Source of the DNA: Acholeplasmataceae bacterium
Lineage (GTDB): Bacteria; Bacillota_I; Bacilli_A; Acholeplasmatales; Acholeplasmataceae
Assembly (NCBI GenBank): GCA_963667565.1
Contig: OY763415.1
Span: 736,001 to 800,000, forward strand
Length of the DNA: 64,000 nucleotides
Direction: 5' to 3'
Notes under the pieces: model-generated
What the model was told of the DNA's origin: nothing
Databases searched by the model: none
The model's input: the letters and a program-made list of their open reading frames with translations, nothing else
Translations under genes and position numbers: made by a program
Shown here: one piece after another, positions 1 to 64,000 of the stretch
Position numbering within the stretch: the stretch's first letter is position 1
How the letters are laid out: the number at the start of each line of letters is the position of its first letter

Positions 1-677
1 TAAGCTTGTTGGAGTTGAGCCATCGTCTTATCATAATTTTCAAGTTTATGTATTTCATATTGCAACTCTTCTTTTTCATGTAACTTTAATTTAAACCCTT
101 CAAGTTCTTTTACTTGATAGGCTAAAAAATCAGCACGTTCTAAACTTTCTTGTTTTTTATTTTTTAATTGATCAAAGGCTTGTTTCTTTAAAATATATTC
201 ACTTCTTGAAAGCATATATTGATTCATAAGTGTATCTATTTTTTCTTGATCGACTTGATCAATATATTGTAAATAGGTATTTTTATCTTGAAGTTGCATG
301 GTTTCATCTTGTGCATGAATGCTTGCAAACATCTTTGTAACATCTCTTAATTTAGTTAAAGTCACAATTTCAGAATTAATGCGCATTTGATGTTTCCCTG
401 ATGCATCAATTTCTCTTTCGATTTCAATTTCATCACCATATCCATAGAAATCTTGAACTTCCTTTGAAAGCTTAAAAACACCACGTACAATGGCTTTATC
501 TTCACCATAACGAATCATTTGTGCATCACTTCTTTTACCAAAAAGCAATTGTAATGATTCTAAAATAATAGATTTACCCGCACCTGTTTCACCAGTTAAC
601 GCAGTTAACCCATCATTAAATTCAATTTCTAAATCATCAATTAACGCAAAGTTTAACACTTTGAGTTTTTTTATCAT
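1..677 (-). CDS. recN: DNA repair protein RecN (N-terminal part, truncated by window edge)
   Basis: Translated by hand from ATG at 677: MIKKLKVLNFALIDDLEIEFNDGLTALTGETGAGKSII (RecN Walker A region); ATGA overlap with tlyA stop; usual tlyA-recN order. Confidence 0.93.
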   Translation of the reverse strand, partial: MIKKLKVLNFALIDDLEIEFNDGLTALTGETGAGKSIILESLQLLFGKRSDAQMIRYGEDKAIVRGVFKLSKEVQDFYGYGDEIEIEREIDASGKHQMRINSEIVTLTKLRDVTKMFASIHAQDETMQLQDKNTYLQYIDQVDQEKIDTLMNQYMLSRSEYILKKQAFDQLKNKKQESLERADFLAYQVKELEGFKLKLHEKEELQYEIHKLENYDKTMAQLQQA

Positions 678-1411
678 AGAATCGCCCCTATCAATGTTAG
701 GATATCTTTAGACTTTTTATGGCTGTCTATATATATAATATATTCTTGATTGCCTTTTTTCCCTTTAATTTCTGATTTATCTAAATTCACTATGTTAAAT
801 CCTAATGAATTGATGACAGATAAGACATCATTTAATACGACTTTATGAAGCTTTAAATCCTTTACAACACCTTGTTTGATAGCTTTTTTTCCAATCTCAA
901 ACTGCGGTTTAATAAGTCCAATGATTTCTCCTTGAAACCCTTGTATGTGCTTAAACACTTTTGTAATTGATATAAAAGATACATCAATTAATATCACATC
1001 AGCATCTGGTAGTTTGACATCAAGAATATTTGTTTCTTCATGACATATCACTCTTTGATCAATCTTAAGTTTTGCTGCAAGTTGATCTTTTCCAACATCA
1101 TATGTATATACAAGTTTTGCCCCATGATCTAATGAGCACTCTGTAAATCCACCAGTAGAGGCACCAATATCAATGATTGTTTTACCGTTGAAATCAAGAT
1201 TATAATTTTTGATTGCATGATATAATTTTTCACCAGCACGACCAACAAAACGAAGATGTTCTAAAACTTTAACTTCTTGATCAATAATGATAAGACCCGC
1301 TTTTGAAGCAGTCATTTCATTAACTAAAACATATCCGCGTTTGATTAGGTCAGTCGCTTTACTTCTTGTTTCGACTAAACCTTTATCAACTAAATATTGA
1401 TCAAGTCTCAT
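674..1411 (-). CDS. tlyA: TlyA family rRNA methyltransferase
   Basis: S4 domain MRLDQYLV; DIGASTGGFT, DVSFIS and LIKPQFE motifs. Confidence 0.95.
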   Translation of the reverse strand: MRLDQYLVDKGLVETRSKATDLIKRGYVLVNEMTASKAGLIIIDQEVKVLEHLRFVGRAGEKLYHAIKNYNLDFNGKTIIDIGASTGGFTECSLDHGAKLVYTYDVGKDQLAAKLKIDQRVICHEETNILDVKLPDADVILIDVSFISITKVFKHIQGFQGEIIGLIKPQFEIGKKAIKQGVVKDLKLHKVVLNDVLSVINSLGFNIVNLDKSEIKGKKGNQEYIIYIDSHKKSKDILTLIGAIL

Positions 1412-3231
1412 AAGAAACTTCCTAAGACTTCACAGATTGCATCAAGATCCATATGATAAGCTTTTAACATGTCTTCATATTTACCATATGTAACAACTTG
1501 ATCACTTAATGATAGCATCTTCACCTCATGATTTAAATGATGTTTCATCATGTATGATAGTATACTTGGGTATAATCCACCTTGATTTGCGCTCTCTTCG
1601 TAAACAAAAACTTTATGTGTAACTGCTAATGCTTCACTGAGCACTTTTTCATCAATGGGTTTAATAAATCTTGCATTAATGATTGTAGCATCTAAATTCA
1701 TTTTGCGATCTGCTTCAATGAGTAAGTCAAGGCTTGGACCATAGCTAATTAATAATGGGCCATTCCCTTTTTTTAAATATGTCCAATAAGATTTTAATGG
1801 CTTTAATTCTAAAGTGTCATTTATCTTGTCAAAATTCACTTGTCCTCTAGGATATCTGATCACACAAGGATGTGATTGTTCTATAAATGCATAATACATA
1901 AGTTCTTCAACATCATTTTTATCATATGGCATTGTAATAACAACATTTGGCATTAAACTAAACATCGATACATCAAATAAACCTTGGTGTGTGGATCCAT
2001 CCTCACCAACAATACCTGCTCGATCAATACCAAAAACAACATGATGATCGCTTCTTGCAACATCATTTAAAATTTGATCGAATGCTCTTTGGCTAAATGT
2101 TGAATAAACAGGATAATATACTTTAATGCCATGATGCGCTAAACTTGCTGCCATCGTTGCACCATGTTCTTCAGCAATACCAATGTCTAAGTAACGGTCC
2201 GGAAATTTCTTTTGAAATGCACTCATTTTTGTACCTACCGTCATCGCAGGCATAATAACAAATGTTTTTTCTAAATCTTGTAATTTTTCAATACTTATGG
2301 CAATAAGTTCACTCCATGAAATACCTTGATTTTTAGAATCAGAAGGTTGTGAAATACCATGAAAAGATCCAATTTTATCACTTTCTGCTTCTGGGTGTCC
2401 TTTACCTTTATCAGTAATGATATGAAGTATCACAGACTTTTTAATATGTTTAATACGATTTAATGTCTTAATCAGTAATTTAATGTCATGTCCATCAATA
2501 GGCCCTACATACATATATCCTAAATCTTCAAATATGTTTTGTCTTTGAAGCAATGCTCTAAGTGCTCTTTTTATTCTCCCAAAAGCTCTAAGAATGATAT
2601 GTGGTGTTATTCTTCCCCAAAAACGTTTAAGTGAAATAATGAGTTTCATACTTCTAATTTTAGTTAATGCTCTTGAAAATGCACCAACACTTTTAGAAAT
2701 ACTCATTTCATTATCATTTAAAACAATCATACCTTGATGTTTCTTATCTGCCCCTAAAATATTTAACGCTTCAAATGACATGCCATTGACAATGGATGCA
2801 TCTCCAACAATAGCAATTCCTTTTCCATCTTCTTCTTTTAAATCATTTGCATATAAAAAACCCATGAGTGCAGAAATCGCAGTACCCGCATGTCCACTTT
2901 CCCATTGATCATGTGCTGATTCACTATAATCAATATAACCAGACATACCATTTGTTTGTCTTAATTGTTCAAAATCACCTGCTCTACCTGTAAGAATCTT
3001 ATGTGTATATGCTTGATGACCCACATCAAAAATAAATGCATCTTTAGGACTATTAAATACATAATGAAGTGCAATAATCAATTCTACTGTCCCCAAATTC
3101 GAACTTAAATGTCCCCCAGTTTTTGGAATTGTATCAAGCAAAAAAGCACGTATTTCTACGGCTAATTGTTCTAATTCCTTATATGATAGATTTTTGATAA
3201 ATGATGGATCTTTTATATCCTTCAAATTCAT
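1408..3231 (-). CDS. dxs: 1-deoxy-D-xylulose-5-phosphate synthase
   Basis: GGHLSSNLG, DVGHQAY, GDA..LNDN TPP motif, IAEEH, DRAGIVGEDGSTH. Confidence 0.95.
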   Translation of the reverse strand: MNLKDIKDPSFIKNLSYKELEQLAVEIRAFLLDTIPKTGGHLSSNLGTVELIIALHYVFNSPKDAFIFDVGHQAYTHKILTGRAGDFEQLRQTNGMSGYIDYSESAHDQWESGHAGTAISALMGFLYANDLKEEDGKGIAIVGDASIVNGMSFEALNILGADKKHQGMIVLNDNEMSISKSVGAFSRALTKIRSMKLIISLKRFWGRITPHIILRAFGRIKRALRALLQRQNIFEDLGYMYVGPIDGHDIKLLIKTLNRIKHIKKSVILHIITDKGKGHPEAESDKIGSFHGISQPSDSKNQGISWSELIAISIEKLQDLEKTFVIMPAMTVGTKMSAFQKKFPDRYLDIGIAEEHGATMAASLAHHGIKVYYPVYSTFSQRAFDQILNDVARSDHHVVFGIDRAGIVGEDGSTHQGLFDVSMFSLMPNVVITMPYDKNDVEELMYYAFIEQSHPCVIRYPRGQVNFDKINDTLELKPLKSYWTYLKKGNGPLLISYGPSLDLLIEADRKMNLDATIINARFIKPIDEKVLSEALAVTHKVFVYEESANQGGLYPSILSYMMKHHLNHEVKMLSLSDQVVTYGKYEDMLKAYHMDLDAICEVLGSFL

Positions 3232-3416
3232 TATCCTTTAATTTCCTTTACGACTAATTTTTCTGCTTCTTCAAGCATTTGATAACAAGTCTTTGATAGT
3301 TCAAGACCTCTTTGATATTTTTTAACTGCTTCATCAAGTGTGATTTCCTTATTTTCTAAGTCTTTAACCACTTGTTCTAATTCTTTCAATAAACTTTCAA
3401 AAGATTGATTTTCCAT
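3231..3416 (-). CDS. xseB: Exodeoxyribonuclease VII small subunit
   Basis: SFE..L.ELE..V..LE...LDEA...Y pattern; follows xseA. Confidence 0.93.
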   Translation of the reverse strand: MENQSFESLLKELEQVVKDLENKEITLDEAVKKYQRGLELSKTCYQMLEEAEKLVVKEIKG

Positions 3417-4744
3417 TAGTTTTCCTCCTTATGAATCACTTTAGTATCGACTTTACCATCTTTAAGTGTGATTCTGATTTCATCATTGACTAAAATGTCT
3501 TTAACGCTTGAAATAACATGATTTTCTTTTTCGATATATGCAAATCCTTTATCCATATATGTTAAAGGATTAAGTCCTTTTAATGCTGTTTGATTCACTC
3601 GATATTGATAAGCTTTTAATTCCATGATTGATTGAATATTTTGTTTTAACAACAAAGTAGACTGTTGATGCTTATCCTTTAAATGCTTAATATGGTCAAG
3701 CGGTGATCGCATCATTTGTTTTAGTTGTGTGACCTTATTTTTAAGATCTTCTACTTTTAGAACATAATTTCTTTCCAACGATATTTGAAATCTATGAAGA
3801 TCTTTTTTTGATTGCGCAACTTGATAAATCGGAGATAAGACATCAAGTCTTTGATCAATGTGAACGAGCTTTGTTTGATTTTGTTCAATAAATCTATGAA
3901 ATAATTTTTTAATAAGTTCTTGATCATATAAAATATCTTCTAGTAAATCTGATTTATTAGGTGTTGCAAGTTCTGCAGCTGCTGTTGGTGTTGGTGCTCT
4001 TAAATCAGAAACAAAATCACATAAAGTAAAATCTGTTTCATGTCCAATCGCTGTAATGACTGGAATCTTTGATTCAAAGATAGCCATAATTGCTGGTAAT
4101 TCATTAAATCCCCATAGATCCTCAATTGATCCACCACCACGTCCAACGATAAGCACATCAACTTCATTAAGTTTATTTGCTAATACGATTTGATCATGAA
4201 TCGATTTTGATGAATCTGGACCTTGCACGAGTGCAGGATATAGGTGAATCTCTGATAATAAGTAGCGTCTTGTTACTGTATTTTTGATATCTTCAATGAC
4301 TGCCCCGGTAGGTGAGGTAACAACACCAATTCTTTTAGGAAATTTGGGAATTGCTTTTTTATGAGATTGCTCAAAATATCCCTTGTCTGATAAATCCTTT
4401 TTTAATGCTTCATATTTTAAATAAAGTTCACCAATACCATCAAGCTTCATTTCTGCAACTTGAATGCTATAAGAACCACCTGCTTCATAAATGCTCATTC
4501 TACCTTGTAATAAAACATGATCACCATCTTTTGGTGAAAATGTGACTTGTTTTACGTAATTAGAAAACATAATGCAACTAATTTGTGCCTGTTCATCTTT
4601 TAAAGTGAAATAAAAATGTCCACGACTATGATGTTTAAAATTAGAAATTTCACCTTTGATATAAATAGAAACAAGGTGTTTATCACCTTCTAATTTCGCT
4701 TTGATATATTTAGTTAACGCTGTGACACTTAGATAGTTTTCCAA
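3416..4744 (-). CDS. xseA: Exodeoxyribonuclease VII large subunit
   Basis: GEISNF, GHFYFTLKD, GRGGGSIEDLW, IGHETD, PTPTAAAE. Confidence 0.96.
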   Translation of the reverse strand: MENYLSVTALTKYIKAKLEGDKHLVSIYIKGEISNFKHHSRGHFYFTLKDEQAQISCIMFSNYVKQVTFSPKDGDHVLLQGRMSIYEAGGSYSIQVAEMKLDGIGELYLKYEALKKDLSDKGYFEQSHKKAIPKFPKRIGVVTSPTGAVIEDIKNTVTRRYLLSEIHLYPALVQGPDSSKSIHDQIVLANKLNEVDVLIVGRGGGSIEDLWGFNELPAIMAIFESKIPVITAIGHETDFTLCDFVSDLRAPTPTAAAELATPNKSDLLEDILYDQELIKKLFHRFIEQNQTKLVHIDQRLDVLSPIYQVAQSKKDLHRFQISLERNYVLKVEDLKNKVTQLKQMMRSPLDHIKHLKDKHQQSTLLLKQNIQSIMELKAYQYRVNQTALKGLNPLTYMDKGFAYIEKENHVISSVKDILVNDEIRITLKDGKVDTKVIHKEEN

Positions 4745-4751
4745 AGAAATC

Positions 4752-5138
4752 TCATTCCCTTACTGATTTAGCGATATTATCTAAAAGTTTATTTGTAAAT
4801 TTATGTTGTTTTTCATCGTCTAAATTGGTATATTCTTTTGTAATTTCAATCGCTTCATCAATAACAACTTGTACAGGAGTTTCAGTAAACATGAACTCAT
4901 AAGTTGCATATCTAATAATTGCTCGATCAACAAATGAAATTCGATTTAAAGTATAGTTAAAAAGTTGACTTTCAATCATGTCATTAATCATATCTATATG
5001 TTTTATTACATCACTATAAATTTTAAATTCAACTTCATCAAGTGATGATTCAAAGGGCTGTCCAACGGATTCAAAAATGTCTTTTTGATATAAATTGAAA
5101 ATAATATGTTCTCTTTGTGTTCTTAATTGTGTTTTCAT
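4752..5138 (-). CDS. nusB: Transcription antitermination factor NusB
   Basis: DRAIIR.A.YE, V.IDEAIEI.K, F.N.LLD; context upstream of xseA. Confidence 0.88.
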   Translation of the reverse strand: MKTQLRTQREHIIFNLYQKDIFESVGQPFESSLDEVEFKIYSDVIKHIDMINDMIESQLFNYTLNRISFVDRAIIRYATYEFMFTETPVQVVIDEAIEITKEYTNLDDEKQHKFTNKLLDNIAKSVRE

Positions 5139-5261
5139 AAAATACCTCGTAAATATTTTAACATAATATTTCTTTATAAGAAATAATTAAACAACTATTT
5201 ATACTTCGTAATGATACTAAATTAAATTTGTGCTATAATTTACGTATAAAAGGAGGTAGGC

Positions 5262-6824
5262 ATGATGCATTTAGAATCTTTTGACAAAAAGAAAAAAGGT
5301 TTTATTACAAAGATTTTTATCATTGTTTTTTTAGCGTTGTCTATTTCTTTTATAGCGTTTAATTCTTATAGAGTTTATAACCAATATAAAGAGAATATTG
5401 ATGATGTGATGTCTCATGAAGAAGTGATTGTTCAAGGTGCTCAAGAACGCATGACTGACTACTTATATTTTATCATAACAGACCTACTCTATTTAGAAAC
5501 TGAGTTTGAGCAAAATATTGCATCAGGTGGAAATTATCAAGAAATTGAAAACGATTGGTTCATATATTCAAATGCTAAAAGAACATATTCTCAAATTAGA
5601 TTTATTAACACATTAGGCATGGAAGAAATCCGTATTAATTTTGATGGTACGAGTGCTAGTATTGTCAATCATTTGGATTTAGAAGACAAGTCAGATCGAT
5701 ACTACTTTCAAAATACGATTGGGCTTAGTGATCAATCCATTTATCTTTCTGATATTGATCTTAATTTTGATAACAATCAAATCATCTTGCCTTATGAACT
5801 TGAGTTTAGAGTTTCCACACCAGTTTATGTTGACGATACTTTATATGGAATTGTTATTATTAACTTTGATTTTTTGACCATTCTTAAACAAATGAGTTAT
5901 TACAGTTTAAACTCTAATGGAGATTTTTATATTTTAGATGATGAGAGTTATTTCATTTATCATCCTAATGATAATTATGAGTGGGGCTTTGATATTTCAA
6001 GTAGAGCCCAATATAATTTTGGTAATTTTTATCCAGATGCATGGTTTGATATCATTGAACATAAAACACAGTTTTATACGAGTGAAGGCTTATTTACATT
6101 TAATAGTTTTAATTTACTGAATGCTGTTTCAAGAGAAGGTTATACTTTTTATGCAGATCATCCTATTATCTATTTGGGAACATATGTATCCAAAGTTGAC
6201 AATCAATATTTATTTGATCAAAACATATTTTTAAACATTGTAAGTTTAACTATTTCAACAAACCTATTAACCTTATCCATTATTTTGTTGATTTCAATAT
6301 TTATAACCATGTTAGTTTATGTACGTACTAAAATTGATTATGAAGAAAAATACTATGCATCTTTTGATTCACTCACACAAGTATATAATCGCCGTTTTGG
6401 ATTAGATCTGCTTGAAAAACTTATTAAAAATAATCAAGTAGCCTCTATTTGCTTTATTGATATTGATGGTTTAAAAGAAGTCAATGATGCGTTTGGTCAT
6501 CATTTTGGTGATGACATGTTAAAAACAACGATGAATATCTTAAAGCAGTTTATTACTATGCCAGATTTTGTATTTAGACTTGGTGGAGATGAATTTGTCA
6601 TCGTTTCTAATAAAAATGCAGTCGAGCTTGAACATATATGGAGCCTTATCCTTGATGCATTTAAAAAAGCAAATACTGAGCAACTTAATCCTTATAAATT
6701 ATCTGCAAGTCATGGTATTGTCGAAAGTAGTAAAAATATAGATGTCAATAAATTTTTATCACTTGCTGATGATCAAATGTATAAAGAAAAGAAATTATAT
6801 TACAAACAAAAAGAGCAATCCTAA
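5262..6824 (+). CDS. Membrane sensor diguanylate cyclase (Cache-like periplasmic-type domain + GGDEF)
   Basis: Two TM segments around an extracellular domain (DKSDRYYF); intact DIDGLKEVNDAFGHHFGD and RLGGDEF; no RxxD I-site; RBS AGGAGG. Confidence 0.9.
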   Translation: MMHLESFDKKKKGFITKIFIIVFLALSISFIAFNSYRVYNQYKENIDDVMSHEEVIVQGAQERMTDYLYFIITDLLYLETEFEQNIASGGNYQEIENDWFIYSNAKRTYSQIRFINTLGMEEIRINFDGTSASIVNHLDLEDKSDRYYFQNTIGLSDQSIYLSDIDLNFDNNQIILPYELEFRVSTPVYVDDTLYGIVIINFDFLTILKQMSYYSLNSNGDFYILDDESYFIYHPNDNYEWGFDISSRAQYNFGNFYPDAWFDIIEHKTQFYTSEGLFTFNSFNLLNAVSREGYTFYADHPIIYLGTYVSKVDNQYLFDQNIFLNIVSLTISTNLLTLSIILLISIFITMLVYVRTKIDYEEKYYASFDSLTQVYNRRFGLDLLEKLIKNNQVASICFIDIDGLKEVNDAFGHHFGDDMLKTTMNILKQFITMPDFVFRLGGDEFVIVSNKNAVELEHIWSLILDAFKKANTEQLNPYKLSASHGIVESSKNIDVNKFLSLADDQMYKEKKLYYKQKEQS

Positions 6825-6838
6825 AATTGCTCTTTTTT
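6810..6838. terminator. Bidirectional intrinsic terminator
   Basis: aagagcaa..ttgctctt hairpin flanked by A and T tracts between convergent genes. Confidence 0.75.
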
Positions 6839-7517
6839 ATATCATCATGTGATCTTTTAATACATGATACATATTTAATATCTCTTCTCGTCCCTCTTTA
6901 GTCAAATCATAGATGCCTCTATCAATTCTTATAAAATATTTTTGATAATTTTTTTGTAAAATCGATGAAACTTTTTCGATGTTAAGTGCTTTTTTAATTT
7001 CCTTTGTTGAGGAAGGACCATGATCTAAAATGTATATACCGATTTGTGTAACCATTTCCTTATATCTTGTCATGATTTTACCTTTAGTTCCACCTAAGTT
7101 GAGTGATGATTTACTGAGTTTAAACTCTTTTTTCATTTTTTCTTTCTTTTTTTGATACATCAGTCTGCTTTTTGCATAGTCAAATGGTTTTGATTCTAAA
7201 ATGATTTCAGCAAAGTCATTGGAAACTGCAATCAAACCTATTTCTAAACGTTTTAGAAGAGATATGAGCTGTCTATATGACTGCTTAGAGTGATTGATAT
7301 GTTTTTTAAAGGTTGCAATATAAACCTCATCAACAATTTTTTGTCTTTCAATAGCTTGATAAATTAGTTTTAAACTAATACTTGTTTTAAGTTCAACCGC
7401 AATATAATAATCTTCTTTAGATGCTAATATATCAATATGGTTGATTTCAGCTTTCACTTCATAACCAAAAGACTCAAATAATGTTTTTACTGGCAAATAT
7501 AATTCTGTTTCTTTCAT
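6837..7517 (-). CDS. DUF2161 family putative PD-(D/E)XK protein
   Basis: KETELY.PVK..FE..GY.VKAE, VELK, L..QA..RQ; likely start MKETELY at 7517. Confidence 0.75.
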   Translation of the reverse strand: MKETELYLPVKTLFESFGYEVKAEINHIDILASKEDYYIAVELKTSISLKLIYQAIERQKIVDEVYIATFKKHINHSKQSYRQLISLLKRLEIGLIAVSNDFAEIILESKPFDYAKSRLMYQKKKEKMKKEFKLSKSSLNLGGTKGKIMTRYKEMVTQIGIYILDHGPSSTKEIKKALNIEKVSSILQKNYQKYFIRIDRGIYDLTKEGREEILNMYHVLKDHMMI

Positions 7518-7595
7518 ATGATCATCCATCACTTTCACAATTATCATAACATAAAGATAAAAAAAAGACCTTATATAATAAGATCTTTTCTAAAG

Positions 7596-8780
7596 TTAAT
7601 CTTGCATTAATTTCTTTCTTTTTCTTATGACTGAAACAGCAGTTGATCCAAGAACAACAACAACTGCAAGTACGATTGCAACAATTGTAGATGTTCCAAC
7701 ACCTTCATCATCGAAACCTTTATTTGCTAAAATTTCTTGCCATGAGTTGTCAATTTCAATTTTCAACGCTTCATTATAACGATACACTTGATCATTTGTG
7801 TTAATTCTTACATCAAATGACGCTGCATAATCTGCAAAATCACCAGTTAATAAATCTGTTATAACATCTTGTCTAGGTGAAGTATATTGAACCCATTCTG
7901 TGTTTTGTTTATTTGCATCATAGCTTAACATAAAACTGATAAAATCATAAGCATATTCTGTTTGAGCACCTTTTGGTGTCACAAATCCATCTACCCAAAC
8001 ATTTGTTCCTTCATTTGGTACATAAAATGATAAATTTGCATTTTCACTCATAAGGAAGTTTGCATCACCTGAATAACTGACTGCTAAATTATATCTTGCA
8101 GGATCTATCATCGCATCAAAAATATCATCAGTAATCACATATGTGTCAGATGTTAATGCATCATTTAACCAAGTGGTTGCAGCAGCTAATTCTGTTGAGG
8201 TTGGATTGTTAATATCTTGTGTACCGGTTGCAAACATTGAAATCATGAATGCGTCTCTAGAACTGTTATAAAATGCAACTTCATATTCTGTAGAATCAAG
8301 AAGTACATCCCATCCTGTTAAATCATTTTGATCAACGACTGTTGTATCATATAAAATACCAACATTACCCCAAAAATAAGGCACTGCATAATCAAGTAAA
8401 TTAAAACCATTCGTTCCATCAGATAATTTTGATAAAACGGATTGTAATCCAGTTGCTATATCTGTATTCTTATCAAATGTAGTCACTTTAGACCAATCAA
8501 TTGGGTCAATTAAATCCTCTTGTGCTAATTGTTCAATAGCATAATCACTTGGAATGACTAGATCATATTGGTTACCAGCTTTGATTTGCGTAATCGCAAC
8601 TTCATTTGAATCAAATGCGATTTGTTTTACTTTAATGCCGTATTCTTCTTCAAATTGAAGGACTAAATCATCATCGATATATTCGCCCCAATTATAAAGT
8701 CTTAATGTGGGTCCACTTGAACAACTTGCTAAAAATAATAATGTAAGGACAAAAACTAAACTAAGTAAATATTTTTTCAT
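7596..8780 (-). CDS. potD: Spermidine/putrescine ABC transporter substrate-binding lipoprotein with extra C-terminal TM helix
   Basis: Lipobox LASC; YNWGEYID, PSDY, PYFWG, EGTNVWVD; last gene of potABCD. Confidence 0.9.
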   Translation of the reverse strand: MKKYLLSLVFVLTLLFLASCSSGPTLRLYNWGEYIDDDLVLQFEEEYGIKVKQIAFDSNEVAITQIKAGNQYDLVIPSDYAIEQLAQEDLIDPIDWSKVTTFDKNTDIATGLQSVLSKLSDGTNGFNLLDYAVPYFWGNVGILYDTTVVDQNDLTGWDVLLDSTEYEVAFYNSSRDAFMISMFATGTQDINNPTSTELAAATTWLNDALTSDTYVITDDIFDAMIDPARYNLAVSYSGDANFLMSENANLSFYVPNEGTNVWVDGFVTPKGAQTEYAYDFISFMLSYDANKQNTEWVQYTSPRQDVITDLLTGDFADYAASFDVRINTNDQVYRYNEALKIEIDNSWQEILANKGFDDEGVGTSTIVAIVLAVVVVLGSTAVSVIRKRKKLMQD

Positions 8781-9589
8781 TCTAATTCCTCTACTTTCTT
8801 CCCTGTTTTAAAATAATCATATAAAATCTTAGAGCCTACAATCACGAGTATAATCGTTGATAACGCATTAATAATCGGTTTCGGACTTAATTTATTTGTG
8901 TATAAATAAATAGAAATGTTCATATCACCGCTTGATCCAGCAACGAAATATGAAATGATAAAGTCATCAAATGACATTGTAAATGCAAGTGCCGCACCTG
9001 CAATGATTGCAACTTTAATTTGCGGCAATATCACTTTAATAAGCGTTTGAATGGGTGATGCACCTAAATCATATGCTGCATCAGCGATATTTGGATCTAA
9101 ACTTTTAACTTTTGGATAAACTGTAATTAGTACATAAGGAGTTGAAAATGCGATATGAGCTAGCAACATCGTATTATATGATGGCGCAATTTGCATTGCT
9201 CCAAATAAGACAAGTAACGATACTGCAATAATAATATCTGGGCTGACAATCGGAATATTATTGACTGACATTGTCAACTCTCTAAATCCTTTTTTAGTTT
9301 TTGCAAGTGCAATTGCTGCAAGTGTTCCAAAAATAGTCGAAATAAATGTTGATACAACTGCAATCCAAATGGTCATAAAGACAATACTTTCTCTTGGATT
9401 TGTGTAATTAAAAAGTTGTGGATCTGTAAATAGTTCTACATATCTATTTAATGTAAATCCTGACCATCTCGTTAGAGAATCATCTTGATTAAAAGAAAAT
9501 ACCGCAATACTGATAATGGGTGCATAGATAAAAATCATAACTAAGACTAAAAATATTGTTGGGGTAAGGTTATTTTTCTTCGAGTTCAT
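8777..9589 (-). CDS. potC: Polyamine ABC transporter permease
   Basis: FSFN, AAYDLGA, AFTMSFDDF. Confidence 0.92.
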   Translation of the reverse strand: MNSKKNNLTPTIFLVLVMIFIYAPIISIAVFSFNQDDSLTRWSGFTLNRYVELFTDPQLFNYTNPRESIVFMTIWIAVVSTFISTIFGTLAAIALAKTKKGFRELTMSVNNIPIVSPDIIIAVSLLVLFGAMQIAPSYNTMLLAHIAFSTPYVLITVYPKVKSLDPNIADAAYDLGASPIQTLIKVILPQIKVAIIAGAALAFTMSFDDFIISYFVAGSSGDMNISIYLYTNKLSPKPIINALSTIILVIVGSKILYDYFKTGKKVEELE

Positions 9590-10427
9590 TTCGATTAACC
9601 CCCTTATATTTATCTAGTTTTTTAATGTAGAATACGATGCCTAGTATAATCAGTGATAAAACAATAGCAACTGCTGATCCATAACTGATTTTTCCACTAA
9701 TCTTGACTTTTTGTTCGATGAGTGTACCTATCATATAAATGTTTTGACTTGGTGCTAAATATTGAGGCACAATAATTGTGGTTGCTGCTGGTAAAAACAC
9801 CATCAAAATACCTGAAACAACACCCGAAAGCGATAAAGGTAATATTACACGAGCAAATGTTTGTGTTTTAGATGCACCTAAATCAGCAGATGATTCTAAT
9901 AAATTTTTATCTATTTTAGCAAGTATTGCATAAATAGGTAAAACCATAAATGGTAAATAAACATAAATTAATCCAATCACTACACCAGCTGCACTATTAA
10001 TTAAAAATGGAAATAACATTCTAAATATTTGTTCTAATGCTCGAACACGTAATAGTGTATTAATCCACATCGGTGCATTAATTAAGATGAGCATGGTTGC
10101 AGCAGTTCTTGGACGCATTTTAGTTAATAAATAGGCAAGTGGATATCCTATAAACAATGAACCAATGGTTGTTGCAAATGCAATCCATAAACTATTCGTC
10201 ATTGATCGTACAAATGCTGATTCAGATAGGAATGATTGATAATTTTCTAGTGAAAAATTAAATGGAAATATGGATGTCGACGTTGTATCAGATTGAAATG
10301 ATGCTAAGATGAGTAAAAAGATAGGTATAACGACAAGTATAAATAGAATGATATAGTATGGAATGCCTAAGTAATGATCAAATCTAAACTTAGATTTATT
10401 CTTCTTTGATGGCATTAAATGTTGCAT
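9570..10427 (-). CDS. potB: Polyamine ABC transporter permease
   Basis: GYPLAY, PMWIN.L.R, YLPFMVLPIY, DLGAS; TAATG coupling to potA. Confidence 0.9.
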   Translation of the reverse strand: MQHLMPSKKNKSKFRFDHYLGIPYYIILFILVVIPIFLLILASFQSDTTSTSIFPFNFSLENYQSFLSESAFVRSMTNSLWIAFATTIGSLFIGYPLAYLLTKMRPRTAATMLILINAPMWINTLLRVRALEQIFRMLFPFLINSAAGVVIGLIYVYLPFMVLPIYAILAKIDKNLLESSADLGASKTQTFARVILPLSLSGVVSGILMVFLPAATTIIVPQYLAPSQNIYMIGTLIEQKVKISGKISYGSAVAIVLSLIILGIVFYIKKLDKYKGVNRNELEEK

Positions 10428-11713
10428 TACCATTGCTCCATAACATGTAAATCTTCTGGGCCAAACATTAAATCGACTTCCGTATTTAATGCTTGGTAAT
10501 CCGTCGTATGAATGGTATATATTCTATCTTTAGTCTTCACATCAATTTCATAATGCACGCCTTTAAAAGCGACACTATCAACGATACCTGTAAGTTTGCC
10601 TTCACCTTTTTTTACAATATCAATATCCTCAGGTCTTATGACGATATCAACAGTTTCATTTCTTGAAAAACCTTTATCAACACAATCATATGTTTGCCCA
10701 TCAAAGCTTACGAGTAAATCATCAATCATTGTTCCTTCAATGATATTTGATTCACCAATAAAATTTGCTACAAAACGGTTAATAGGTTCATTATATATAT
10801 CTTCAGGTGTTCCAATTTGATAAATCTCACCTTGATTCATGACAACAATTTTATCACTCATTGTGAGTGCTTCTTCTTGATCATGAGTAACAAATATAAA
10901 TGTGATACCTGAAGATCTTTGAATCTCTTTTAATTCATATTGCATCTCTTGTCTTAATTTTAAATCAAGAGCAGCAAGTGGTTCATCTAAAAGTAATACT
11001 TTTGGTTCATTAATTAACGCACGAGCAATGGCAACCCTTTGTTGTTGTCCACCTGATAATTTATGAACAGGTCTGTTTTCATAACCCTCTAAACCTACCA
11101 TTTTTAAATATTTTTTTACTTTTTCAGTGATTTCTTTTTCTCTAGAACGTTTTGTTATAAATTTTGATTCTAATACTTGTATTTTTTCTTGAACTTCAGT
11201 ATTATTTGTTTCATTTAAGCTCAATTTTAAAGATTCAATTTCTTTCTTTAAAGCACTATTTGGGTCTTTTAATTCTTTAATCAGTTCTTGTTGTTCTTTT
11301 TTTAAACTTTTGATTTCAACAGAATCTCTTGTTGCTTTTATTTTTTCTTGATATGTTCTTTGAACTTTTCTAATTTCTTCCATTGTCTTAAGTGATTCAT
11401 TTTTAACTCTTAATCCAAAAGCAACATTCTCAAATACATCTAAATGAGGAAAAAGCGCATAACGTTGAAAAACTGTATTTGTTGGTCTGCGATGTGCTGG
11501 TGTTTCTAAAATAGAATTCCCATCAAATAAGACTTCACCTGCACTTGGTTCAACAAAACCACCTATAATTCTAAGTGTAGTCGTTTTACCACACCCTGAA
11601 GGTCCAAGTAATGTTACAAACTCATTTTGATGAATTTCTAAGTCGATACCTCTTAAAACGACTTGTCCATTAAATTCTTTAGTTACATCTTTTAGTTCTA
11701 TGAGCGCTGCCAT
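10427..11713 (-). CDS. potA: Polyamine ABC transporter ATP-binding protein with charged coiled-coil insertion
   Basis: [22 protein letters not shown]; start MAALIEL at 11713 after GGAGG. Confidence 0.93.
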
Positions 11714-11821
11714 ACGTTCCTCCTTAGTGTTTACTCCGATTAAACGGATATGTTTCATACGGTTTTATAAGTTTAGTAATAATAAACCATTAGTTAAACT
11801 ATCGTAAACCGAACCACACTT

Positions 11822-11849
11822 ATTATATTACATAATAAAGATATGTCAA
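11822..11849 (-). promoter_or_regulatory. Sigma70-type promoter of pot operon
   Basis: TTGACA-16nt-TATAAT on the minus strand. Confidence 0.7.
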
Positions 11850-11955
11850 CATTAAAACTTTAAAAAATAAATATGCATGAAAAACAGTTTTTAAAGACGA
11901 TATGATATAATTAAAATATATTAATTTTTTAACCACATCATAGAGGACTGATTTT

Positions 11956-12432
11956 ATGCTTAACTTATCTCTTCAAATGCTAAAAACAAAAAAATATATG
12001 ATTCAATTTATATTGTTTTTATCCTTTTTTATTCTCATTTATTTTATTATTGATCATCTTAACATGACATATCAAGAGATGGCTACTTCTTATGGGGTTT
12101 ATCTTGTCATCATCAATATCATTCTAAATTTAGTTATGTCCGTCTTAAGTGCATTTTTAATGCATATGAGTACATCAATGGTCGAACTAAAAGGCAAAGA
12201 AGGCAAAGGTTCATCATTAGGATTTTTATCAATTCTATTTGGTATACTAACTTATGGTTGTACATCTTGTGTAATAGCATTTTTTGCTAGTATAGGCATT
12301 GCATTTTCTGTGATTGCACTTCCATTAGCAGGTCTTCCATATAAATTTATTTCACTTATTTTAATTATTATTGGTTTATTTGTTATTAGATATCAATTAG
12401 AACATGGGAAATGTAGAGTTAAATTAGATTAA
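11956..12432 (+). CDS. Hypothetical 4-TM membrane protein with intramembrane CxxC
   Basis: Hydrophobic; GCTSC motif; RBS AGAGGA; followed by terminator. Confidence 0.7.
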   Translation: MLNLSLQMLKTKKYMIQFILFLSFFILIYFIIDHLNMTYQEMATSYGVYLVIINIILNLVMSVLSAFLMHMSTSMVELKGKEGKGSSLGFLSILFGILTYGCTSCVIAFFASIGIAFSVIALPLAGLPYKFISLILIIIGLFVIRYQLEHGKCRVKLD

Positions 12433-12450
12433 GGCTTCGGCCTTTTTTTT
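12431..12450 (+). terminator. Intrinsic terminator
   Basis: aaggc-ttcg-gcctt then T tract. Confidence 0.8.
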
Positions 12451-12451
12451 A

Positions 12452-12501
12452 TTGACTTTTTTATAGAATAAGCATAAAATATAAATATGACAAGGTTGTC
12501 A
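12452..12501 (+). promoter_or_regulatory. Promoter plus palindromic TetR-type operator
   Basis: TTGACT(12452)-17nt-TAAAAT(12475); TGACAA-gg-TTGTCA at 12488-12501 just before the tetR RBS. Confidence 0.7.
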
Positions 12502-12515
12502 CATGAGGTGATCAA

Positions 12516-13130
12516 ATGGCAAAAGATACGTTTCTTAATTTAGAACAGACAAAAAAGCAGAAAATTATTGAAGCTGCTATTTTAGAATTTTCAAGGACAA
12601 TTCCTGATCACATAAATATTCAAAACATTATTAGAGATGCACAGATTCCAAGAGGCAGTTTCTATCAATATTTTGATAATAAAGAAGATTTGTATCTATT
12701 TATACTCTTATATATAGGTGAGCAAAAACAAAACTTTTTCCTAAACCATATATTAAATACTGACCAACCATTTCTATCATATTTAAAAGATCTATATGCT
12801 CTTTCATATCAGTTCATGATAGAAAACCCTATGTATTATAAAGCTGGAAAAAACATGATGAGTTTTAAGTATTTTGAACAATTTGAAATGCTTAAAAACT
12901 CTAAAGATCAAGCCAATCAATATTACGAAGCACTCATTAAACGCGACCAAGAAAATGGACTCATTGATCCATCCATTGATCCAAAATTACTATCTAGTCT
13001 TACAATTGATTTTATGGATATGAATAAACTAGATACATATTATGAAGCAGGTATGTCAATCGAAGATTTTAATATAAGAATAGATAAAATCATGATGATT
13101 TTAAAGAAAGGAATCGAAAACTATGTTTAA
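12516..13130 (+). CDS. TetR/AcrR family transcriptional regulator
   Basis: II.AA..EF, IPRGSFYQYFDNKEDLY HTH. Confidence 0.92.
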   Translation: MAKDTFLNLEQTKKQKIIEAAILEFSRTIPDHINIQNIIRDAQIPRGSFYQYFDNKEDLYLFILLYIGEQKQNFFLNHILNTDQPFLSYLKDLYALSYQFMIENPMYYKAGKNMMSFKYFEQFEMLKNSKDQANQYYEALIKRDQENGLIDPSIDPKLLSSLTIDFMDMNKLDTYYEAGMSIEDFNIRIDKIMMILKKGIENYV

Positions 13131-13980
13131 AGTGACAGATTTACATTTTAAGTATCCAAAGAACGAGAAAGAAACGATTCAAGGTATTTCATTTGAAATT
13201 AAAAAAGGTGAAATTTTTGGCTTCTTAGGGCCATCTGGTGCAGGAAAATCAACGACTCAAAAAATTCTGATCAAATTACTAGATCAATATCAAGGCCAGA
13301 TTGAATATGATGAAAAAGACATCCAATCACTAGGTTTCGATTTTTATGAATCCATTGGTGTGAGTTTTGAAATGCCTATTCATTTTTCAAAAATGACTGC
13401 TTATGAGAACATCAAATTTTTCTTAGGACTTTATAAAAAAAATGCGGATGTTGAAACACTCATGAAACAAGTAGGACTTTGGGAAGATAAGGATAAACTC
13501 GTCAGCGAATATTCTAAAGGCATGAAGATCAGACTTAATTTTGTTCGCGCAATGTTAAACAATCCTGAAATGTTATTTTTAGATGAACCAACAAATGGAT
13601 TAGATCCTGCAAATGCGATGATTTTAAAAGATATGATCAGAGCATTTAGAGATCAAGGTGGTACAGTATTTATCACAAGCCATATCATGAGTGATATTGA
13701 TCAAATTTGTGATAGAGTTGCATTTATCGTTGATGGACAAATTAAAGAATTAGATAGTCCTAGAAATTTAAAACTTAAATATGGCACACGTAAATTAAGT
13801 GTTGAATACCAAGAAAATGGTAAACTTGAACATATTGAATTTGAATTAGATCACATTGGTAGAAATGAAAAATTTTTAAAACTCATACAAGAAAAAAACG
13901 TTGAAACCATTCATAGTGGTGAAACTACACTAGAAGAAATATTTATTAAAGTCACAGGTGTAGGTTTAAATCATGCGTAA
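13123..13980 (+). CDS. ABC-2 type exporter ATP-binding protein
   Basis: GPSGAGKST, YSKGM, FLDEP. Confidence 0.92.
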   Translation: MFKVTDLHFKYPKNEKETIQGISFEIKKGEIFGFLGPSGAGKSTTQKILIKLLDQYQGQIEYDEKDIQSLGFDFYESIGVSFEMPIHFSKMTAYENIKFFLGLYKKNADVETLMKQVGLWEDKDKLVSEYSKGMKIRLNFVRAMLNNPEMLFLDEPTNGLDPANAMILKDMIRAFRDQGGTVFITSHIMSDIDQICDRVAFIVDGQIKELDSPRNLKLKYGTRKLSVEYQENGKLEHIEFELDHIGRNEKFLKLIQEKNVETIHSGETTLEEIFIKVTGVGLNHA

Positions 13981-14707
13981 ATTTAATCAACTTCTTAAAG
14001 GTGAACTTCAAAGACTGATTAAGTACAAAGTACTTCCAGTAAGTTTATTTGTAGCAGTCATTTGGTTTTTATTTCTTGTATTTATTGAAAATGATGCAAT
14101 TTTCAGTTCATTATTACCAATGATCATTATACTAGACACAACATTAATGAGTATTTTATATACAGGTGCTACACTCTTCTTTGAAAAGTCAGAATCTACT
14201 GCTTCTACACTTTTAGTGACACCTGTAAGCTATCAATCACTGATATTATCTAAAACATTAGCAGGGATCATTCAGACTCTTTTTTCAACTGGACTCATCA
14301 TCATTGCTTTCTATGTTGTTAAAGGGATTGAAATCAATTTATTAATTTTAATTTATACATTAATATTCTCTACTTTATTTCATATACTTTTAGGTTTTAT
14401 AGCGACTTATATGACAAAAGACTTTACTTCATTATTAGTCGTTACAATGATTTATTCGCTAGCGATGATGATACCTACTATTTTAAATGAATTAAATGTA
14501 GCTTTAACAGGTGAGTTTTGGAACTACTTCTTGTTATTAACACCAACAAAGGTATCTATCGTATTAGCTGCCGCTTCATTTGGTGGTAGTATAACGTCTG
14601 AGTTTTATATTTCAATGATTTATTTATTCATTGGATCTTATTTACTATATCAATTTGTCGTATTACCTCACTTTAAAAACTATGTATTAAAACAAGGAGG
14701 TATTTAA
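13973..14707 (+). CDS. ABC-2 exporter permease (fluoroquinolone-export-like)
   Basis: 6 TM; FFEK...LLVTP motif. Confidence 0.8.
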   Translation: MRKFNQLLKGELQRLIKYKVLPVSLFVAVIWFLFLVFIENDAIFSSLLPMIIILDTTLMSILYTGATLFFEKSESTASTLLVTPVSYQSLILSKTLAGIIQTLFSTGLIIIAFYVVKGIEINLLILIYTLIFSTLFHILLGFIATYMTKDFTSLLVVTMIYSLAMMIPTILNELNVALTGEFWNYFLLLTPTKVSIVLAAASFGGSITSEFYISMIYLFIGSYLLYQFVVLPHFKNYVLKQGGI

Positions 14708-14708
14708 T

Positions 14709-15425
14709 ATGATTAAACGTATTTTTAAACACGAATTAAACAATCTAACAAGAGATCCTATGTATATCTTCTTTGCATTATTTCCATTTATATTTGCACT
14801 TATTTCTGTTTATTTAATGCCTTATTTAAAAAATAATGCACCCTTGGTAGCATACCAAATGGTATTTATTGTATTCCTTCTTATGAACGGGTTGATCTAT
14901 GGAGCAGTAACAGGATTTACATTACTTGATGATCAAGATGATCATGTGCTTCTAAGTTTAAGAATCACTCCAATTTCTGTAAGATACTATATTTTATTAA
15001 AACTTATTTTTAGTTATCTCATCGGTATTTTAGGAACTGTAGTCCTCATCTTTGCAAGTGGTTTTTATAAAGAAATATCAGCATCAATATTTATCATGAT
15101 TGCTTTAATAGGCCCACTTCAAGCACCAATGCTTGCATTGATTGTTAATTTGTTTGCCTCAAATAAAGTTGAAGGATTTGTTGCAATGAAATCAAGTGGA
15201 CTTATTTTGATTGGTCCAATCGCTTCAGTCTTTCTAACGAATTGGACTGAATTACTTGTTGGCGTGCTCCCTGGTTTTTGGTCGACAAAACTTATATATA
15301 GTCAACTTCCAAATACACAGACTTATCTGAATGAACCTTGGCTATATTTTGCTATTGGGATGATAGTTCACTTCATTGTCATTTGGATTGTCTTTAAACT
15401 CTATTGTAAAAAACAGCATATTTAA
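14709..15425 (+). CDS. ABC-2 exporter permease
   Basis: 6 TM; LLDD.D...LRITP, ASNKVEG. Confidence 0.8.
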   Translation: MIKRIFKHELNNLTRDPMYIFFALFPFIFALISVYLMPYLKNNAPLVAYQMVFIVFLLMNGLIYGAVTGFTLLDDQDDHVLLSLRITPISVRYYILLKLIFSYLIGILGTVVLIFASGFYKEISASIFIMIALIGPLQAPMLALIVNLFASNKVEGFVAMKSSGLILIGPIASVFLTNWTELLVGVLPGFWSTKLIYSQLPNTQTYLNEPWLYFAIGMIVHFIVIWIVFKLYCKKQHI

Positions 15426-15428
15426 ATT

Positions 15429-15463
15429 AAAAAGCTCAAACATCAAAGTTTGAGCCTTTTTTT
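15429..15463. terminator. Bidirectional terminator ending the fibre operon and the ABC operon
   Basis: gctcaaac..gtttgagc hairpin with A tract before and T tract after. Confidence 0.75.
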
Positions 15464-18400
15464 AACTATAAATTTGCCATGCCCAAGTCGTGATATCAGG
15501 TTGATAACCTTTATTCCAACTTGCTGTTGATATATAATATGTCCCATTGTATAAAACAATGTCACCTGTTGTATATAAATTGTAGCTTAACCAGTTTTCA
15601 CTTACTTCATTCCATGAGTCACCTAATCCTGAAATTGGATTATTGTAACTTGCATAGGATGCAAGCGCAACATAATATCTATCTATATAATAAACAATAT
15701 CTCCAATCTCATAAGTAGATACTGATGAGTATATACCGCTTGCATCTTGTAATCCTTGCCATGCACCAGTGCCTGGAGGATTATTAGAATCATATGTATA
15801 ACTACTACTGATGACAATCCAAGTTGTACCATCATATGTGAATCTGTCACCATCAGTATAAGTGTGATTGATGTCTAGTGGTTCTGCAGGTGCTTCATAA
15901 TAAAACAATGCTTGATATCCCCAAGAAGGAGAATTTGGTGTTTCCTCAATAATATGAATAGTTACATAATATCTTCTTGGAATTCTTGAACTCTCAAGAT
16001 AGACTAAATCTTGAATATAAGACTGTTCAAATTCAACTTCGAAACTATATCCCTCAGGTAAATCAACATATACGACGTAAAAACCATACATCGATGTTTC
16101 AAATTGATTGTTATCATATGAATCACTTGATTGGTTGTAGTAAGAGAATAGACCCATAGAGACTAAAATATCATCATATTGCATTTCACCTTGGAAGTCG
16201 CTCGCATATTGATATATATTGACTTTAACAAATACTTGTTCAATTAAATCTTGCGTATCATTTTCAACTGTAATGTCAAATTTGATGTTATTTGTCGCAT
16301 CTTGTACGGCAATATAATAGTCCGTGTAATGTGTTGGATAGTCATTGTAATCTTCTGCATAGATACGATAGTGAATATAGTTAAGTGACTCACCTGTACC
16401 AAAATCAGTAAAATCTGCAGATAGATTTGTTGATTGATATGTATAATCAATGTTTGCTTCATCTGTAACTCTATATATAGATGATCCATCAGGAATATAG
16501 AATGTAGGCATATATGCGGTCAAATCAGTTTCTTGAACTTGTCCAATAATCCAGTAAGATTGATAAGATTCATAAGTTCCATAGTCAATACCTGATGTTG
16601 GTAGTACTGAGATAATTCGAGATGTTGGATTTTCTTCATCAAAATATGCTAAATATTCTGTTGGAGTTACTTCATCGATATCAATGATGGTAACAAATGC
16701 ATCTAATACTTCATCAAAGACTGAATCACTCGCAAATAAAACATTCTTTAAATGTGAATTATCATTTCTTAGTTTAGTCACTTGAAGCTCATTAAATGTA
16801 TAGTGCCATGTAAGTGTTTGACCATTAACACTTGCAACTTGATCATAACTTAATTGATAGAAATAACTACCTTTAGCAGTGCTTTGATTTAAATCAATTT
16901 CATAACCAATATCACTGATTGGATTTGTAAAATAATCAATACCTTCTAGCGCATCTTCACCTGCAACAAGTGGTGTAAATGATGAGTCAATTGTTAAAAT
17001 ATCTTCAGTCGCAAAATATGTATTTAAAAAATCATATTCAACTCTGATTGTTGGACTTTCTTGATATAAAACATTGACATTTGTAACAGGCAAGCTTAAC
17101 GATCCACCGTTTTTATAAACTGCACTTGGATTTTGACTTAATGCACTTTCAATAATATAGTGATTAAATACATTTGTAGAGCCATTTTCTGCCGTTAAAT
17201 GATAAGCAATTGTATATTGATGACGATACCCGTCAACAAGTGAAACAGCAAAAGTGACATAACTAATTTCTGCAAAATTAGAGATCACAAGACCATCTAA
17301 ATAACTTGGAAGTTCATTTGCAACTTCATCATAATAAACATGAGAAATCGATGATAAATTTGTGAAATTAACAACATGAGTTGCTGCTTGTTCACTCAAA
17401 TAATACATACCGTAATCAATATAAGATGTATATGAATTTGATGAAATATCTATGACTTCATCTTGATATGTCATCTGCAAAACATCAGCATTTGCACTTT
17501 CTTGTTTTGAGAAATGAATTCTAAAGATTTCACCCGAAAGCAATGTTAGTTCAATATAATAATCACCACTAGCAAAATCTTCATTAGCTTCAAAAACAAC
17601 TGTTGCTTCTCCATATCCCCACTGACCTGTATCATTGTTAAAATCATTAAGTGTAATGACTTCTCCTTGTGAAAGTTTATATAAAGATGTATAGACTTTA
17701 ACGCCAGTGTTATTATCAAAGACTTCAATATATGGAAGTAATTGAAATTGATTTGAAACATTATAAGTTTCATATGAAATTCTGATGATGCCATTTTGTC
17801 CAGTTGTGTCATAAGATAAATCATTAAGTGCTGTTAAATTATTGACATTGTAATATTGTGGAAGACTTGCAACACCATTAACAAGTAAACTATTGATATC
17901 AGTGATATCTTCATTTGCTGTTCTAATAATTCTTATTTCATAATCCTGATAAGTTGAAGTGTCTGCTTGATTATATTCTTGTGAATAAACTCTTACAGAA
18001 CCATAATGATCTTCAACAGAATCAACATATGTACCTTGACTATCATACATCGAATCATAAACACCATAACTTCTTGGAATAGTGATTAAAGATGTGTCAT
18101 CTGTTCCATTGTATTGAAGTGATGCAGTATCAGAAATCGTATAAGATCCATCTTGGGTATCTGCTTTGAAATAAACACCTGATTCTGGATAGACAAATAC
18201 ACCACTTTGATTGGCTGATAATACATAAGTAACTGGTTCTGTACTAGGCCCTACATATTGATAGAGTGTTGGATAACCTGAAAGTGAGAATGCTTCATAT
18301 GCACCATATCCGTAATTTGCTGTAGTTCTATTGACTCTATAACCTGTAGCATCCCAAAACGTCCACCATAAGAAAGTTGTTTTAACGTGTGGTTCATGTG

Positions 18401-21400
18401 TAAAGACTTGATTTGTCGCATCTACAGCATCCGTAGCCCATGTCAAATCGTAGACAGGTGTATTTCTTGAAGAAGAATCATAAGGTTGTGAATCATAGGT
18501 TGTAAGGTTATATCTACCCGTAGTAGCATATGGACCAATTTCAACCATTTGATCTCCAACTTTTTTATGTGTACCAACCCATGTGTATCCATCAAGTGCA
18601 TTATCACCTGTTAAAAGATTAGCTACTCTTCTTGCTCCAGTAACATATGAGTCTTCAACTTCAATATACCTTGAAACTGTCAATTGTTGATATGACTGTG
18701 ACCCAAGGACTGCAGCATTTGATGGTAGATAATAAGTTAGCATCTTGCGTTCTTGATCGATAACTGGATTTGAAAGTGTTAAACCAGATGCTAATACGTT
18801 ACCATTAACATCTGTTTGTACAATATCTAAATTATATATCGTCGTTGCAAAGCTGACTTTTATTTGGCGCATCTCACTATAGAGTTGATATGCAACAGTT
18901 GATTGTGTTGATGCATCACCAATCCATGAGGTATCTGCAACCGCACTGTCTAAATCGTATGGATCTAATCCTGATAAATCAAAATTGTCAGGAATAAAAA
19001 TACCATTATTAATACCTAAACTAGAAGATAATGCATAGATACCAGGGAAATCATATGTTGTATCTGCTTCAAGTTTATTTAAGATTGAATCGTTAACTTT
19101 AGATGCTGGAATATATTCAATATAATCTTTGATGTATTGATCAGTACCTGCATTTGCAGGTCTAGGTGATCTAAAAGGAAAGAGTTCATAAAACATCCCA
19201 TCATCTGTTTCTGAGACATCATAATATTTAATGACTTGTCCAATATATGATCCTACCCACCCAGAACCTGTATAAAAATAGGTAAATGGCTCTACTGAGT
19301 CATCGCTAGGATTTGTGGTTGCCATGTATTGCACCATGTTAACGAGTACAGTATTTGCATCATCAATACTTCCATTAAATATGGATTGCCAATTTGATGA
19401 TAGGGGTGGTGCACTAGCAAACATATTAATTTTTGCATCAAAATTCAAGAGATATCCAAAGTATATAGAATCAATTGGGTATTGTGTATTACCTGCAAAA
19501 GCCCAAGTACTCGTCCCTGTGTGAATTTTACCTACAACTGCACCGAATGCATATGGCAAAGTTTGCGGTGGAGTTGTAGACATGCTATATGTATACGCAT
19601 GTGTTAATGGATCATAACTTGTGACTTGTCTAATTTTTCCATAGTTAATAAGATTTGAGACATAAACTTCATCTGGATTGATTTTGTCAAATTTAGAATA
19701 ATACATGAATCCAAAAATACCTGCTGCCAAATAACGACTGTAAATATTACCATAGTTAATATTATTTACAACAGATAATATACCTAAACCTAAGATGCCT
19801 GCTGCTTTACTTCTTGTTTCATTTGTGATCGAATAACTTGATTCAGAAGTAAGATTATATGCATATACATCACCGTAGTTAATACTAAACATAATTTTAG
19901 AAAACTGATGATTTGATCCAGTTGATATATCATTACCATTTTCTAATTTATCATTTCTTACTGCAATACCTGCTGCATGTGCATATCCAAGTGTCGAATT
20001 GGATGCAACCTTAATATCACCATTGTTTGCAGCATCTCTTATTTGTGCATATTCAGAAATAAGGGCATAAACAATACCCGCTGCTTCCATTTGGTCATTT
20101 GCTGTTTGTGCATCATTGTAAACTTCAATATTACCTAAGTTAATAGCATTTGTTAAAATACTTTCATTATAAAGTATGATACCAGCAACTTTAACATGAC
20201 CATCAAAATTACCATTCACTAAAATGTTACCAGAATTTAGCATGGTATCAACCGTACCATCAACAGAATTAATATCTATTGATAATGGATCAATTTCTAA
20301 ATCGGTATAGATATCTTGATTTCTATTTGCATATCCCATACCACTTACATATAAGTCATATGCGATATGGTTACCGGCATCTTTTTCGATTGAGATATCT
20401 CCACCTTGATATCCATTTGTGACATAAAATCCTTCTGATGCTTCTAAGAATAAACCGTTAATGTAGAATTTCGCATTTGAAAGTGTACTTGATGTATTAT
20501 GATTCATATAAATTGAAATATCGTTTTCTTGTCTAAGATGGTTCAAACTCAAATGTGTACCATAGACATTAAAAGATAGATAAATGTTTTGGTTTACGAG
20601 TGTTTGTGATGTATAAAAATCAAGATCCCCTGATTGATAGCTTTGCTCAATTGTTAAATTCGTTTGACTAAGTGCTAAGACGTTAGCAGCAAAATAATCA
20701 ATAAAACTTAAATCAAGATTTTGATATGATAAATTAAAAACACCTTTAATTGTTCCGTTTGCTTGATATGTAATTAATCCAAAAGACAAATAAACATCGA
20801 TTTGATTAAGAATAGTTTCTGATAGTGTTGCTTGTGGTGTGAGCGTAATTTCTCCATGATTTGAAATACTTAAGAAATCAATATCATTTTCTTGATCTGT
20901 AACATATCCATATCCAGCAACATAAACATTTGATGGACCAAACATCTTCACATCAATATCACCATTTTGATAAATATAGGAAATACTTTGTGCTAAATCG
21001 TTTTGATATGCTATGATACCACCAACATAAATTTGATCAACTAAGCCAGAGACTTGTGTTAAGATATTTCCAGTATTGATGACTTTATCCATTGACTCTA
21101 TGTTTGCAAATCCAACAACACCTCCATAGTAGGTTGTATTTGTTGGTGTGTTTTGATATGAAAGTCCATGGATATCGATATCACTAATGACATGATCTAA
21201 TGTTAAATGTGTAGCATAGGAAATGATACCAGCAACATAATTTGTTGTCATTCTCTCATTATCATTAACATAAATATTTTCAATATCACCTGTAGCTGTT
21301 GATTGATAAATGCTTGATGAACCATAAGAAATAAGTCCTGATACAAAAAGATTACCCAAACTTTCTTGATCTGCTGTTAAGATCACATCAACATCAACAT

Positions 21401-22928
21401 GAACATCATAAATATAACTTTCATTTGATGCACCTGCAATACTAGATACAAAAATACGATCAACATTTTGTATAAGATTGATATCTGCTGTTATAATGGT
21501 CATTTGAATAAAATTAATTGATGATATTTGACCAAAAAGCGCTGAAAATAATGCGTAAGATGCATAATCACACACGAAACTTGCTTGACTGATGGTTAAA
21601 TTGATTATGCTGTAATGATCTTCACTTCCACCTAATCCTTGATGGTTATATAATGTATTCCCACTGATGACATTACTTGTAAAAATACCATCAAAACTTA
21701 CTTCTGCAGCAACAAATGCATCTCTTGAGACTTGTCTCATATCGATGTCTGCATTTAAAATATATGTTGATGATCTAAAAAATCCAGATAATGTCAACAG
21801 ATGATTCATATAAATAAGATCTGTTGCATCAGTAATATATAAACTTTGATTAATGACTTCTAATCCTTGTAAGATTGGATATGTTTTATCAATGGTTAAT
21901 TGTGCTGCCTGATAAGGGTCATTACTTAAATCAACATATGAATCTTGGAAATACCAAGTTGTTGTAAAAATTGATGGGTTTTGGAAATCTTGTGTATGAA
22001 GTGGCGTAGCATATAGACTGCTTGAATCAGTATCGAGTAATATATCTTGATCATAATAAAGATGATCCACATTCCCTGTATTTTGATACATCATTAAAGC
22101 TGAAGTCAAATTTTGAGTGACTGATTGCGATTTTATATATGGCGATGCTATATAACTATTTGATACAGTACCTTGATTGACAGATACCAATCCAGAAATG
22201 ATAAAATCACCCTCAGCATTAATGCCTGCAGATGCTTCTCTTGTATCAATATAGTAAACATTTTCAAGTAATCCTTCATTTAGACCAACAAATGTTGATA
22301 CATGGGTCATAAGACCTAAGTCTAATGCTTGGACAATGAGAGGATTTATAAGTCCAAAGTTTTTAATAACAGCCGTTGGTGATGTCATTGAAAACATTGA
22401 ATAATAGATAAGACCTGACATATATTGATTATATGCATTTTCTGTATTGACACTTCTAAAAATAAGATTGGTAATTTCATAACCTTGCCCATCAAATGTT
22501 CCCGTGAAAGGTTGTTGAAAACCGATAGGAATAAAAAGATTATTCATAGAAATTTTTAGAGCATCAAAATAATCAATATCATTACCTAAAACATAATCAA
22601 GTGATAAATAGTCTGATTGATATGAACCTTTCGCATCAACAGATAGTTGATATAAATCAAGTGCAGTTTCAATGACATAGATTTTATTTGTATCAATAGC
22701 ACCAGGATTATTACTAATGGTTTCATAAGGTTCATAGACACTAACATAGTTAACATTTTCTAAAGGAGAAACACCTATGTCTTGACCTACCCATGCACTT
22801 GACTCTTGATAATTAATCGCTGTTGCTTGACTAAAATCAAAAAAACTGCTTGCATAAAATACTGCAGTTGCTAGAAACAATAATAAGATTGACTTTTTAA
22901 ATATTGTTGCTATTTTTGATTTTTTCAT
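15462..22928 (-). CDS. Giant secreted adhesin-like protein (GLUG/beta-helix-like repeats; three C-terminal CBM5/12-like repeats)
   Basis: N-terminal signal; YVLGNDID..PIG..FTGTFDGQGYEITNL; many N.G.I..(G/A)GI repeats; C-terminal Y..GD.(V/F).Y....(W/Y) x3; no C-terminal anchor. Confidence 0.75.
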   Translation of the reverse strand: MKKSKIATIFKKSILLLFLATAVFYASSFFDFSQATAINYQESSAWVGQDIGVSPLENVNYVSVYEPYETISNNPGAIDTNKIYVIETALDLYQLSVDAKGSYQSDYLSLDYVLGNDIDYFDALKISMNNLFIPIGFQQPFTGTFDGQGYEITNLIFRSVNTENAYNQYMSGLIYYSMFSMTSPTAVIKNFGLINPLIVQALDLGLMTHVSTFVGLNEGLLENVYYIDTREASAGINAEGDFIISGLVSVNQGTVSNSYIASPYIKSQSVTQNLTSALMMYQNTGNVDHLYYDQDILLDTDSSSLYATPLHTQDFQNPSIFTTTWYFQDSYVDLSNDPYQAAQLTIDKTYPILQGLEVINQSLYITDATDLIYMNHLLTLSGFFRSSTYILNADIDMRQVSRDAFVAAEVSFDGIFTSNVISGNTLYNHQGLGGSEDHYSIINLTISQASFVCDYASYALFSALFGQISSINFIQMTIITADINLIQNVDRIFVSSIAGASNESYIYDVHVDVDVILTADQESLGNLFVSGLISYGSSSIYQSTATGDIENIYVNDNERMTTNYVAGIISYATHLTLDHVISDIDIHGLSYQNTPTNTTYYGGVVGFANIESMDKVINTGNILTQVSGLVDQIYVGGIIAYQNDLAQSISYIYQNGDIDVKMFGPSNVYVAGYGYVTDQENDIDFLSISNHGEITLTPQATLSETILNQIDVYLSFGLITYQANGTIKGVFNLSYQNLDLSFIDYFAANVLALSQTNLTIEQSYQSGDLDFYTSQTLVNQNIYLSFNVYGTHLSLNHLRQENDISIYMNHNTSSTLSNAKFYINGLFLEASEGFYVTNGYQGGDISIEKDAGNHIAYDLYVSGMGYANRNQDIYTDLEIDPLSIDINSVDGTVDTMLNSGNILVNGNFDGHVKVAGIILYNESILTNAINLGNIEVYNDAQTANDQMEAAGIVYALISEYAQIRDAANNGDIKVASNSTLGYAHAAGIAVRNDKLENGNDISTGSNHQFSKIMFSINYGDVYAYNLTSESSYSITNETRSKAAGILGLGILSVVNNINYGNIYSRYLAAGIFGFMYYSKFDKINPDEVYVSNLINYGKIRQVTSYDPLTHAYTYSMSTTPPQTLPYAFGAVVGKIHTGTSTWAFAGNTQYPIDSIYFGYLLNFDAKINMFASAPPLSSNWQSIFNGSIDDANTVLVNMVQYMATTNPSDDSVEPFTYFYTGSGWVGSYIGQVIKYYDVSETDDGMFYELFPFRSPRPANAGTDQYIKDYIEYIPASKVNDSILNKLEADTTYDFPGIYALSSSLGINNGIFIPDNFDLSGLDPYDLDSAVADTSWIGDASTQSTVAYQLYSEMRQIKVSFATTIYNLDIVQTDVNGNVLASGLTLSNPVIDQERKMLTYYLPSNAAVLGSQSYQQLTVSRYIEVEDSYVTGARRVANLLTGDNALDGYTWVGTHKKVGDQMVEIGPYATTGRYNLTTYDSQPYDSSSRNTPVYDLTWATDAVDATNQVFTHEPHVKTTFLWWTFWDATGYRVNRTTANYGYGAYEAFSLSGYPTLYQYVGPSTEPVTYVLSANQSGVFVYPESGVYFKADTQDGSYTISDTASLQYNGTDDTSLITIPRSYGVYDSMYDSQGTYVDSVEDHYGSVRVYSQEYNQADTSTYQDYEIRIIRTANEDITDINSLLVNGVASLPQYYNVNNLTALNDLSYDTTGQNGIIRISYETYNVSNQFQLLPYIEVFDNNTGVKVYTSLYKLSQGEVITLNDFNNDTGQWGYGEATVVFEANEDFASGDYYIELTLLSGEIFRIHFSKQESANADVLQMTYQDEVIDISSNSYTSYIDYGMYYLSEQAATHVVNFTNLSSISHVYYDEVANELPSYLDGLVISNFAEISYVTFAVSLVDGYRHQYTIAYHLTAENGSTNVFNHYIIESALSQNPSAVYKNGGSLSLPVTNVNVLYQESPTIRVEYDFLNTYFATEDILTIDSSFTPLVAGEDALEGIDYFTNPISDIGYEIDLNQSTAKGSYFYQLSYDQVASVNGQTLTWHYTFNELQVTKLRNDNSHLKNVLFASDSVFDEVLDAFVTIIDIDEVTPTEYLAYFDEENPTSRIISVLPTSGIDYGTYESYQSYWIIGQVQETDLTAYMPTFYIPDGSSIYRVTDEANIDYTYQSTNLSADFTDFGTGESLNYIHYRIYAEDYNDYPTHYTDYYIAVQDATNNIKFDITVENDTQDLIEQVFVKVNIYQYASDFQGEMQYDDILVSMGLFSYYNQSSDSYDNNQFETSMYGFYVVYVDLPEGYSFEVEFEQSYIQDLVYLESSRIPRRYYVTIHIIEETPNSPSWGYQALFYYEAPAEPLDINHTYTDGDRFTYDGTTWIVISSSYTYDSNNPPGTGAWQGLQDASGIYSSVSTYEIGDIVYYIDRYYVALASYASYNNPISGLGDSWNEVSENWLSYNLYTTGDIVLYNGTYYISTASWNKGYQPDITTWAWQIYS

Positions 22929-22935
22929 TGAGCAC

Positions 22936-23622
22936 CTACACGGTAAAGAAACTGTTTTCTATACCCCATTTTTCATAAACTCTATTTGCCTGAACAATGT
23001 CAAATATCATATCAAAATATAAATAACATTCTTCATATAGTACTGCATTAGATCTTACTGGATATTGATTGCCACCATCAATGACATGAATCGTGACATC
23101 ATTAATACTTTGATTAACGATATCTGGATAATATACATAACCCTCTTGATCAAATAGTGGATTGCCAAAACTTGAATCAAACTTTAAATCTGAAAAAGGA
23201 TAGTATGGTAATTCTGTTTGATGATGATAAAGCGATTGAATGACTGGTGGAATTGGATTTTCTTCATTTTGATTGACATAATATGTTCCAAGTTCCCATT
23301 CCTGCTCAATTTTAAATCTGAATCTTGATGCAACAATGGGTTTTATTTTGAAATAAATATCTAAATTTTCAATAAAGTTTGTTGCTTGATCATCATAAGC
23401 ATTTACGATGACAACACCCTTATCCTGATCATAATATGGACTGTTATATGTCACAATTTGTCCATTAAAATAGACTAGCATTTCAACCTCAAAATCACCA
23501 GTAGATATGATGATGCCATGATCTTCAGAGACTTGAAAATATGCATAAGTTGTTACCATTAAAACAACAAACATCGAAATAAAGATAATGATAGATTTAA
23601 TCAAAAGTGATTTATGTTTCAT
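22936..23622 (-). CDS. SipW-dependent-type signal peptide protein (TasA/CalY-like minor subunit)
   Basis: Hydrophobic leader ending TTYA-YF. Confidence 0.72.
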   Translation of the reverse strand: MKHKSLLIKSIIIFISMFVVLMVTTYAYFQVSEDHGIIISTGDFEVEMLVYFNGQIVTYNSPYYDQDKGVVIVNAYDDQATNFIENLDIYFKIKPIVASRFRFKIEQEWELGTYYVNQNEENPIPPVIQSLYHHQTELPYYPFSDLKFDSSFGNPLFDQEGYVYYPDIVNQSINDVTIHVIDGGNQYPVRSNAVLYEECYLYFDMIFDIVQANRVYEKWGIENSFFTV

Positions 23623-24272
23623 CAGTTAAAATCTCCTTTGTCATTAATCATTAATATATTTAATTGCATGTTAAATACGACATCTAAATAAGCACTAGGA
23701 TCATCAAGTCCATCATAATCACCCCAAGCAACTATTTGAAAAGTCAGTTGATCTGCTTGAGATAAAGTATAACTGCTTATTTGATCTAAAACAGCTTGAT
23801 TTTGTACTGATATTGCATTTAATTGATCTTCTTTTGTCGGCATACCAGAAATGACTTGGTTAATATATGTTTCATAATCTGATGTTATAGGTGTACTTCC
23901 TATATTTAATCCTTCAAGAATGATGATATAAATAAGTCCATTTTCTGAGGGTTCATCAAGTGTGATTTGAAGTTTAGTCATTGGTGATTGATCATCTAAT
24001 ACAATATCAAAACGATGAGATGATGCCATGATGTTTAACATATGATTTTGTTGATTGATAAAATCATTTTGATAATCAACAAATGCTAAATCATCAAATG
24101 TAATTTGAGATGTTGCTGTTTGCTCATCTTTATATAGAGAAATAGACAAAACACCTGCATCAAACTGAGCAAGTGATTTTTGTTCTACGTATGTGAACCA
24201 TGCGTAAGTGACTGATACAATTGAAGTGACTAATAATAAGATGGATAATATCGTAATGGCATATCTTCTCAT
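23622..24272 (-). CDS. SipW-dependent-type signal peptide protein
   Basis: Leader ending VTYA-WFT; start MRRY at 24272 after GGAGGG. Confidence 0.75.
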   Translation of the reverse strand: MRRYAITILSILLLVTSIVSVTYAWFTYVEQKSLAQFDAGVLSISLYKDEQTATSQITFDDLAFVDYQNDFINQQNHMLNIMASSHRFDIVLDDQSPMTKLQITLDEPSENGLIYIIILEGLNIGSTPITSDYETYINQVISGMPTKEDQLNAISVQNQAVLDQISSYTLSQADQLTFQIVAWGDYDGLDDPSAYLDVVFNMQLNILMINDKGDFN

Positions 24273-24285
24273 ATTTCCCTCCAAT

Positions 24286-24392
24286 TAAAACAAAATAGCC
24301 GTTGATCTATATAATAGATGCAACTGGCTATCCGATTAAGGACCCTATAGCTTTGCGTCCCTAGATTACTCTAGGTTTGCCAAATGAGTAAG
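24286..24392 (-). ncRNA. Cyclic di-GMP-I (GEMM) riboswitch with overlapping terminator (operon-internal)
   Basis: Minus strand GGCAAACCTAGA-GTAA-TCTAGGGACGCAAAGCTATAGGGTCC..GGATAGCCAGTTGC, then ATAGCC..GGCTAT-TTTGTTTT. Confidence 0.92.
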
Positions 24393-24396
24393 TATG

Positions 24397-25044
24397 TTAT
24401 TGTTTTAATTTCTCTTCTTCGATGATTTGTTTTCTCATCTCTAATTTTAAATCTTCTAATTCTTTTTCATGTGCTTTTAATATATCTGTCTGTTTTTCTT
24501 TTTGATATGTTTTCATTAAATCAATAATTTCTGAAACCAATAGAATTGTTATAACGATAACGAGAGCAAAAAATATATAACTTCTATTAGATTGAACCAA
24601 TAGTGATATTGGTTTTAGAAATGTGATTTTTTCAACATATTGACCAACTAAATTATCTGATGTGATATATGCTTGAATTCCACTTTGGTCAGTTTGTGAT
24701 TCATTATCACCTTGAGTAATAAATCCTAAATCATTTTGATCTACAATTCTATGGACGATTAATATATCTAATCCATCTGCAGTTTTACCCTGATAAACGA
24801 TGACATCACCAATCGTTACATCTTGAATGTTAGCTTTATGCATGATATACATATCATTAACATTTAGTGAGTCTTCTTCTTCACCAATCATAGAATCAGT
24901 AGGTACTACACCTAATGCATATCCAAAGATAAACACAGGTTGATTATTCTTTATTGAGAGTGTTGCAGATATCATAATGCCAATCACTAAGATGACAGTG
25001 ATGAAACCTAAGATACTTGCAACCATTTTAATTATTTTTTTCAT
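24397..25044 (-). CDS. sipW: Signal peptidase I, SipW (ER/archaeal-type) family
   Basis: TM; catalytic Ser in TDSM; GDVIVY; catalytic His in IVHRI; TQGDN; C-terminal TM + coiled coil. Confidence 0.88.
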   Translation of the reverse strand: MKKIIKMVASILGFITVILVIGIMISATLSIKNNQPVFIFGYALGVVPTDSMIGEEEDSLNVNDMYIMHKANIQDVTIGDVIVYQGKTADGLDILIVHRIVDQNDLGFITQGDNESQTDQSGIQAYITSDNLVGQYVEKITFLKPISLLVQSNRSYIFFALVIVITILLVSEIIDLMKTYQKEKQTDILKAHEKELEDLKLEMRKQIIEEEKLKQ

Positions 25045-25052
25045 ATATGCTC

Positions 25053-25799
25053 CTAAGCAGATAATACCATGTTCACTGTTTGAATTTTTAGAGATTGACC
25101 CATAAAAATATTTGAATTTGTGTAAGGATCACCAAATGGATCAACACCATAAACAAATGGATCAAAATAGATGTCAAAGTATATCACTGTTGATGAAAAG
25201 TCATCAATATTGAGTGGAGCATCATTAATCAATTCATAATATGCATGAACTTCACCATCAAAAAAATCATTTTTATAATCAAGTGCATACGTATCTTTTA
25301 TGTCAGATGTCTCAACACCAGATATATTCATAAATGATACTTGAGTAACTTCATAACTAAACGCATTTTGTATCTTATTAACACTTGTTGCATAACCAAA
25401 AGAATTCACATTTGAAAATGAAAGTGACACATATCCTTGAGTAGTTCCTGTGTTATGAATCTTAATCGCAAAACTAAAACGTTCACCAGGTGCCACATAC
25501 CCATCAATTAAAGTCGTCTCAGTTGGATTTGGTATATATAAATATTTATCATACTCTAAAGCATCTGTCGTTGTATTATCAACCAGTGTTAGTGAAGTGC
25601 TTCCTTCATGCGTAGGATCATTATAAACATAAAACTCATATGCTGCTTCAATACCTGAAATTTGTGATATGAGATTTCCTTTATTGAGGTTTGTTACTGA
25701 AAACCATGCATAAGTTACTGTTGTAAGTAATAAAACAATAATGAGGACATAAATAGTTGTGAGCATGAATAACTTGTTTCTTCGATTTACTTTTTCCAT
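25053..25799 (-). CDS. SipW-dependent-type signal peptide protein
   Basis: Leader ending VTYA-WFS; APGE..F.I.I.N.G TasA/CalY-like motif. Confidence 0.78.
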   Translation of the reverse strand: MEKVNRRNKLFMLTTIYVLIIVLLLTTVTYAWFSVTNLNKGNLISQISGIEAAYEFYVYNDPTHEGSTSLTLVDNTTTDALEYDKYLYIPNPTETTLIDGYVAPGERFSFAIKIHNTGTTQGYVSLSFSNVNSFGYATSVNKIQNAFSYEVTQVSFMNISGVETSDIKDTYALDYKNDFFDGEVHAYYELINDAPLNIDDFSSTVIYFDIYFDPFVYGVDPFGDPYTNSNIFMGQSLKIQTVNMVLSA

Positions 25800-25817
25800 G
25801 TCATCACCCCTTTAATT

Positions 25818-27668
25818 TTATCCTTTTTGACTTAATTTTTTTTCATGACTTTCCTTTAACTTTTGTTGTTGTTTTATAATGCGCTGATCAGATTGTTTTT
25901 TAATTTTTGCTTCTTGATTTTCAAGTCTTTGTTTTTCAAGTTTCAATTGTGTTTTAACTTTTTGATTAAGTCGTATTTGATCTCTTTTTTGTTTTGCTTT
26001 AATCTTTTTGATTTCTTGATCATAAAGCATTTTAGCCTTTTTCTTTTCAGCAGCAATAATCTTAATCTCTTCTGCTTTAACTTTTTTACGTGTCGCTGCT
26101 ATTTTCTCAGTGACTTTTTTATGTTCTTCACTCATGAGTTTCTTTTGAGCTGATACATAATCAAGATATGTTTTTAATGCTTCCTGATTTTCAGTCAAAT
26201 GTTGTCTTTCAATCTTAATTTTTTCTTCTACCTTAGCAAGTTCTGCCTCTTCTCTAATACGTTTTTTAGATTCTTTAGCAAAAGCTTTATCTAAATTTTC
26301 AATCTCTTTCATTAATCTTCGTTCAAGTCTAATTGATTGGTTATAATCAACTTCTTTAGTTTCTCTAATGATTCTTGCGATATGAAGTTTATCTTTTGTT
26401 TTAAGAATTTGATCTTCAGTCGTTTCTTTTATAAGTGATTTAAATAAATAATCATCATTTAGAACATGATCATTTAAATCAAAATAAGATTCATAGAGTG
26501 CATTTGTAATATTGATGGTATCTCTTAACGCTTTTTTTAATCCAACTTCATACGAAGAAGACTCATCTACATAAGCTTCGATTGAATCTTTAAATGTTTT
26601 CTTATTTTGTTCTAAGTAGTATTGATTAATCTTTGTATCTTCAAGTTCAATTTGCTGTGCATTATCAACTATTGTATCTAAATGCTTTTTAACAATTTTA
26701 GGACTTTTTTTATGATACTCACGTTCATCTAAATATTGATAATGATCTTCAAGTGCTTTTTGATTACCATAAATGGTAGTAAAAGTTTGAAGTGCGAGTT
26801 GATAAATATTTTTCATATAATAACTATCAAATGAAAGATTTTTTTCGTTGACTTCAGTATCAAAATCTAGTGTATTGTACTTATCTAAAAATAACCATAA
26901 TGTGTAGCAATTCTTATAATCAATGTTTTTTGTAATAATAGATGTTTGCATAATTGGAGGATAAACAGGTTTAGCATTTTTAAGTTCATCCATAAATTGT
27001 GTTTGTTTTAAGCTATTGATCTGTTTCAATAAATATTCTATGCGTTTTAGCAATGCATGATTTTCTTTATTAATACTTTCATCTTCTACATCTTCTTCAA
27101 TCACGACATTGAGATTAAGTTTAACTCTAGAATCTTGAATTTGGAATGCTGACTTTAAGTCAAAATGTTTTTTATCAAATGATTCAACATTTTTTTTAAC
27201 AATTTGGTATCTACGATCAATAAAGTCATATAATCGATCAACTAAAGTTTTAAAAAATCTATTCTCATAAATCGCATATTCAATTTCTGCATTTGTAACT
27301 AATATTCTTTTAGGGACAACATTTTGATTACGATATTCTTTAATTAAATGTGTGTTTGCTGCTAAATGTCTAACAGAATCACTATTCACACGCTTTGCTT
27401 TTTCAATCGCTGTAACTTCTTGTTCATAACGCAATCCTGATTTAGGTGAATTTGCTATTTTAAATAAACTCGGGAAAAATGATTCAATCGTCTGAATCCA
27501 TTCCTCATGAAATTTCTTAATTTCTGTAATGCTCTTTTGATAAATTTCATTATCTCCATCAAGAAGTGCAGAATAAAAATAGTTTGGAAAATCCTGATTT
27601 AACTCAATGTCATAATATGCATCATTGATGGCTTTATGAAATTTTCTTAAATCAGTTAATTTTTTCAT
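25818..27668 (-). CDS. DUF2357 (McrC-like N-terminal) protein with long K/E coiled-coil C-terminus, no visible nuclease
   Basis: Y.IYENRF.K.L and N.DY..CY.LW motifs; directly after McrB-like gene. Confidence 0.75.
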   Translation of the reverse strand: MKKLTDLRKFHKAINDAYYDIELNQDFPNYFYSALLDGDNEIYQKSITEIKKFHEEWIQTIESFFPSLFKIANSPKSGLRYEQEVTAIEKAKRVNSDSVRHLAANTHLIKEYRNQNVVPKRILVTNAEIEYAIYENRFFKTLVDRLYDFIDRRYQIVKKNVESFDKKHFDLKSAFQIQDSRVKLNLNVVIEEDVEDESINKENHALLKRIEYLLKQINSLKQTQFMDELKNAKPVYPPIMQTSIITKNIDYKNCYTLWLFLDKYNTLDFDTEVNEKNLSFDSYYMKNIYQLALQTFTTIYGNQKALEDHYQYLDEREYHKKSPKIVKKHLDTIVDNAQQIELEDTKINQYYLEQNKKTFKDSIEAYVDESSSYEVGLKKALRDTINITNALYESYFDLNDHVLNDDYLFKSLIKETTEDQILKTKDKLHIARIIRETKEVDYNQSIRLERRLMKEIENLDKAFAKESKKRIREEAELAKVEEKIKIERQHLTENQEALKTYLDYVSAQKKLMSEEHKKVTEKIAATRKKVKAEEIKIIAAEKKKAKMLYDQEIKKIKAKQKRDQIRLNQKVKTQLKLEKQRLENQEAKIKKQSDQRIIKQQQKLKESHEKKLSQKG

Positions 27669-27677
27669 ACAAAACCT

Positions 27678-29222
27678 CTAAAATTGTTTTTTAATTGTTG
27701 TTAAATAGCTTTGGCATTCTACAAATCCATTTTTACCAAATAAGCGATCTAGTAAAACTGATAATTCATTAATTTCATTTTGTAAAAAAGGTAGATTTAA
27801 ACTTTCGAATTTTCTTAATATTTTTCTTGCTACCATATAATCCAACGCTTCAGTTTCACTACCACCACAAGCAACGTAAACAGGAACAAATGCTCTGATT
27901 TGTTTCATGATACGATTACCGAATGTGACTTTAAAATTTTCAGTTATGAACTTATCTAATTTTTCTAAGTTTTGAAGTGATTTTAATGTAAGAGGATGTT
28001 CTTTTAAAGCTAATCTAAATAATTCATTTAAATAATCATTTGAAATATTAACAGGTTCTGTTAAAGGTGCATCAATAAACTCTGATTTTGTATTAATTTC
28101 AATAGGTGTTGCACGGTCATAAACTTTATCTGTAATGGTAAATGTTGAATCATCTTTATTAGCTGTTCCAATAAACCATACATTTTGAGGTAATAAAATC
28201 TTACCTTTTTGAATATGAATTGGATCATTTTCTTGCGTATCAGGAACAACATCAATAAACCATTGTTCTGGATCTGGCATTTCAAGTAACGATAGAAACT
28301 CTGCAAAGTAGTATTCAACTCTCGCTAAGTTCATTTCATCTAAAACGATGAAATTAGGATCACTACGATATGTCGTCTCATAAATCGATTCTAAAAATTC
28401 AGTTTCATTGAATTTTTTAGTAAACTCATTTAAGTATCCCATCATTTCAGCGCGATCACGCCATGAAGGTTGAACGGCAATAATATGAGAATCATGTCCA
28501 AAAAACTTACCCATTGCATAAGGTAGAGAAGTTTTCCCTGTCCCTGAAATCCCTTCAAGAATCATTGTCTTTGAAGATGCCATACCTGCAAAAAATGCAG
28601 AGATAATTTTACGATTATAGAATAGACCAAGTTGAGATGCTGAAAAGTTAATAAAACGTGTAACGATTTCATTTAAATTAAGCATATCCTCTTCGCGCAT
28701 AAATATTTGAGTCACTTGATTTTCATACTCTCTATCTACACGTTTAAGCTTAACAAATCTAGAAGGTTCTTCAATTGCTTGCTTAGCTTTATCTTCTTCT
28801 CTATCTTCATCCTCATAGGATTCACCAGATGGGTTGATACCTAAGTTTGACACTTTAAGTGCCAATATTTTATTTCGTTCATCGACAAGTTCAACAGTCT
28901 TTTGATTAAGAAATGCGATTTCTTCTAATAATTCATCTTTTTCAATTTCTCTTCCAATAAATCGTACATATTTGCTAATCCATTGATAAAGTTTTAATAC
29001 TAAAAAAGTGATTAAAGCTAGGTTGACGATCAATATGACAAATCCAATGATCCAATCTATCACAGTAAATTCTTCAGATGCAATTGAAAATCGTTGGAAA
29101 TATTGAATAAAATCAGCAACAAAGAAATTTGCAATCGCTTCGAAAATTTGTTTGAAAAATTCTCCGATATTAGCAAAAAATTGTCTGATAAATTCAATAT
29201 AGAATCTTGCAAATTCTACCAT
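27678..29222 (-). CDS. Membrane-anchored McrB-family AAA+ NTPase
   Basis: N-terminal amphipathic + TM + coiled coil; Walker A GISGTGKT; VQPSW.D; Walker B VLDEMNLAR.EYYF; GTANKDDST (McrB NxxD-type); KVYDRA. Confidence 0.88.
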   Translation of the reverse strand: MVEFARFYIEFIRQFFANIGEFFKQIFEAIANFFVADFIQYFQRFSIASEEFTVIDWIIGFVILIVNLALITFLVLKLYQWISKYVRFIGREIEKDELLEEIAFLNQKTVELVDERNKILALKVSNLGINPSGESYEDEDREEDKAKQAIEEPSRFVKLKRVDREYENQVTQIFMREEDMLNLNEIVTRFINFSASQLGLFYNRKIISAFFAGMASSKTMILEGISGTGKTSLPYAMGKFFGHDSHIIAVQPSWRDRAEMMGYLNEFTKKFNETEFLESIYETTYRSDPNFIVLDEMNLARVEYYFAEFLSLLEMPDPEQWFIDVVPDTQENDPIHIQKGKILLPQNVWFIGTANKDDSTFTITDKVYDRATPIEINTKSEFIDAPLTEPVNISNDYLNELFRLALKEHPLTLKSLQNLEKLDKFITENFKVTFGNRIMKQIRAFVPVYVACGGSETEALDYMVARKILRKFESLNLPFLQNEINELSVLLDRLFGKNGFVECQSYLTTIKKQF

Positions 29223-29244
29223 ATGAATCCCCTTCTAACTTTTT

Positions 29245-29958
29245 TTATGACTTGTTTTTTTCGTTTTCTAATTCTTTAAGTATTTCGGCACGCATTTTTT
29301 CTTTTTCTGCTTCTAAACTTAATTTTGCATTTTCTTTTTCTAAAGCAAATTTTTCTTCTAATTTGTCTTTGTTGATACCAATAAGATTACGTGCTAACAT
29401 GACACCTTCAAAAGCTAAGAGTAATACAACTGGCAAAATGATGAATACTGCAAATCCTGTTGGTGTTTGTAAATAATCTAATGCATTTCCAAAACCTACA
29501 AGTTTATCGCCATGATAAATCGCAAGTACATCTTCAATATTAACTGGTTGATCAGGAGATGTGTTATTGTTGTTAGATATGTAATTATAATCAGCTTGTG
29601 TAATCAGATAACCTTCTGCTGCATTGATTTCTACAATTCTATGGGTATTAAACTCATGAATCGTTGTATCAAAATATGTAACAACATCACCTACTTGTAA
29701 CAAAGCTCTACTTTGATCATTAAGCATCGTCACAAATAATAAGTCACCTTTTTGAAAAGAATCTTCTAAATCACCATACATCGAATTAGATTGTACAGCG
29801 AGCATACCTTGATTAAATATATTTGCAATATTATCTTCTCTTTTGACCTTCATGTTGGCAAATGAGAAAACTAATAAGAAAACAATGACAACGTAGAAAA
29901 TAACATTTAAAACGATGCTCATTGCTTTTTTTAATTTTGATTGTTCTTTAGTCTTCAT
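29245..29958 (-). CDS. sipW: Signal peptidase I, SipW family (second copy)
   Basis: TM; VQSNSM; KGDL; GDVVTY; THRIV; C-terminal TM + coiled coil. Confidence 0.85.
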   Translation of the reverse strand: MKTKEQSKLKKAMSIVLNVIFYVVIVFLLVFSFANMKVKREDNIANIFNQGMLAVQSNSMYGDLEDSFQKGDLLFVTMLNDQSRALLQVGDVVTYFDTTIHEFNTHRIVEINAAEGYLITQADYNYISNNNNTSPDQPVNIEDVLAIYHGDKLVGFGNALDYLQTPTGFAVFIILPVVLLLAFEGVMLARNLIGINKDKLEEKFALEKENAKLSLEAEKEKMRAEILKELENEKNKS

Positions 29959-29979
29959 TTCGTTCTCCTTTGGTGTGTC

Positions 29980-30039
29980 TCTAGTTTAATCCAATGAAGG
30001 ATTGGTAAGTGTGTGGGTTGCACACACTTACCGACTAGA
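29980..30039 (-). other. Intercistronic multi-stem RNA structure without U tract
   Basis: 12-bp perfect hairpin 30004-30032, 5-bp hairpin 29988-30003, closing TCTAGT/ACTAGA. Confidence 0.65.
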
Positions 30040-30061
30040 ATGAATTATGTCAATTTAGAAA

Positions 30062-30979
30062 TTAAACACCTTGGAATGTAAATGCTGATGATACGATTTG
30101 TGAAAGAATTGAGTTATAAGTATTAGCATCCCAACCTTCTAACCAAATACGTACTGTTACTTGACCATAATAAGTTGCACCAAAATCTTGAACTTCACCA
30201 GAAACATCAACCATATCAACAACTGGTTGACCTGCACCAAGTGTAGTCATTGTTGATAAAGTAGTAACTGTGTCTGCGCCAAATGGAAGTGCATTATTTT
30301 TTGCATAGTAGTAATTCATTGAACCATTGTCACCAACACCACCATTAGATAAGTCGCCACCAACACCTAGTACAACATTAGAACCACCAACTGGTTTTTC
30401 ATAAGCAACTGTATAATCACCATAAGTAATATCACTTACCATTGCAATTCTCATACCATCAGATGCATCAACTGAAATTTGTGCACCAGCTAATCTTGCA
30501 GTACCACTAGCATCAGTAAATGGAACATCTACTGTCCAAGTATATGCTGAAGAACTTAAACTAATAGTTGTCCAGTTAATTGATTGTGCTGTATCTGATC
30601 TAAAGTTAAGTGGTAATTCAATGTAACCAGAAGTTGTGTCTGTCATTGCTAACGCACCTAATGTTTTAAAGTTAACACCGTCAACTGTAGTTACATGGTT
30701 AAAGATTTGTGTATTACCATATGTAGCAATTAAATATGCTTCTACTGTATCTGTTGTTAATGTTGTAACCCAGTTTGCATTTTGTGGATCTGCATATACT
30801 GAACTATGGTTACCTAAAGCAACTTCAATCCCGCTATCAGCGACGATTTGTGCTTCAAAAGCTTGAACTGTTGACGTATTAGTCAATGTGAACCACGCAA
30901 ATGTTGTAGTTCCAAGTGCGAACACTGTTAATACAACCGCAATAATTGATAAAACTAACTTTCTCGAAATTTTACTCAT
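30062..30979 (-). CDS. SipW-dependent-type signal peptide protein, probable major fibre subunit
   Basis: Leader ending TTFA-WFT; T/G/V-rich beta protein; VRIWLEGWD; strong RBS AAGGAG; stem-loop at its 3' end. Confidence 0.8.
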   Translation of the reverse strand: MSKISRKLVLSIIAVVLTVFALGTTTFAWFTLTNTSTVQAFEAQIVADSGIEVALGNHSSVYADPQNANWVTTLTTDTVEAYLIATYGNTQIFNHVTTVDGVNFKTLGALAMTDTTSGYIELPLNFRSDTAQSINWTTISLSSSAYTWTVDVPFTDASGTARLAGAQISVDASDGMRIAMVSDITYGDYTVAYEKPVGGSNVVLGVGGDLSNGGVGDNGSMNYYYAKNNALPFGADTVTTLSTMTTLGAGQPVVDMVDVSGEVQDFGATYYGQVTVRIWLEGWDANTYNSILSQIVSSAFTFQGV

Positions 30980-31045
30980 TTTTCTAGTCTCCTTAAAAAT
31001 TTCTTTTTTTATATTTTAATTAACTCTCGTTAAGTTAACCCATTG

Positions 31046-32008
31046 CTATTCAGCTGATCTAAGTAATTTAAATTGAAGCTGAATCTTTAAGCGATCATTA
31101 TTAATCGCATCGAATGCATCTGCATCCCATCCTTCAACCCATAAAGTAATTCTTAATTTACCTTGATAGATTGATAAACCCTCTTGTGTTTGTAAACCTG
31201 TGTCCTGAAGTATTGCAACCATTGATGTGTCATCTAATGCTTCATATGGATTTCTTGGATTTGGTAATGTTAAATCATATGTAACTTCTTGATTAAGTGT
31301 CGTAAGCGGTATGAATCTTTGTGTTCTTTGAGTGAAATAACTGTAAGCACCATAACTTAATCCATATCCTCTTGATGGATCACCTGACGGATCAAATATC
31401 CATGAGAGTAATTCATCTTCACTTCGTTGATCTAAGGTGTTTGTGTCATCATTTAATTCTACAAACGATAATCTTACTGCATCACTTGCATAATAGATGC
31501 CCTCATCACCATCATGTACCAAATCACCTGCTGCGTTATAAACGAATGTTTCATTAGAACGCCAATTCACACCTCTTGATACAACATATGTTCCTACTGC
31601 TGATGTATCAAATGCGACATTTTGACTTTGATTATTAATCACATAAACTTGATGTAAAGTCTCAGTTGTTCTAAACCAAACATCAAATTGTAAATAATCT
31701 TTGTCAGGATTAATATCTGTAGTATCTCTTAATCCACCTGCTTCAAAATGTTTTCCATCAATACTTGTTATCTCATTTAATGTGATATTTTCAAATAAGG
31801 ATTCAAGTTCATCTGAAGTTAAGTTGTTAGAAAAATTAATACCATCAAGTGAAATTTCTAACTCTTCACCTGAAGTTGCTGATAATGATAACCCTTCTAT
31901 ATTATTAACAGTTGATAATGAAATCCACGCGAATGTGACAGTACCAAATGTAATAATTAAAATAATCATTGTTAACACTGATAAATGAATCTTATTTGCC
32001 ATCTTCAT
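31046..32008 (-). CDS. SipW-dependent-type signal peptide protein, paralog of 30062-30979
   Basis: VTFA-WIS; shares T(S/T).DG..F, FR, D..R and LWVEGWD motifs. Confidence 0.8.
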   Translation of the reverse strand: MKMANKIHLSVLTMIILIITFGTVTFAWISLSTVNNIEGLSLSATSGEELEISLDGINFSNNLTSDELESLFENITLNEITSIDGKHFEAGGLRDTTDINPDKDYLQFDVWFRTTETLHQVYVINNQSQNVAFDTSAVGTYVVSRGVNWRSNETFVYNAAGDLVHDGDEGIYYASDAVRLSFVELNDDTNTLDQRSEDELLSWIFDPSGDPSRGYGLSYGAYSYFTQRTQRFIPLTTLNQEVTYDLTLPNPRNPYEALDDTSMVAILQDTGLQTQEGLSIYQGKLRITLWVEGWDADAFDAINNDRLKIQLQFKLLRSAE

Positions 32009-32016
32009 AAGTACAC

Positions 32017-32724
32017 CTACTCATTAATGGAAAAACTCATTTGCATTTTAATGCTTCCACCTGCGATGCTATCTGTTGTATCAGGATCTTCACCTTCAAT
32101 CCACATAATGATTGAAAACTTTCTGATTTGCTGTGGAATAAATCTTGTGATGGTTTGTCTTGTGACTGTATAATCATCAAGGAATAATGATGTCTCTGGT
32201 AAATCTACTTGATATTCTGGTAAGTTACCTAATTCATCTGCTTCATCTCTTTTTTGATAGATTGTTTGATTGCCATCATCTATAATTAAGACTCTAATCG
32301 CTTGATCTAAGTCATTAATCACTTGAGTAATTCTAATACTATATGTGATGTCTACTGTTTCTAATCCATTATTTTCTAAGTAAAACGTATATGCCATATA
32401 GTCAATATCTGGATCAATATAGTTTCCATCTGTTTCTTCAACTTGATCAATTTGAATCCAATTATATGTGATATCTTGTGCACCTTCAACTGGATTTGTC
32501 ATAAGTCTAGAACTAGTCACATCAAATGATTTAGTTTCAGATAAGACAATACCTCGGTTAAATGCATCATAATCAACGCTCATCACGAAGTTTCCTGTAT
32601 CTTGTCCATAGAATGTTACAACTAAGAAAACAACGCTTAAGAAGAGTGTGACTGCTAAGCCTAGTGTGTATATTCTTCTTTTCTTTTTGATTAAGTTGGC
32701 TTGCATGACGGTAGATAGTCTCAT
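32017..32724 (-). CDS. Membrane-anchored subunit-like protein (first gene of operon)
   Basis: KKKRR + TM lacking the TxA-W/F cleavage site; C-terminal MWIEGED resembles paralog WxEGxD; start MRLS after AAGGGGTGA. Confidence 0.7.
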   Translation of the reverse strand: MRLSTVMQANLIKKKRRIYTLGLAVTLFLSVVFLVVTFYGQDTGNFVMSVDYDAFNRGIVLSETKSFDVTSSRLMTNPVEGAQDITYNWIQIDQVEETDGNYIDPDIDYMAYTFYLENNGLETVDITYSIRITQVINDLDQAIRVLIIDDGNQTIYQKRDEADELGNLPEYQVDLPETSLFLDDYTVTRQTITRFIPQQIRKFSIIMWIEGEDPDTTDSIAGGSIKMQMSFSINE

Positions 32725-32737
32725 CAAATCACCCCTT

Positions 32738-32842
32738 AAAAAATAAAAACCAGCTATCATCGAATAAAATGATAACTGGCTACCTTTAACTAGGCCCTAT
32801 AGCTTTGCGTCCTATGATTCCTCATAGTTTGCCTTTGACATA
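32738..32842 (-). ncRNA. Cyclic di-GMP-I-class riboswitch + terminator, tandem unit 3 (gene-proximal)
   Basis: GGCAAACTATGA-GGAA-TCATAGGACGCAAAGCTATAGGGCCT..AGGTAGCCAGTTATC; terminator CCAGTTATCAT..ATGATAGCTGG-TTTTT. Confidence 0.93.
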
Positions 32843-32858
32843 CACTGATTAAATTATG

Positions 32859-32961
32859 AAAAATAAAAAGCCAGCATCATCATATAAATGATAACTGGCT
32901 ACCTTTAACTAGGCCCTATAGCTTTGCGTCCTATGGTTCCCCATAGTTTGCCTTTAACATA
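32859..32961 (-). ncRNA. Cyclic di-GMP-I-class riboswitch + terminator, tandem unit 2
   Basis: Same aptamer with compensatory P2 change (CTATGG/CCATAG); terminator AGCCAG..CTGGCT-TTTT. Confidence 0.93.
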
Positions 32962-32987
32962 TGTATATATTTAGTTGATGAAGGTAC

Positions 32988-33089
32988 AAAAAAAGCCAGC
33001 ATCATCATAATTAATGACAACTGGCTACCTTTAACTAGGCCCTATAGCTTTGCGTCCTATGGTTCCCCATAGTTTGCCTTTTTACATTT
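32988..33089 (-). ncRNA. Cyclic di-GMP-I-class riboswitch + terminator, tandem unit 1 (promoter-proximal)
   Basis: Same aptamer; terminator AGCCAG..CTGGC-TTTTTTT. Confidence 0.93.
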
Positions 33090-33097
33090 GTATCTAT

Positions 33098-33126
33098 ATT
33101 TTATGACAAGTTTATCTAATTGTCAA
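33098..33126 (-). promoter_or_regulatory. Sigma70-type promoter of fibre operon, overlapped by an inverted repeat
   Basis: TTGACA(33126-33121)-17nt-TAAAAT(33103-33098); TGACAA-N10-TTGTCA at 33104-33125. Confidence 0.8.
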
Positions 33127-33151
33127 CAACAAATGAAAACTTTTTTTAAAT

Positions 33152-34582
33152 TTAGGATAAAACATTGTGCCATGCTTCAGTTCCTAAGTAACCACGTAGT
33201 GATTCTGCAGAAATAGGTTTAGAAAAATAATAACCTTGTTGGATATCTATACCATAATGTATTGCTTTATCCATCATTTCTTTATTTTCTATCATTTCAC
33301 AAATGATTAAAGTATCATGTTGTTCAGCAAAATCAACAAGTAATTTAGCAAATTTAGATTTCATATAATCTTCATCTTCTTTTAAAAACTCATTGTCTAA
33401 TTTGATAATGTCAACTTGAAGATCTGTAACTTTTGATAATGTTTGATAATCTAGTCCAAAACCATCAATGGCAATTTCGAAACCCATTTGCTTAAGTGTC
33501 TTAAGATTCTTAAGTATAGTTTCTTGTTTTTCAAAGATTGCAAATTCAATAATTTCTAGAATAATATTGTTTGCTTGTGCTCTATATTTCTTAAGTACTT
33601 TTTGCATATCCATAGCAATAGAATCACTCATAAGTTGTTTAGGCCCAATATTCATTGAGAATTTGATTTTATCATTTGGAAAATATTGAGCAATTTCTTG
33701 TTGCGTTTTAATAATGGTTTCTAATCCCCATAATGTAATCCAATGAATATCACCTGATTGTTCCATAATACCTAAAAACTTAAATGGAGATAAAAGACCA
33801 TGTTCTGGATGATTCCATCTAATAAGTGATTCGACACCATAGATTTGTTTTGTAACTACATTAATCATTGGATGATAGAACAATTGAAATTCTTTATGCG
33901 TAATCGCATGTTTAATTTGATAGTAATACTCAACGTGCTCTCCACCTTGTTCACTCATTTCTTCTGAGTAAATACGGATATTATTTCCACCATTTCTCTT
34001 AATAATATATGTTGCAAGTAACAATGAATTAATTAAATCCTTAATACTATGCCCGTGTGCGGGATAGAACGCGACAGCAATAGATGCAGTTGATTTAATA
34101 TCTGTATCACCAAATAATCTAATCGGTTTTTGAATCGCTTGTTTAATCTTATGTGCAAATGTAACAACTTCACTGCGATCATAATCATGATTGAAGAAAA
34201 TTAAGAATTCATCATTTTGATATCTCGCAATCTTAACACCTCTAGGTAATGCTCGTTCCATATTTTTAGCAATTTTATGAATAATACTTTCACTTTCTTC
34301 TTTACCGAATGCATTTATGAAGTCAGTAAATTTATCTAAATCGATATAAACTACGCTAAATTGGATATCTTTTCCTGTTTTAGTTAAGTATGAAGTAATT
34401 AAGTTGTTCATCTCATTTTTAGAAAGTACACCTTCAATAGAGAGTGCCTTCTCATCTTTAATTTTTTTTCTTTCTTTAAAAAATGAAAATGCTAAGAAAT
34501 ATACAACAACAATAATTAAAGCGATTAAAAGAAACGTTAAAATGATTGCTGATGCATCATTTAAGTATATTGGAAACATCAT
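33152..34582 (-). CDS. TM-GGDEF-EAL protein, both domains degenerate (candidate c-di-GMP receptor)
   Basis: GGDEF site reads YQNDEF; EAL site reads ESLIRW; loop 6 reads IDGFGLDY instead of DDFGTGY. Confidence 0.85.
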   Translation of the reverse strand: MMFPIYLNDASAIILTFLLIALIIVVVYFLAFSFFKERKKIKDEKALSIEGVLSKNEMNNLITSYLTKTGKDIQFSVVYIDLDKFTDFINAFGKEESESIIHKIAKNMERALPRGVKIARYQNDEFLIFFNHDYDRSEVVTFAHKIKQAIQKPIRLFGDTDIKSTASIAVAFYPAHGHSIKDLINSLLLATYIIKRNGGNNIRIYSEEMSEQGGEHVEYYYQIKHAITHKEFQLFYHPMINVVTKQIYGVESLIRWNHPEHGLLSPFKFLGIMEQSGDIHWITLWGLETIIKTQQEIAQYFPNDKIKFSMNIGPKQLMSDSIAMDMQKVLKKYRAQANNIILEIIEFAIFEKQETILKNLKTLKQMGFEIAIDGFGLDYQTLSKVTDLQVDIIKLDNEFLKEDEDYMKSKFAKLLVDFAEQHDTLIICEMIENKEMMDKAIHYGIDIQQGYYFSKPISAESLRGYLGTEAWHNVLS

Positions 34583-37158
34583 TTTCTTCTAACCTCCTTT
34601 TTATTTTTTATCAAACTGACTGATTTTGTTTTTTCTAAGTTATAAGCTTTGATGAGTTGTATTGCTTGTTCTTTTGGTACCGGTGCTGAAATCATATACC
34701 CTTGAATGATGTCACATCCACCTTTATAAATAAGCTGATTTTGCTTTTGTGTTTCCACACCTTCAGCAATGACATCTAATCCGATATCTTTTGCTAAATT
34801 TGAGATCATATGAACTATGGCTCTTGAATGGGCATCTTCTTCAACACCATCAATAAATGTTTTATCAATTTTGATTGCATTGATTGGTAAATCTTTTAAA
34901 TATTGAAGTGATGAATATCCTGTACCAAAGTCATCAAGGTGTATATTAAATCCATACTTTCTTAAAATGTTTAGTTTTGCAATGACTAATTCAAATGAAT
35001 CAATTAAGAATGTTTCAGTAATTTCTAAACTAATAGCGCCTTTTTTAAGTTCATATTGTTCAAAAACACTAATAATTTCATTAACAAATCCCGCTTGGAG
35101 CATTTGTACGGGTGAAATATTTAAAGAAATTTCTACATTATAGTGCTCTAATTCCTTAGCTGCTAAAAACGTTTCATGAAGTGCGATTCTACCAATGTCG
35201 ATAATCATTGAATTTTGTTCTGCCATACGAATAAACTTAAGTGGTGACTCACTTGCATATCTTGGATTATTCCAACGAATCAGTGCCTCAAATCCAACAA
35301 TACGTTCTTCTTCATTGTTATATTGGGGCTGAAAAACCATTTTAAACTCTTGGTTTGTAATGGCTTTTGCTAAATCCATTTCCATTCTATTACTTCTTGA
35401 TGCCACAATACTTAATGAAACATCATATATAAAATAGTTTTTAGTTGTATTACTTTTAGCATGCTCTAATGCAAGGGTCATGTTTTCAATACATACTTGA
35501 GGATTCAGTATTTCATATTTTTCATTTTCCTTTAAGAAAATACCAAATTTCAAGTGAATATTAAGCAAGTTTCTATCTATGGTTAATGGTTGACTAAAAA
35601 TCTCATTTAATTTTTGCATCCATAAATGTACCCATTGGTAATTTTCGATATTTTCTAATAACACTACAAATAAGTCACCTTCTAGGTTAAATAACATTGA
35701 TGGATAACCTTCTAATGTTTCAAGAGCATAATCAGAAACAAGTCTCAAGAAGTGATCTGTGCTTTTTTTTCCTAAAAGCAAACTGATTTTGCTAAAATTA
35801 TCTATTTCAAAAGCAATCAGTGCATTCTTTTTATGGATGCGTTCTTCATTTTTAAATAAATCATCTAAGACCTGCATAAGTGAATTCTTATTAGGTAATT
35901 GAGTGATATTATTCATAAGTGCGAGTGTTTTATACTCATCAAACTTACCTTCTGATTGAGAAACATCATCTCCAACCAAAATAAATCCACCTTGTGCTCT
36001 TGTTGGAATAAACCTTATGTATTTTAGCTCTTCATCTTTTTGAAATAATGCTGTAAATGGTTTTTGACGATCAATATTTTCAGATAATGATGTAGAGATT
36101 TCTTCTTCTTTAATTCTAAAGTCACTGATATTGTCATAAATATCTTGATCACCTAAAAATTGTGAAAATGATCGATTGTATGATTTAATGTAACCATCTT
36201 TCTTAATTTTGACAATGAAAGGTTTCGTATAAAACAATTTAAGTCTTGCATCATGAATATCTTCAATTCGTTTTGAAAGAATTTTGTATATGAAAAGGGT
36301 TGCGATAGAATAGATGATGAATATGATAAAAAACATTGCCCATAGAACGCCAGTCAAATATGAAAGTGATAAACGTACAGATGTAGATGCATAACTAAAT
36401 GTGAAATACATACCACTCTCTGTAGTTTGTTGAATATGGATAGGTGCATAAGTCAAATAGTCATCACCTGTGAACGCTCTAGTTTCTAAAATACCTGATT
36501 GAAGTGAGTAAATCGCAGAAGTGAAATCGTTGATATATGATTGTTGATAACCCGCTTCTCTAAAGTAGTCATTAAAATATGGATATGTTTCATTTGATTG
36601 ACTTGAATAAAAAATTCTATTGTCAGTTGAAATGATAAAGTAGTTATCGATGAGTTCATTAGATTCAAAAAATCTTGACACAAAAATGTTAGCATCAAAA
36701 AAGCCAATATATTCGTTAACTTTAAACACAAAATATGTACCTCCAAAATCGGAAGTATTAAATGCATCATTGAAATCATAAATCGCAAATTGTTGATTAA
36801 AATCGACATTAAAAACTTGTGGTTGATATGTATAAGTTTCACCATTAATTGTGACATCTCTTCCATCAATAGTCCCAAGACCTAAAAGTGATTGATCAAG
36901 AACATCAAAATCAGAAGGATTAATATCTAAAATTGGGTCTGCTGTTTCAGTGATGATATCTGCAAATCTTTGATAGTCATAATTGACTTGCAAACTGAAA
37001 AGAGACGCAACATCTTCAGTTGATACGACAAGTTCTTTTTCTGCTTGTTTTAAGATGTAGTTATTTGAAATTTCGACATATGCAAAAAATATAACAGCCA
37101 TTAATAGCATGTAAGCTAATATGAGTGTGAGTGCATACTGCCATGTGTGTTTTCTCAT
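34579..37158 (-). CDS. Membrane sensor GGDEF(degenerate)-EAL phosphodiesterase
   Basis: Two TMs around an extracellular domain; LEGDLF; intact EALIRW, EITE, DDFGTGYSS, KIDK, EGVE, QGY. Confidence 0.9.
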   Translation of the reverse strand: MRKHTWQYALTLILAYMLLMAVIFFAYVEISNNYILKQAEKELVVSTEDVASLFSLQVNYDYQRFADIITETADPILDINPSDFDVLDQSLLGLGTIDGRDVTINGETYTYQPQVFNVDFNQQFAIYDFNDAFNTSDFGGTYFVFKVNEYIGFFDANIFVSRFFESNELIDNYFIISTDNRIFYSSQSNETYPYFNDYFREAGYQQSYINDFTSAIYSLQSGILETRAFTGDDYLTYAPIHIQQTTESGMYFTFSYASTSVRLSLSYLTGVLWAMFFIIFIIYSIATLFIYKILSKRIEDIHDARLKLFYTKPFIVKIKKDGYIKSYNRSFSQFLGDQDIYDNISDFRIKEEEISTSLSENIDRQKPFTALFQKDEELKYIRFIPTRAQGGFILVGDDVSQSEGKFDEYKTLALMNNITQLPNKNSLMQVLDDLFKNEERIHKKNALIAFEIDNFSKISLLLGKKSTDHFLRLVSDYALETLEGYPSMLFNLEGDLFVVLLENIENYQWVHLWMQKLNEIFSQPLTIDRNLLNIHLKFGIFLKENEKYEILNPQVCIENMTLALEHAKSNTTKNYFIYDVSLSIVASRSNRMEMDLAKAITNQEFKMVFQPQYNNEEERIVGFEALIRWNNPRYASESPLKFIRMAEQNSMIIDIGRIALHETFLAAKELEHYNVEISLNISPVQMLQAGFVNEIISVFEQYELKKGAISLEITETFLIDSFELVIAKLNILRKYGFNIHLDDFGTGYSSLQYLKDLPINAIKIDKTFIDGVEEDAHSRAIVHMISNLAKDIGLDVIAEGVETQKQNQLIYKGGCDIIQGYMISAPVPKEQAIQLIKAYNLEKTKSVSLIKNKKEVRRK

Positions 37159-37289
37159 ATAAATATCCTTTTTCGTGTGCTCCTACGTTAATTCAAGTAT
37201 ATTATATAACAAATATTTTAAAAAAACATAGCATAAAACCATACCAAAAACACGTAAAAAAGGCGTAAAAAAAACTATATAATTATATA

Positions 37290-37766
37290 TTATATAGCTT
37301 GTTTTGGTGATTTGAAATTTTGTTCTAATTTTAAAAGTTTTTCTTTTAAGAAGATGTAGTTTTTTCCAGAATATCCAGTCAATTGCTTATTTTTACCAAT
37401 TACTCTATGACATGGAATCATAATGCCGATAGGGTTTGATTTACATGCTTGACCGACAGCTCTTACAGCTTTTGGATGGCCAATTTTGACTGCAATTTCC
37501 TGATAACTTCTGGTCTCACCATATGGAATTTTTAGTAGTTCATCAAGCACTTTTTTTTGAAATACTGTCTTATTTTCATATGAAAATGACAGTGGAAATT
37601 GACGCGTTTTTCCCTCGAAATAATCACTTAATAATTGATTAATTTTAGGGTCAAATTCCCCATTAAATTCTTCATCAAAAATAAATGATAATTGATAGAT
37701 AATTTCATTGTCATAAACGTATTTAATAGGCCCAAATCCACTTAGAAAATACCCTGTTTTTTTCAT
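37290..37766 (-). CDS. ogt: Methylated-DNA-protein-cysteine methyltransferase
   Basis: IPYGE..SY, RAVG.A, IPCHRV. Confidence 0.93.
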   Translation of the reverse strand: MKKTGYFLSGFGPIKYVYDNEIIYQLSFIFDEEFNGEFDPKINQLLSDYFEGKTRQFPLSFSYENKTVFQKKVLDELLKIPYGETRSYQEIAVKIGHPKAVRAVGQACKSNPIGIMIPCHRVIGKNKQLTGYSGKNYIFLKEKLLKLEQNFKSPKQAI

Positions 37767-38311
37767 TGTTTTTCCTCAAAATTCATCTTTATAAAATACT
37801 GCATTGCAATCAGTGTTTTGACATCATGAATTTTGATGTCTTCGATGAGTTTTTTTACTTCATCTTGAGTGTAGAATTCAACATCGATAAACTCATCTTC
37901 ATCCATGGCTTTTGGGTTTACTATTTTGACTATATTTTTTGCTAAATATAAGTCAATGACTTCATCGCTATAACCCACACAATGATAAAGTTGATATATG
38001 AGTTTTATGTCATCTGATGCATAACCTGTTTCTTCTTCTAGTTCTCTTTTAGCGCAAGATAAACCACTTTCATTGATATCATCTTTTTTACCTGCTGGTA
38101 TTTCTAGTGTATATCCTTTGATAGGATATCTATATTGTTTGATTAAACATATTTTATGATCTTGAGTTAATGCGATAACACATGCAGCACCTGGATGTTT
38201 AATGTAAATTCTTTTAGTCTTTTTTTGATTTTCAACGACGAGTACATCATCTTCATAAACATCGATAAAATTGCCTTTATGAATCAGATTTTCCTTGATT
38301 GTTTTTTCCAT
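37763..38311 (-). CDS. nudF: NUDIX hydrolase (ADP-ribose pyrophosphatase-like)
   Basis: HPGA, QYRYP, EIPAG..D..E....AKRELEEETG. Confidence 0.85.
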   Translation of the reverse strand: MEKTIKENLIHKGNFIDVYEDDVLVVENQKKTKRIYIKHPGAACVIALTQDHKICLIKQYRYPIKGYTLEIPAGKKDDINESGLSCAKRELEEETGYASDDIKLIYQLYHCVGYSDEVIDLYLAKNIVKIVNPKAMDEDEFIDVEFYTQDEVKKLIEDIKIHDVKTLIAMQYFIKMNFEEKQ

Positions 38312-38320
38312 TATATACTC

Positions 38321-39727
38321 CTATATCATGATTGGTTGATCATCTTTATCATGATTTTTTCTTTGCTTAATAATAGGTTTGAAATCTATTTGTTTATATA
38401 AAATAAAACCTGGAATCATAATTAAGAAATTACTAATAAACATTGCAATCCAAATACCAAGATGCGCTAAACTTGTAAAATATCCAAATAATAAAATCAT
38501 TGGTATTCTTAGAATCCACAATCTTGTTACTGTGATAATGAAGGTGAATCTTGTATGACCTGTACCATTAAATAATCCTAGGAAAGTTTGAAATACAGCC
38601 ATTAATGGAATACCTAAAAGTAGATAAAACATATATTCATATGCTTGTTTATAAGCAATTGGATCATCATCTAAAAATACTAAAATCATTGGTCTTCTTA
38701 AAAACATAAAGATGGTTGCACCAACAATCATAATGATGACTGATAATGACATGGCTTTTTTGAAAGCTTCACGGGCTCTTTCAGGTTGATTATTTCCAAT
38801 ATTTTGTCCTATATATGTTGCAAGCACTGCACCAATTGCCATTACCGGTTGCAAAATAAGACTATTTATTCTGTTTCCAACGCTAAATGCAGCAACCGTT
38901 TGATCACCATATCCTACAATCATTGCATTCATAATAATAAATCCTATTGCTGTAAATGCTTGACCTAATGAAGCAGGAATCGCTCTCTCCGTAATCTCAT
39001 GGACAATTTCTCCATCAATTTGAAAATCACTTTTTGAAACTGTAATTCCACTTTTTGAGAAAAATAATACATATAGCATAAATGGTGTAATGATAACATT
39101 AGAAATCAAAGTCGCGTAAGCTGCTCCTGATACACCCATATTTAATACTGAAACAAAAACAGGTGTTAATATAATATTTAATAAAACCGTCGCTATTCCA
39201 AAATAAACCGCAGTTGTCGTGTCTCCAGATGACTGCCTAATCGATGTGAATGCAAAGAATAAAAAAACAAATGGAAGTTCGAAACTTCTAATCTTTAAAT
39301 AAAGAGAACTTTGCTCTAAAACGTAATCTTTCGTACCCATGAGTTGCATGATACTTGGTGATAAAAAATATGAAAATATATTCAAAAATATCCCTAGTAA
39401 AACTGAAATGATAAGTAAATTTCCTGCATATTTTTTTGCATCTGTAAGTTTGTTAGCCCCAATAAATTGACTCATTAAAGCCGTTCCTGCTGCACTTAAT
39501 CCTATGCCTAAAGAAATATAAGTGAAATTAACAGGAAATGTTAGAGAGATTGAACTGATAGCTTCTGTACTAAACTCTGGTATTTTACTAACAAAAAACA
39601 TATCAATGATATCATGGATAGTTTTTATAAAATTATTAAGCATGACAGGAAGTGCTAAAACAATCAACCCTTTGTAGATATTAGGATGATTTAGAATTAA
39701 ATCTTTCTTTTGCTGATCTTTTGTCAT
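38321..39727 (-). CDS. MATE family efflux transporter
   Basis: 12 TM; D.FFV, GVSGAA.AT, GQN.G. Confidence 0.9.
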   Translation of the reverse strand: MTKDQQKKDLILNHPNIYKGLIVLALPVMLNNFIKTIHDIIDMFFVSKIPEFSTEAISSISLTFPVNFTYISLGIGLSAAGTALMSQFIGANKLTDAKKYAGNLLIISVLLGIFLNIFSYFLSPSIMQLMGTKDYVLEQSSLYLKIRSFELPFVFLFFAFTSIRQSSGDTTTAVYFGIATVLLNIILTPVFVSVLNMGVSGAAYATLISNVIITPFMLYVLFFSKSGITVSKSDFQIDGEIVHEITERAIPASLGQAFTAIGFIIMNAMIVGYGDQTVAAFSVGNRINSLILQPVMAIGAVLATYIGQNIGNNQPERAREAFKKAMSLSVIIMIVGATIFMFLRRPMILVFLDDDPIAYKQAYEYMFYLLLGIPLMAVFQTFLGLFNGTGHTRFTFIITVTRLWILRIPMILLFGYFTSLAHLGIWIAMFISNFLIMIPGFILYKQIDFKPIIKQRKNHDKDDQPIMI

Positions 39728-39807
39728 AATGTGTAATCTTCTCTTTCTAATTAGCACTATTATTATAACATGATAATAAAAAAGTGAGACTTAGTCTCAC
39801 ATGATTT

Positions 39808-40356
39808 TTATGATCTTAATGGTTTTAAAGCTTGACTCCATTGAATCACTTGTTCAAATACAAGTTTTAGGTTTTCTTCATGGAGTGGTTGAGGCTTAAA
39901 TGTTACATAATTATCAAAATCATTAAATAAAGACATAAGCACTTGAGTTCTCACATCAGCAACCATGAGTTCGCCTAATACACCTCTTAAATGTTCTGCT
40001 GCTCTTGCTCCACCTGCTGATCCATATGAAACAATACCTGCTGCTTTATGATGCCATGCATCTCTTGCAGAATCTAATGCGTTTTTTAATGCACCACTCA
40101 TAGAATGGTTATATTCTGAAACAACAAAGATGAAACCATCTAGTGTTTGTAACTTTTCATTCCATTTTACTACTGCACTTTGGTCTTCTGTTGTTCCAAG
40201 CAAGGGTAAATTAAATGTCTTAATATCGATAATTTCAAACTCTACGTTTTTGACTCCCTTACTCTTATCTAGGACCCATTGACCAACTTGAGGGCTTACT
40301 CTTCCTTCTCTGGTACTTCCTAATATAATCCCTATTTTTAAATTGTTTGCGTCCAT
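39808..40356 (-). CDS. NADPH-dependent FMN reductase
   Basis: GSTREGR, EYNHS.SGALKNALD, GGARA. Confidence 0.92.
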   Translation of the reverse strand: MDANNLKIGIILGSTREGRVSPQVGQWVLDKSKGVKNVEFEIIDIKTFNLPLLGTTEDQSAVVKWNEKLQTLDGFIFVVSEYNHSMSGALKNALDSARDAWHHKAAGIVSYGSAGGARAAEHLRGVLGELMVADVRTQVLMSLFNDFDNYVTFKPQPLHEENLKLVFEQVIQWSQALKPLRS

Positions 40357-40475
40357 TGCTTTCTCCTTTATATTACTTACTTTATGTTAGTATTATACTT
40401 TTTGTAAGTATATTTTGTAAAGTCTTTTGCTTTTTAATTTTTTTTCTATATAATATGTGTATAGGAGTTGATAAG

Positions 40476-40781
40476 ATGGATCAAAAAGTATGTGTAAAAT
40501 TTGAATCAGCAAGTAAATTATTAAGTAGACGTTGGATTGGTCTTATCGTTAATCAATTATTAGATGGACCTAAACGCTTTAAAGATTTAGAATATGAGAT
40601 TAACATTTCAAGTAAAGTTTTAGCAGATAAACTAAAAGAGCTAGAAACTCACCAAATCATTGTTCGTCAAGTGCATCCTGAGACTCCAGTGAGAATTGAA
40701 TATGAACTTACGCAAATGGGTAAAGATTTAAAACCAGTGATGGATGCTATTACCGATTGGTCTCAAAAATACTATAAATAA
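40476..40781 (+). CDS. HxlR family transcriptional regulator
   Basis: C..E....LL.RRW, GPKRF, P.R.EYELT; start MDQKVC after AGGAG; divergent from the FMN reductase. Confidence 0.9.
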   Translation: MDQKVCVKFESASKLLSRRWIGLIVNQLLDGPKRFKDLEYEINISSKVLADKLKELETHQIIVRQVHPETPVRIEYELTQMGKDLKPVMDAITDWSQKYYK

Positions 40782-40818
40782 AAAAGGATATCCGAAGTTG
40801 GATGATCCTTTTATTTTT
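40780..40818. terminator. Bidirectional terminator
   Basis: aaaaaggat..atccttttt inverted repeat between convergent genes. Confidence 0.7.
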
Positions 40819-42196
40819 ATACTTCTAATGTATATCTATGGATTGTTCTCATCTCACTATTTAATAAGAATATACTTAAGAATCCAGTAAGAAAATCAGC
40901 CGCACCAAACGCTATCCAAATACCAACCATCCCCCAAAGTGAAGAGAAAATATACACAAGTGGTATAAAGAATAACACTTGTCTAGAAATAGTTACTACC
41001 ATTGCCCTTAATGGATATCCAAAAGATTGGAAAATTGATGAGGCAACAATTTGGAAACCAACGAGTGTAAAGCCAAAGGAAAGCAACCTAAACGCTTGCG
41101 CACCTAAATTTATAAAATTTGTATCATTTGATTCACTAAAAGCAACAAATATATAAGGTGATACGAAATAGACGAAGACAAAACCTAAAATAAAGTAAAT
41201 GATGACAATCGTAGTGGCAAATTTAATAACATCTTTAAGTCTTTGATAATTTTTAGCACCAAAATTGAAACTTACAATAGGTACGAGTCCTTGAACAATA
41301 CCAAACGATGGTAAGAATACAAAATTAATAACCCTATTGATGACACCATAAATTGATTGATAAGTCGTAATCAATTCATCACTTCCCGCATATTGTGCGA
41401 TTAATCTGAATATGATGATAGTGATAATCGCACCTGTTGCATTTCTTAAAAATGTAGGAAATCCAACACTTAGTGATTCCCACACTAGCTTAAAATCTAA
41501 TGTGAAAAAATGATTAAAGTGTACATTTAAGTTTGATTTTTTCCCATATGCTTGAAAGAAAATGAAAATAAAGGATGAAAACTGTGCAATGACAGTTGCT
41601 ATTGCAGCACCTTTAACACCCATTCCAAAAGCAAAAATAAATATAGGGTCTAATATAATATTTAAACCAGCACCAATCATAAGTGCATACATAGATACAA
41701 CAGCTCGACCTTCAGCTCTTGTGAGATTGTTTAATACCATAGAAAGTGTCATCGGTACTAAGCCAATCAATATAATAGAAAGATAATCTATACCATATTG
41801 GAAATTACTCGAAGTTGCACCAAAAAATGATAAAAGCGGTGTTAAGAAAATATATCCTAAAACTGCAAATATGATCGCAATGATGATATCAGTCTTAATA
41901 GCTGAATTCACCATTAAATCCATAGTTTTATAGTCTTTTTTACCAAATGCTCTAGAATAGACTGATGCACTACCAACACCAATCATAAGTCCTACAGCCA
42001 TTAAAATCATTTGAACTGGAAATGCAAAGGCTAATCCACCGATAGCATCTTCTCCTGCACCACGTGCAACAAAAAAAGTATCTACAATATTATAAAGAGC
42101 GTTAATAAGCATCCCCATCATTGCAGGAATTGATAATTTGATTAGCAATTTTTTTACATTCATAGTGCCTAACATTTTTTCTCTGTCATTGTTCAT
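40817..42196 (-). CDS. MATE family efflux transporter (MepA-like)
   Basis: ALYNIVD, NIILDP.FI, GAAIAT. Confidence 0.9.
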   Translation of the reverse strand: MNNDREKMLGTMNVKKLLIKLSIPAMMGMLINALYNIVDTFFVARGAGEDAIGGLAFAFPVQMILMAVGLMIGVGSASVYSRAFGKKDYKTMDLMVNSAIKTDIIIAIIFAVLGYIFLTPLLSFFGATSSNFQYGIDYLSIILIGLVPMTLSMVLNNLTRAEGRAVVSMYALMIGAGLNIILDPIFIFAFGMGVKGAAIATVIAQFSSFIFIFFQAYGKKSNLNVHFNHFFTLDFKLVWESLSVGFPTFLRNATGAIITIIIFRLIAQYAGSDELITTYQSIYGVINRVINFVFLPSFGIVQGLVPIVSFNFGAKNYQRLKDVIKFATTIVIIYFILGFVFVYFVSPYIFVAFSESNDTNFINLGAQAFRLLSFGFTLVGFQIVASSIFQSFGYPLRAMVVTISRQVLFFIPLVYIFSSLWGMVGIWIAFGAADFLTGFLSIFLLNSEMRTIHRYTLEV

Positions 42197-42262
42197 AAAA
42201 AATTACTCCTATTCGTTGATTTATTATAACACATTTTATACATTATGCCCGGTTCTTTTACG

Positions 42263-42400
42263 CTCTATAAAAATTACTCCACAAAAAGGGTAAATTCTAC
42301 AAATTGCTACGAAATTTCAAATATTTATACTAAAAATAACATAAATACGACTTTTTGTAGAGCATTAGTATCTTTTATAGAGTAATTTTTGTAGAATTTA
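42263..42400. repeat. Inverted array of YTCTAYAAAA-like boxes (putative operators)
   Basis: Forward copies at 42263, 42277, 42295; reverse copies at 42353, 42373, 42387. Confidence 0.6.
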
Positions 42401-42443
42401 AGATATAATATAGTTAATTCAGTAGAGAATTATAGGTGATTTT

Positions 42444-44675
42444 ATGGAATTTATTAAAACAATCATATCAAGCAGACGAAAAATGCTCAATATGACACAA
42501 AAAGAGTTAGCTGATAAATTAAACGTTTCAGATAAACTTGTAAGCAAATGGGAACATGGTGGAAGTTATCCAGACCTTTCCATTATTGATAATTTAGCCA
42601 AACATTTAGAAATCGATGTTTTAGATTTATTAGGATATACAAACTATAATGTCAAAGGTGATGATGATCCTAATTGTAACCGTCAATTTGATGAACTTAC
42701 TAGAAAACAAGGTGCATTATATTCAATTATTTCTTCTATTTCAAGCAGTTTTGCTAGTATGACTGTCAATAATTATGATGAAACAATCAATCATGCACTT
42801 AAAACTTTAGGTGAATTTGTTAAGGCAGATCGTGTCTATATTTTCGCATATGATTTTGATAAGGGTATTACTTATAATACATATGAGTGGTGTTCTTCTG
42901 GTATTCTTCCAGTCATTGATGATCTTCAAGATGTACCACTAGATGCAGTTCCAGACTGGGTGAATACACATTCAAAGGGTGAAACATTATATATCTCTAA
43001 TGTATTAGAACTTAAAAAAGATGATCCTCTTAGAGATATTTTAGAACCACAAGGCATCAAGAGTTTGTTAACCATACCGATGTTTAGTGAAAATAAATTA
43101 ACTGGCTTCCTTGGTTTTGACTCTGTTAAAGAATTTAGACATTATAATGATTTTGAACGTAGTGCTCTTTTTGAATTTTCATATATTTTAATCAGCGCGA
43201 TTATGCGTATCGCATTAGAAAAAGATTTTGAGAATGAAAATTTAAAAACTCAATATATTTTAAGATCATCTAATATTGCTGCTTGGGAATGGCACATTGA
43301 TACAAATGAACTCATTGTCAATGATGTTTGGGCAGAATTATTAGGATATACTAAGGAAGAATTAGAACCTTTCTCATTAGATACTTGGACTTCAAAGACT
43401 AATCCATTAGATTTAGAAGTTGCAAAATCTTTATTAGACAAAGTACTTAATAAAGAAATTCCTGAATATAATTGCGAAATTAGACTCATCCATAAGGATG
43501 GACATGAACTTTGGGTAAGAGACACAGGTAAAGTTATTACTTGGGATGGAGATAAACCCTTAGTGATGATTGGTACATATATTGATATAAGTGAAATTAA
43601 ACGCAGAGAAGAGTTTAATCGAGTCATTAAACATACGATTGATTTTGCACCAATCTCAATATTGATTGCAGATAAACACATGAAGACAGAATTTGTCAAT
43701 AAAGGTTTTGAAACAATGACTGGTTTAATTGGTAAAGACATTATTGGTAAATCACCTGATAAAATACTTAAATCTCCATTTAAAGATGATGATTACTATG
43801 TAAACATTAGAAATCATATACAAAATGGTGAAACATTTAGTGATGTCATTAAATCTATGCGTGCAAATGGTGAAGTATACTGGCAAAGCATGGAAATCAA
43901 GCCAATCACAAATGAAGATAACGAAATCATAAACTACATTACCATTACACACGATGTCTCAAAAGATATTAATCGTGAAAATGAAAATAAAATCTATAAA
44001 GAAAAACTTGAAGATGAACTCAGACTAAAACATCAAGAATTAGATGAAGTTTATAGGGCTTCAGTTTATTCACTTGCTAAGTTAACTGAATCTAGAGATT
44101 ATAATACAGGTTCACATACACTTAGAGTTCAACACTTATGTAAGTTGTTAGCAACTGAACTTCAAACAAAACCTCATTTTTCTGATGAAATCAATCCAAG
44201 CTTTATTAACCATATCTTTAATGCTTCTGCACTACATGATATTGGTAAAATCAAAGTTCCAGATGCTATCTTGCTAAAACCTGGAGCGCTTACTGATGAA
44301 GAACGTAAAATTATGATGCAACATGTTAAATATGGTTCTGATACCTTATTAGAACTTGTTAGACAATTCCCAAGTAACCCTATCATTTCTATGGCAGTTA
44401 ACATCGCAAAATACCATCATGAAAAATGGAACGGTACAGGATATCTTGAGGGTTTATCTGGTTTAGAAATTCCACTTTCAGCAAGAATTATGACAATTGT
44501 CGATGTTTATGATGCTCTAAGATCAGAAAGACCTTATAAACCGGCATTCTCTCATAAAAAAGCATGTGATATTATTATCTCTGAATCTGGTACATCTTTT
44601 GATCCAGCTATTGTTGAAGTATTTATGCAAATTCATGCTCAAGTTGATATGATTTATCAATCACTTATAAACTAA
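42444..44675 (+). CDS. XRE-HTH/GAF/PAS/PAS/HD-GYP phosphodiesterase
   Basis: TQKELA..L.VS...VSKWE; ADRVYIF GAF; two PAS; TGSH..RV, LHDIGK, HHEKWNGTGYL, DVYDAL.S.RPYK. Confidence 0.9.
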   Translation: MEFIKTIISSRRKMLNMTQKELADKLNVSDKLVSKWEHGGSYPDLSIIDNLAKHLEIDVLDLLGYTNYNVKGDDDPNCNRQFDELTRKQGALYSIISSISSSFASMTVNNYDETINHALKTLGEFVKADRVYIFAYDFDKGITYNTYEWCSSGILPVIDDLQDVPLDAVPDWVNTHSKGETLYISNVLELKKDDPLRDILEPQGIKSLLTIPMFSENKLTGFLGFDSVKEFRHYNDFERSALFEFSYILISAIMRIALEKDFENENLKTQYILRSSNIAAWEWHIDTNELIVNDVWAELLGYTKEELEPFSLDTWTSKTNPLDLEVAKSLLDKVLNKEIPEYNCEIRLIHKDGHELWVRDTGKVITWDGDKPLVMIGTYIDISEIKRREEFNRVIKHTIDFAPISILIADKHMKTEFVNKGFETMTGLIGKDIIGKSPDKILKSPFKDDDYYVNIRNHIQNGETFSDVIKSMRANGEVYWQSMEIKPITNEDNEIINYITITHDVSKDINRENENKIYKEKLEDELRLKHQELDEVYRASVYSLAKLTESRDYNTGSHTLRVQHLCKLLATELQTKPHFSDEINPSFINHIFNASALHDIGKIKVPDAILLKPGALTDEERKIMMQHVKYGSDTLLELVRQFPSNPIISMAVNIAKYHHEKWNGTGYLEGLSGLEIPLSARIMTIVDVYDALRSERPYKPAFSHKKACDIIISESGTSFDPAIVEVFMQIHAQVDMIYQSLIN

Positions 44676-44688
44676 TCGAGGTAAATTC

Positions 44689-44778
44689 ATGAACGCTACT
44701 ATTGGGATTATCATCATTGTTATTTTAGTTATTATTATTGCTATTGCTGCACCTGGTAAAGAATATTTGGATGATTAA
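44689..44778 (+). CDS. Small single-TM protein (29 aa), not in ORF track
   Basis: MNATIGIIIIVILVIIIAIAAPGKEYLDD*; RBS GAGGT at 44678. Confidence 0.55.
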   Translation: MNATIGIIIIVILVIIIAIAAPGKEYLDD

Positions 44779-44821
44779 TAAAAAAAAGCGAATGTTATTA
44801 TTCGCTTTATTTATATTCTCA

Positions 44822-44896
44822 TGGTGGAGTTACTGGGGATTGAACCCAGGACCCCTTGCACGTCAAGCAAGTGCTCTCCCGCTGAGCTATAACTCC
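44822..44896 (-). tRNA. tRNA-Val(GAC)
   Basis: Cloverleaf GGAGTTA..TAACTCC-ACCA; anticodon arm CTTGC-TTGACGT-GCAAG; TTCAATC T-loop. Confidence 0.96.
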
Positions 44897-44951
44897 ATGT
44901 ATAAATATTATAACATAAAAATATAAAAGCAATCCAAATGGATTGCTCTTT

Positions 44952-45518
44952 TTATTTACCAATTCTTCGCCATGGTGTAACAAATCCATTTTGTATGAGA
45001 GATACTTCATGTGCAACAACTAAAGCCGTTGGCTCTATTGTTGTAATTAAATCTATAATGATGTCTTTATTTTTTCTATTCGCATATATAATAAGCAATT
45101 GTCTATTGTCATCTTTTCCATGAGCATCAAGTGTTGTGGCACCATATCCGTGTTCTCTTAATCCCTTAACAATAGCGTTTCCTGATGTTTCTGAAGCAAT
45201 GGCATGAATCTCAACTTTACCGACTGCAAGATGTGATTCAAGCATTGAACCAATATAAATTCCTGCAACAAATCCTATACTGTAAATAACACCTTTTATT
45301 GGTGTTTCAGTCACACCACTAATCACTGTGGATGCAACAAAAACCCATAACATGATTTCAAAAAACGCTAAAATTGTACCTGGTTTACGATAACCTTTAG
45401 TTATTAAAATGACTCGCATTGTCCCAATTGTTACTTCAATGATTTTAGCAAAAAATATAAATGCTAGTTCCCAAAAAGGTACTGCAGTAAAAAAATCTGA
45501 TATGACACTTAAAACCAT
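44952..45518 (-). CDS. UPF0316/DUF5698-DUF2179 membrane protein
   Basis: IF.AKI.EV...T.R, FFE...W, LR..GYG.T. Confidence 0.85.
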   Translation of the reverse strand: MVLSVISDFFTAVPFWELAFIFFAKIIEVTIGTMRVILITKGYRKPGTILAFFEIMLWVFVASTVISGVTETPIKGVIYSIGFVAGIYIGSMLESHLAVGKVEIHAIASETSGNAIVKGLREHGYGATTLDAHGKDDNRQLLIIYANRKNKDIIIDLITTIEPTALVVAHEVSLIQNGFVTPWRRIGK

Positions 45519-45531
45519 AACTAATTCCCCT

Positions 45532-46491
45532 TTATTTTTTCATGAGTGATGAATATTGTGGTACCTTTTGTTCTGGATGCAATTCAAAGTTAATCTCACC
45601 CATTGCAGTGACCACTTCACCAAAACCTGATGTAATCATTTTTTGTTTACCTGGATATATGACACCATTTCCACAAGCAAATATTCCATCAACAGATGTT
45701 TGCATTTTTGAGTTAACAATGATCGCACCATGTTCTGTTTCAATTAACCAATCTTCGTATACCGATTTTGATTGAATGAGTCCGAAAAACGCCAATATTT
45801 CATCAATATCTAATTTAATTTTTTCCTTAGTTTCAACATGTTCTAACGTTATATTTTTAATCAAATTATCTTCACTTACTTCTTCGCATAGTATATATGG
45901 TGTTAATATTTTACCACCTTTTGATTCAAATAAATCAATAGATCCAAGATGGGCTCTAAATTCATTTCTGCGATGAACAACATAAACTTCGCTTGCAACT
46001 TCTAAGATGTGATTTGCCCAGTCAATAGCTGAATCTCCACCACCAAAAACAAGAACCTTTTTATCAATATATTGATCAAGCGATTCAACATTATATTTTA
46101 AATTATTTGCTTTTACACCTTCCACAAGGCGTGGTGTAAACTTACCGCCACCATGTGTCATTAGTATCTTTTTTGTGTGATATGAAGCTATATTCGTTGT
46201 AACAACAAAGAAATTTTGTTCTTTTTCAATTTTTTCGACAGTTTCATTTAAATGAAGAGGAATATCATTTTCATATGTTTTATATTGTTCAAAAAGAGCA
46301 TCTAATAATTCACTTGCTTTAATTTCTAGAAATCCAGGAATATCATAAATTGCTTTTTCTAAGTATAGATTAAGTTGTCCACCAACGGTTTGAGCTGATT
46401 CTAAAATGATTGAATCAATTTTACGCAAACCTGCTAAAAATCCTGCATAAAGTCCAACTGGACCAGATCCTATGATGATTAATTCTTTCAC
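45532..46491 (-). CDS. Ferredoxin--NADP+ reductase (YumC/TrxB-like, no CxxC)
   Basis: IIGSGPVG, GGQL..Y.EK.IYDIPG, GGGDSA.DWA, HRR..FRAH. Confidence 0.87.
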   Translation of the reverse strand: MKELIIIGSGPVGLYAGFLAGLRKIDSIILESAQTVGGQLNLYLEKAIYDIPGFLEIKASELLDALFEQYKTYENDIPLHLNETVEKIEKEQNFFVVTTNIASYHTKKILMTHGGGKFTPRLVEGVKANNLKYNVESLDQYIDKKVLVFGGGDSAIDWANHILEVASEVYVVHRRNEFRAHLGSIDLFESKGGKILTPYILCEEVSEDNLIKNITLEHVETKEKIKLDIDEILAFFGLIQSKSVYEDWLIETEHGAIIVNSKMQTSVDGIFACGNGVIYPGKQKMITSGFGEVVTAMGEINFELHPEQKVPQYSSLMKK

Positions 46492-46585
46492 GTTGTATTA
46501 CCTGCTTTATCATATATAAATCATTTTATCATATTATATATGATATATATCAATAAAAAAGAGCAGATTATTCTGCTCTTATTCT

Positions 46586-48532
46586 CTAATAATATAATCG
46601 CTGTGATACAGCCATGGTGTTTAAATCAAAGACGACAATTTCAGTTCTAGAAAATGTGTAAATTTTATTTTCTATTTCCACACCTCGATCAATTTTATTG
46701 TAATTGATTGTTTGGTCATGTGTAATAATAATAGGATTTCCTAAAACATTTGTATTAGAAAAATCAATATTGAAAATAAAGTAATAGGCTTCATAAGTAT
46801 AATAATTTGTTTCATAGTCATAAATATATGCAGACATTGGGAATGCAAAAATATTTTTATCTACATTAATGAGTAATGCTTTAGGGTTATATATAGCTTC
46901 ACTGTAATTAAATTGATAGTACTGATCTGATTCATCAAAAACAAAACTACTTAGTGGTTCTGTCAAGTTTGTATCATAAGCACTCAATTTAAGAGTTGTC
47001 ACAAATCCTTGCTCATCAGCATCAAAACCAAATCCAACTAAATGATTATCTTGATCCCATACATGTAAATAAGTAGAATACCCATTTTCAATGATGGGAC
47101 TTGATTCAATTTCCGGTTGACTTGGGTTTGATAAGTCAATTGTATATAATGGATCATGCGTTTCAAATGTCACTATTTGTGCAATCTCACCATTAAATCT
47201 TACTGATTTGACTGTTTCATTTGCTAATCCAATACCTTCATCAACAAGCGATAATACATTTAATTTATCAATATTTGGATCTTCAACAAATACATATAGT
47301 CTGTTTTTTCCTAGCCAATCAGTTGTTACTAATCTAAAATAACCATCATATTCATCCATCCAGTACTGACTTTCAATATATCCTTCAAAACTTCCTGTTG
47401 CCACATATTTAAGTGATAAGTCTTCTTGAATACTAAATTTAAGTACGTGAGCATAAGTAAACCAATTGCCTTCTGCTTCATCATATCCATAAAAATATGA
47501 AATCATATAAAAACTTTCTTGTGTTGCATACAGCGTATAAAATTGAACCATAAATGCTTGTGCATCAAAAGTTAAATCATCTAGACGAAGTGAGGTAATT
47601 ACCATCATTGAATTTGTCATTTCTTGTTCAAAATAAAACATTTGATCGTATGATAAATATGAAGTTGTTTCTATACTATCTTTATTAATAATATATTCTG
47701 GTCGATATTCTTCAGTATTTTGGTAAATATATTTTTGTGAGAATAGATATAATACATCTCCAATAAGACGATAGTCATAAAAATGAGAATCTGTTGTTAG
47801 TTCATATGTCAAACCCATATTTTCTTTATCAAACACTTTCACTGATGCTGTGTCATTGACATAAAACCAACTACAATAAAACTCATCAGTTGTAATTGCC
47901 TGACTTTGATATATGTAACCAATAAGAATGACTTGAGTATCAGTAATAAACATGCCTTCAATATAAAAATCATTTAAATTGATGGTTTGTTCTAAAATGA
48001 TTTCACCTTGATCATCAACACTAAAGACTAAAAGTTCATTTTGATATCTAGGTGCATAATAAATATGATATCCATCAGTCTTAATCACATCAGATTCATC
48101 TACACCTTCGACTTGTACGTTTGTTTCAGTATAGGATCTTGTATCGTTAGATCCATCAAGTGCTGCATCGGTTTCTGGAGCACCTACTGAATCTTCATAT
48201 AGATAATTTTGATAACCGTTATATGATGTTAATAAAGCACTTAATTCATCATGTGAACCAATATTTTTCGCATCAATATATGTTTTATTTGCAATAAGCC
48301 CAGTATTTTGTCCTAAAGTCATAAAAACAGCAGCAACTACAAATAAACCTAAAACAGCTTGATATACATTTTTAAATATCATTTGATATGAGATGTTTAC
48401 GATAGGTTCACCTACAGTTTTTTTAAACTTGTTAAGTCTTTTTTGCCATACCATTTCAATTACTAATTTAAATCCATAGAATAATGATAAAAATGCAAAT
48501 ATCCCTACAATAATCCATTTAATCGTTGTCAT
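46586..48532 (-). CDS. Membrane-anchored beta-propeller domain protein
   Basis: TNVQVEGVDE.D..KTDG, MDEY.G..R, VRF, DPL..IDLS.P, GYS.YLH. Confidence 0.85.
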   Translation of the reverse strand: MTTIKWIIVGIFAFLSLFYGFKLVIEMVWQKRLNKFKKTVGEPIVNISYQMIFKNVYQAVLGLFVVAAVFMTLGQNTGLIANKTYIDAKNIGSHDELSALLTSYNGYQNYLYEDSVGAPETDAALDGSNDTRSYTETNVQVEGVDESDVIKTDGYHIYYAPRYQNELLVFSVDDQGEIILEQTINLNDFYIEGMFITDTQVILIGYIYQSQAITTDEFYCSWFYVNDTASVKVFDKENMGLTYELTTDSHFYDYRLIGDVLYLFSQKYIYQNTEEYRPEYIINKDSIETTSYLSYDQMFYFEQEMTNSMMVITSLRLDDLTFDAQAFMVQFYTLYATQESFYMISYFYGYDEAEGNWFTYAHVLKFSIQEDLSLKYVATGSFEGYIESQYWMDEYDGYFRLVTTDWLGKNRLYVFVEDPNIDKLNVLSLVDEGIGLANETVKSVRFNGEIAQIVTFETHDPLYTIDLSNPSQPEIESSPIIENGYSTYLHVWDQDNHLVGFGFDADEQGFVTTLKLSAYDTNLTEPLSSFVFDESDQYYQFNYSEAIYNPKALLINVDKNIFAFPMSAYIYDYETNYYTYEAYYFIFNIDFSNTNVLGNPIIITHDQTINYNKIDRGVEIENKIYTFSRTEIVVFDLNTMAVSQRLYY

Positions 48533-48548
48533 AAAAAGTTTCCTCCTA

Positions 48549-49058
48549 TTAAATGCCTAAGGCATGTTTAAATTTCGAAACATAGGAACGCGAAACATAA
48601 ACTAACTTGCCATTGGTTAACTCAATTTCTAGTTTTGCATTATATGCTAATCTAATGTATTTGATTTTTCTTAAGTTAACGATAAATGATTTCCCAATTC
48701 TTACAAATTGATAAGGTTCCAATAATTGCTCGATTTGATAAAGTGGTTGTTTGATCAATTCTTTTTGACCATGAATCATATGCATATCAACTTCATCCTT
48801 AAATGATTCAAGGTATGCGATTTTATGAATATGAATTTGAATCCAACCATCAGTCGTTTGAAAAACCATTTGAGCTTTTTCAAATTCAATTTCTTTTAAA
48901 ATTGGTTTAATGTGATCAATATCGTTATCTTCACACATGATACCAATAAAGCCTTCTTCTAATCCATCTTTAGCTGAAATAAGTTTAAAAGAAGATTTTT
49001 CTAAAATTGATTTTGTTAGTTGTTTATGTTTTTCTTGATCCCAAATCACTTTGAACAT
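48549..49058 (-). CDS. LytTR DNA-binding domain protein (no canonical receiver)
   Basis: I.Y.ES, F.RI.KS.IVN, VSR.Y; start MFKV after GGAGG. Confidence 0.87.
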   Translation of the reverse strand: MFKVIWDQEKHKQLTKSILEKSSFKLISAKDGLEEGFIGIMCEDNDIDHIKPILKEIEFEKAQMVFQTTDGWIQIHIHKIAYLESFKDEVDMHMIHGQKELIKQPLYQIEQLLEPYQFVRIGKSFIVNLRKIKYIRLAYNAKLEIELTNGKLVYVSRSYVSKFKHALGI

Positions 49059-49170
49059 AAACGTTCCTCCTGGTTTCATTTTATGAAATAACATATCATG
49101 AATCTATCATTAAAAGATAAGATGCAACATATGGTGATAACTTACATCTATTTTAACATAAAAAAAACGA

Positions 49171-50667
49171 CTATGAAGCCATAGCCGATTTCTTTGGTTT
49201 ACTATTTTTAGGTCTTAAGTCATTGGTTATTCTTGCTATAGCAACAAAAATAACATAAAATTCAAGTCTTCCTAAGAACATACCTAGTGTTGAAGTCCAT
49301 AAAATACCATTTGGTGCATCATATCCTGTAATTCCAACAGATAGACCAACAGTACCTAATGCAGATGAGAATTCAAACAATGCATTTGTAATATTATAAC
49401 CATATGCCGTAAATATAAGTGTCCCTAATACTAATGCAATCATATAAACCATTAAAAATGAATGGTTTTGAATGATTTCTTCTTTTGAAACAATCGTTCT
49501 TGTTCCTATTTTAGAAATAAAACGTGTTCTAATTGTTTTATGATGAGATAATTGTTCTCTAATATTCCACCAAATACTCTTAAATGCCAATGCTACTCTA
49601 TATTGCTTCATACCACCGGCAGTTGAACCCATACCAGCACCTAAAACCATTGCAATAATTAAAATACTAATAAAGAGTGAAGGTAATGTCGTAAATGTCT
49701 CTACTGTTTGATAACCAGTACCTGTAATCGCTGAGAAAAATTGGAATGTTGATATACGAAGTGACATCCAAAATCCATCACTATAATTTGTATAATAATT
49801 AATGGTTAATAAAGGTAAAAAGATAAGTACAAGCAATCCTAATAATTTGATCTCAACATGTCCGAAAACATTTTTAAGTTTCCCTCTAATTAAGAATAAG
49901 TGAACAAAGAAGTTTGTACCACCTAAAATCATTAAAACAATCGTTATAATTTCAATACCTAAACTGTTAAATGCACCGATGCTTCCTGCCTGAGTAGAAA
50001 ATCCACCAGTAGCAACCGCACATATAGAATGATTAAGTGCATCAAATGCTGACATATCAAAGATCATATATGCAAACATACCTATGAGAATATAACCTAC
50101 ATATATAGATAAAATAATACGTCCTGATTTAATTAAGTTAGGTACCAATTTATCACTATGCCCTTCAGCACTATATAAACGCATACCAAATTTATCAGAA
50201 ATAGCTGATGTTAACACTAAGACTAATCCTACACCACCTACAAATTGAAGTAAGCTTCTAAAAAGTAAATAGATGTGAGGTGTTTGTGTCACATCAATAA
50301 CAGTTAATCCAGTTGTTGAATAACCACTTGTTGTTTCAAATATAGCTTGAGTTAAATTATAGTGTCCGGTAAGCACAAAAGGCATCGCAGACACCATAAT
50401 CGCTAAAATCCATATACCGACAACCAATATCGCATCTTGTGAACGCTCTAATCTTCCTTTTTCACGTCCCCTAAATAAGAACATAATAAATAATCCAACT
50501 GCAATACTTGATAATGAAGGAATTAAAAATTCATCCATATAAGTGATTTCTTCTGGATAGAAAGGAATAATAAGTAGTGGTATTAATATAATAAGACCAA
50601 TCAATACTGCAAATATGCCTAAATAGTTAATAATAAGTGGATAACCTGAAGTTATTTTCTTTTCCAT
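49171..50667 (-). CDS. trkH: TrkH potassium uptake membrane protein
   Basis: SGYSTTG, ATGGFS, GSTAGG.K, SALGTVG, GRLE. Confidence 0.93.
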   Translation of the reverse strand: MEKKITSGYPLIINYLGIFAVLIGLIILIPLLIIPFYPEEITYMDEFLIPSLSSIAVGLFIMFLFRGREKGRLERSQDAILVVGIWILAIMVSAMPFVLTGHYNLTQAIFETTSGYSTTGLTVIDVTQTPHIYLLFRSLLQFVGGVGLVLVLTSAISDKFGMRLYSAEGHSDKLVPNLIKSGRIILSIYVGYILIGMFAYMIFDMSAFDALNHSICAVATGGFSTQAGSIGAFNSLGIEIITIVLMILGGTNFFVHLFLIRGKLKNVFGHVEIKLLGLLVLIFLPLLTINYYTNYSDGFWMSLRISTFQFFSAITGTGYQTVETFTTLPSLFISILIIAMVLGAGMGSTAGGMKQYRVALAFKSIWWNIREQLSHHKTIRTRFISKIGTRTIVSKEEIIQNHSFLMVYMIALVLGTLIFTAYGYNITNALFEFSSALGTVGLSVGITGYDAPNGILWTSTLGMFLGRLEFYVIFVAIARITNDLRPKNSKPKKSAMAS

Positions 50668-50672
50668 ATGAA

Positions 50673-51335
50673 TTATCGTTTCTTTTGAATAAATTCAATC
50701 AGTTTTTCTTGTTCGTCAGGTGTTGTTACAATAATTAAATTATCATCAGGCATAATGACTGTTTTACCATTAGGGATAATGACATGAGGATCTCTAAAAA
50801 TACAACTAATATTCATGTTTTTTGGAAACTCAATATCCATAATCTGTTTTTCAACAATAGCGAAATCTTTTTTGATTGGTACTTCTAACATCACAATTTT
50901 TTCATCTTCAATAGAAAGTGTCTTAATAATATCTTCTACGGATGATTCATTTAAAATTGACTGTGCGATTAGGTATGTTGAACTGATTACAGAATCAATA
51001 CCTAATTTTTTAAATAGTTCAACGTTTTTAGGATTTTTCACCTTAGAAACTGTTTTTTTAATATTAAATAATTTTTTAGCATTCATACATGTAACATAAT
51101 TATCAGTATCATTGTCTGATAATGCTAATAATACATCTGCATTTTGTGCTTCTGCATCTTGTAATACATATGCTTTTGTTGGATCTCCAGGAAAGACTGC
51201 AATATCATTATTACTGCTTATGTACTCTGCAAATCCTTTATCATCATTGATAACAATAAGTTCATGGCGTTCTCTTTTAAGCATGCTAATGATATAATCT
51301 GACTCATGCTTTCCGCCAGTAATAACTATTTTCAT
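50673..51335 (-). CDS. trkA: TrkA/KtrA RCK regulatory subunit
   Basis: RCK-N + RCK-C; GD.T, D..N, P.G.T. Confidence 0.88.
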   Translation of the reverse strand: MKIVITGGKHESDYIISMLKRERHELIVINDDKGFAEYISSNNDIAVFPGDPTKAYVLQDAEAQNADVLLALSDNDTDNYVTCMNAKKLFNIKKTVSKVKNPKNVELFKKLGIDSVISSTYLIAQSILNESSVEDIIKTLSIEDEKIVMLEVPIKKDFAIVEKQIMDIEFPKNMNISCIFRDPHVIIPNGKTVIMPDDNLIIVTTPDEQEKLIEFIQKKR

Positions 51336-51751
51336 TCTTCTTCCTCACTTTCATTTAAATCATTAAATTCACTTAATGATAATGTGAAAGGATATATAGG
51401 TTTAATATTGGTACCTTCTAAAAGTTTACCTTTATCGTTATCTGAGATACGCACAAAGATTTTAGGTACGTTATAGACATAGTAGCATACATGTGCTAAG
51501 AAGATATTGACGTTATCTTGATCTGTTGTAATAACAACAGTTTTTGCTTGTTTTATAAAAGCATTATCCAAAACGGATAAATCAGTAGCGTCACCAACGA
51601 CTTGATAACCTGAAAATGATTCTTGTAGTTTTCTAAATGAATCATCTGTGGCATCAATGATGATCACATCTTCACCTTTTTCAGACATTTTTGTCGCAAT
51701 ATTAGATCCTAGTCTACCTGATCCAATAACAACAAACTTATTTCTTTTCAT
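51332..51751 (-). CDS. TrkA-N (RCK-N only) protein
   Basis: IGSGRLG, GDAT, D..N. Confidence 0.85.
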   Translation of the reverse strand: MKRNKFVVIGSGRLGSNIATKMSEKGEDVIIIDATDDSFRKLQESFSGYQVVGDATDLSVLDNAFIKQAKTVVITTDQDNVNIFLAHVCYYVYNVPKIFVRISDNDKGKLLEGTNIKPIYPFTLSLSEFNDLNESEEEE

Positions 51752-51856
51752 AATTGCTCCTTTAAAAAAACAATATTTATACCTTAATAATTTTAACACT
51801 AATTGTTAAAAATACCAAATATTTATGCATTATTTAAACTTTGTTAACTAAATATT

Positions 51857-53044
51857 TTAGTTAGGTTCTGGTAAGCTTAATAGATCATGATACGTATGAT
51901 CCATCATAATTGCACCAAAAGGCGCCGTAATGATAATAGATAACACAGAAACCATCAATATAAATTCACCATATGGGAGTCCTAATGTAAGAGGAATAGC
52001 ACCTATTGCTGCTTGAACAGTTGCTTTTGGTGTGTAGGAGACTGCTGTAAATAATCGTTCTTTTAAAGTAAGATTTGTTTTTGAAGTTGCAATGTAAACT
52101 GCCACCATTCTAAATGCAATTGAAACGATGATTAGTGCAATTGATAACAATCCAACATGGATTAATACTGTGATATCAACAAGTGCACCAACTAATACAA
52201 AGAGCATGATTTCTGCGATGACCCATATTTTTTCAAATTTATTGACAAGTCTTTTTGCAAGTTGTAAGTAATTTCTATTGATGCTCATTGCCATAGCCAT
52301 GACACTTAAAAGCCCACTAATCGCAACTACACTACTTAATACATCTTCAAGTGATAACAACAAAAATCCAAAGCTAAATATAATAAGTACTTTAAGTGTA
52401 TCTCGCATATGTATTTTCTTAAAAAATACAACAAGTAAAAATCCAGTGAGCAACCCAATAATAACCCCTAATAAAATAGAGATTGGAATGTTAATAAATG
52501 TCATTGCACTTAATTGGCCACCTTGTTGATATTTAATAAATGCATAAAAAATAATAATGGCATACACATCATCAATGGATGATGCTGCTAAAATCATTTG
52601 TGGAACTTTTTTAACCTTGCCATAACCTTGTTCCATCAGTTTAATCATTCTTGGAACAACTACTGCTGGTGAAACTGCAGCTACAATAGCCCCCATCGTC
52701 ATTGCAGTAATATATGGAATATCAAAAAATATAGGTGCAAATATGGTAATTGCGATGATTTCAAATGTCGCAGGTAAAAAAGATAGAAGAATAGCTGGTC
52801 TTCCAACTTTTTTTAAATCTTCTAAATCAAGTGACAATCCTGCTCTAATTAAAATAACAATTAATGCGATTTCTCTTAATTCTGCAGAAATGTCTAAAAT
52901 CTTTCCATCAATTAAATCTAAAAGATGCGGTCCTAATAGAATACCAGCAAGTAACATCCCTAAAATACCAGGTAGATTCAATTTTTTAAATAATGATTGA
53001 AATAATAAACTTACTAAAATAATGATTGAAATGCTTAATAACAT
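51857..53044 (-). CDS. Cation:proton antiporter (NHA2-like CPA), fluoride-riboswitch controlled
   Basis: GML..GI..GP, IL.RAGL, AVSPAVVVP, S.DD, PKATVQAA. Confidence 0.88.
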   Translation of the reverse strand: MLLSISIIILVSLLFQSLFKKLNLPGILGMLLAGILLGPHLLDLIDGKILDISAELREIALIVILIRAGLSLDLEDLKKVGRPAILLSFLPATFEIIAITIFAPIFFDIPYITAMTMGAIVAAVSPAVVVPRMIKLMEQGYGKVKKVPQMILAASSIDDVYAIIIFYAFIKYQQGGQLSAMTFINIPISILLGVIIGLLTGFLLVVFFKKIHMRDTLKVLIIFSFGFLLLSLEDVLSSVVAISGLLSVMAMAMSINRNYLQLAKRLVNKFEKIWVIAEIMLFVLVGALVDITVLIHVGLLSIALIIVSIAFRMVAVYIATSKTNLTLKERLFTAVSYTPKATVQAAIGAIPLTLGLPYGEFILMVSVLSIIITAPFGAIMMDHTYHDLLSLPEPN

Positions 53045-53054
53045 AAATACCTCC

Positions 53055-53143
53055 AAAAAAAAATTCTACAACAAAAAAATTGTTGTAGAAGTCATTAGCT
53101 TTACGCGGTTCTAGCTTTCGCTAAGGGAGACGTTCATTCCCTA
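53055..53143 (-). ncRNA. Fluoride (crcB) riboswitch with overlapping terminator
   Basis: Minus strand GGGAATGAACGTCTCCC..AACCGCGTAAAGCTAATGACTTCT; terminator TTCTACAACA..TGTTGTAGAA-T8; TTGACA-16-TATAAT at 53177-53150. Confidence 0.85.
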
Positions 53144-53210
53144 TGTCTTATTATATGTAAATTCATCTAAATGTCAATCATATAACTAAATTATATAAAT
53201 CTTTATACAT

Positions 53211-54137
53211 CTACAGTTGACCCTGAATGACTACATGTTTTAAAGGTTTTTCTTCTCTATACATTTGAAGTAAGTCAAACACCAAATCAAGTCGTCTTTG
53301 ATGCATCTTTGGTGATGCGCTTGCGTTATGAGGACTGATAAACACTTGATCAAGATCCCATAATTCATGATCTTTTGGAAGTGGTTCTGGTGTAACTACA
53401 TCCAGAGCAGCTCCTCTAATCTTGTTTGCTTTTAAATGTTTAATTAAAGCATCTTGATCAATAATTTCACCTCGAGCAATATTTACTATTAAACACGTAG
53501 GCTTTAATAAAGAAAGTCTCTCATCAGATACAAAATGTTTTGTATATTGATTTAGAGGTAATGAAATTATGAGATAATCAGATGTTTTAAGATATGTTTC
53601 TAAATCATCAAGAGATGTAATGATATGATCAAAATAAGGTAATTCTTCAAGTGTTCGCTTGTATCCAATGATTTCCATTTCAAAAGACTTAAGTCTTTTA
53701 GCAATCAATTGTCCAATAGAACCGGCACCTAAAATTAATACCTGATTTTTATAAAGCTCGTAATGAGGCGCTTGATGTTTCCACACATGAGATTTCATTT
53801 GGCCATGATATTGATCCATACGCCTGTTAAAAAATAACATTTTAGCAATAACATCTTCTGCAATCTGAATATCATATACACCTTGACCATTGGTTACTGT
53901 AATATTTCTTTTTTTAAAATAATCCAAATCAATATGATCAAATCCTGCAGTAATTAATAAAAACCATTTAAGTTGTTTAAATTGATCAAAGTATGATAAA
54001 TCTTTTCCCTGAAACACGCCGATAATCGCATCACAATCGCTTTCTTCAGTAAATGTGAACGTGTGTTCTATAAACGTATCAATGATGTCTTGATAACTGT
54101 TTTTATTCATATAAGTTGTTTCAAGAAAAATTTTCAT
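53211..54137 (-). CDS. D-2-hydroxyacid dehydrogenase family protein
   Basis: AGFD, GAGSIG, NIARG, ALDV..PEPL, SPH. Confidence 0.9.
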   Translation of the reverse strand: MKIFLETTYMNKNSYQDIIDTFIEHTFTFTEESDCDAIIGVFQGKDLSYFDQFKQLKWFLLITAGFDHIDLDYFKKRNITVTNGQGVYDIQIAEDVIAKMLFFNRRMDQYHGQMKSHVWKHQAPHYELYKNQVLILGAGSIGQLIAKRLKSFEMEIIGYKRTLEELPYFDHIITSLDDLETYLKTSDYLIISLPLNQYTKHFVSDERLSLLKPTCLIVNIARGEIIDQDALIKHLKANKIRGAALDVVTPEPLPKDHELWDLDQVFISPHNASASPKMHQRRLDLVFDLLQMYREEKPLKHVVIQGQL

Positions 54138-54139
54138 GA

Positions 54140-54655
54140 CTACACTCCAATCTTTAAATCATAGGCGAGTCTTAAACGATCACCCTGTACTTTTTCTTCT
54201 AAAGTAATGATACCACAATATTGATATCCATGTTTTAGAAAAAGTCTTTGTGCCTGATGGTTATCTTTATGTGTATCAATTCTGATACTTCCAACATGCT
54301 TAGTTGATGCATACATCGCACTAAATTCCATTAATTTATCTGCTAATCCAATGCCAAGATAGTCTTTGTCAACCGCTAATCTATGAATGGTTATATAAGG
54401 TTTATCTATATGCCAAGCACCGTCAATGTGATTATAGGTTTCTTCTATTTCTTCCATGATAAACATCATACCTACAATTTTTCCACCTTGATCACATACA
54501 TAAAAAGTTTGTTTTTCAATATCGCTTCTGAATTGATCAATTGATGGTTCAACATATTGCCATTGATCAATACCTCTAGATTTTAAAAGATCTGTCGTTT
54601 TTAGTCTAAGAGCCCAAATTTGATTCAAATCGTCAATAGTTGCTTTTCTAATCAT
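54140..54655 (-). CDS. GNAT acetyltransferase
   Basis: IHRLAV, G.G.A, RIDTH..N. Confidence 0.88.
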   Translation of the reverse strand: MIRKATIDDLNQIWALRLKTTDLLKSRGIDQWQYVEPSIDQFRSDIEKQTFYVCDQGGKIVGMMFIMEEIEETYNHIDGAWHIDKPYITIHRLAVDKDYLGIGLADKLMEFSAMYASTKHVGSIRIDTHKDNHQAQRLFLKHGYQYCGIITLEEKVQGDRLRLAYDLKIGV

Positions 54656-55271
54656 GTGTTACTAATATAATACTCATTGGAAGTGCATCCAATCCCAAAA
54701 ATGGAACTGCTAATGCATACATGAAGTAAGTCCCTTCTTTAACTTCTTTTAATCTTAATCCTTCGATAATATCTATATCTTGATGCATGAGTACTAAATG
54801 TGTTGGATGTCCTTTTTGATCGCGTTCAATCCCTAATCCATCAACACCCACACCTCTTATTTTTTTGCTTGCTAAATAAGTGGCTGCATCTTCTCTAACA
54901 AAAATAAAGTGAAAATTGAATGATTCTTCAAAACTGTTTTTAGTCTTAAATAAAACAAAATCACCTTCTTGAATATTTAAATCTTCAACATCACTTTTTG
55001 TAATACATTCATTTACATGTGATAAATCAAAAACTTTAACTTCTCTTATAAACCTATGGATATCTAATGATGTTGAATTTTTTCCACCTTCAATCATATG
55101 AAGTGGAAAATCAACATGTGTTCCTGTATGCACATTAAAAGTAACATCCGTTTCATGATGTCCATTTTCTTTAAAGTCTGCGACTGTCTTGAAGATAGGT
55201 TTTTTACTTTCAATATTTTTATATACTTGAATTTGTTCATCAATTTTCATTGTTACATCATAGATTTTCAT
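54648..55271 (-). CDS. Cyclase family (KynB-like) metal hydrolase
   Basis: HTGTHVD.P.H, G.D, IIE.L. Confidence 0.88.
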   Translation of the reverse strand: MKIYDVTMKIDEQIQVYKNIESKKPIFKTVADFKENGHHETDVTFNVHTGTHVDFPLHMIEGGKNSTSLDIHRFIREVKVFDLSHVNECITKSDVEDLNIQEGDFVLFKTKNSFEESFNFHFIFVREDAATYLASKKIRGVGVDGLGIERDQKGHPTHLVLMHQDIDIIEGLRLKEVKEGTYFMYALAVPFLGLDALPMSIILVTHD

Positions 55272-56632
55272 TAGAATTCCTCGTTTTCTTGTTCTAAAAT
55301 CAGCGCTTTTAATTGTTCAAAATCCTTGTAGATGACTGGCGTTTTTTGAACTTTTTTCACCTCGTCTATAAACTTCCAAGATAGTTCAATTTCATCCCAT
55401 CTTGTAAAAAGTGTTTTATGATGTTCACTTGCATCAAGCAATAATTTTTCATAAGCTTCAGACATATTTCCATAAGCTTTGCAAGCAACGCAATATTCTA
55501 ATTCAACTGATTCCAAATCTCCTGATAATCCAGGAACTTTGCTGTTAAGTGATAACCCAAAGCCATCAAGTGGTGCTATTTTAATATAAAGTTTATTGGT
55601 TGCAAGTGGTAAATCCCATTTCTTTTGTTCCAATGTTTCTTCAAACTCAACAATAATCATTGATTCTTTTGTATCAAGTTTCTTACCAGTTAACAGATAA
55701 AATGGAACACCTTTAAAACGAGGCGTATTGACATATGTTTTTAGAAAAACGAATGTATCTGTATTCGAGGTCTCATCGATATCTTTTTCTTGTTTATAAC
55801 CATCATATTGTCCTAAAATCATTGAATGTTTATCAAAAGTCAAATGCTTTAACACCTCAACTTTTTCGTTTTTAACATCTTCGCTATAAAATGAAACTGG
55901 AGTATCCATTGCGACCATACTTAACATTTGTAACAAATGTGATTGTACCATATCTTTTAAAGCCCCAGATTCATCATAGTATCCTGCACGACCTAAAATA
56001 CCATCAGTTTCTTTGACGATTAATTTAACATTTTTAATTGTACGATTATGCCATACTTCTTCAAAAATACGATTTGCAAAACGAACCATTAATATATTTT
56101 GAATCATTTCTTTTCCAAGATAATGATCAATTCTATAAATTTGTCGCTCATCAAAATACTTCCAAAGCATTTGATTAATTGATTTGGCACTTTCTAAGTC
56201 TACACCAAAAGGTTTTTCGAAAATCAAACTATGGTTTTCTTCGCCTTTTTGAACTAGGTCTGCATCACTTAAGTGTTTTGCTACATCATCAAAAAATTGA
56301 GGTGCAACAGCCATATAAAATAATTGTTTAGTTTGAGGACCAGAAAATGTTTCAATATAAGTTTTTAACCCTTTATAATCATTTGGTTCTGTAATTTGCA
56401 TTTCATAATAAGTAACAAACGTCTTCAAAACCTCTTTATCAAGCTTGTTATTATCTGTTTTAATGACATAGTCTAAATAATCATCAGTTGTAAAATCTCT
56501 ACGACCTAAAGCAATGACCATCATATTTTGATTGATTTGTTTTTTTGTATATAATTTTGACAATGCTGGAAGTAATTTTCTAGAAGTTAAATCTCCTGTG
56601 GATCCAAAAATGACAAAAATGATATCTTTCAT
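55271..56632 (-). CDS. zwf: Glucose-6-phosphate 1-dehydrogenase
   Basis: GSTGDL, EKPFG, RIDHYLGKE. Confidence 0.96.
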   Translation of the reverse strand: MKDIIFVIFGSTGDLTSRKLLPALSKLYTKKQINQNMMVIALGRRDFTTDDYLDYVIKTDNNKLDKEVLKTFVTYYEMQITEPNDYKGLKTYIETFSGPQTKQLFYMAVAPQFFDDVAKHLSDADLVQKGEENHSLIFEKPFGVDLESAKSINQMLWKYFDERQIYRIDHYLGKEMIQNILMVRFANRIFEEVWHNRTIKNVKLIVKETDGILGRAGYYDESGALKDMVQSHLLQMLSMVAMDTPVSFYSEDVKNEKVEVLKHLTFDKHSMILGQYDGYKQEKDIDETSNTDTFVFLKTYVNTPRFKGVPFYLLTGKKLDTKESMIIVEFEETLEQKKWDLPLATNKLYIKIAPLDGFGLSLNSKVPGLSGDLESVELEYCVACKAYGNMSEAYEKLLLDASEHHKTLFTRWDEIELSWKFIDEVKKVQKTPVIYKDFEQLKALILEQENEEF

Positions 56633-57525
56633 TATTTTTTATAGACAGCGTGACCGCCGAATTCCTTTCTCATTGCAGCAACTACTTTTTCTGCAAATCT
56701 ATCTTCATCTCTTGATTTAAATCTAGCAAACAATGATTGTGTAATCACTGGAATTGATACTTTCAGTTTAAGCGCTTCTTCAATCGTCCACATACCTTCA
56801 CCAGAATCATCAACACGACCAGTAATTTGATCTAAATGTGCATCTTTACTAAAAGCTTCATGAATGTAACCAATCAATGCAGATTCAATGATTGATCCAT
56901 GATTCCACATTTTTGTAATATCTTGATAATCAAGTTCAAAAGGTGATGCTTCTAACAAGTCAAAACCTTCTGCAATTGCTTGCATCATTCCATATTCAAT
57001 CCCATTATGTACCATCTTAACATAATGACCACTACCAGGTTTACCAGTATAAGCATATCCATCTTTTGTTGATACATCTAGAAAAACTTGTTCAACATAT
57101 GAAACAACTTCTTTTTCTCCCCCTGCCATTAGACAAGCACCATTTCTAGCACCATAAGTACCACCAGAAGTTCCTAAATCAATGAAATCAATATGTTTCG
57201 ATTTTAATAATTCATAACGTTTCATAGAAAGATTAAAATTAGAGTTTCCTGCATCAATAATAATGTCGTTAGGATTTAATGAAGGTAACATTTCCTCAAT
57301 GACTTGGTCAACAAATTGATTTGGAACTAACATCCAAATCACTTTTCTTTCGTGATCATCTGCCAAACATGCTTGAATTGATGAAAACACTTTAATACCT
57401 TCTTTGTCAAGAATATTTCTTGCATCTTCATTTAAATCAAAGCCCCAAACTTCATGGCCATGATCTTTTAAATTTAAAGCAATATTAGCCCCCATTTTTC
57501 CTAAACCAATTAATCTAATCTTCAT
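56632..57525 (-). CDS. gnd: 6-phosphogluconate dehydrogenase (short type)
   Basis: GLGKMG, D.GNS, VKMVHNGIEYG, DSGEG.W, FGGH. Confidence 0.95.
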   Translation of the reverse strand: MKIRLIGLGKMGANIALNLKDHGHEVWGFDLNEDARNILDKEGIKVFSSIQACLADDHERKVIWMLVPNQFVDQVIEEMLPSLNPNDIIIDAGNSNFNLSMKRYELLKSKHIDFIDLGTSGGTYGARNGACLMAGGEKEVVSYVEQVFLDVSTKDGYAYTGKPGSGHYVKMVHNGIEYGMMQAIAEGFDLLEASPFELDYQDITKMWNHGSIIESALIGYIHEAFSKDAHLDQITGRVDDSGEGMWTIEEALKLKVSIPVITQSLFARFKSRDEDRFAEKVVAAMRKEFGGHAVYKK

Positions 57526-57641
57526 GATTTCCTCCTATTAGCCACATGTTATAAATTCTTTATAACATTTTAATCATAATTTAATTATAGCATAAGCATT
57601 ATCTCACTTATTATATTTGAACTTCAAATATAAAAAAAACA

Positions 57642-58274
57642 TCATGTAGATGCTTTTTTCAATTGTATTTGCTGTTTTTTTAATTTTTTATCTCGTCTAT
57701 CAGAATAGATGGTCCAAAGTTTTAAAACGGTGTAGCTAGCAAATATACCGATATATAACCAAAATCTATCATTTTGTATAAGTATGAGATGTGCAGCAAC
57801 AAGTAAATAAAACACATAAGAAAAATAATGAATCTTCTTCCATTTTTTATATCCTAATTTGCTTCTTACAAATCTAAATGATGTGAGCGTTAAAGGTGCC
57901 ACGACCACAGCAGCAAGTATTCCAATATAAAATGATATTGTTCCATTAAAAATACCAATATCTTCTAAATGAAATTCAAGATAACCAAGTGCGTGTGGTG
58001 CAAGTAAAATAGTAGCAATAATTGCCAATTCACCACGAACTGATAATAATTGATTTTTAAATTTACCTTTATCAAGTGCGCCCATATACATCACAAGCAA
58101 ATACATACCAAAAGGTACATAACCTAAGCTAATGATGTTTGCATCATGTGATCCTACAAACGCTGCAATAAAACCTGTGATGATATATAAAATAACTGCA
58201 TATGCTCTAATTTGTTTTGAAAAAAAATAGGTAATAATTCCAGTAATTAAGGTCGTAAAGATGATAATTGTCAT
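57642..58274 (-). CDS. Ferric reductase-like/MsrQ-like transmembrane protein (copy 2)
   Basis: R.ELA, conserved His in APH, L.LTS, LG..W..IH..SY, AAH. Confidence 0.8.
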   Translation of the reverse strand: MTIIIFTTLITGIITYFFSKQIRAYAVILYIITGFIAAFVGSHDANIISLGYVPFGMYLLVMYMGALDKGKFKNQLLSVRGELAIIATILLAPHALGYLEFHLEDIGIFNGTISFYIGILAAVVVAPLTLTSFRFVRSKLGYKKWKKIHYFSYVFYLLVAAHLILIQNDRFWLYIGIFASYTVLKLWTIYSDRRDKKLKKQQIQLKKAST

Positions 58275-58786
58275 TAGTCATCATCACCATCTTCATGTTC
58301 ATACTCATGTTCATCATGATCGTCATGATCATCATGATCATCATGTGATGTTGAAGTTGTTGAAGTTGATGCACCTGTTGTTTGATCCACTGTTGTATTT
58401 GTTGTTGTCGTTGTTGATGTTGAAGTTGAAGGTGTCGTTGTTGCTGTTGATGCACCTGTTGTTTGATCGACTGTTGTTGCAGGTTGAGTTGTGGTCGTTT
58501 GATCTGTTGTAGTTGCATTTGGATCTGTAATATAAATGGTTGCTCCAGTTGCTTCATCAATCACAGCAATTCCATTTGTTGTTTGTGAATCATCATCTTC
58601 ATGATCATCATCATCACTATATGTTGAATCTGAAGTACTTGATGCTCCAGTAGAACTATCGATTGTCGTACCATAAATATCAGATGTTGCACCAGCAAGT
58701 GCATCTAATGTCTGAGTAATAGGTTCATTAACTAGTGAATAACCTAATACAAGCATTAACATCCCAAAAATCAATGTATTTTTCAT
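58274..58786 (-). CDS. Exported Thr-rich protein with multiple DxxTGA[S/T] flavinylation-like motifs and His/Asp tail
   Basis: N-terminal hydrophobic segment; DSSTGAS, DEATGAT, DQTTGAS x2, DALAGAT; RBS AGGAAGGA. Confidence 0.75.
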   Translation of the reverse strand: MKNTLIFGMLMLVLGYSLVNEPITQTLDALAGATSDIYGTTIDSSTGASSTSDSTYSDDDDHEDDDSQTTNGIAVIDEATGATIYITDPNATTTDQTTTTQPATTVDQTTGASTATTTPSTSTSTTTTTNTTVDQTTGASTSTTSTSHDDHDDHDDHDEHEYEHEDGDDD

Positions 58787-58846
58787 TTAAGTACATCCTT
58801 CCTTATAGTTTTTTTAATTTTATCATAAAAATCAATTTTTTTTAAC

Positions 58847-58885
58847 AAAAATACAATCTGTGTTGATGCTCATAGATTGTATTTT
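58847..58885 (-). terminator. Intrinsic terminator between the two modules
   Basis: aaaatacaatct..agattgtatttt inverted repeat. Confidence 0.6.
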
Positions 58886-58909
58886 CATAATTTACATTAA
58901 ATATACATT

Positions 58910-59542
58910 TTATCTTGTTGCTTTATGATATTTTACAGGTGTTTCTATTTTTTTTGCTTGTGGTTTAATAATAAGCATATACCCTTTTAATATGATGTAT
59001 ACCGAAAAGATAATGATATAATACCAAAGTCTTGTGTTTGCTAGCAAGATGACATGAAGAGCTATCAATATATAGAATATATATGATAGATAATGAATTC
59101 TTTTCCACGTCTTATAACCTAACTTGCTTCTAATTTTTCTAAATGATGTAAGTGCTAGTGGTAATAATAAGACCACTGAAGCAATACCAATAAAATATGG
59201 AACTGGATTAATAATAAAACCTAATTCAATTAAATAATATTCTAAATAACCATAGACGTGAGGAAAAAGTAAGATTGTGCCTATAATTGCAAGTTCTCCT
59301 CTAACGTTAAGTAATTGGTTTTTAAATTTACCTTTATCGAGTATACCCATATACATCACTAAAATAAAGATACCATAAGGAACATATCCATAACTAAAAA
59401 TATTTGCTGTTTTTGAATCTATAATTAAACTGATGAATGCTGCAATGCCATAAAGAACAAATGCATATTTTCTTATTTGCTTACTATAAAAATATGATAA
59501 AAATCCAAAAACAATGGTTGTAAAAATAATTGCTGTCATCAT
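58910..59542 (-). CDS. Ferric reductase-like/MsrQ-like transmembrane protein (copy 1)
   Basis: Close paralog of 57642-58274 (LDKGKFKNQLL.VRGELAII); three conserved His. Confidence 0.8.
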   Translation of the reverse strand: MMTAIIFTTIVFGFLSYFYSKQIRKYAFVLYGIAAFISLIIDSKTANIFSYGYVPYGIFILVMYMGILDKGKFKNQLLNVRGELAIIGTILLFPHVYGYLEYYLIELGFIINPVPYFIGIASVVLLLPLALTSFRKIRSKLGYKTWKRIHYLSYIFYILIALHVILLANTRLWYYIIIFSVYIILKGYMLIIKPQAKKIETPVKYHKATR

Positions 59543-59563
59543 AAACTTATCTCCTTAATTTAA

Positions 59564-59716
59564 CTATCTTGAGGCACCAGATGTACTATCTATAAGTGAT
59601 GAAGATGTAGAACTTGTTGTATTGCTTGAGCTTGTTGATAGTGAGGGGGATGCCTCAGCGATAAACGCAATCAATAATAATATGATGAATAAAGCTATGA
59701 CAAATTTGTTTTTCAT
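59564..59716 (-). CDS. 50-aa membrane-tethered Ser/Thr peptide ending in flavinylation-like motif (not in ORF track)
   Basis: MKNKFVIALFIILLLIAFIAEASPSLSTSSSNTTSSTSSSLIDSTSGASR*; AGGT upstream; same position as 58274-58786 in module 2. Confidence 0.75.
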   Translation of the reverse strand: MKNKFVIALFIILLLIAFIAEASPSLSTSSSNTTSSTSSSLIDSTSGASR

Positions 59717-60006
59717 GCTTACTTACCTATGACCCTTCATTCATTTTATATGACTATCTTACTAAATACTTTAGATATATATAGTCTATTTGCATGTAAT
59801 ACCACTAAGTCACACAATTTATTGGACATAAAACATATTTTACGATAATTGAAATACCTCTATGGGATTTATTCCATATAGACGATCTATATGAAAAGCA
59901 TATGACTCATGCATGATAAAACATTTCAAGTTTTTTATTACAAACTTCATAACTATATGATAAAATAAATATAGAGGGGCCACTGATTAAAACTTGGGAG
60001 GCATTT

Positions 60007-61188
60007 ATGGATGCAATTACTGCTGCTATAGCAGTTTCTATTTTTGCTTTGTTTTCATTCTTTGCGATTTTATTATCATCATTAAACAATCTAGAAACTT
60101 TTAAAGAAAATAAATATATCGTTTTATCGTCTTTTTTGCTGTTCATCTCATTGATGTCTTTAGTTTTTGATTTGCGTTCTATGCAAACCAATACACATCA
60201 TTGGTGGTCAGCTTTTTTATTTGGTGCTTCTTTTTATGCTTCAATTTCAATTTTGGTTGGTTTAATAAGAATTTTATACGATCAAGATAAATCAATCAAA
60301 AAAACTTTATTGATAGTAACCACTTTAATAAGTGGCACATGGTTTATTGCCCCTATAGTTTATGAAAATTATATTATACGTTCCATCTCAATTAATTTAT
60401 TGATTTCGGCTCCTTTTGCATATTTAGTCTTTATTTTTGCATATAAAAAAGTCCTGTTTTATAAATCTGTTTTCTTCTACTTAATAGGGATCATGGTTCT
60501 TCTTTATACATTCAAAAGTATTTTACTTATTACAGGTATAGATCAATCAGATTTTAATTCATTTACAGATATAACCATTTTATTTACTTTGATTCCATTC
60601 GTCATTTTAATTTCAACTTTTCTCGCTTATTTGTTAGAAAAAGAAAGACTTCAAAAAATTGAACTAAAAAAGAATGAGCTACGATTGAATTTGACTCTAG
60701 ATAAAATTAAAAGTATCAGTGAGACTGATTTAGTCACAAAACATGCAAATCGCTATAAGTTAACAATTGAATTAGAAAAACATTTTTATCAGTATATAAA
60801 TCATCAAAAATGTTTCTCTATAATGATGTTGGATGTGAATAATTTTAAAGCTGTCAATGATAATTATGGTCACAATAAAGGTGATCAGGTACTTAAGTAT
60901 ATTGCTGATGAAATCACAAGCATACTTCCAATAAATCATGTATTTGGAAGATGGGGTGGTGATGAATTTTTAATCATCATTTCTGAATCCACGATTGATC
61001 TTTGTTCTCGTTACAAAGAGAAAATACATCAACATTTTAGTCATCAATTGTGTCCTTATATTAACGATCATCTTAACTTAAGTATAGGTTATTCGACCAT
61101 TGAATCAAAAACTGATATAAATGAATTGCTACATGAGGCAGATCAACATATGTATTTAGATAAAAATAAAAGTGCAATTGCCATATAA
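60007..61188 (+). CDS. Multi-TM diguanylate cyclase
   Basis: About 7 TM; DVNNFKAVNDNYGHNKGD; RWGGDEF. Confidence 0.88.
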   Translation: MDAITAAIAVSIFALFSFFAILLSSLNNLETFKENKYIVLSSFLLFISLMSLVFDLRSMQTNTHHWWSAFLFGASFYASISILVGLIRILYDQDKSIKKTLLIVTTLISGTWFIAPIVYENYIIRSISINLLISAPFAYLVFIFAYKKVLFYKSVFFYLIGIMVLLYTFKSILLITGIDQSDFNSFTDITILFTLIPFVILISTFLAYLLEKERLQKIELKKNELRLNLTLDKIKSISETDLVTKHANRYKLTIELEKHFYQYINHQKCFSIMMLDVNNFKAVNDNYGHNKGDQVLKYIADEITSILPINHVFGRWGGDEFLIIISESTIDLCSRYKEKIHQHFSHQLCPYINDHLNLSIGYSTIESKTDINELLHEADQHMYLDKNKSAIAI

Positions 61189-61206
61189 TGGCTATGCACT
61201 TTTTTA

Positions 61207-62610
61207 TTATTTAACCAAAGGATTTATAAATTGACCAATCTTCGCTTCTAAGAATGATGCTATTTGTAAGACTTCTTTATCTCTATGATGATCTGATAAG
61301 ATATATGTACCAAGTGGCATTTTATCTTTATTTAATCCCAATGGTATAGTCATTGAAGGAAACCCACAACATGGACCAAGACTTGTATATGAATCAAAAA
61401 TGAGGACATCTAAGTCTTTTTCCTTCATCAGTTTTTTAACTGATTGTTGCAATTCATATCTTTCTGTCATGGCTTCGATATATTCTTTTTCCAATAACGT
61501 TCCTTTATCCATAGTATATTGAAGAATAAATTGCCCATATTTTAATGCTCTTCGCTGATTTTCACGATTAAATTTAATGAGATCTAAGAGTGTATGGACT
61601 TCAGAGTTTTGATGATATTGACTTAAATATGATTCAAATGATGATTTGAATTCACCAAACATAATATGGACAAATTTTTTAGGTTCATGAAGTGATAAAT
61701 CATCAACAACACTAAATCCTCCATCTATTAATGCCTCTTTTATATCATTTATTTTTTCGTTAAATATTGTGTCAAAAGGAAGGTTTTTTCTAACAATCCC
61801 AATAGTCATACCTTTAAAATCTTCTCTTAATGATTCAAAATAAGAAATATGTTCTTTTTTCGAACATGTTGCAATATCTTCATCATCAATGGAAGTCATT
61901 GCATCTAAACCAATGGCAATATCACTGACTCTTCTCGCGATAGGACCCGCAGTATCTAATGTTGTTGAAATAGGGATAATACCTGTTCTTGACACCAAAC
62001 CTATGGTTGGTTTGAAACCACATACACCATTAACACTACTTGGGGATATGATGCTTCCTCCGGTCTCTGATCCGATTGTAAGAGGTGCAAGTCCAAGAGA
62101 TGCAGCAACAGCACTACCTGTTGAACTTCCAGAAGGATCAGCATCAATATCATATGCACAAAGCACAGAACCACCAACTGCACTATAACCATTTCTCATA
62201 TTTTGAGCCATAAAATTAGCAAGTTCTGTTAAATTGGTTTTCCCTAATATAACAGCACCTTGTTTTTTTAAGGCTTTAACTACTTCTGCATCTTCATCTG
62301 GTATATAATCTTTAAAAGCCAATGTACCTGCGCTGGTTTTTAAAGGACCTTTTGTATGTATATTATCTTTAAGTAATACTGGAATACCATGTAGCATCCC
62401 TTTAACCTCATTGATGGATCTTAAATAATCAGCATATTTCGCTTCAAATATAGCATTTTGATTAATCATTCTTACACTGTTATAAAAAGGAGTACCTTGG
62501 TCGATATCTTTAATTCTATTTAAAAAATAAATCACAAGTTCTTCAGAAGTTAGCATGTGATTTTGCATTAATTTTTGCAATTCTTTGATTGATAAATTTT
62601 GATAGTCCAT
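61207..62610 (-). CDS. Amidase signature family protein
   Basis: GIP.LLKDN, GKTN.TE, SGSSTGS, GSETGGSI. Confidence 0.92.
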   Translation of the reverse strand: MDYQNLSIKELQKLMQNHMLTSEELVIYFLNRIKDIDQGTPFYNSVRMINQNAIFEAKYADYLRSINEVKGMLHGIPVLLKDNIHTKGPLKTSAGTLAFKDYIPDEDAEVVKALKKQGAVILGKTNLTELANFMAQNMRNGYSAVGGSVLCAYDIDADPSGSSTGSAVAASLGLAPLTIGSETGGSIISPSSVNGVCGFKPTIGLVSRTGIIPISTTLDTAGPIARRVSDIAIGLDAMTSIDDEDIATCSKKEHISYFESLREDFKGMTIGIVRKNLPFDTIFNEKINDIKEALIDGGFSVVDDLSLHEPKKFVHIMFGEFKSSFESYLSQYHQNSEVHTLLDLIKFNRENQRRALKYGQFILQYTMDKGTLLEKEYIEAMTERYELQQSVKKLMKEKDLDVLIFDSYTSLGPCCGFPSMTIPLGLNKDKMPLGTYILSDHHRDKEVLQIASFLEAKIGQFINPLVK

Positions 62611-62715
62611 TGTTACCTCCACAAGTTTTATATACATATTATACTTTATTTGACTAAACTTTTACATTTAGATACGATTGTTTTATAATATGTTTATGAC
62701 TTAGGAGGTAACTAT

Positions 62716-64000
62716 ATGTTTCATAATAACCCATTACATTATCCTTACCCTTCCAAAAGAACATGTGTATATGCACATAATGGAATGGTCGCAACTTCTC
62801 AACCACTTGCTGCACAAGCAGGATTGGACATATTAAAAAAAGGTGGAAATGCTATAGATGCTGCTATTGCAACTGCAGCATGCTTAACTGTTGTTGAACC
62901 CACTTCTAATGGTATAGGAAGTGATGCATTTGCTCTTGTATGGACAAAAGGTGAGCTTTTCGGTTTAAATGCAAGTGGATATGCACCTAAAAATATTTCA
63001 ATTGATGCCATAAAAGCGTTAGGGTTTAATGAAATCCCTAGATTTGGTATGATTCCTGTCACTGTCCCTGGAACGCCTAAAGGATGGGCTGCTTTATCTA
63101 AAAGATTTGGTAAATTACCTTTGATTGAAGTCTTAGCGCCAGCAATTAAATATGCAAGAAAAGGATACCCATTATCTCCTACACTGGGATACCATTGGGA
63201 AAATGCTTTTAATATATATAAAAAACATTTAACAGGTGATGCGTTTAAACCATGGTTTGATACTTTTTCTATTGAAGAAAGAGCACCAAAAATAGGTGAG
63301 ATTTGGAAATCAGAAGGTCATGCAAAAACACTTGAATTAATTGGTCAAACATATGCAGATGCTTTTTATCATGGCGAACTTGCAGATCAAATCGTGGAAT
63401 TTTCCAATGCCCATCAAGGATTTCTTTCAAAAGATGACTTAGCTTCATATGATGTGGAATGGGTTAAACCAATCTCTGTTAATTATAAAGGATTTGACGT
63501 GTGTGAAATTCCGCCAAATGGTCAAGGCATAGTCACTTTAGAGGCATTAAACATTCTAAAAAATGATGAATTTATTGAAAAAGAAGATATTGAAACTTAT
63601 CATAAACAAATTGAAGCGATCAAACTCGCTTTTTCCGATGCACAAACATATATCACAGATCCAAAATTTATGAAAGTCTCTGTAGAAAGTCTTTTAGATG
63701 ATACTTATTGTTTAAAAAGACGTTCATTAATCCATGAGCAAGCCTTAGAACCAGCTCCTGGACTACCACCAAAAGGTGGTACTGTTTATTTAGCTACTGC
63801 TGATAAAGAAGGTAACATGGTTTCCTACATACAAAGTAATTATATGGGATTTGGATCAGGGATTGTCATTCCAAATACAGGCATTGCTTTACAAAATAGA
63901 GGTCATAATTTTTCTTTTGATAAGAACCATGACAATGCTCTAGCACCTTTAAAAAAACCGTATCATACGATTATTCCTGGTTTCTTACTTAAAGATGGGG
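62716..64000 (+). CDS. ggt: Gamma-glutamyltransferase family protein (truncated by window edge)
   Basis: Hand translation from ATG 62716 (RBS AGGAGG): GMVATSQPLA..AG..IL..GGNA.DAAIA, EIPPNGQG, GGTVYL, SNY.GFGSG, P.HTIIP. Confidence 0.92.
   Translation, partial: MFHNNPLHYPYPSKRTCVYAHNGMVATSQPLAAQAGLDILKKGGNAIDAAIATAACLTVVEPTSNGIGSDAFALVWTKGELFGLNASGYAPKNISIDAIKALGFNEIPRFGMIPVTVPGTPKGWAALSKRFGKLPLIEVLAPAIKYARKGYPLSPTLGYHWENAFNIYKKHLTGDAFKPWFDTFSIEERAPKIGEIWKSEGHAKTLELIGQTYADAFYHGELADQIVEFSNAHQGFLSKDDLASYDVEWVKPISVNYKGFDVCEIPPNGQGIVTLEALNILKNDEFIEKEDIETYHKQIEAIKLAFSDAQTYITDPKFMKVSVESLLDDTYCLKRRSLIHEQALEPAPGLPPKGGTVYLATADKEGNMVSYIQSNYMGFGSGIVIPNTGIALQNRGHNFSFDKNHDNALAPLKKPYHTIIPGFLLKDG

Follow-up and report, generated by a model that had tools for sequence, protein, structure and literature searches.

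What does a pair of McrBC-like proteins do between a signal peptidase gene and a gene for a secreted subunit? In a 64,000-nucleotide stretch of an Acholeplasmataceae genome (contig OY763415.1; hereafter the window), an AAA+ NTPase and a DUF2357 protein occupy this position. The original prediction, made from this DNA, read them as a restriction motor exapted for the secretion, assembly or remodelling of fibres. Judged from genomic context, we consider it somewhat probable that the pair belongs to a CoCoPALM-type system, that is, a non-defence membrane motor in which the McrBC chassis has been reused for the biogenesis of SipW-processed surface fibres. An arrangement of this type has been described in print before and does not represent a new kind of system. 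The novelty implied for the pair was overstated, because Bell et al. 2024 (PMC11090510) named it CoCoPALM, in one paragraph that defers its study. Among the papers listed for it, the name appears in no others than the eLife article and its preprint. In the literature outside paywalls, we found no functional study of CoCoPALM or of a pairing of SipW with McrB.

An operon of SipW peptidases, secreted proteins and riboswitches

Both reading frames of the pair were recovered on the minus strand at the predicted positions (Table 1). They are separated by 9 bp, with gaps of 22 bp to sipW1 and 18 bp to s4, and are preceded by Shine-Dalgarno-like sequences, so that the short gaps and normal ribosome-binding sites noted earlier stand. 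At 0.284, the GC content of the pair lies below the 0.313 that operon and genome share. Within 14-38 kb, no strong direct repeats occur other than the riboswitch copies, in agreement with the earlier statement that mobile-element scars are missing. A recent mobile insertion of the pair is rejected by GC, repeats and conserved synteny. A pseudogene reading is likewise rejected, since motifs are invariant and conservation is the strongest in the operon. One RNA run (8% of words) gave a few short contigs on the operon, which do not show transcription.

Table 1. Features of the operon and its upstream region, in window coordinates
Feature	Coordinates	Strand	Characteristics
Membrane GGDEF-EAL protein, 859 aa	34579..37158	-	GGDEF degenerate, EAL and DDFG intact
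Membrane GGDEF-EAL protein, 476 aa	33152..34582	-	degenerate GGDEF and DDFG motifs
Sigma-70-like promoter	33098..33126	-	11/12 consensus positions, just upstream of first riboswitch; consensus match only
Three tandem c-di-GMP-I riboswitch aptamers	32768..33088	-	each overlaps terminator-like hairpin
First operon gene s1, 247-aa ORF	32017..32760	-	N-terminal hydrophobic stretch; clusters with s2 and s3; without AW/YF motif
Secreted subunit s2, 320 aa	31046..32008	-	TFAWI motif; s3 paralogue
Secreted subunit s3, 305 aa	30062..30979	-	TFAWF SipW-type motif; weak camelysin/TasA look-alike
SipW-type signal peptidase 1 (SipW1), 237 aa	29245..29958	-	Ser59 and His106 invariant, two TMs, charged C-terminal tail
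Membrane-anchored McrB-like AAA+ NTPase, 514 aa	27678..29222	-	amphipathic helix, one TM, long helix, acidic linker, AAA+ with NxD signature
McrC-like partner, 616 aa	25818..27668	-	DUF2357 finger domain, helical connector, ~200-residue coiled-coil helix, without nuclease
Secreted subunit s4, 248 aa	25053..25799	-	TYAWF motif
SipW-type signal peptidase 2 (SipW2), 215 aa	24397..25044	-	Ser-Met and His-Arg motifs, two TMs, charged tail
Fourth, internal c-di-GMP-I riboswitch	24316..24391	-	between sipW2 and s5
Secreted subunit s5, 220 aa	23622..24284	-	TYAWF motif; weak TIGR04088 match, E 0.055
Secreted subunit s6, 228 aa	22936..23622	-	TYAYF motif
Giant surface protein, 2488 aa	15462..22928	-	N-terminal hydrophobic segment; weak C-terminal CBM_5_12, E 0.005, below cut-off

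Five of the six small secreted genes carry a SipW-type signal motif. The names 'subunit' and 'TasA-like' draw on this motif and on one weak look-alike, and not on a matched fold; searches of the subunits against PDB and Pfam returned no TasA match. TIGR04088 was matched in 3/45 s3 homologues, and the nearest named cluster of s3 in the Atlas is PF12389 (0.86), a family carried by 26% of the cluster members.

Both peptidases match NF046067 and TIGR02228. S59 and H106 are invariant in 58/58 SipW1 homologues. Across the homologous loci, the S-x-SM pattern occurs in 64/65 upstream and 65/65 downstream peptidases, and a strict His pattern in 56/65 and 49/65, respectively. The two SipWs are not dead, SipA-like peptidases, since both keep their catalytic residues.

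In published accounts, the tapA-sipW-tasA operon of Bacillus and the SipW-BsaA operon of C. perfringens resemble this locus in their SipW-type peptidases and in secreted proteins whose signal motif is T-x-A-W/Y-F. The operon described here differs in having two peptidases, each with a charged cytoplasmic tail, together with six subunit-like genes and one giant surface protein. To our knowledge, no AAA+ motor occurs in either of those operons. TasA fibres reportedly assemble by donor-strand exchange, and we know of no motor that takes part in their assembly.

The four c-di-GMP-I riboswitches of the operon had been missed previously; such elements are present at 5/6 close homologous loci. With a terminator-like hairpin overlapping each aptamer, the tandem copies are probably ON switches. 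Going by their motifs, the 859-aa GGDEF-EAL protein is likely a phosphodiesterase and the 476-aa protein possibly a c-di-GMP receptor.

A membrane-anchored McrB-like NTPase and a partner without nuclease

The AAA+ protein has an intact Walker A (GISGTGKT) and Walker B (DEMN), as predicted, and the signature GTANKDDST. K230, T231, D295, E296, N355, D357, D358 and R370 are invariant in 76/76 aligned homologues. The McrB-type TANxDxST motif is therefore present, but as an NxD variant (N355-x-D357, then D358), whereas canonical McrB has NxxD. E. coli McrB is the only PDB sequence match (E 0.0048 with a single sequence, 2.6e-5 with a profile). In Foldseek searches with the AAA+ model, MCM and dynein rank equal to McrB, so the protein is placed by sequence and not by fold alone. 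The aromatic residue that stacks on the base after the P-loop of McrB is replaced by an invariant Ser232, and a preference for GTP should thus not be assumed. Nucleotide promiscuity is reported, in the text of a recent preprint, for some McrB homologues (bioRxiv 10.64898/2026.08.31.748284).

The N-terminus is, as had been proposed, not a DNA reader. Residues ~1-36 form an amphipathic helix (hydrophobic moment 0.52-0.65), and a single TM peaks at 58-76 (Kyte-Doolittle 2.99). In the AlphaFold model, two helices (2-49 and 54-126), including the TM, make up the N-terminal 126 residues, where McrBC would have a DNA-recognition domain.

In the partner, DUF2357 spans residues 55-160 (Pfam E 3.6e-11), and its YENR motif, singled out in the original prediction, is invariant in 90/90 homologues. 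The partner profile matches a nuclease-bearing DUF2357 protein (E 1.1e-4). Structural alignment with VIA-align matched the model to the two McrCs of solved structure, 6ut5_G (Z 7.3, rmsd 3.9 over 137 residues) and 6hz4_M (Z 7.0), values within the range that the tool grades possibly common; generic helical bundles and coiled coils made up most of the other matches. With the full model, Foldseek found nothing in the PDB at E <=0.001, and E. coli McrC ranked 35th. PDB sequence searches gave only coiled coils for the partner profile and no match for a nuclease-bearing DUF2357 control, so TgMcrC Arg263 and EcMcrC Lys157 are not mappable onto the partner. K140, a guess at the McrC catalytic residue, is kept in only 36/90 homologues; R137 and R153 are invariant.

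The C-terminal half was predicted to be a K/E-rich coiled coil devoid of PD-(D/E)XK, and this is what we observe. The model has zero beta strands past residue 277 and a single unbroken helix from 417 to 615, the tail contains 22% K and 14% E, and no PD..(D/E)xK pattern occurs past residue 300. Domain and fold searches found no nuclease or effector domain in this half, and an Atlas search with residues 270-616 returned no usable named cluster. A nuclease family was detected by Pfam in 0/84 related partners, although Pfam is blind to some partners (controls L204, L205, L207 and L208 matched no family whatever); 13 further partners were likewise without a nuclease family. As a positive control for nuclease detection, PDDEXK_7 was found in 8/10 membrane-less relatives.

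The pair thus resembles canonical McrBC in its AAA+ core and its McrC finger (DUF2357), and is unlike it in having neither a DNA-binding domain nor a PD-(D/E)XK nuclease, in the NxD signature and in the serine after the P-loop. CoCoNuTs, as described by Bell et al. 2024 (PMC11090510), are similar in their NxD GTPase, coiled coils and an McrC homologue that may lack a nuclease. According to the same text, HEPN or other nucleases are invariably encoded close to CoCoNuTs whose McrC is nuclease-less. No such gene was detected when the operon proteins were scanned with Pfam and PADLOC, and the system described here is, unlike CoCoNuT, membrane-anchored. The closest likeness is to CoCoPALM, in which, by the text of PMC11090510, an NxD McrB-like GTPase carries fused TM and coiled-coil helices, signal-peptidase-family genes adjoin, and McrB and McrC homologues alike have coiled coils. 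The supplement of that paper identifies its reference protein solely by the accession RHC33375.1. We find here the NxD signature, the N-terminal TM and helices, the signal-peptidase genes and a coiled-coil McrC homologue. The CoCoPALM peptidase is labelled SipA-like, a pilus assembly factor, in PMC11090510, whereas both peptidases here match SipW and retain Ser and His. The text and tables of that paper are silent on secreted subunits, c-di-GMP riboswitches, GGDEF-EAL partners, nuclease loss across the clade and sipW-less subclasses, some of which its figure supplement may show.

The same paper likens the CoCoPALM anchor to FtsB, which raises the question whether the pair is a cell-biological scaffold. 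In that case, an FtsB-like TM/coiled-coil NTPase and a long coiled coil would localise the secretion site to a pole or septum or, in wall-less cells, provide a cytoskeleton-like spacer; neither would act on subunits directly. Homologous partners range from 360 to 940 aa, with a tail that varies greatly in length and shows the lowest conservation (25% identity to the partner in the window, against 54% for the finger), as is often the case in spacers. However, the supplement of PMC11090510 gives weak support for the FtsB similarity (HHpred E 1.2). The pair is also not found in many related genomes, which argues against a general division function, and we regard a scaffold as very improbable.

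Neighbourhood and descent of the pair

Among the best 80 of 125 matches, SipW lies no more than three genes from the AAA+ gene at 76/80 loci, and directly upstream at 61 of the 71 loci that have an upstream gene. DUF2357 follows directly downstream at 69/80 of these loci; at six it does not, and each of those assemblies has a second copy with DUF2357. In a set of 70 membrane-clade loci, picked by hand to span the score range, sipW occurs in 42 and is not in view in 28; an association in cis with SipW is thus not obligatory. Very large (at least 1000 aa) surface-type proteins adjoin 17 of the loci without sipW; paralogues of this kind show that SipW is not the only association of the module. 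Tallies exclude locus L189, where ORF calling retained an antisense frame across the AAA+ gene; the partner at L091 is probably masked in the same way, L112 and L113 are without AAA+, and two surveyed genomes are unscored.

In a quick tree with long branches, which took 118/162 AAA+ domains with close loci randomly subsampled to 35, a single branch (SH-aLRT 100) separates all 111 TM-predicted rows from seven TM-less rows. The AAA+ protein ranks first in conservation among the 16 window genes compared at 8/12 loci, and second to the 476-aa GGDEF-EAL protein at two more. The partner is present in 9/9 same-genus genomes. Peloplasma aerotolerans and Paracholeplasma vituli are cultured carriers of the system.

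Given its McrBC ancestry, the pair could be a membrane-linked defence module, with fibres as phage receptors or infection sensors and the pair triggering membrane disruption, fibre shedding or dormancy. The AAA+ domain does match the PADLOC candidate model PDC-M26A (E 6.7e-44), and a distant 12-TM subclass adjoins DRT3 and BREX genes at 2/8 loci and has weak zinc-ribbon matches in two partners. However, PADLOC matches (E <=1e-10) occur in only 13/171 non-core neighbours, three of them housekeeping cross-matches and none a fixed partner, and in 0/11 other operon proteins. Further points against defence are the lack of an effector domain in the partners searched, the control of the operon by c-di-GMP, and the near-core status of the pair in several families, and we consider this explanation improbable.

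Two findings had been named in advance as speaking against exaptation: a nuclease or other toxic effector, and homologous pairs mainly in defence islands. We found neither; most homologous pairs have sipW and subunit genes as neighbours, and defence neighbours are sporadic. Taken together, these results support well the part of the original prediction that places the pair away from DNA restriction. Its further parts, a putative role in fibre secretion, assembly or remodelling and possible docking on the SipW tails, are inferences. When AAA+ residues 1-130 and SipW1 were submitted to complex prediction, each with its own alignment, both runs scored 0.00, which counts neither way for docking.

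A possible motor or switch at the membrane

How might such a motor work? In the account of Niu et al. 2020 (PMC7680126), the McrBC AAA+ protein forms a hexamer, and the McrC finger enters its pore, stimulating one active site at a time with a proposed stepwise rotation. In the proposed mechanism, high c-di-GMP would turn the operon on, and an AAA+ ring would form on the inner membrane face. NTP hydrolysis would then move the coiled coil of the partner, which would be ~30 nm long (200 residues x ~0.15 nm). The coiled coil may act on partners in the membrane (the tails of the SipWs, pre-subunits held there, or the giant surface protein) and so drive or gate the processing, ordering or release of fibre subunits. 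The functional case for a motor is one of guilt by association. We put forward only tentatively its most specific form, in which a membrane-tethered rotary or stepwise NTPase powers assembly, extrusion or retraction of SipW-processed TasA-like fibres (in paralogous loci, the display or shedding of giant adhesins) in wall-less and related low-GC bacteria, with the tandem c-di-GMP riboswitches switching it on.

In an alternative scenario, the membrane NTPase, the finger/coiled-coil activator and a degenerate single-TM GGDEF-EAL protein form a signal complex that senses c-di-GMP or membrane state and gates SipW activity, adhesin retention or expression of the operon. LapD/LapG follows an analogous logic. 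A short (420-545 aa) GGDEF-EAL protein is present at 57 loci including the window; out of 59 such proteins, two have the GG[D/E]EF motif and 56 an N-terminal TM. The 476-aa protein is conserved about as well as the AAA+ protein in close relatives, the sipW-less subclass keeps the order giant surface protein, short GGDEF-EAL, AAA+, DUF2357, and the second locus of this genome ends in transglutaminase-domain surface proteins. However, at most loci of the ~610-aa four-TM class and all loci of family f16, no GGDEF-EAL gene lies within the 7-16 kb viewed, and the fully conserved hydrolytic motifs fit motor and switch alike. We hold a regulatory switch to be rather unlikely.

If the motor reading is true, a defence motor would have been domesticated for a housekeeping job at the cell surface, the reverse of the usual direction, and fibres of a class regarded as self-assembling would gain a motor. 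With the locus complete on a single contig, intact peptidases, riboswitches and cultured relatives, the question is directly testable.

Operon architecture and c-di-GMP riboswitches

The pair, a membrane-anchored McrB-like NTPase of 514 aa (AAA+) and a McrC-like DUF2357 protein of 616 aa (the partner), is encoded on the minus strand, in a row of genes headed by two that code for membrane GGDEF-EAL proteins; next come a leader of 391 bp, the small secreted subunit-type genes s1-s3 and the SipW-type signal peptidase gene sipW1. The AAA+ and DUF2357 genes follow, and then s4, sipW2, s5, s6 and the gene of a 2488-aa surface protein. Gaps at the pair are as short as originally predicted (22, 9 and 18 bp). 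A role of the subunits as TasA-like fibre formers is only moderately supported.

Coordinates of the pair and of the c-di-GMP-I aptamers in the window
Feature	Position	Strand	Evidence
AAA+ gene	27678-29222	-	Walker motifs, McrB sequence match
DUF2357 gene	25818-27668	-	DUF2357 match
Three tandem c-di-GMP-I aptamers	32768-33088	-	Rfam; in leader
Fourth, internal c-di-GMP-I aptamer	24316-24391	-	Rfam; between sipW2 and s5

The original prediction had omitted these c-di-GMP-I riboswitches, of which Rfam places three in the leader and one between sipW2 and s5. Since each of the four overlaps a strong hairpin (z -3.9 to -6.9) followed by U-rich sequence, we infer that the aptamer-hairpin units are ON switches. 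Ahead of the first aptamer, at a distance of 10 bases, is the best match to a promoter consensus. Riboswitches occur at 5/6 close homologous loci and at only 2/8 more distant or paralogous ones; double or triple tandem c-di-GMP-I riboswitches are likewise found at the loci L033, L040 and L060. The 859-aa GGDEF-EAL protein retains EAL and DDFG, and the 476-aa one is degenerate. That the pair is itself a c-di-GMP-linked switch appears rather doubtful. Elsewhere in the window lie a fluoride riboswitch (53079-53150, minus strand) and a tRNA gene (44825-44896, minus strand).

The AAA+ protein, its partner and the SipW peptidases

As predicted, Walker A and Walker B are both intact in the AAA+, it carries an McrB-like signature (GTANKDDST), and its first 126 residues, an amphipathic helix, a TM segment (peak 58-76) and a continuing helix, are no DNA reader. 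Its catalytic positions are invariant in 76/76 homologues, and its sole PDB sequence relative is E. coli McrB. An invariant Ser stands in place of the stacking aromatic that would follow the P-loop, and some McrB homologues do not discriminate between nucleotides (accessible text of bioRxiv 10.64898/2026.08.31.748284), so the nucleotide used is uncertain. Of 16 window genes compared, the AAA+ is the most conserved in 8/12 loci, which would fit a core machine better than a fast-evolving restriction gene.

The partner retains a DUF2357 domain match, in keeping with the motifs first noticed. Its C-terminus, described as coiled coil with no recognisable nuclease, is strand-free beyond residue 277 in a structure model (mean pLDDT 79), with a single helix at 417-615. 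Structural alignment of model residues 51-267 gives modest Z scores (7.3 and 7.0) against both solved McrC proteins. McrBC structures show the finger inserted into the pore of the hexamer, where it stimulates the sites one by one; stepwise rotation of the finger has been proposed (accessible part of PMC7680126). Given how well the finger motifs are conserved, with YENR and R153 unchanged in 90/90, this finger-to-ring coupling may well be retained in the pair, in which case the coiled coil would be its output arm. On balance we favour the pair as a membrane motor driving or gating the biogenesis of SipW-processed fibres; a mere localising scaffold seems very improbable.

Both SipW-type peptidases retain their catalytic residues, and a charged tail follows the second TM in 52/65 and 43/65 of the two peptidase sets. 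Conserved residues of the SipW1 tail (E218, R223, L227 and E229, at least 90%) and of the AAA+ stalk (K95, L98, E101, L105 and E115, invariant) are compatible with a candidate binding surface. Three tandem SipW-like genes also lie at G000:C1 ~1146000-1149000 (L113) of the same genome, with no AAA+ within the 16 kb viewed.

Homologous loci and a possible role in defence

Scanning species-representative genomes turned up 125 relatives. The best 80, at 48-98% identity, were retained; they come from Acholeplasmataceae, other Bacilli and Clostridia MAGs. Among these best 80 of 125, SipW lies at most three genes away in 76, bearing out the predicted association, and the DUF2357 gene directly follows in 69; the four loci without nearby SipW are three short contigs and one giant-protein type. 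Six loci lack both DUF2357 and a second sipW, and each assembly has a second operon carrying both. Whole-genome searches found the partner in 38/61 genomes of the relatives set and 9/9 within the genus. Across the phylum the AAA+ domain reaches E 1e-20 or better in 89/399 genomes and is absent at that threshold from three large families (0/54, 0/89 and 0/48 genomes); in the Clostridia-centred phylum it reaches E 1e-30 or better in 12/401, just two of them close.

Loci were fetched to span the score range rather than at random. Of 70 loci in the membrane clade (predicted TM on the AAA+), 42 have sipW, 17 lack it and adjoin very large surface-type proteins (those scanned as representatives have cadherin-like, BspA LRR or transglutaminase domains), and 11 have neither, 8 of these being a 12-TM subclass. 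In a quick tree with long branches, all 111 TM-predicted rows split from 7 TM-less rows (SH-aLRT 100); the sipW label requires six changes, and sipW was therefore gained or lost several times.

Membrane defence is an unlikely alternative, although the AAA+ itself matches the PADLOC candidate defence model PDC-M26A. No nuclease family was found in 84/84 membrane-clade partners (DUF2357 match in 51, counted by eye) or in 13 more, in line with the original prediction for the window protein, whereas PDDEXK_7 occurs in 8/10 TM-less relatives from the second, Clostridia-centred phylum and 2/7 from the first. Nor do the pairs lie mainly in defence islands: of 171 neighbours outside the core, with each recurring cluster represented once, 13 match PADLOC with an E of at most 1e-10; three of these are housekeeping cross-hits, and none is a fixed partner (neighbours of the TM-less controls, 6/31). 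The 12-TM subclass (L127-L130, L211-L214; ~900-aa McrB-like NTPases with 11-13 predicted TMs, no sipW, and partners with weak C-terminal zinc-ribbon matches) may still be a distinct, possibly defensive system, because 2/8 of its loci adjoin DRT3 or BREX genes.

Other layouts recur. In L181, L183-L188 and L191-L200, a four-TM ~610-aa NTPase and a three-TM SipW precede a conserved ABC ATPase, an 11-TM permease and two surface proteins, a putative exporter coupling. L114-L117, L120-L122, L219, L220 and L105 lack sipW and run giant cadherin-like surface protein, short GGDEF-EAL, TM-AAA+, DUF2357. A second membrane McrBC-like locus of the same genome, outside the window and without sipW (G000:C1:233445-249778; L111, L112), encodes a degenerate AAA+ without Walker motifs, a TM-AAA+, a DUF2357-coiled coil, a second TM-AAA+, and two surface proteins (1174 and 2207 aa) that contain repeats and transglutaminase-like domains; several other genomes share its AAA-DUF-AAA layout. 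Its two AAA+ domains (G000:C1:235145-236248 and 238468-239571) differ at 3/1104 bases, with different N-termini, and three further genomes (L119, L124, L125) have identical pairs, which suggests ongoing gene conversion. The proteins P0053 and P0140 both have homologues listed under a single transcript of Anaeramoeba ignava, a eukaryote; these probably derive from an associated bacterium.

Relation to CoCoPALM

The feature in the window is real and well conserved. All four features compared here for CoCoPALM, an arrangement that Bell et al. name and defer to a later paper (accessible part of PMC11090510), are present, whereas the locus falls outside canonical McrBC and CoCoNuT. A TM-less NxD McrB (827 aa) with a DUF2357 partner and an upstream UPF1-like helicase (L222) looks like a type II/III CoCoNuT. 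No follow-up on CoCoPALM appeared in the openly accessible literature searched (for bioRxiv, without supplements). The locus is a further member of an arrangement already named and apparently unstudied, to whose prior description it adds predicted-active SipW-type peptidases, riboswitch control, a nuclease survey with controls, and sipW-less subclasses.

Follow-up and report, generated by a model that had tools for sequence, protein, structure and literature searches.

The three tandem c-di-GMP-I aptamers that lead a SipW-type operon in an Acholeplasmataceae bacterium all carry U instead of C at position 92, together with G20. This G20/U92 pocket is no local oddity but goes far back and is spread across the order; it swaps with A20/C92 and never joins A20. 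The ligand is probably c-di-GMP, with U92 acting as a one-mismatch weakening that would give the leader a high and sharp threshold. Positions are those of the window, i.e. the whole stretch of 64,000 nt that was analysed.

Register and architecture of the leader aptamers

The aptamers were located by cmscan with the Rfam model RF01051 (gathering score 35); the three leader matches span model positions 1-87 and score 60.1-62.1 bits. Set against the consensus ...gGcUgCC, leader aptamers 1 to 3 read AGUUGUC or AGUUAUC without a gap, which puts U in column C92 and C in column C93; the internal aptamer of the operon reads AGUUGCA, with C in column C92. On the plus strand this corresponds to A at 33017, 32891 and 32772 and to G at 24320, and G20 is found in all four aptamers of the window. 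A preliminary description of this DNA had assigned G20/U92 to the tandem copies and canonical G20/C92 (24320) to the internal one, and both assignments hold in the Rfam alignments. A register shift, in which the next C would be position 92 and U92 an alignment artefact, was considered and rejected: besides the cmscan alignments, an alignment of ten sequences, orthologous C92 copies included, runs gap-free along the 3' strand of P3 up to position 93, and the G:C93 pair closing a P1 of at least 2 bp is kept in 45/47 U92 copies of relatives. Sequencing or assembly error was rejected as well, as no other base occurs at 33017, 32891 and 32772 in contigs from 4/4 public runs (one of which may be the source sample). 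The three leader copies are pairwise identical at 66-72 of 76 positions, so that their U92 counts as one inherited event, not three. In aptamer 1 the G of P1 sits 7 bases before G20, not 6, owing to an extra A in J1/2.

In other respects the pocket is that of the class (numbered after PMC6140456 and PMC3764141, which also give the roles of G20, C92 and G14-C93). The cmscan alignments place G20 and A47, the C44-G83 pair and the GNRA tetraloop in the leader aptamers, and GACGCAAA and the G83 context are both exact in 43 of the 47 U92 copies known from the order (see below). C92 is the only feature of the canonical c-di-GMP-I pocket that aptamers 1 to 3 lack, and the A20 with C92 of GEMM-Ib is found in none of them.

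Table 1. Leader, operon and upstream genes in window coordinates
Feature	Positions	Strand	Details
Two GGDEF-EAL genes upstream of the leader	33152..37158	-	both GGDEF degenerate
Promoter-like site, sigma-70-type	33098..33126	-	TTGACA-17-TAAAAT, 10 nt before aptamer 1; 11/12 consensus matches
c-di-GMP-I aptamer 1	33013..33088	-	G20 33078, U92 33017, C93 33016; J1/2 +1 A; RF01051 61.6 bits
Terminator 1	32987..33026	-	U92 paired to A, U-tract after; -15.4 kcal/mol
c-di-GMP-I aptamer 2	32887..32962	-	G20 32952, U92 32891; RF01051 62.1 bits
Terminator 2	32859..32900	-	design as terminator 1; -15.9 kcal/mol
c-di-GMP-I aptamer 3	32768..32843	-	G20 32833, U92 32772; RF01051 60.1 bits
Terminator 3	32738..32781	-	perfect 14-bp stem and U-tract; -19.5 kcal/mol
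First regulated gene, ~235 aa	32017..32724	-	N-terminal hydrophobic segment; putatively TasA/CalY-like
Two genes, 320 aa and 305 aa	30062..32008	-	SipW-type signal-like N-termini, T-F-A-W motif (read by eye)
SipW-like signal peptidase I	29245..29958	-	TIGR02228 62.8 bits (cut-off 51.85)
514-aa P-loop ATPase-like gene and 616-aa DUF2357 gene	25818..29222	-	GxSGTGKT by eye; PF09823
248-aa secreted-type gene and second SipW-like peptidase	24397..25799	-	peptidase TIGR02228 54.5 bits
Internal c-di-GMP-I aptamer	24316..24391	-	canonical G20 24381/C92 24320, A93; P1 1 bp; RF01051 55.9 bits
Distal genes after the internal switch	15462..24284	-	220 aa, 228 aa, 2488-aa surface-type protein

Features of the leader and of its neighbourhood are listed in Table 1. 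The promoter-like site is a consensus match only, of which shuffled sequences are expected to give 2.4. On folding, each leader aptamer has its own terminator, which overlaps the 3' strand of the aptamer and in which U92 is paired to A; the 5' arm of terminator 1, for instance, consists of the 3' strand of P3, U92 and the 3' strand of P1 of aptamer 1. In a strict terminator scan terminator 3 is the only one of the three leader hairpins to pass. The internal aptamer also has a terminator of its own, where C92 is bulged. This layout suggests that the SipW/TasA-like operon lies behind three serial switches, which are probably ON switches in vivo.

Both operon peptidases are above the TIGR02228 cut-off; against the SipW equivalog NF046067 the one at 29245..29958 gives E=3e-18, below the cut-off of that model. 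The first regulated gene has no Pfam or NCBIfam match, and its nearest named Atlas cluster is camelysin PF12389 (0.86), to be taken as a lead only. The 320-aa and 305-aa genes and the three distal genes are likewise without Pfam or NCBIfam match, and the structure predicted for the 305-aa product from its single sequence reached a pLDDT of 37 only. The SipW-type peptidases and the weak Atlas lead suggest a TasA-like fibre operon. Two other features of the operon were noted: the ATPase-like/DUF2357 pair in its middle (25818-29222, minus strand) recalls McrBC-like modules, and the 2488-aa protein (15462-22928, minus strand) has an N-terminal signal-like segment and repeats.

Upstream of the leader, the 859-aa GGDEF-EAL protein has an intact EAL/DDFGTG, and in the 476-aa one (33152-34582, minus strand) both domains are degenerate (ESL/DGFGLD in the second). 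The gene of the latter lies immediately upstream at 29 of the 33 orthologous leaders, and its product, which is 64-98% identical within the genus, is possibly a c-di-GMP receptor linked to the operon. Elsewhere in the window are found a 743-aa HTH-GAF-PAS-PAS-HD-GYP protein (42444-44675, plus strand), in which a DNA-binding domain is fused to a c-di-GMP phosphodiesterase domain of RxxK type, a fluoride riboswitch (53079-53150, minus strand; 38 bits for a cut-off of 34) and a tRNA (44825-44896, minus strand).

Position 92 across the order

RF01051 was present in 41 of the 61 genomes searched. From these, 146 aptamers were fetched and one, off-register, was dropped (G015 C70); another, below the gathering score, was left out (G035 C72). 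The 145 aptamers scored are 75 G20/C92, 47 G20/U92 (from 26 genomes), 21 A20/C92, 2 C20/C92 and no A20/U92, i.e. U92 has a share of about 32% in the order (47/145). In all 47 U92 copies G20 is kept and C93 comes next after U92. A pattern search over 307 genomes of the order returned 194 G20/U92 in 101 genomes, 78 A20/C92 in 56, and no true A20/U92; two apparent A20/U92 matches (G261 and G268) turned out to be A20/C92 aptamers misread in a register further downstream. Outside the order, U92 was found in at most 2 of 127 aptamers (one plausible, one unreadable), taken from the first 120 rows of a bacterial genome scan, a sample that is pattern-biased and not random; in other orders of the same class the count was 1 of 44. 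Position 92 of the outside bacteria was called from pairing, by a caller that agreed with the Rfam ends in 15/15 cases. As for other pockets, C20/C92 occurs in two genomes (L108 and L120, in G047 and G057), and a G21-to-C change (GCCAAA) was seen in several relatives (among L277-L293).

The pockets were also counted by the gene that follows. At leaders before the ortholog of the window's first regulated gene (class 1, n=55), 38 are G20/U92, 11 G20/C92 and 6 A20/C92. The source genome has a fifth aptamer, outside the window (G000:C1:1151479-1151553; L003/L130), which is A20/C92, hence cGAMP-type by the usual rule, and stands before a second SipW-type operon; in four other genera its orthologs carry G20/U92. 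Leaders of the gene behind this fifth aptamer (class 2) are A20/C92 in 8 cases, G20/U92 in 5 and G20/C92 in 2, counting the 15 direct orthologs and leaving out five looser members of the cluster. The orthologs of the internal switch are 17 G20/C92 and 2 A20/C92, with U92 in 0/19. All in all, pockets with one mismatch make up 57 of the 75 aptamers at the two leader classes versus 11 of 70 elsewhere. At class 1 leaders, G20/C92 is the sole aptamer in five genomes (G022, G033, G041, G048 and G055) and is mixed with U92 in two (G001 and G007).

According to protein trees (midpoint-rooted FastTree, without a clade test), G20/U92 was replaced by A20/C92 at least twice at orthologous leaders, on the branch leading to this genus (second operon) and within the G003/G006/G007 clade (first operon). 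The terminator arm covaries with position 92, whose hairpin partner is A in 46/47 U92 copies, while 69/98 C92 copies have G there. Five C92 copies of the G003/G006/G007 clade, four of them A20, keep the terminator A, which is a trace of an earlier U92. P1 averages 3.9 bp in the U92 copies (n=47) versus 2.0 bp in the G20/C92 copies (n=75), kin being counted as independent here as in the terminator-pairing statistics, so that the p-values of both overstate the significance.

The ligand of the G20/U92 pocket

The source genome, which is 99.85% complete, encodes 13 GGDEF domains, nine with an intact motif and four degenerate. In all nine intact ones the residue that is Ser/Thr in Hypr enzymes is Asp (signature from PMC6456294), and Ser/Thr is found there in 0/13. 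Both HD-GYP domains of the genome are of the c-di-GMP-type RxxK, not the cGAMP-type Rxx(Q/N) (signatures from 10.1101/600031). The genome search for Hypr GGDEF or CD-NTase genes proposed in the preliminary description was thus run and came back empty, with neither SMODS nor DncV-like genes among the hits; three NTP_transf_2 matches considered as CD-NTases look, by eye, like small antitoxin-type nucleotidyltransferases. In an inventory that covers known synthase signatures only, the genome has the synthase and the phosphodiesterase expected of a c-di-GMP host, and lacks the Hypr GGDEF or CD-NTase expected of a GEMM-Ib host.

In the relatives, the presence of a GGDEF does not discriminate (58/61 genomes have one), and DncV-like genes occur in 4/61, with a distribution that does not follow that of U92. 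A pattern search of 225 genomes of the order, in a frame that fits all nine intact GGDEFs of the source genome, returned no Ser/Thr-type GGDEF; the 24 matches considered as Hypr candidates are 9 Cys-type GGDEFs and 15 proteins other than GGDEF. The former, with Cys at the Hypr position and an intact motif, belong to nine genomes of family f2 (L132, L133, L304-L308, L310 and L320), a family rich in A20/C92 aptamers (41/106 genomes), and are candidates for a promiscuous cyclase. Two oddities of the source genome were also seen. Behind its sole diadenylate cyclase comes a 525-aa membrane protein whose GGDEF domain is degenerate (G000:C1:1569062-1571575), and two GGDEF domains of identical protein sequence, one of them N-terminally truncated, lie near the two ends of the contig (G000:C1:19642-20112 and 1738182-1738652), by either duplication or assembly overlap.

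Vc2 with C92U is reported to bind c-di-GMP at about 15 nM; U92 was reportedly named as a natural minority variant by Smith in 2010, and the C92U structures of 2012 are said to have contained pGpA/GpA. With its natural G20/C92 pocket, Vc2 has a pM affinity for c-di-GMP and binds cGAMP at 10 uM, and with G20A it binds c-di-GMP at 53 nM and cGAMP at 120 nM (PMC6140456). For the double mutant G20A/C92U the value quoted in PMC9049102 is 4900 nM for c-di-GMP, versus 0.011 nM. In vivo, C92U lowers the ligand-dependent RNA of Vc2 30-fold, and a diguanylate cyclase partly rescues it (10.1101/617340). In the literature searched, key Vc2 papers lying outside it, neither a binding test of a natural G20/U92 aptamer nor one of cGAMP with C92U turned up, and no study was found that deals with these riboswitches or with a c-di-GMP regulon of SipW-type surface operons in this lineage.

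A detuned c-di-GMP switch probably accounts best for these data. In the absence of ligand, the 3' side of P3, U92 and the 3' side of P1 would refold into the intrinsic terminator; bound ligand would hold P1 and P3 and let RNA polymerase read on, and the SipW/TasA-like operon would be transcribed only when all three aptamers are occupied. U92 would change the G-C pair made with the beta guanine of c-di-GMP into a G-U wobble, which is weaker, but would leave G20, A47 and the tertiary contacts in place, the longer P1 offsetting part of the loss of affinity. Three weakened ON switches in series would set a high and steep c-di-GMP threshold, and the distal genes would be gated by the internal switch, which is canonical and has a weak P1. 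That a pocket has one mismatch (U92 or A20) or none, and never both, is expected if the ligand stays c-di-GMP and affinity is tuned, since a double mismatch would destroy binding. The same reading explains the enzyme inventory and the canonical pockets at the same leader: the presence of c-di-GMP machinery only, together with G20/C92 in 11 of 55 class 1 aptamers, supports c-di-GMP as the likely ligand. The partial rescue of Vc2 C92U by a diguanylate cyclase, the longer P1, the upstream GGDEF-EAL gene and the match with the Bc3-5 design (see below) also support it. Of the two alternatives put forward in the preliminary description, lowered affinity for c-di-GMP is therefore the better supported one; an adenine-containing ligand has found no enzymatic support, and the integration of two signals by the operon is unsupported.

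Two observations weigh against plain tuning. The swap between G20/U92 and A20/C92 is also expected of two alternative cGAMP pockets, and tuning leaves unexplained the preference of this lineage for so costly a change (about 32% versus at most 2/127). G20/U92 might then be a mirror-image pocket for 3',3'-cGAMP or a mixed G/A dinucleotide, or else a bispecific pocket, in which the G of the ligand would pair with G20 and its A would form a Watson-Crick pair with U92; it would be exchangeable with A20/C92 and fed by an unrecognised synthase of the order. The mutual exclusion of A20 and U92, the repeated replacement at orthologous leaders, the fifth aptamer with its G20/U92 orthologs and the concentration of one-mismatch pockets at the two leader classes would all fit such a pocket, as would the crystallisation of C92U Vc2 in a study of linear dinucleotides (according to a table of PMC10671752) and the Cys-type GGDEFs of family f2. 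Yet the latter are absent from the source genome and unmatched in f1 genomes, where most U92 copies occur; the source genome, without Hypr, CD-NTase or cGAMP-type HD-GYP, offers no synthase candidate, and the DncV-like genes of relatives are found independently of U92. Moreover, relatives have the cognate G20/C92 pocket in place at this leader, and A20 pockets also bind c-di-GMP, as the figures for Vc2 G20A indicate. A cGAMP pocket is hence unlikely. Should it be right, the leader would represent a new natural subclass of cGAMP riboswitch and imply a synthase outside the Hypr and CD-NTase signatures, the operon would act as an AND gate that needs cGAMP at the leader and c-di-GMP at the internal switch, and surface-fibre operons would be under cGAMP control across a wall-less order.

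Alternatively, U92 could be near-neutral, with the same threshold as C92, either because C93 slips to pair with the guanine of the ligand or because U92 is kept by terminator pairing and AT-biased mutation. A C93 does follow U92 in 47/47 copies, the GC content of the genome is 31%, and position 92 is paired in the terminator, with A or G as its partner according to the base, so that a reversion needs a second change. However, C93 is engaged by the G that closes P1 in 45/47 U92 copies, and it is typical of the C92 copies at the same leaders too, so that its link with U92 is explained by descent. Mutation bias fares no better with the internal aptamers, which lie in the same AT-rich genomes with U92 in 0/19, or with the other orders of the class (1/44), and a neutral U92 would give no reason for A20 to be excluded. 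We regard a near-neutral U92 as improbable. That the leader senses c-di-AMP, the sole adenine-containing cyclic dinucleotide with a known synthase here (the genome has one CdaA-type DAC, hence makes c-di-AMP, and has no dedicated c-di-AMP riboswitch), is very hard to believe, since Vc2 needs both G20A and C92U to bind it (PMC7288161, PMC9049102), all 47 U92 copies have G20 and A20/U92 is absent from the 307 genomes.

If the ligand is c-di-GMP, as we favour, the leader would be a case of natural affinity tuning in a riboswitch pocket and would suggest that, in wall-less bacteria, SipW-type surface operons form part of a c-di-GMP regulon. About 190 natural sequences, along with matched U92, C92 and A20 orthologs, are available for testing how pocket mismatches set thresholds. 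A20 by itself would then not mean cGAMP, A20/C92 being frequent here with no known synthase to go with it.

Comparison with known systems

Judged from its sequence, the leader belongs to a well-known riboswitch class and follows a known tandem design; its pocket is a variant found across the lineage, with a putative ligand preference. It shares with Vc2 (RF01051, GEMM-I) the fold, the motifs, G20, A47, G14-C93 and the GNRA tetraloop. The pocket letters are those of the engineered Vc2 C92U (PDB 3MUR), whereas U92 of the leader is natural, order-wide and coupled to a terminator, and the P3 loop is shorter. Natural pocket variants exist in the same clan, namely c-di-GMP-I-GGC (RF03167) and c-di-GMP-I-UAU, the names of which presumably denote positions 20/47/92; the copies of the window differ in having RF01051 as their best-scoring model and in retaining G20 and A47.

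In the GEMM-Ib cGAMP riboswitch (A20/C92; Geobacter Gs1761, with the Hypr GGDEF GacA), one ligand-reading base is changed towards adenine recognition, as here, and A20/C92 copies are found at the same leaders in relatives and at the second operon of the genome. In the leader, however, the change is at 92 and not at 20, in a genome without Hypr GGDEF and cGAMP-type HD-GYP.

Tandem c-di-GMP-I aptamers have been catalogued as 347 doublets and 12 triplets (PMC9481103). The closest design is Bc3-5 of Bacillus thuringiensis, a tested triple-tandem c-di-GMP-I ON switch placed before cell-surface genes (PMC4759541). As in Bc3-5, each predicted terminator of the leader claims the base of the binding site together with the strand of P1 and some of P3. 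The binding-site base of Bc4 is C (C245), whereas the leader has U; and the genes behind the leader are SipW/TasA-like, belong to a wall-less lineage and include, inside the operon, a fourth, canonical switch.

Follow-up and report, generated by a model that had tools for sequence, protein, structure and literature searches.

A two-gene module, duplicated in tandem in an Acholeplasmataceae genome, probably pairs a membrane-anchored peptide that is flavinylated by ApbE with a one-heme flavocytochrome, from which the peptide takes electrons at the outer face of the membrane. The module lies in the 64,000-nt stretch of DNA analysed here (the window), and coordinates are positions within it. All four open reading frames (ORFs) of the module, with the motifs inside them, are on the - strand, in the order peptide 1, membrane protein 1, peptide 2, membrane protein 2, followed by gnd and zwf; a GGDEF gene lies upstream in divergent orientation. 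The ORFs, coordinates, strand and motifs agree with those given in an initial, sequence-only reading of this DNA, and two tandem modules are indeed present.

Tandem gene pairs and their two peptides

The first pair opens with peptide 1 (59564..59716; 50 aa), which has a hydrophobic N-terminal helix, a Ser/Thr linker and a single C-terminal motif, DSTSGAS (residues 43–49; 59570..59590), with Ser49 as the predicted FMN acceptor. The MsrQ-like membrane protein 1 (58910..59542; PF01794; 210 aa; His95/His150/His163) starts 21 nt past it. In the second pair, peptide 2 (58274..58786; 170 aa) has a hydrophobic helix (residues 2–20), five motifs, Thr-rich linkers and a His/Asp/Glu tail, and its stop shares one base with the start of membrane protein 2 (57642..58274; MsrQ-like; PF01794; 210 aa), which is 55% identical to membrane protein 1. 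A contig from a second study spans peptide 1, cytochrome 1 and the beginning of peptide 2 (58448–60100), and an assembly artefact as the origin of the tandem was therefore ruled out. In agreement with a coding sequence, the 9 listed strain substitutions in peptide 2 were all synonymous and the listed indels in frame (21 more differences lie beyond those listed), and the single listed substitution in peptide 1 changed a linker Ser to Pro; run X1, possibly the source of the window itself, was left out of the independent strain evidence. A promoter scan of the locus gave 13 sites against 20.5 expected, and a terminator scan found none on the - strand there. The module stands just before the NADPH-producing gnd in the host genome and in two relatives, a linkage local to one genus.

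Sequence features and modelling together indicated an N-terminal Lys, a hydrophobic helix and an acidic remainder in the peptides, which is compatible with an outward C-terminus; peptide 2 has no Lys or Arg beyond residue 22. Pfam and NCBIfam scans gave no match over cut-off for either peptide. The AlphaFold model of peptide 2 (pTM 0.24) contained helices at residues 2–20 and 23–30, a hairpin at 73–86 and low-confidence strands at 125–148; its N-terminal helix was confident, and a globular fold was absent. The linkers had initially been described as apparently disordered, which holds insofar as a globular fold is absent, but not for the helices, hairpin and low-confidence strands of the model. 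The host genome encodes signal peptidase I and an A-E-A stretch follows the helix of peptide 1, which may be cleaved by this enzyme; the peptide family overall lacks a cleavage-like site of this kind, and the peptides are likely anchored in the membrane via the N-terminal helix.

The strict published ApbE motif is D-x-x-[S/T]-G-A-[S/T] (PMC12052999). Peptide 2 carries DALAGAT (family motif 1, residues 28–34; 58685..58705), DSSTGAS (family motif 2, residues 43–49; 58640..58660) and three extra motifs, namely DEATGAT (residues 77–83; 58538..58558), which is placed at a predicted hairpin turn and is the least certain site, and two copies of DQTTGAS (residues 107–113 and 134–140; 58367..58468), whose identical codons mark the pair as an evident internal duplication. 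Four strict motifs had been counted in this peptide from the outset, with DALAGAT as a mere extra; the count stands, and DALAGAT is instead the conserved first motif of the family, so that peptide 2 has five motifs. One contig of another sample carries peptide 2 minus about 30 codons (~residues 118–150) in frame, the fifth motif included, and as a single contig is weak evidence for a repeat-loss variant. Peptide 1 matched the family profile (E 6.3e-5), has E21 and D43 in register with peptide 2 and keeps motif 2, with neither the first motif nor the acidic tail; as aligned, it is a reduced member of the family.

At least one strict motif is expected in peptide 1 by chance with a probability of 0.0003 (100,000 shuffles), and the four of peptide 2 were reproduced in 0 of 100,000 shuffles. 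Together with conservation across the family, these shuffles ruled out chance occurrence in a Ser/Thr-rich sequence. Genome-wide, the strict motif was present in 6 of 10,499 ORFs of at least 30 aa: peptide 1 (one motif), peptide 2 (four), two rnf-operon proteins, a protein that we take from its sequence to be GAPDH-like, and a 51-aa ORF.

A family of small peptides without folded domains

Searches with a peptide profile returned 64 protein clusters of 58–85 aa, none of which has a Pfam domain and of which the named ones are mostly "hypothetical". A typical member, of about 60–70 aa, begins with a hydrophobic helix, continues with two D-x-x-[A/S/T]-G-A-[S/T] motifs at a spacing of 15 residues and in most cases ends in an acidic tail. 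In the consensus, MKN, ~16 hydrophobic residues and EP lead to D28-x-x-[A/S/T]-G-A-[T/S]34, which is followed by a linker with T37, Y38 and I42 and by D43-x-x-[A/S/T]-G-[A/V]-[S/T]49; the tail is Asp/Glu/His-rich in most members, not in all. In alignment A4, the D, G and final S/T of motif 1 were each kept in 39/39 rows, as were the D and final S/T of motif 2, with its G in 36/39. This conservation is partly circular, because the rows of A4 were themselves collected with a profile built from peptides of this kind; the position-based set A2 has the same conserved columns. In four groups of closely related peptides pN/pS was 0.09–0.25. Within a peptide family that is tied to one cytochrome clade, the motifs on which the sequence-only reading was built thereby proved to be more conserved than any other part.

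The strict motif is missing from 39 of the 64 family matches because of Ala at the fourth motif position, and some family motifs are GVS, GST or ASAS variants. It had been expected that [S/T]GA[S/T] would be preceded by Asp; the Asp is invariant and the acceptor is S/T as proposed, whereas the commonest residue three places ahead of the acceptor is, family-wide, Ala and not S/T. We infer that Ala at this position is tolerated in flavinylation, since longer relatives have it too (9 of 40 motifs), as do two FMN_bind proteins of the host and host RnfD, in which it falls at the position aligned to the DGYSGAT site of NqrB. In the published work available to us in part, a 7-residue tag was sufficient for ApbE and performed best at termini, a change of Ala to Val reduced flavinylation by about half in one study (PMC12052999), and a 9-residue motif alone was insufficient in a trypanosome protein (10.1101/2020.12.30.424822).

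By comparison across the family, two motifs are the norm, and the 1-motif and 5-motif forms of the host are derived. The earlier description of one mono-flavin and one multi-flavin carrier is thus right as to the counts of 1 and 5, but not as a conserved design. Detached forms, with 7, 6 and 5 motifs in G151, G461 and G207, respectively, were also found. The detached long forms lie between two genes that, from their sequences, are presumably ABC-permease-like and HPr-like. Their repeat units are unlike those of peptide 2 and their cytochromes fall in another subclade, which suggests that the 5–7-motif forms arose by two separate expansions. In these expansions the motif itself was copied and the linkers differ, leaving bare 7-residue motifs 12–34 residues apart on low-complexity linkers. 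FMN_bind (PF04205) matched 0 of 30 peptides and 0 of 2 detached long forms, in keeping with the original proposal of carriers without a folded FMN-binding domain.

The peptide profile matched in 12 of 399 genomes of the class sample and 10 of 400 of the phylum sample, with all but one weak match in two families. Two weak matches were set aside: a large lipoprotein (G144/L104) that contains a single DPLAGVT and has no cytochrome next to it, and a 703-aa frame (G275/L067). An atlas search with the family member P0220 was uninformative (best feature score 0.79).

The cytochrome clade and its predicted cofactors

A profile of 21 membrane proteins found matches in 57 of the 399 genomes of the class sample and in 55 of the 301 of the order sample. 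The counts that follow refer to the best 30 or fewer loci per search plus 11 metagenome loci, in which upstream small ORFs were picked by position plus hydrophobicity or motif; a single-protein locus search of genome contigs gave one locus. In a tree of 207 domains, built without duplicates, two partial loci and one fused locus (L029), a single 44-tip clade contained every peptide-bearing locus (FastTree support 0.966), and IQ-TREE analysis of a 64-row subset gave the peptide clade an SH-aLRT of 99. Deeper branches were unresolved, and the sister group of this clade is therefore not named. Of the 40 in-clade loci, 38 had a peptide immediately upstream (37 whole, 1 cut by a contig end), mostly overlapping the cytochrome gene or separated from it by at most 12 nt. 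In the two in-clade loci without an adjacent peptide (G151 and G461), the detached 7- or 6-motif homologue is encoded elsewhere in the genome. Outside the clade, none of the 22 unfused loci had an adjacent peptide, and one further locus was a fusion; many of the 22 were preceded by a gene that we take, from its sequence, to be TetR- or PadR-like.

At most loci the peptide gene follows a terminator-like stretch and is equipped with a separate ribosome-binding site, while the flanking genes differ from locus to locus; the unit therefore comprises two genes. A count of 8-mers in 33 upstream regions found poly-T, ribosome-binding and neighbouring-gene words only, with no common operator, and no terminal reductase or iron transporter was conserved beside the module in the loci examined. 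FMN_bind was carried by 32 of 36 longer relatives scanned (35 of the 57 proteins longer than 280 aa in the set of the 150 top-ranking distant relatives, plus one other). The closest named relatives of the membrane proteins are from Acholeplasmataceae and Izemoplasmataceae, which suggests that the host is a wall-less member of the former with a free-living habit, and one carrier of the peptide family, P0222, is according to its source the cultured Candidatus Xianfuyuplasma coldseepsis.

Both 210-aa membrane proteins scored over the PF01794 cut-off (40.8 and 43.5 bits versus 28), as anticipated for ferric-reductase-like proteins. R80, H94, L128, S132, W145, H149 and H162 (numbering of membrane protein 2) were kept in 44 of 44 clade members. 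In E. coli MsrQ, as described in the accessible text of PMC12525009, one heme is held via H91/H164 and FMN via R77, R78, L131, S135, W147 and H151, and the reductant is a cytosolic NADH oxidoreductase, not quinol. By alignment, L128, S132, W145, H149 and H162 map onto L131, S135, W147, H151 and H164 of this protein, and R80/H94 map onto R77/H91 by equal 14-residue spacing; the R78 position holds Gly or Ala here, Arg not being kept. Position 149 is His throughout the peptide clade, whereas most fusions (28 of 40) and most of the other loci (19 of 22) have Gln there, like STEAP. Because the residues that hold heme and FMN in E. coli MsrQ are kept, the membrane protein is likely a one-heme flavocytochrome (heme + FMN). 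A His-conserving transmembrane protein had been proposed at first; His are indeed conserved, three in number, with Arg in place of a fourth, pointing to one heme plus FMN. With R80 aligned to a SpNOX His, a two-heme cytochrome was ruled out.

The model of membrane protein 2 was confident (pLDDT 90.4) and had a ferric-reductase-domain fold. Its best structural matches were STEAP2 (Z 10.9, rmsd 4.4, 170 aligned), SpNOX (Z 10.9, rmsd 3.8, 158 aligned) and STEAP1/4, with Z values that, for a helical bundle, are supporting evidence only. Foldseek gave no match at E 0.001, and its top ranks were all ferric-reductase-domain or cytochrome b561 proteins.

ApbE, the predicted electron route and its alternatives

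The host genome is a single 1.75-Mb contig with 31% G+C and is 99.85% complete. The sequence-only reading had found no apbE in the window and had pointed to the rest of the genome, where one intact copy does lie, outside the neighbourhood of the module and ~675 kb from it (G000:C1:1470061-1471143). This sole ApbE match of the genome (E 1.2e-48) is a 360-aa ORF with a lipoprotein-like N-terminus, placed in the rnf operon after the rnf genes. ApbE was present in 35 of 35 relatives tested, 5 of which are without an in-clade module; its co-occurrence with the module therefore carries no weight and was dropped as evidence of co-evolution. No ferrochelatase (PF00762) was found in the host or in 30 of 30 clade genomes, and heme would therefore need scavenging. 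The same genomes had no UbiA/MenA prenyltransferase over cut-off, so that the route would not need quinones of its own. Lumazine synthase was not found in the host genome, and given this riboflavin would be scavenged too. FeoB is encoded. A candidate flavin reductase (PF03358) lies within the window at 39808–40356, with no link to the module seen, and the single PF00175 match of the genome belongs to an nqr-like cluster elsewhere.

In the reading that we prefer, host ApbE would load covalent FMN onto the peptide motifs. Along a path modelled on E. coli MsrQ, electrons would pass from NAD(P)H through a soluble flavin reductase to FMN in a cytosolic pocket (R80, L128, S132, W145, H149), then to heme b (H94, H162), and from there over the covalent FMNs of the peptide to an acceptor outside the cell, for which a soluble Fe(III) chelate or an oxidant of that kind is the likeliest candidate. 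The peptide would do the work of the folded FMN_bind domain found fused to related cytochromes, its two-motif core docking on the cytochrome and any extra motifs extending its reach. We regard flavinylation by ApbE as very likely, the role of the peptide as redox partner of the adjoining cytochrome as only slightly less so, and outward electron flow as probable; for Fe(III) as the acceptor the chances are somewhat below even. The acceptor is the least secure step of the route: the acidic, His-rich tails might bind metal but are not universal, and there is no linked iron gene. In one cultured member of the bacterial family, which may or may not carry the module, growth was not stimulated by ferrihydrite or AQDS according to the available part of PMC11122141, and the accessible text of PMC8397711 does not mention ferric reduction. 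A bolder proposal, which we put forward tentatively, is that of a domain-free flavin wire, in which the one-heme flavocytochrome would supply electrons to 1–7 covalent FMNs strung along a flexible acidic tether and so serve extracellular electron transfer in wall-less, quinone-less fermenters, with wire length tuned by repeat gain and loss.

Instead of exporting electrons, a flavinylated peptide might shuttle them sideways along the outer face of the membrane, in a quinone-like role, from the cytochrome to Rnf/Nqr or a short cytochrome bd. The lack of UbiA/MenA in the host and clade genomes would fit this, as would a cultured member of the bacterial family in which quinones were not found (PMC11122141, in the part available), and the host has three rnf/nqr-like clusters and another PF01794-like paralogue directly ahead of a short cydA. 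CydA is, however, encoded in only 8 of 30 clade genomes, the module is unlinked to rnf genes in the loci examined, and the long 5–7-motif forms would better suit reach off the membrane; we consider a shuttle of this kind unlikely. The peptide might also be unflavinylated and serve as a small assembly or stabilising subunit or as an O-glycosylated surface tether, with the motif as a binding or cleavage signal. The motif resembles double-glycine leader ends, most family motifs deviate from the strict consensus, T37, Y38 and I42 of the linker and the 15-residue spacing are conserved too, and the long forms are Ser/Thr/Pro-rich. Yet at both sites all 39 rows have S/T after GA, in agreement with an O-linked acceptor, the FMN_bind domain of the fused related cytochromes has this same motif as its flavin site, and expansions duplicate the motif while the linkers diverge, so that this account is a still less probable one.

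A pair that works inward, taking up electrons from outside reductants, or that quenches or senses oxidants at the surface would agree with the fold shared with NADPH oxidases (the SpNOX match above) and with the position before the NADPH-making gnd; but that linkage is confined to one genus, and the cofactor pattern is that of MsrQ and STEAP, which transfer electrons outward in the accessible account of PMC12525009. We judge this improbable, to a greater degree than the two preceding alternatives. Highly improbable, finally, is methionine sulfoxide repair by an ordinary MsrPQ system: the match to the MsrQ equivalog is weak (36.4 and 30.4 bits, where the cut-off is 130), and the 99.85% complete genome has no PF00174 molybdopterin oxidoreductase domain and hence no MsrP.

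The preferred reading, a flavinylated peptide served by a one-heme flavocytochrome, is closest to the MsrQ-like flavinylation system, which, as described in the available parts of PMC8238504 and PMC11334425, likewise combines a PF01794 protein with an extracytosolic carrier of ApbE motifs; many relatives of the present cytochromes are PF01794-like/FMN_bind fusions. That system is defined by an apbE, FMN_bind, DUF2271 or DUF3570 gene within five genes (PMC8238504, in the part available). A Pfam scan found none of these four in the module, the six genes downstream, the three upstream (the scan stopping where the window ends, inside the third) and one further gene. The module thus falls outside the operational definition, and its carrier is a domain-free peptide. 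An NAD-binding or NuoF-like partner, common but not obligatory in the known system, is absent here, the proteins being PF01794 only; and the known system is from Actinobacteria, whereas the present one forms a separate clade in Acholeplasmataceae and Izemoplasmatales-like genomes. With E. coli MsrQ and STEAP (PMC12525009, in part) the module has in common the His pair for one heme, the Arg/His/Trp/Leu/Ser flavin pocket and the fold family, but it differs from E. coli MsrQ in being without MsrP, in not keeping R78, in scoring far under the NCBIfam MsrQ cut-off and in having hosts without a quinone prenyltransferase.

Several predicted FMN sites on one exported chain, as "beads on a string", are also a feature of multi-flavinylated proteins (PMC8238504 and PMC11334425, as far as available), in which, however, each flavin sits on a folded FMN_bind domain and not on a bare 7-residue motif. 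Short terminal or unstructured motifs are modified by ApbE in the C-terminal extension of FMN_red (PMC11334425), the N-terminus of trypanosome FRDg (10.1101/2020.12.30.424822) and an engineered flavin-tag (PMC12052999); in the accessible descriptions of these the tag lies within or is fused to a folded protein, whereas here the tagged peptide is the entire gene product. The literature searched (mostly non-subscription, with the large supplementary tables of PMC8238504 outside it) held no description of a stand-alone tag peptide or of the present family. The module would, judged from its sequences, be a variant of the MsrQ-like flavinylation system with a new class of carrier, missed by published pipelines.

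Known ApbE substrates have been counted by folded domains near apbE, a census to which a small, distant carrier is invisible. Flavin-based electron transfer may therefore exceed such counts, because carriers of ~60 residues far from apbE escape them. The peptide family is the smallest natural flavin-carrier design found in the present analysis. Its long forms raise the question of whether electrons can travel along flavins strung on a flexible tether as they do along multi-heme wires, and the passage of electrons along the chain of multi-flavinylated proteins is likewise an open question in the literature. If the proposed route is true, it would provide free-living Mollicutes-like bacteria that are without a quinone prenyltransferase with a transmembrane path for electrons.

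Candidate flavinylated partners

Within the rnf operon of this genome, which also holds the intact apbE, a 332-aa protein (G000:C1:1473089-1474087) carries two strict flavinylation motifs, DALSGAT and DLQTGAT. It has no Pfam match at E 0.001, and is likely to be a divergent RnfG partner with two predicted flavins. In two related genomes (loci L012 and L046), the module of tag peptide and MsrQ-like membrane protein is adjoined by the gene for a 346-aa lipoprotein (L012:2317-3357; also upstream in L046) with the motifs DVPSGAT and DTIAGAT, making this a possible additional flavinylated partner. The sole PF03358 match in the genome, an NAD(P)H-dependent FMN reductase gene at window 39808-40356 on the minus strand, lies ~17 kb from the module.

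In two relatives (G511:C1:1460869-1461939 and G469:C1:1210595-1211674), the ApbE match is split in two although the 429-aa frame is continuous, suggesting that ~70 residues have been inserted.

A third PF01794-like paralogue and a short CydA

A third PF01794-like paralogue precedes a short CydA, cydB and rnf-like genes at G000:C1:302920-309177 (L082). This protein has Gln at the inner His position, and no peptide gene was found upstream at the locus. The Pfam match of the short CydA is split into two stretches. In eight relatives the CydA match omits profile positions ~253-310, and in five of these (G059, G257, G145, G109 and G383) CydA is adjoined by a PF01794-like paralogue. CydA families without the quinol site are on record (10.1101/2021.01.16.426971).

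Other rnf/nqr-like genes

At G000:C1:1203164-1210771 (L083), a second cydB-like gene is followed by rnf/nqr-like genes, the last encoding an NqrF-like protein. A 528-aa ORF at this locus looks like an RnfD-like membrane part fused to an RnfG-like part, the latter carrying DEIAGVT. The rnfA-like gene at L082:5805-6376 reads as two ORFs (67 and 120 aa) separated by a stop.
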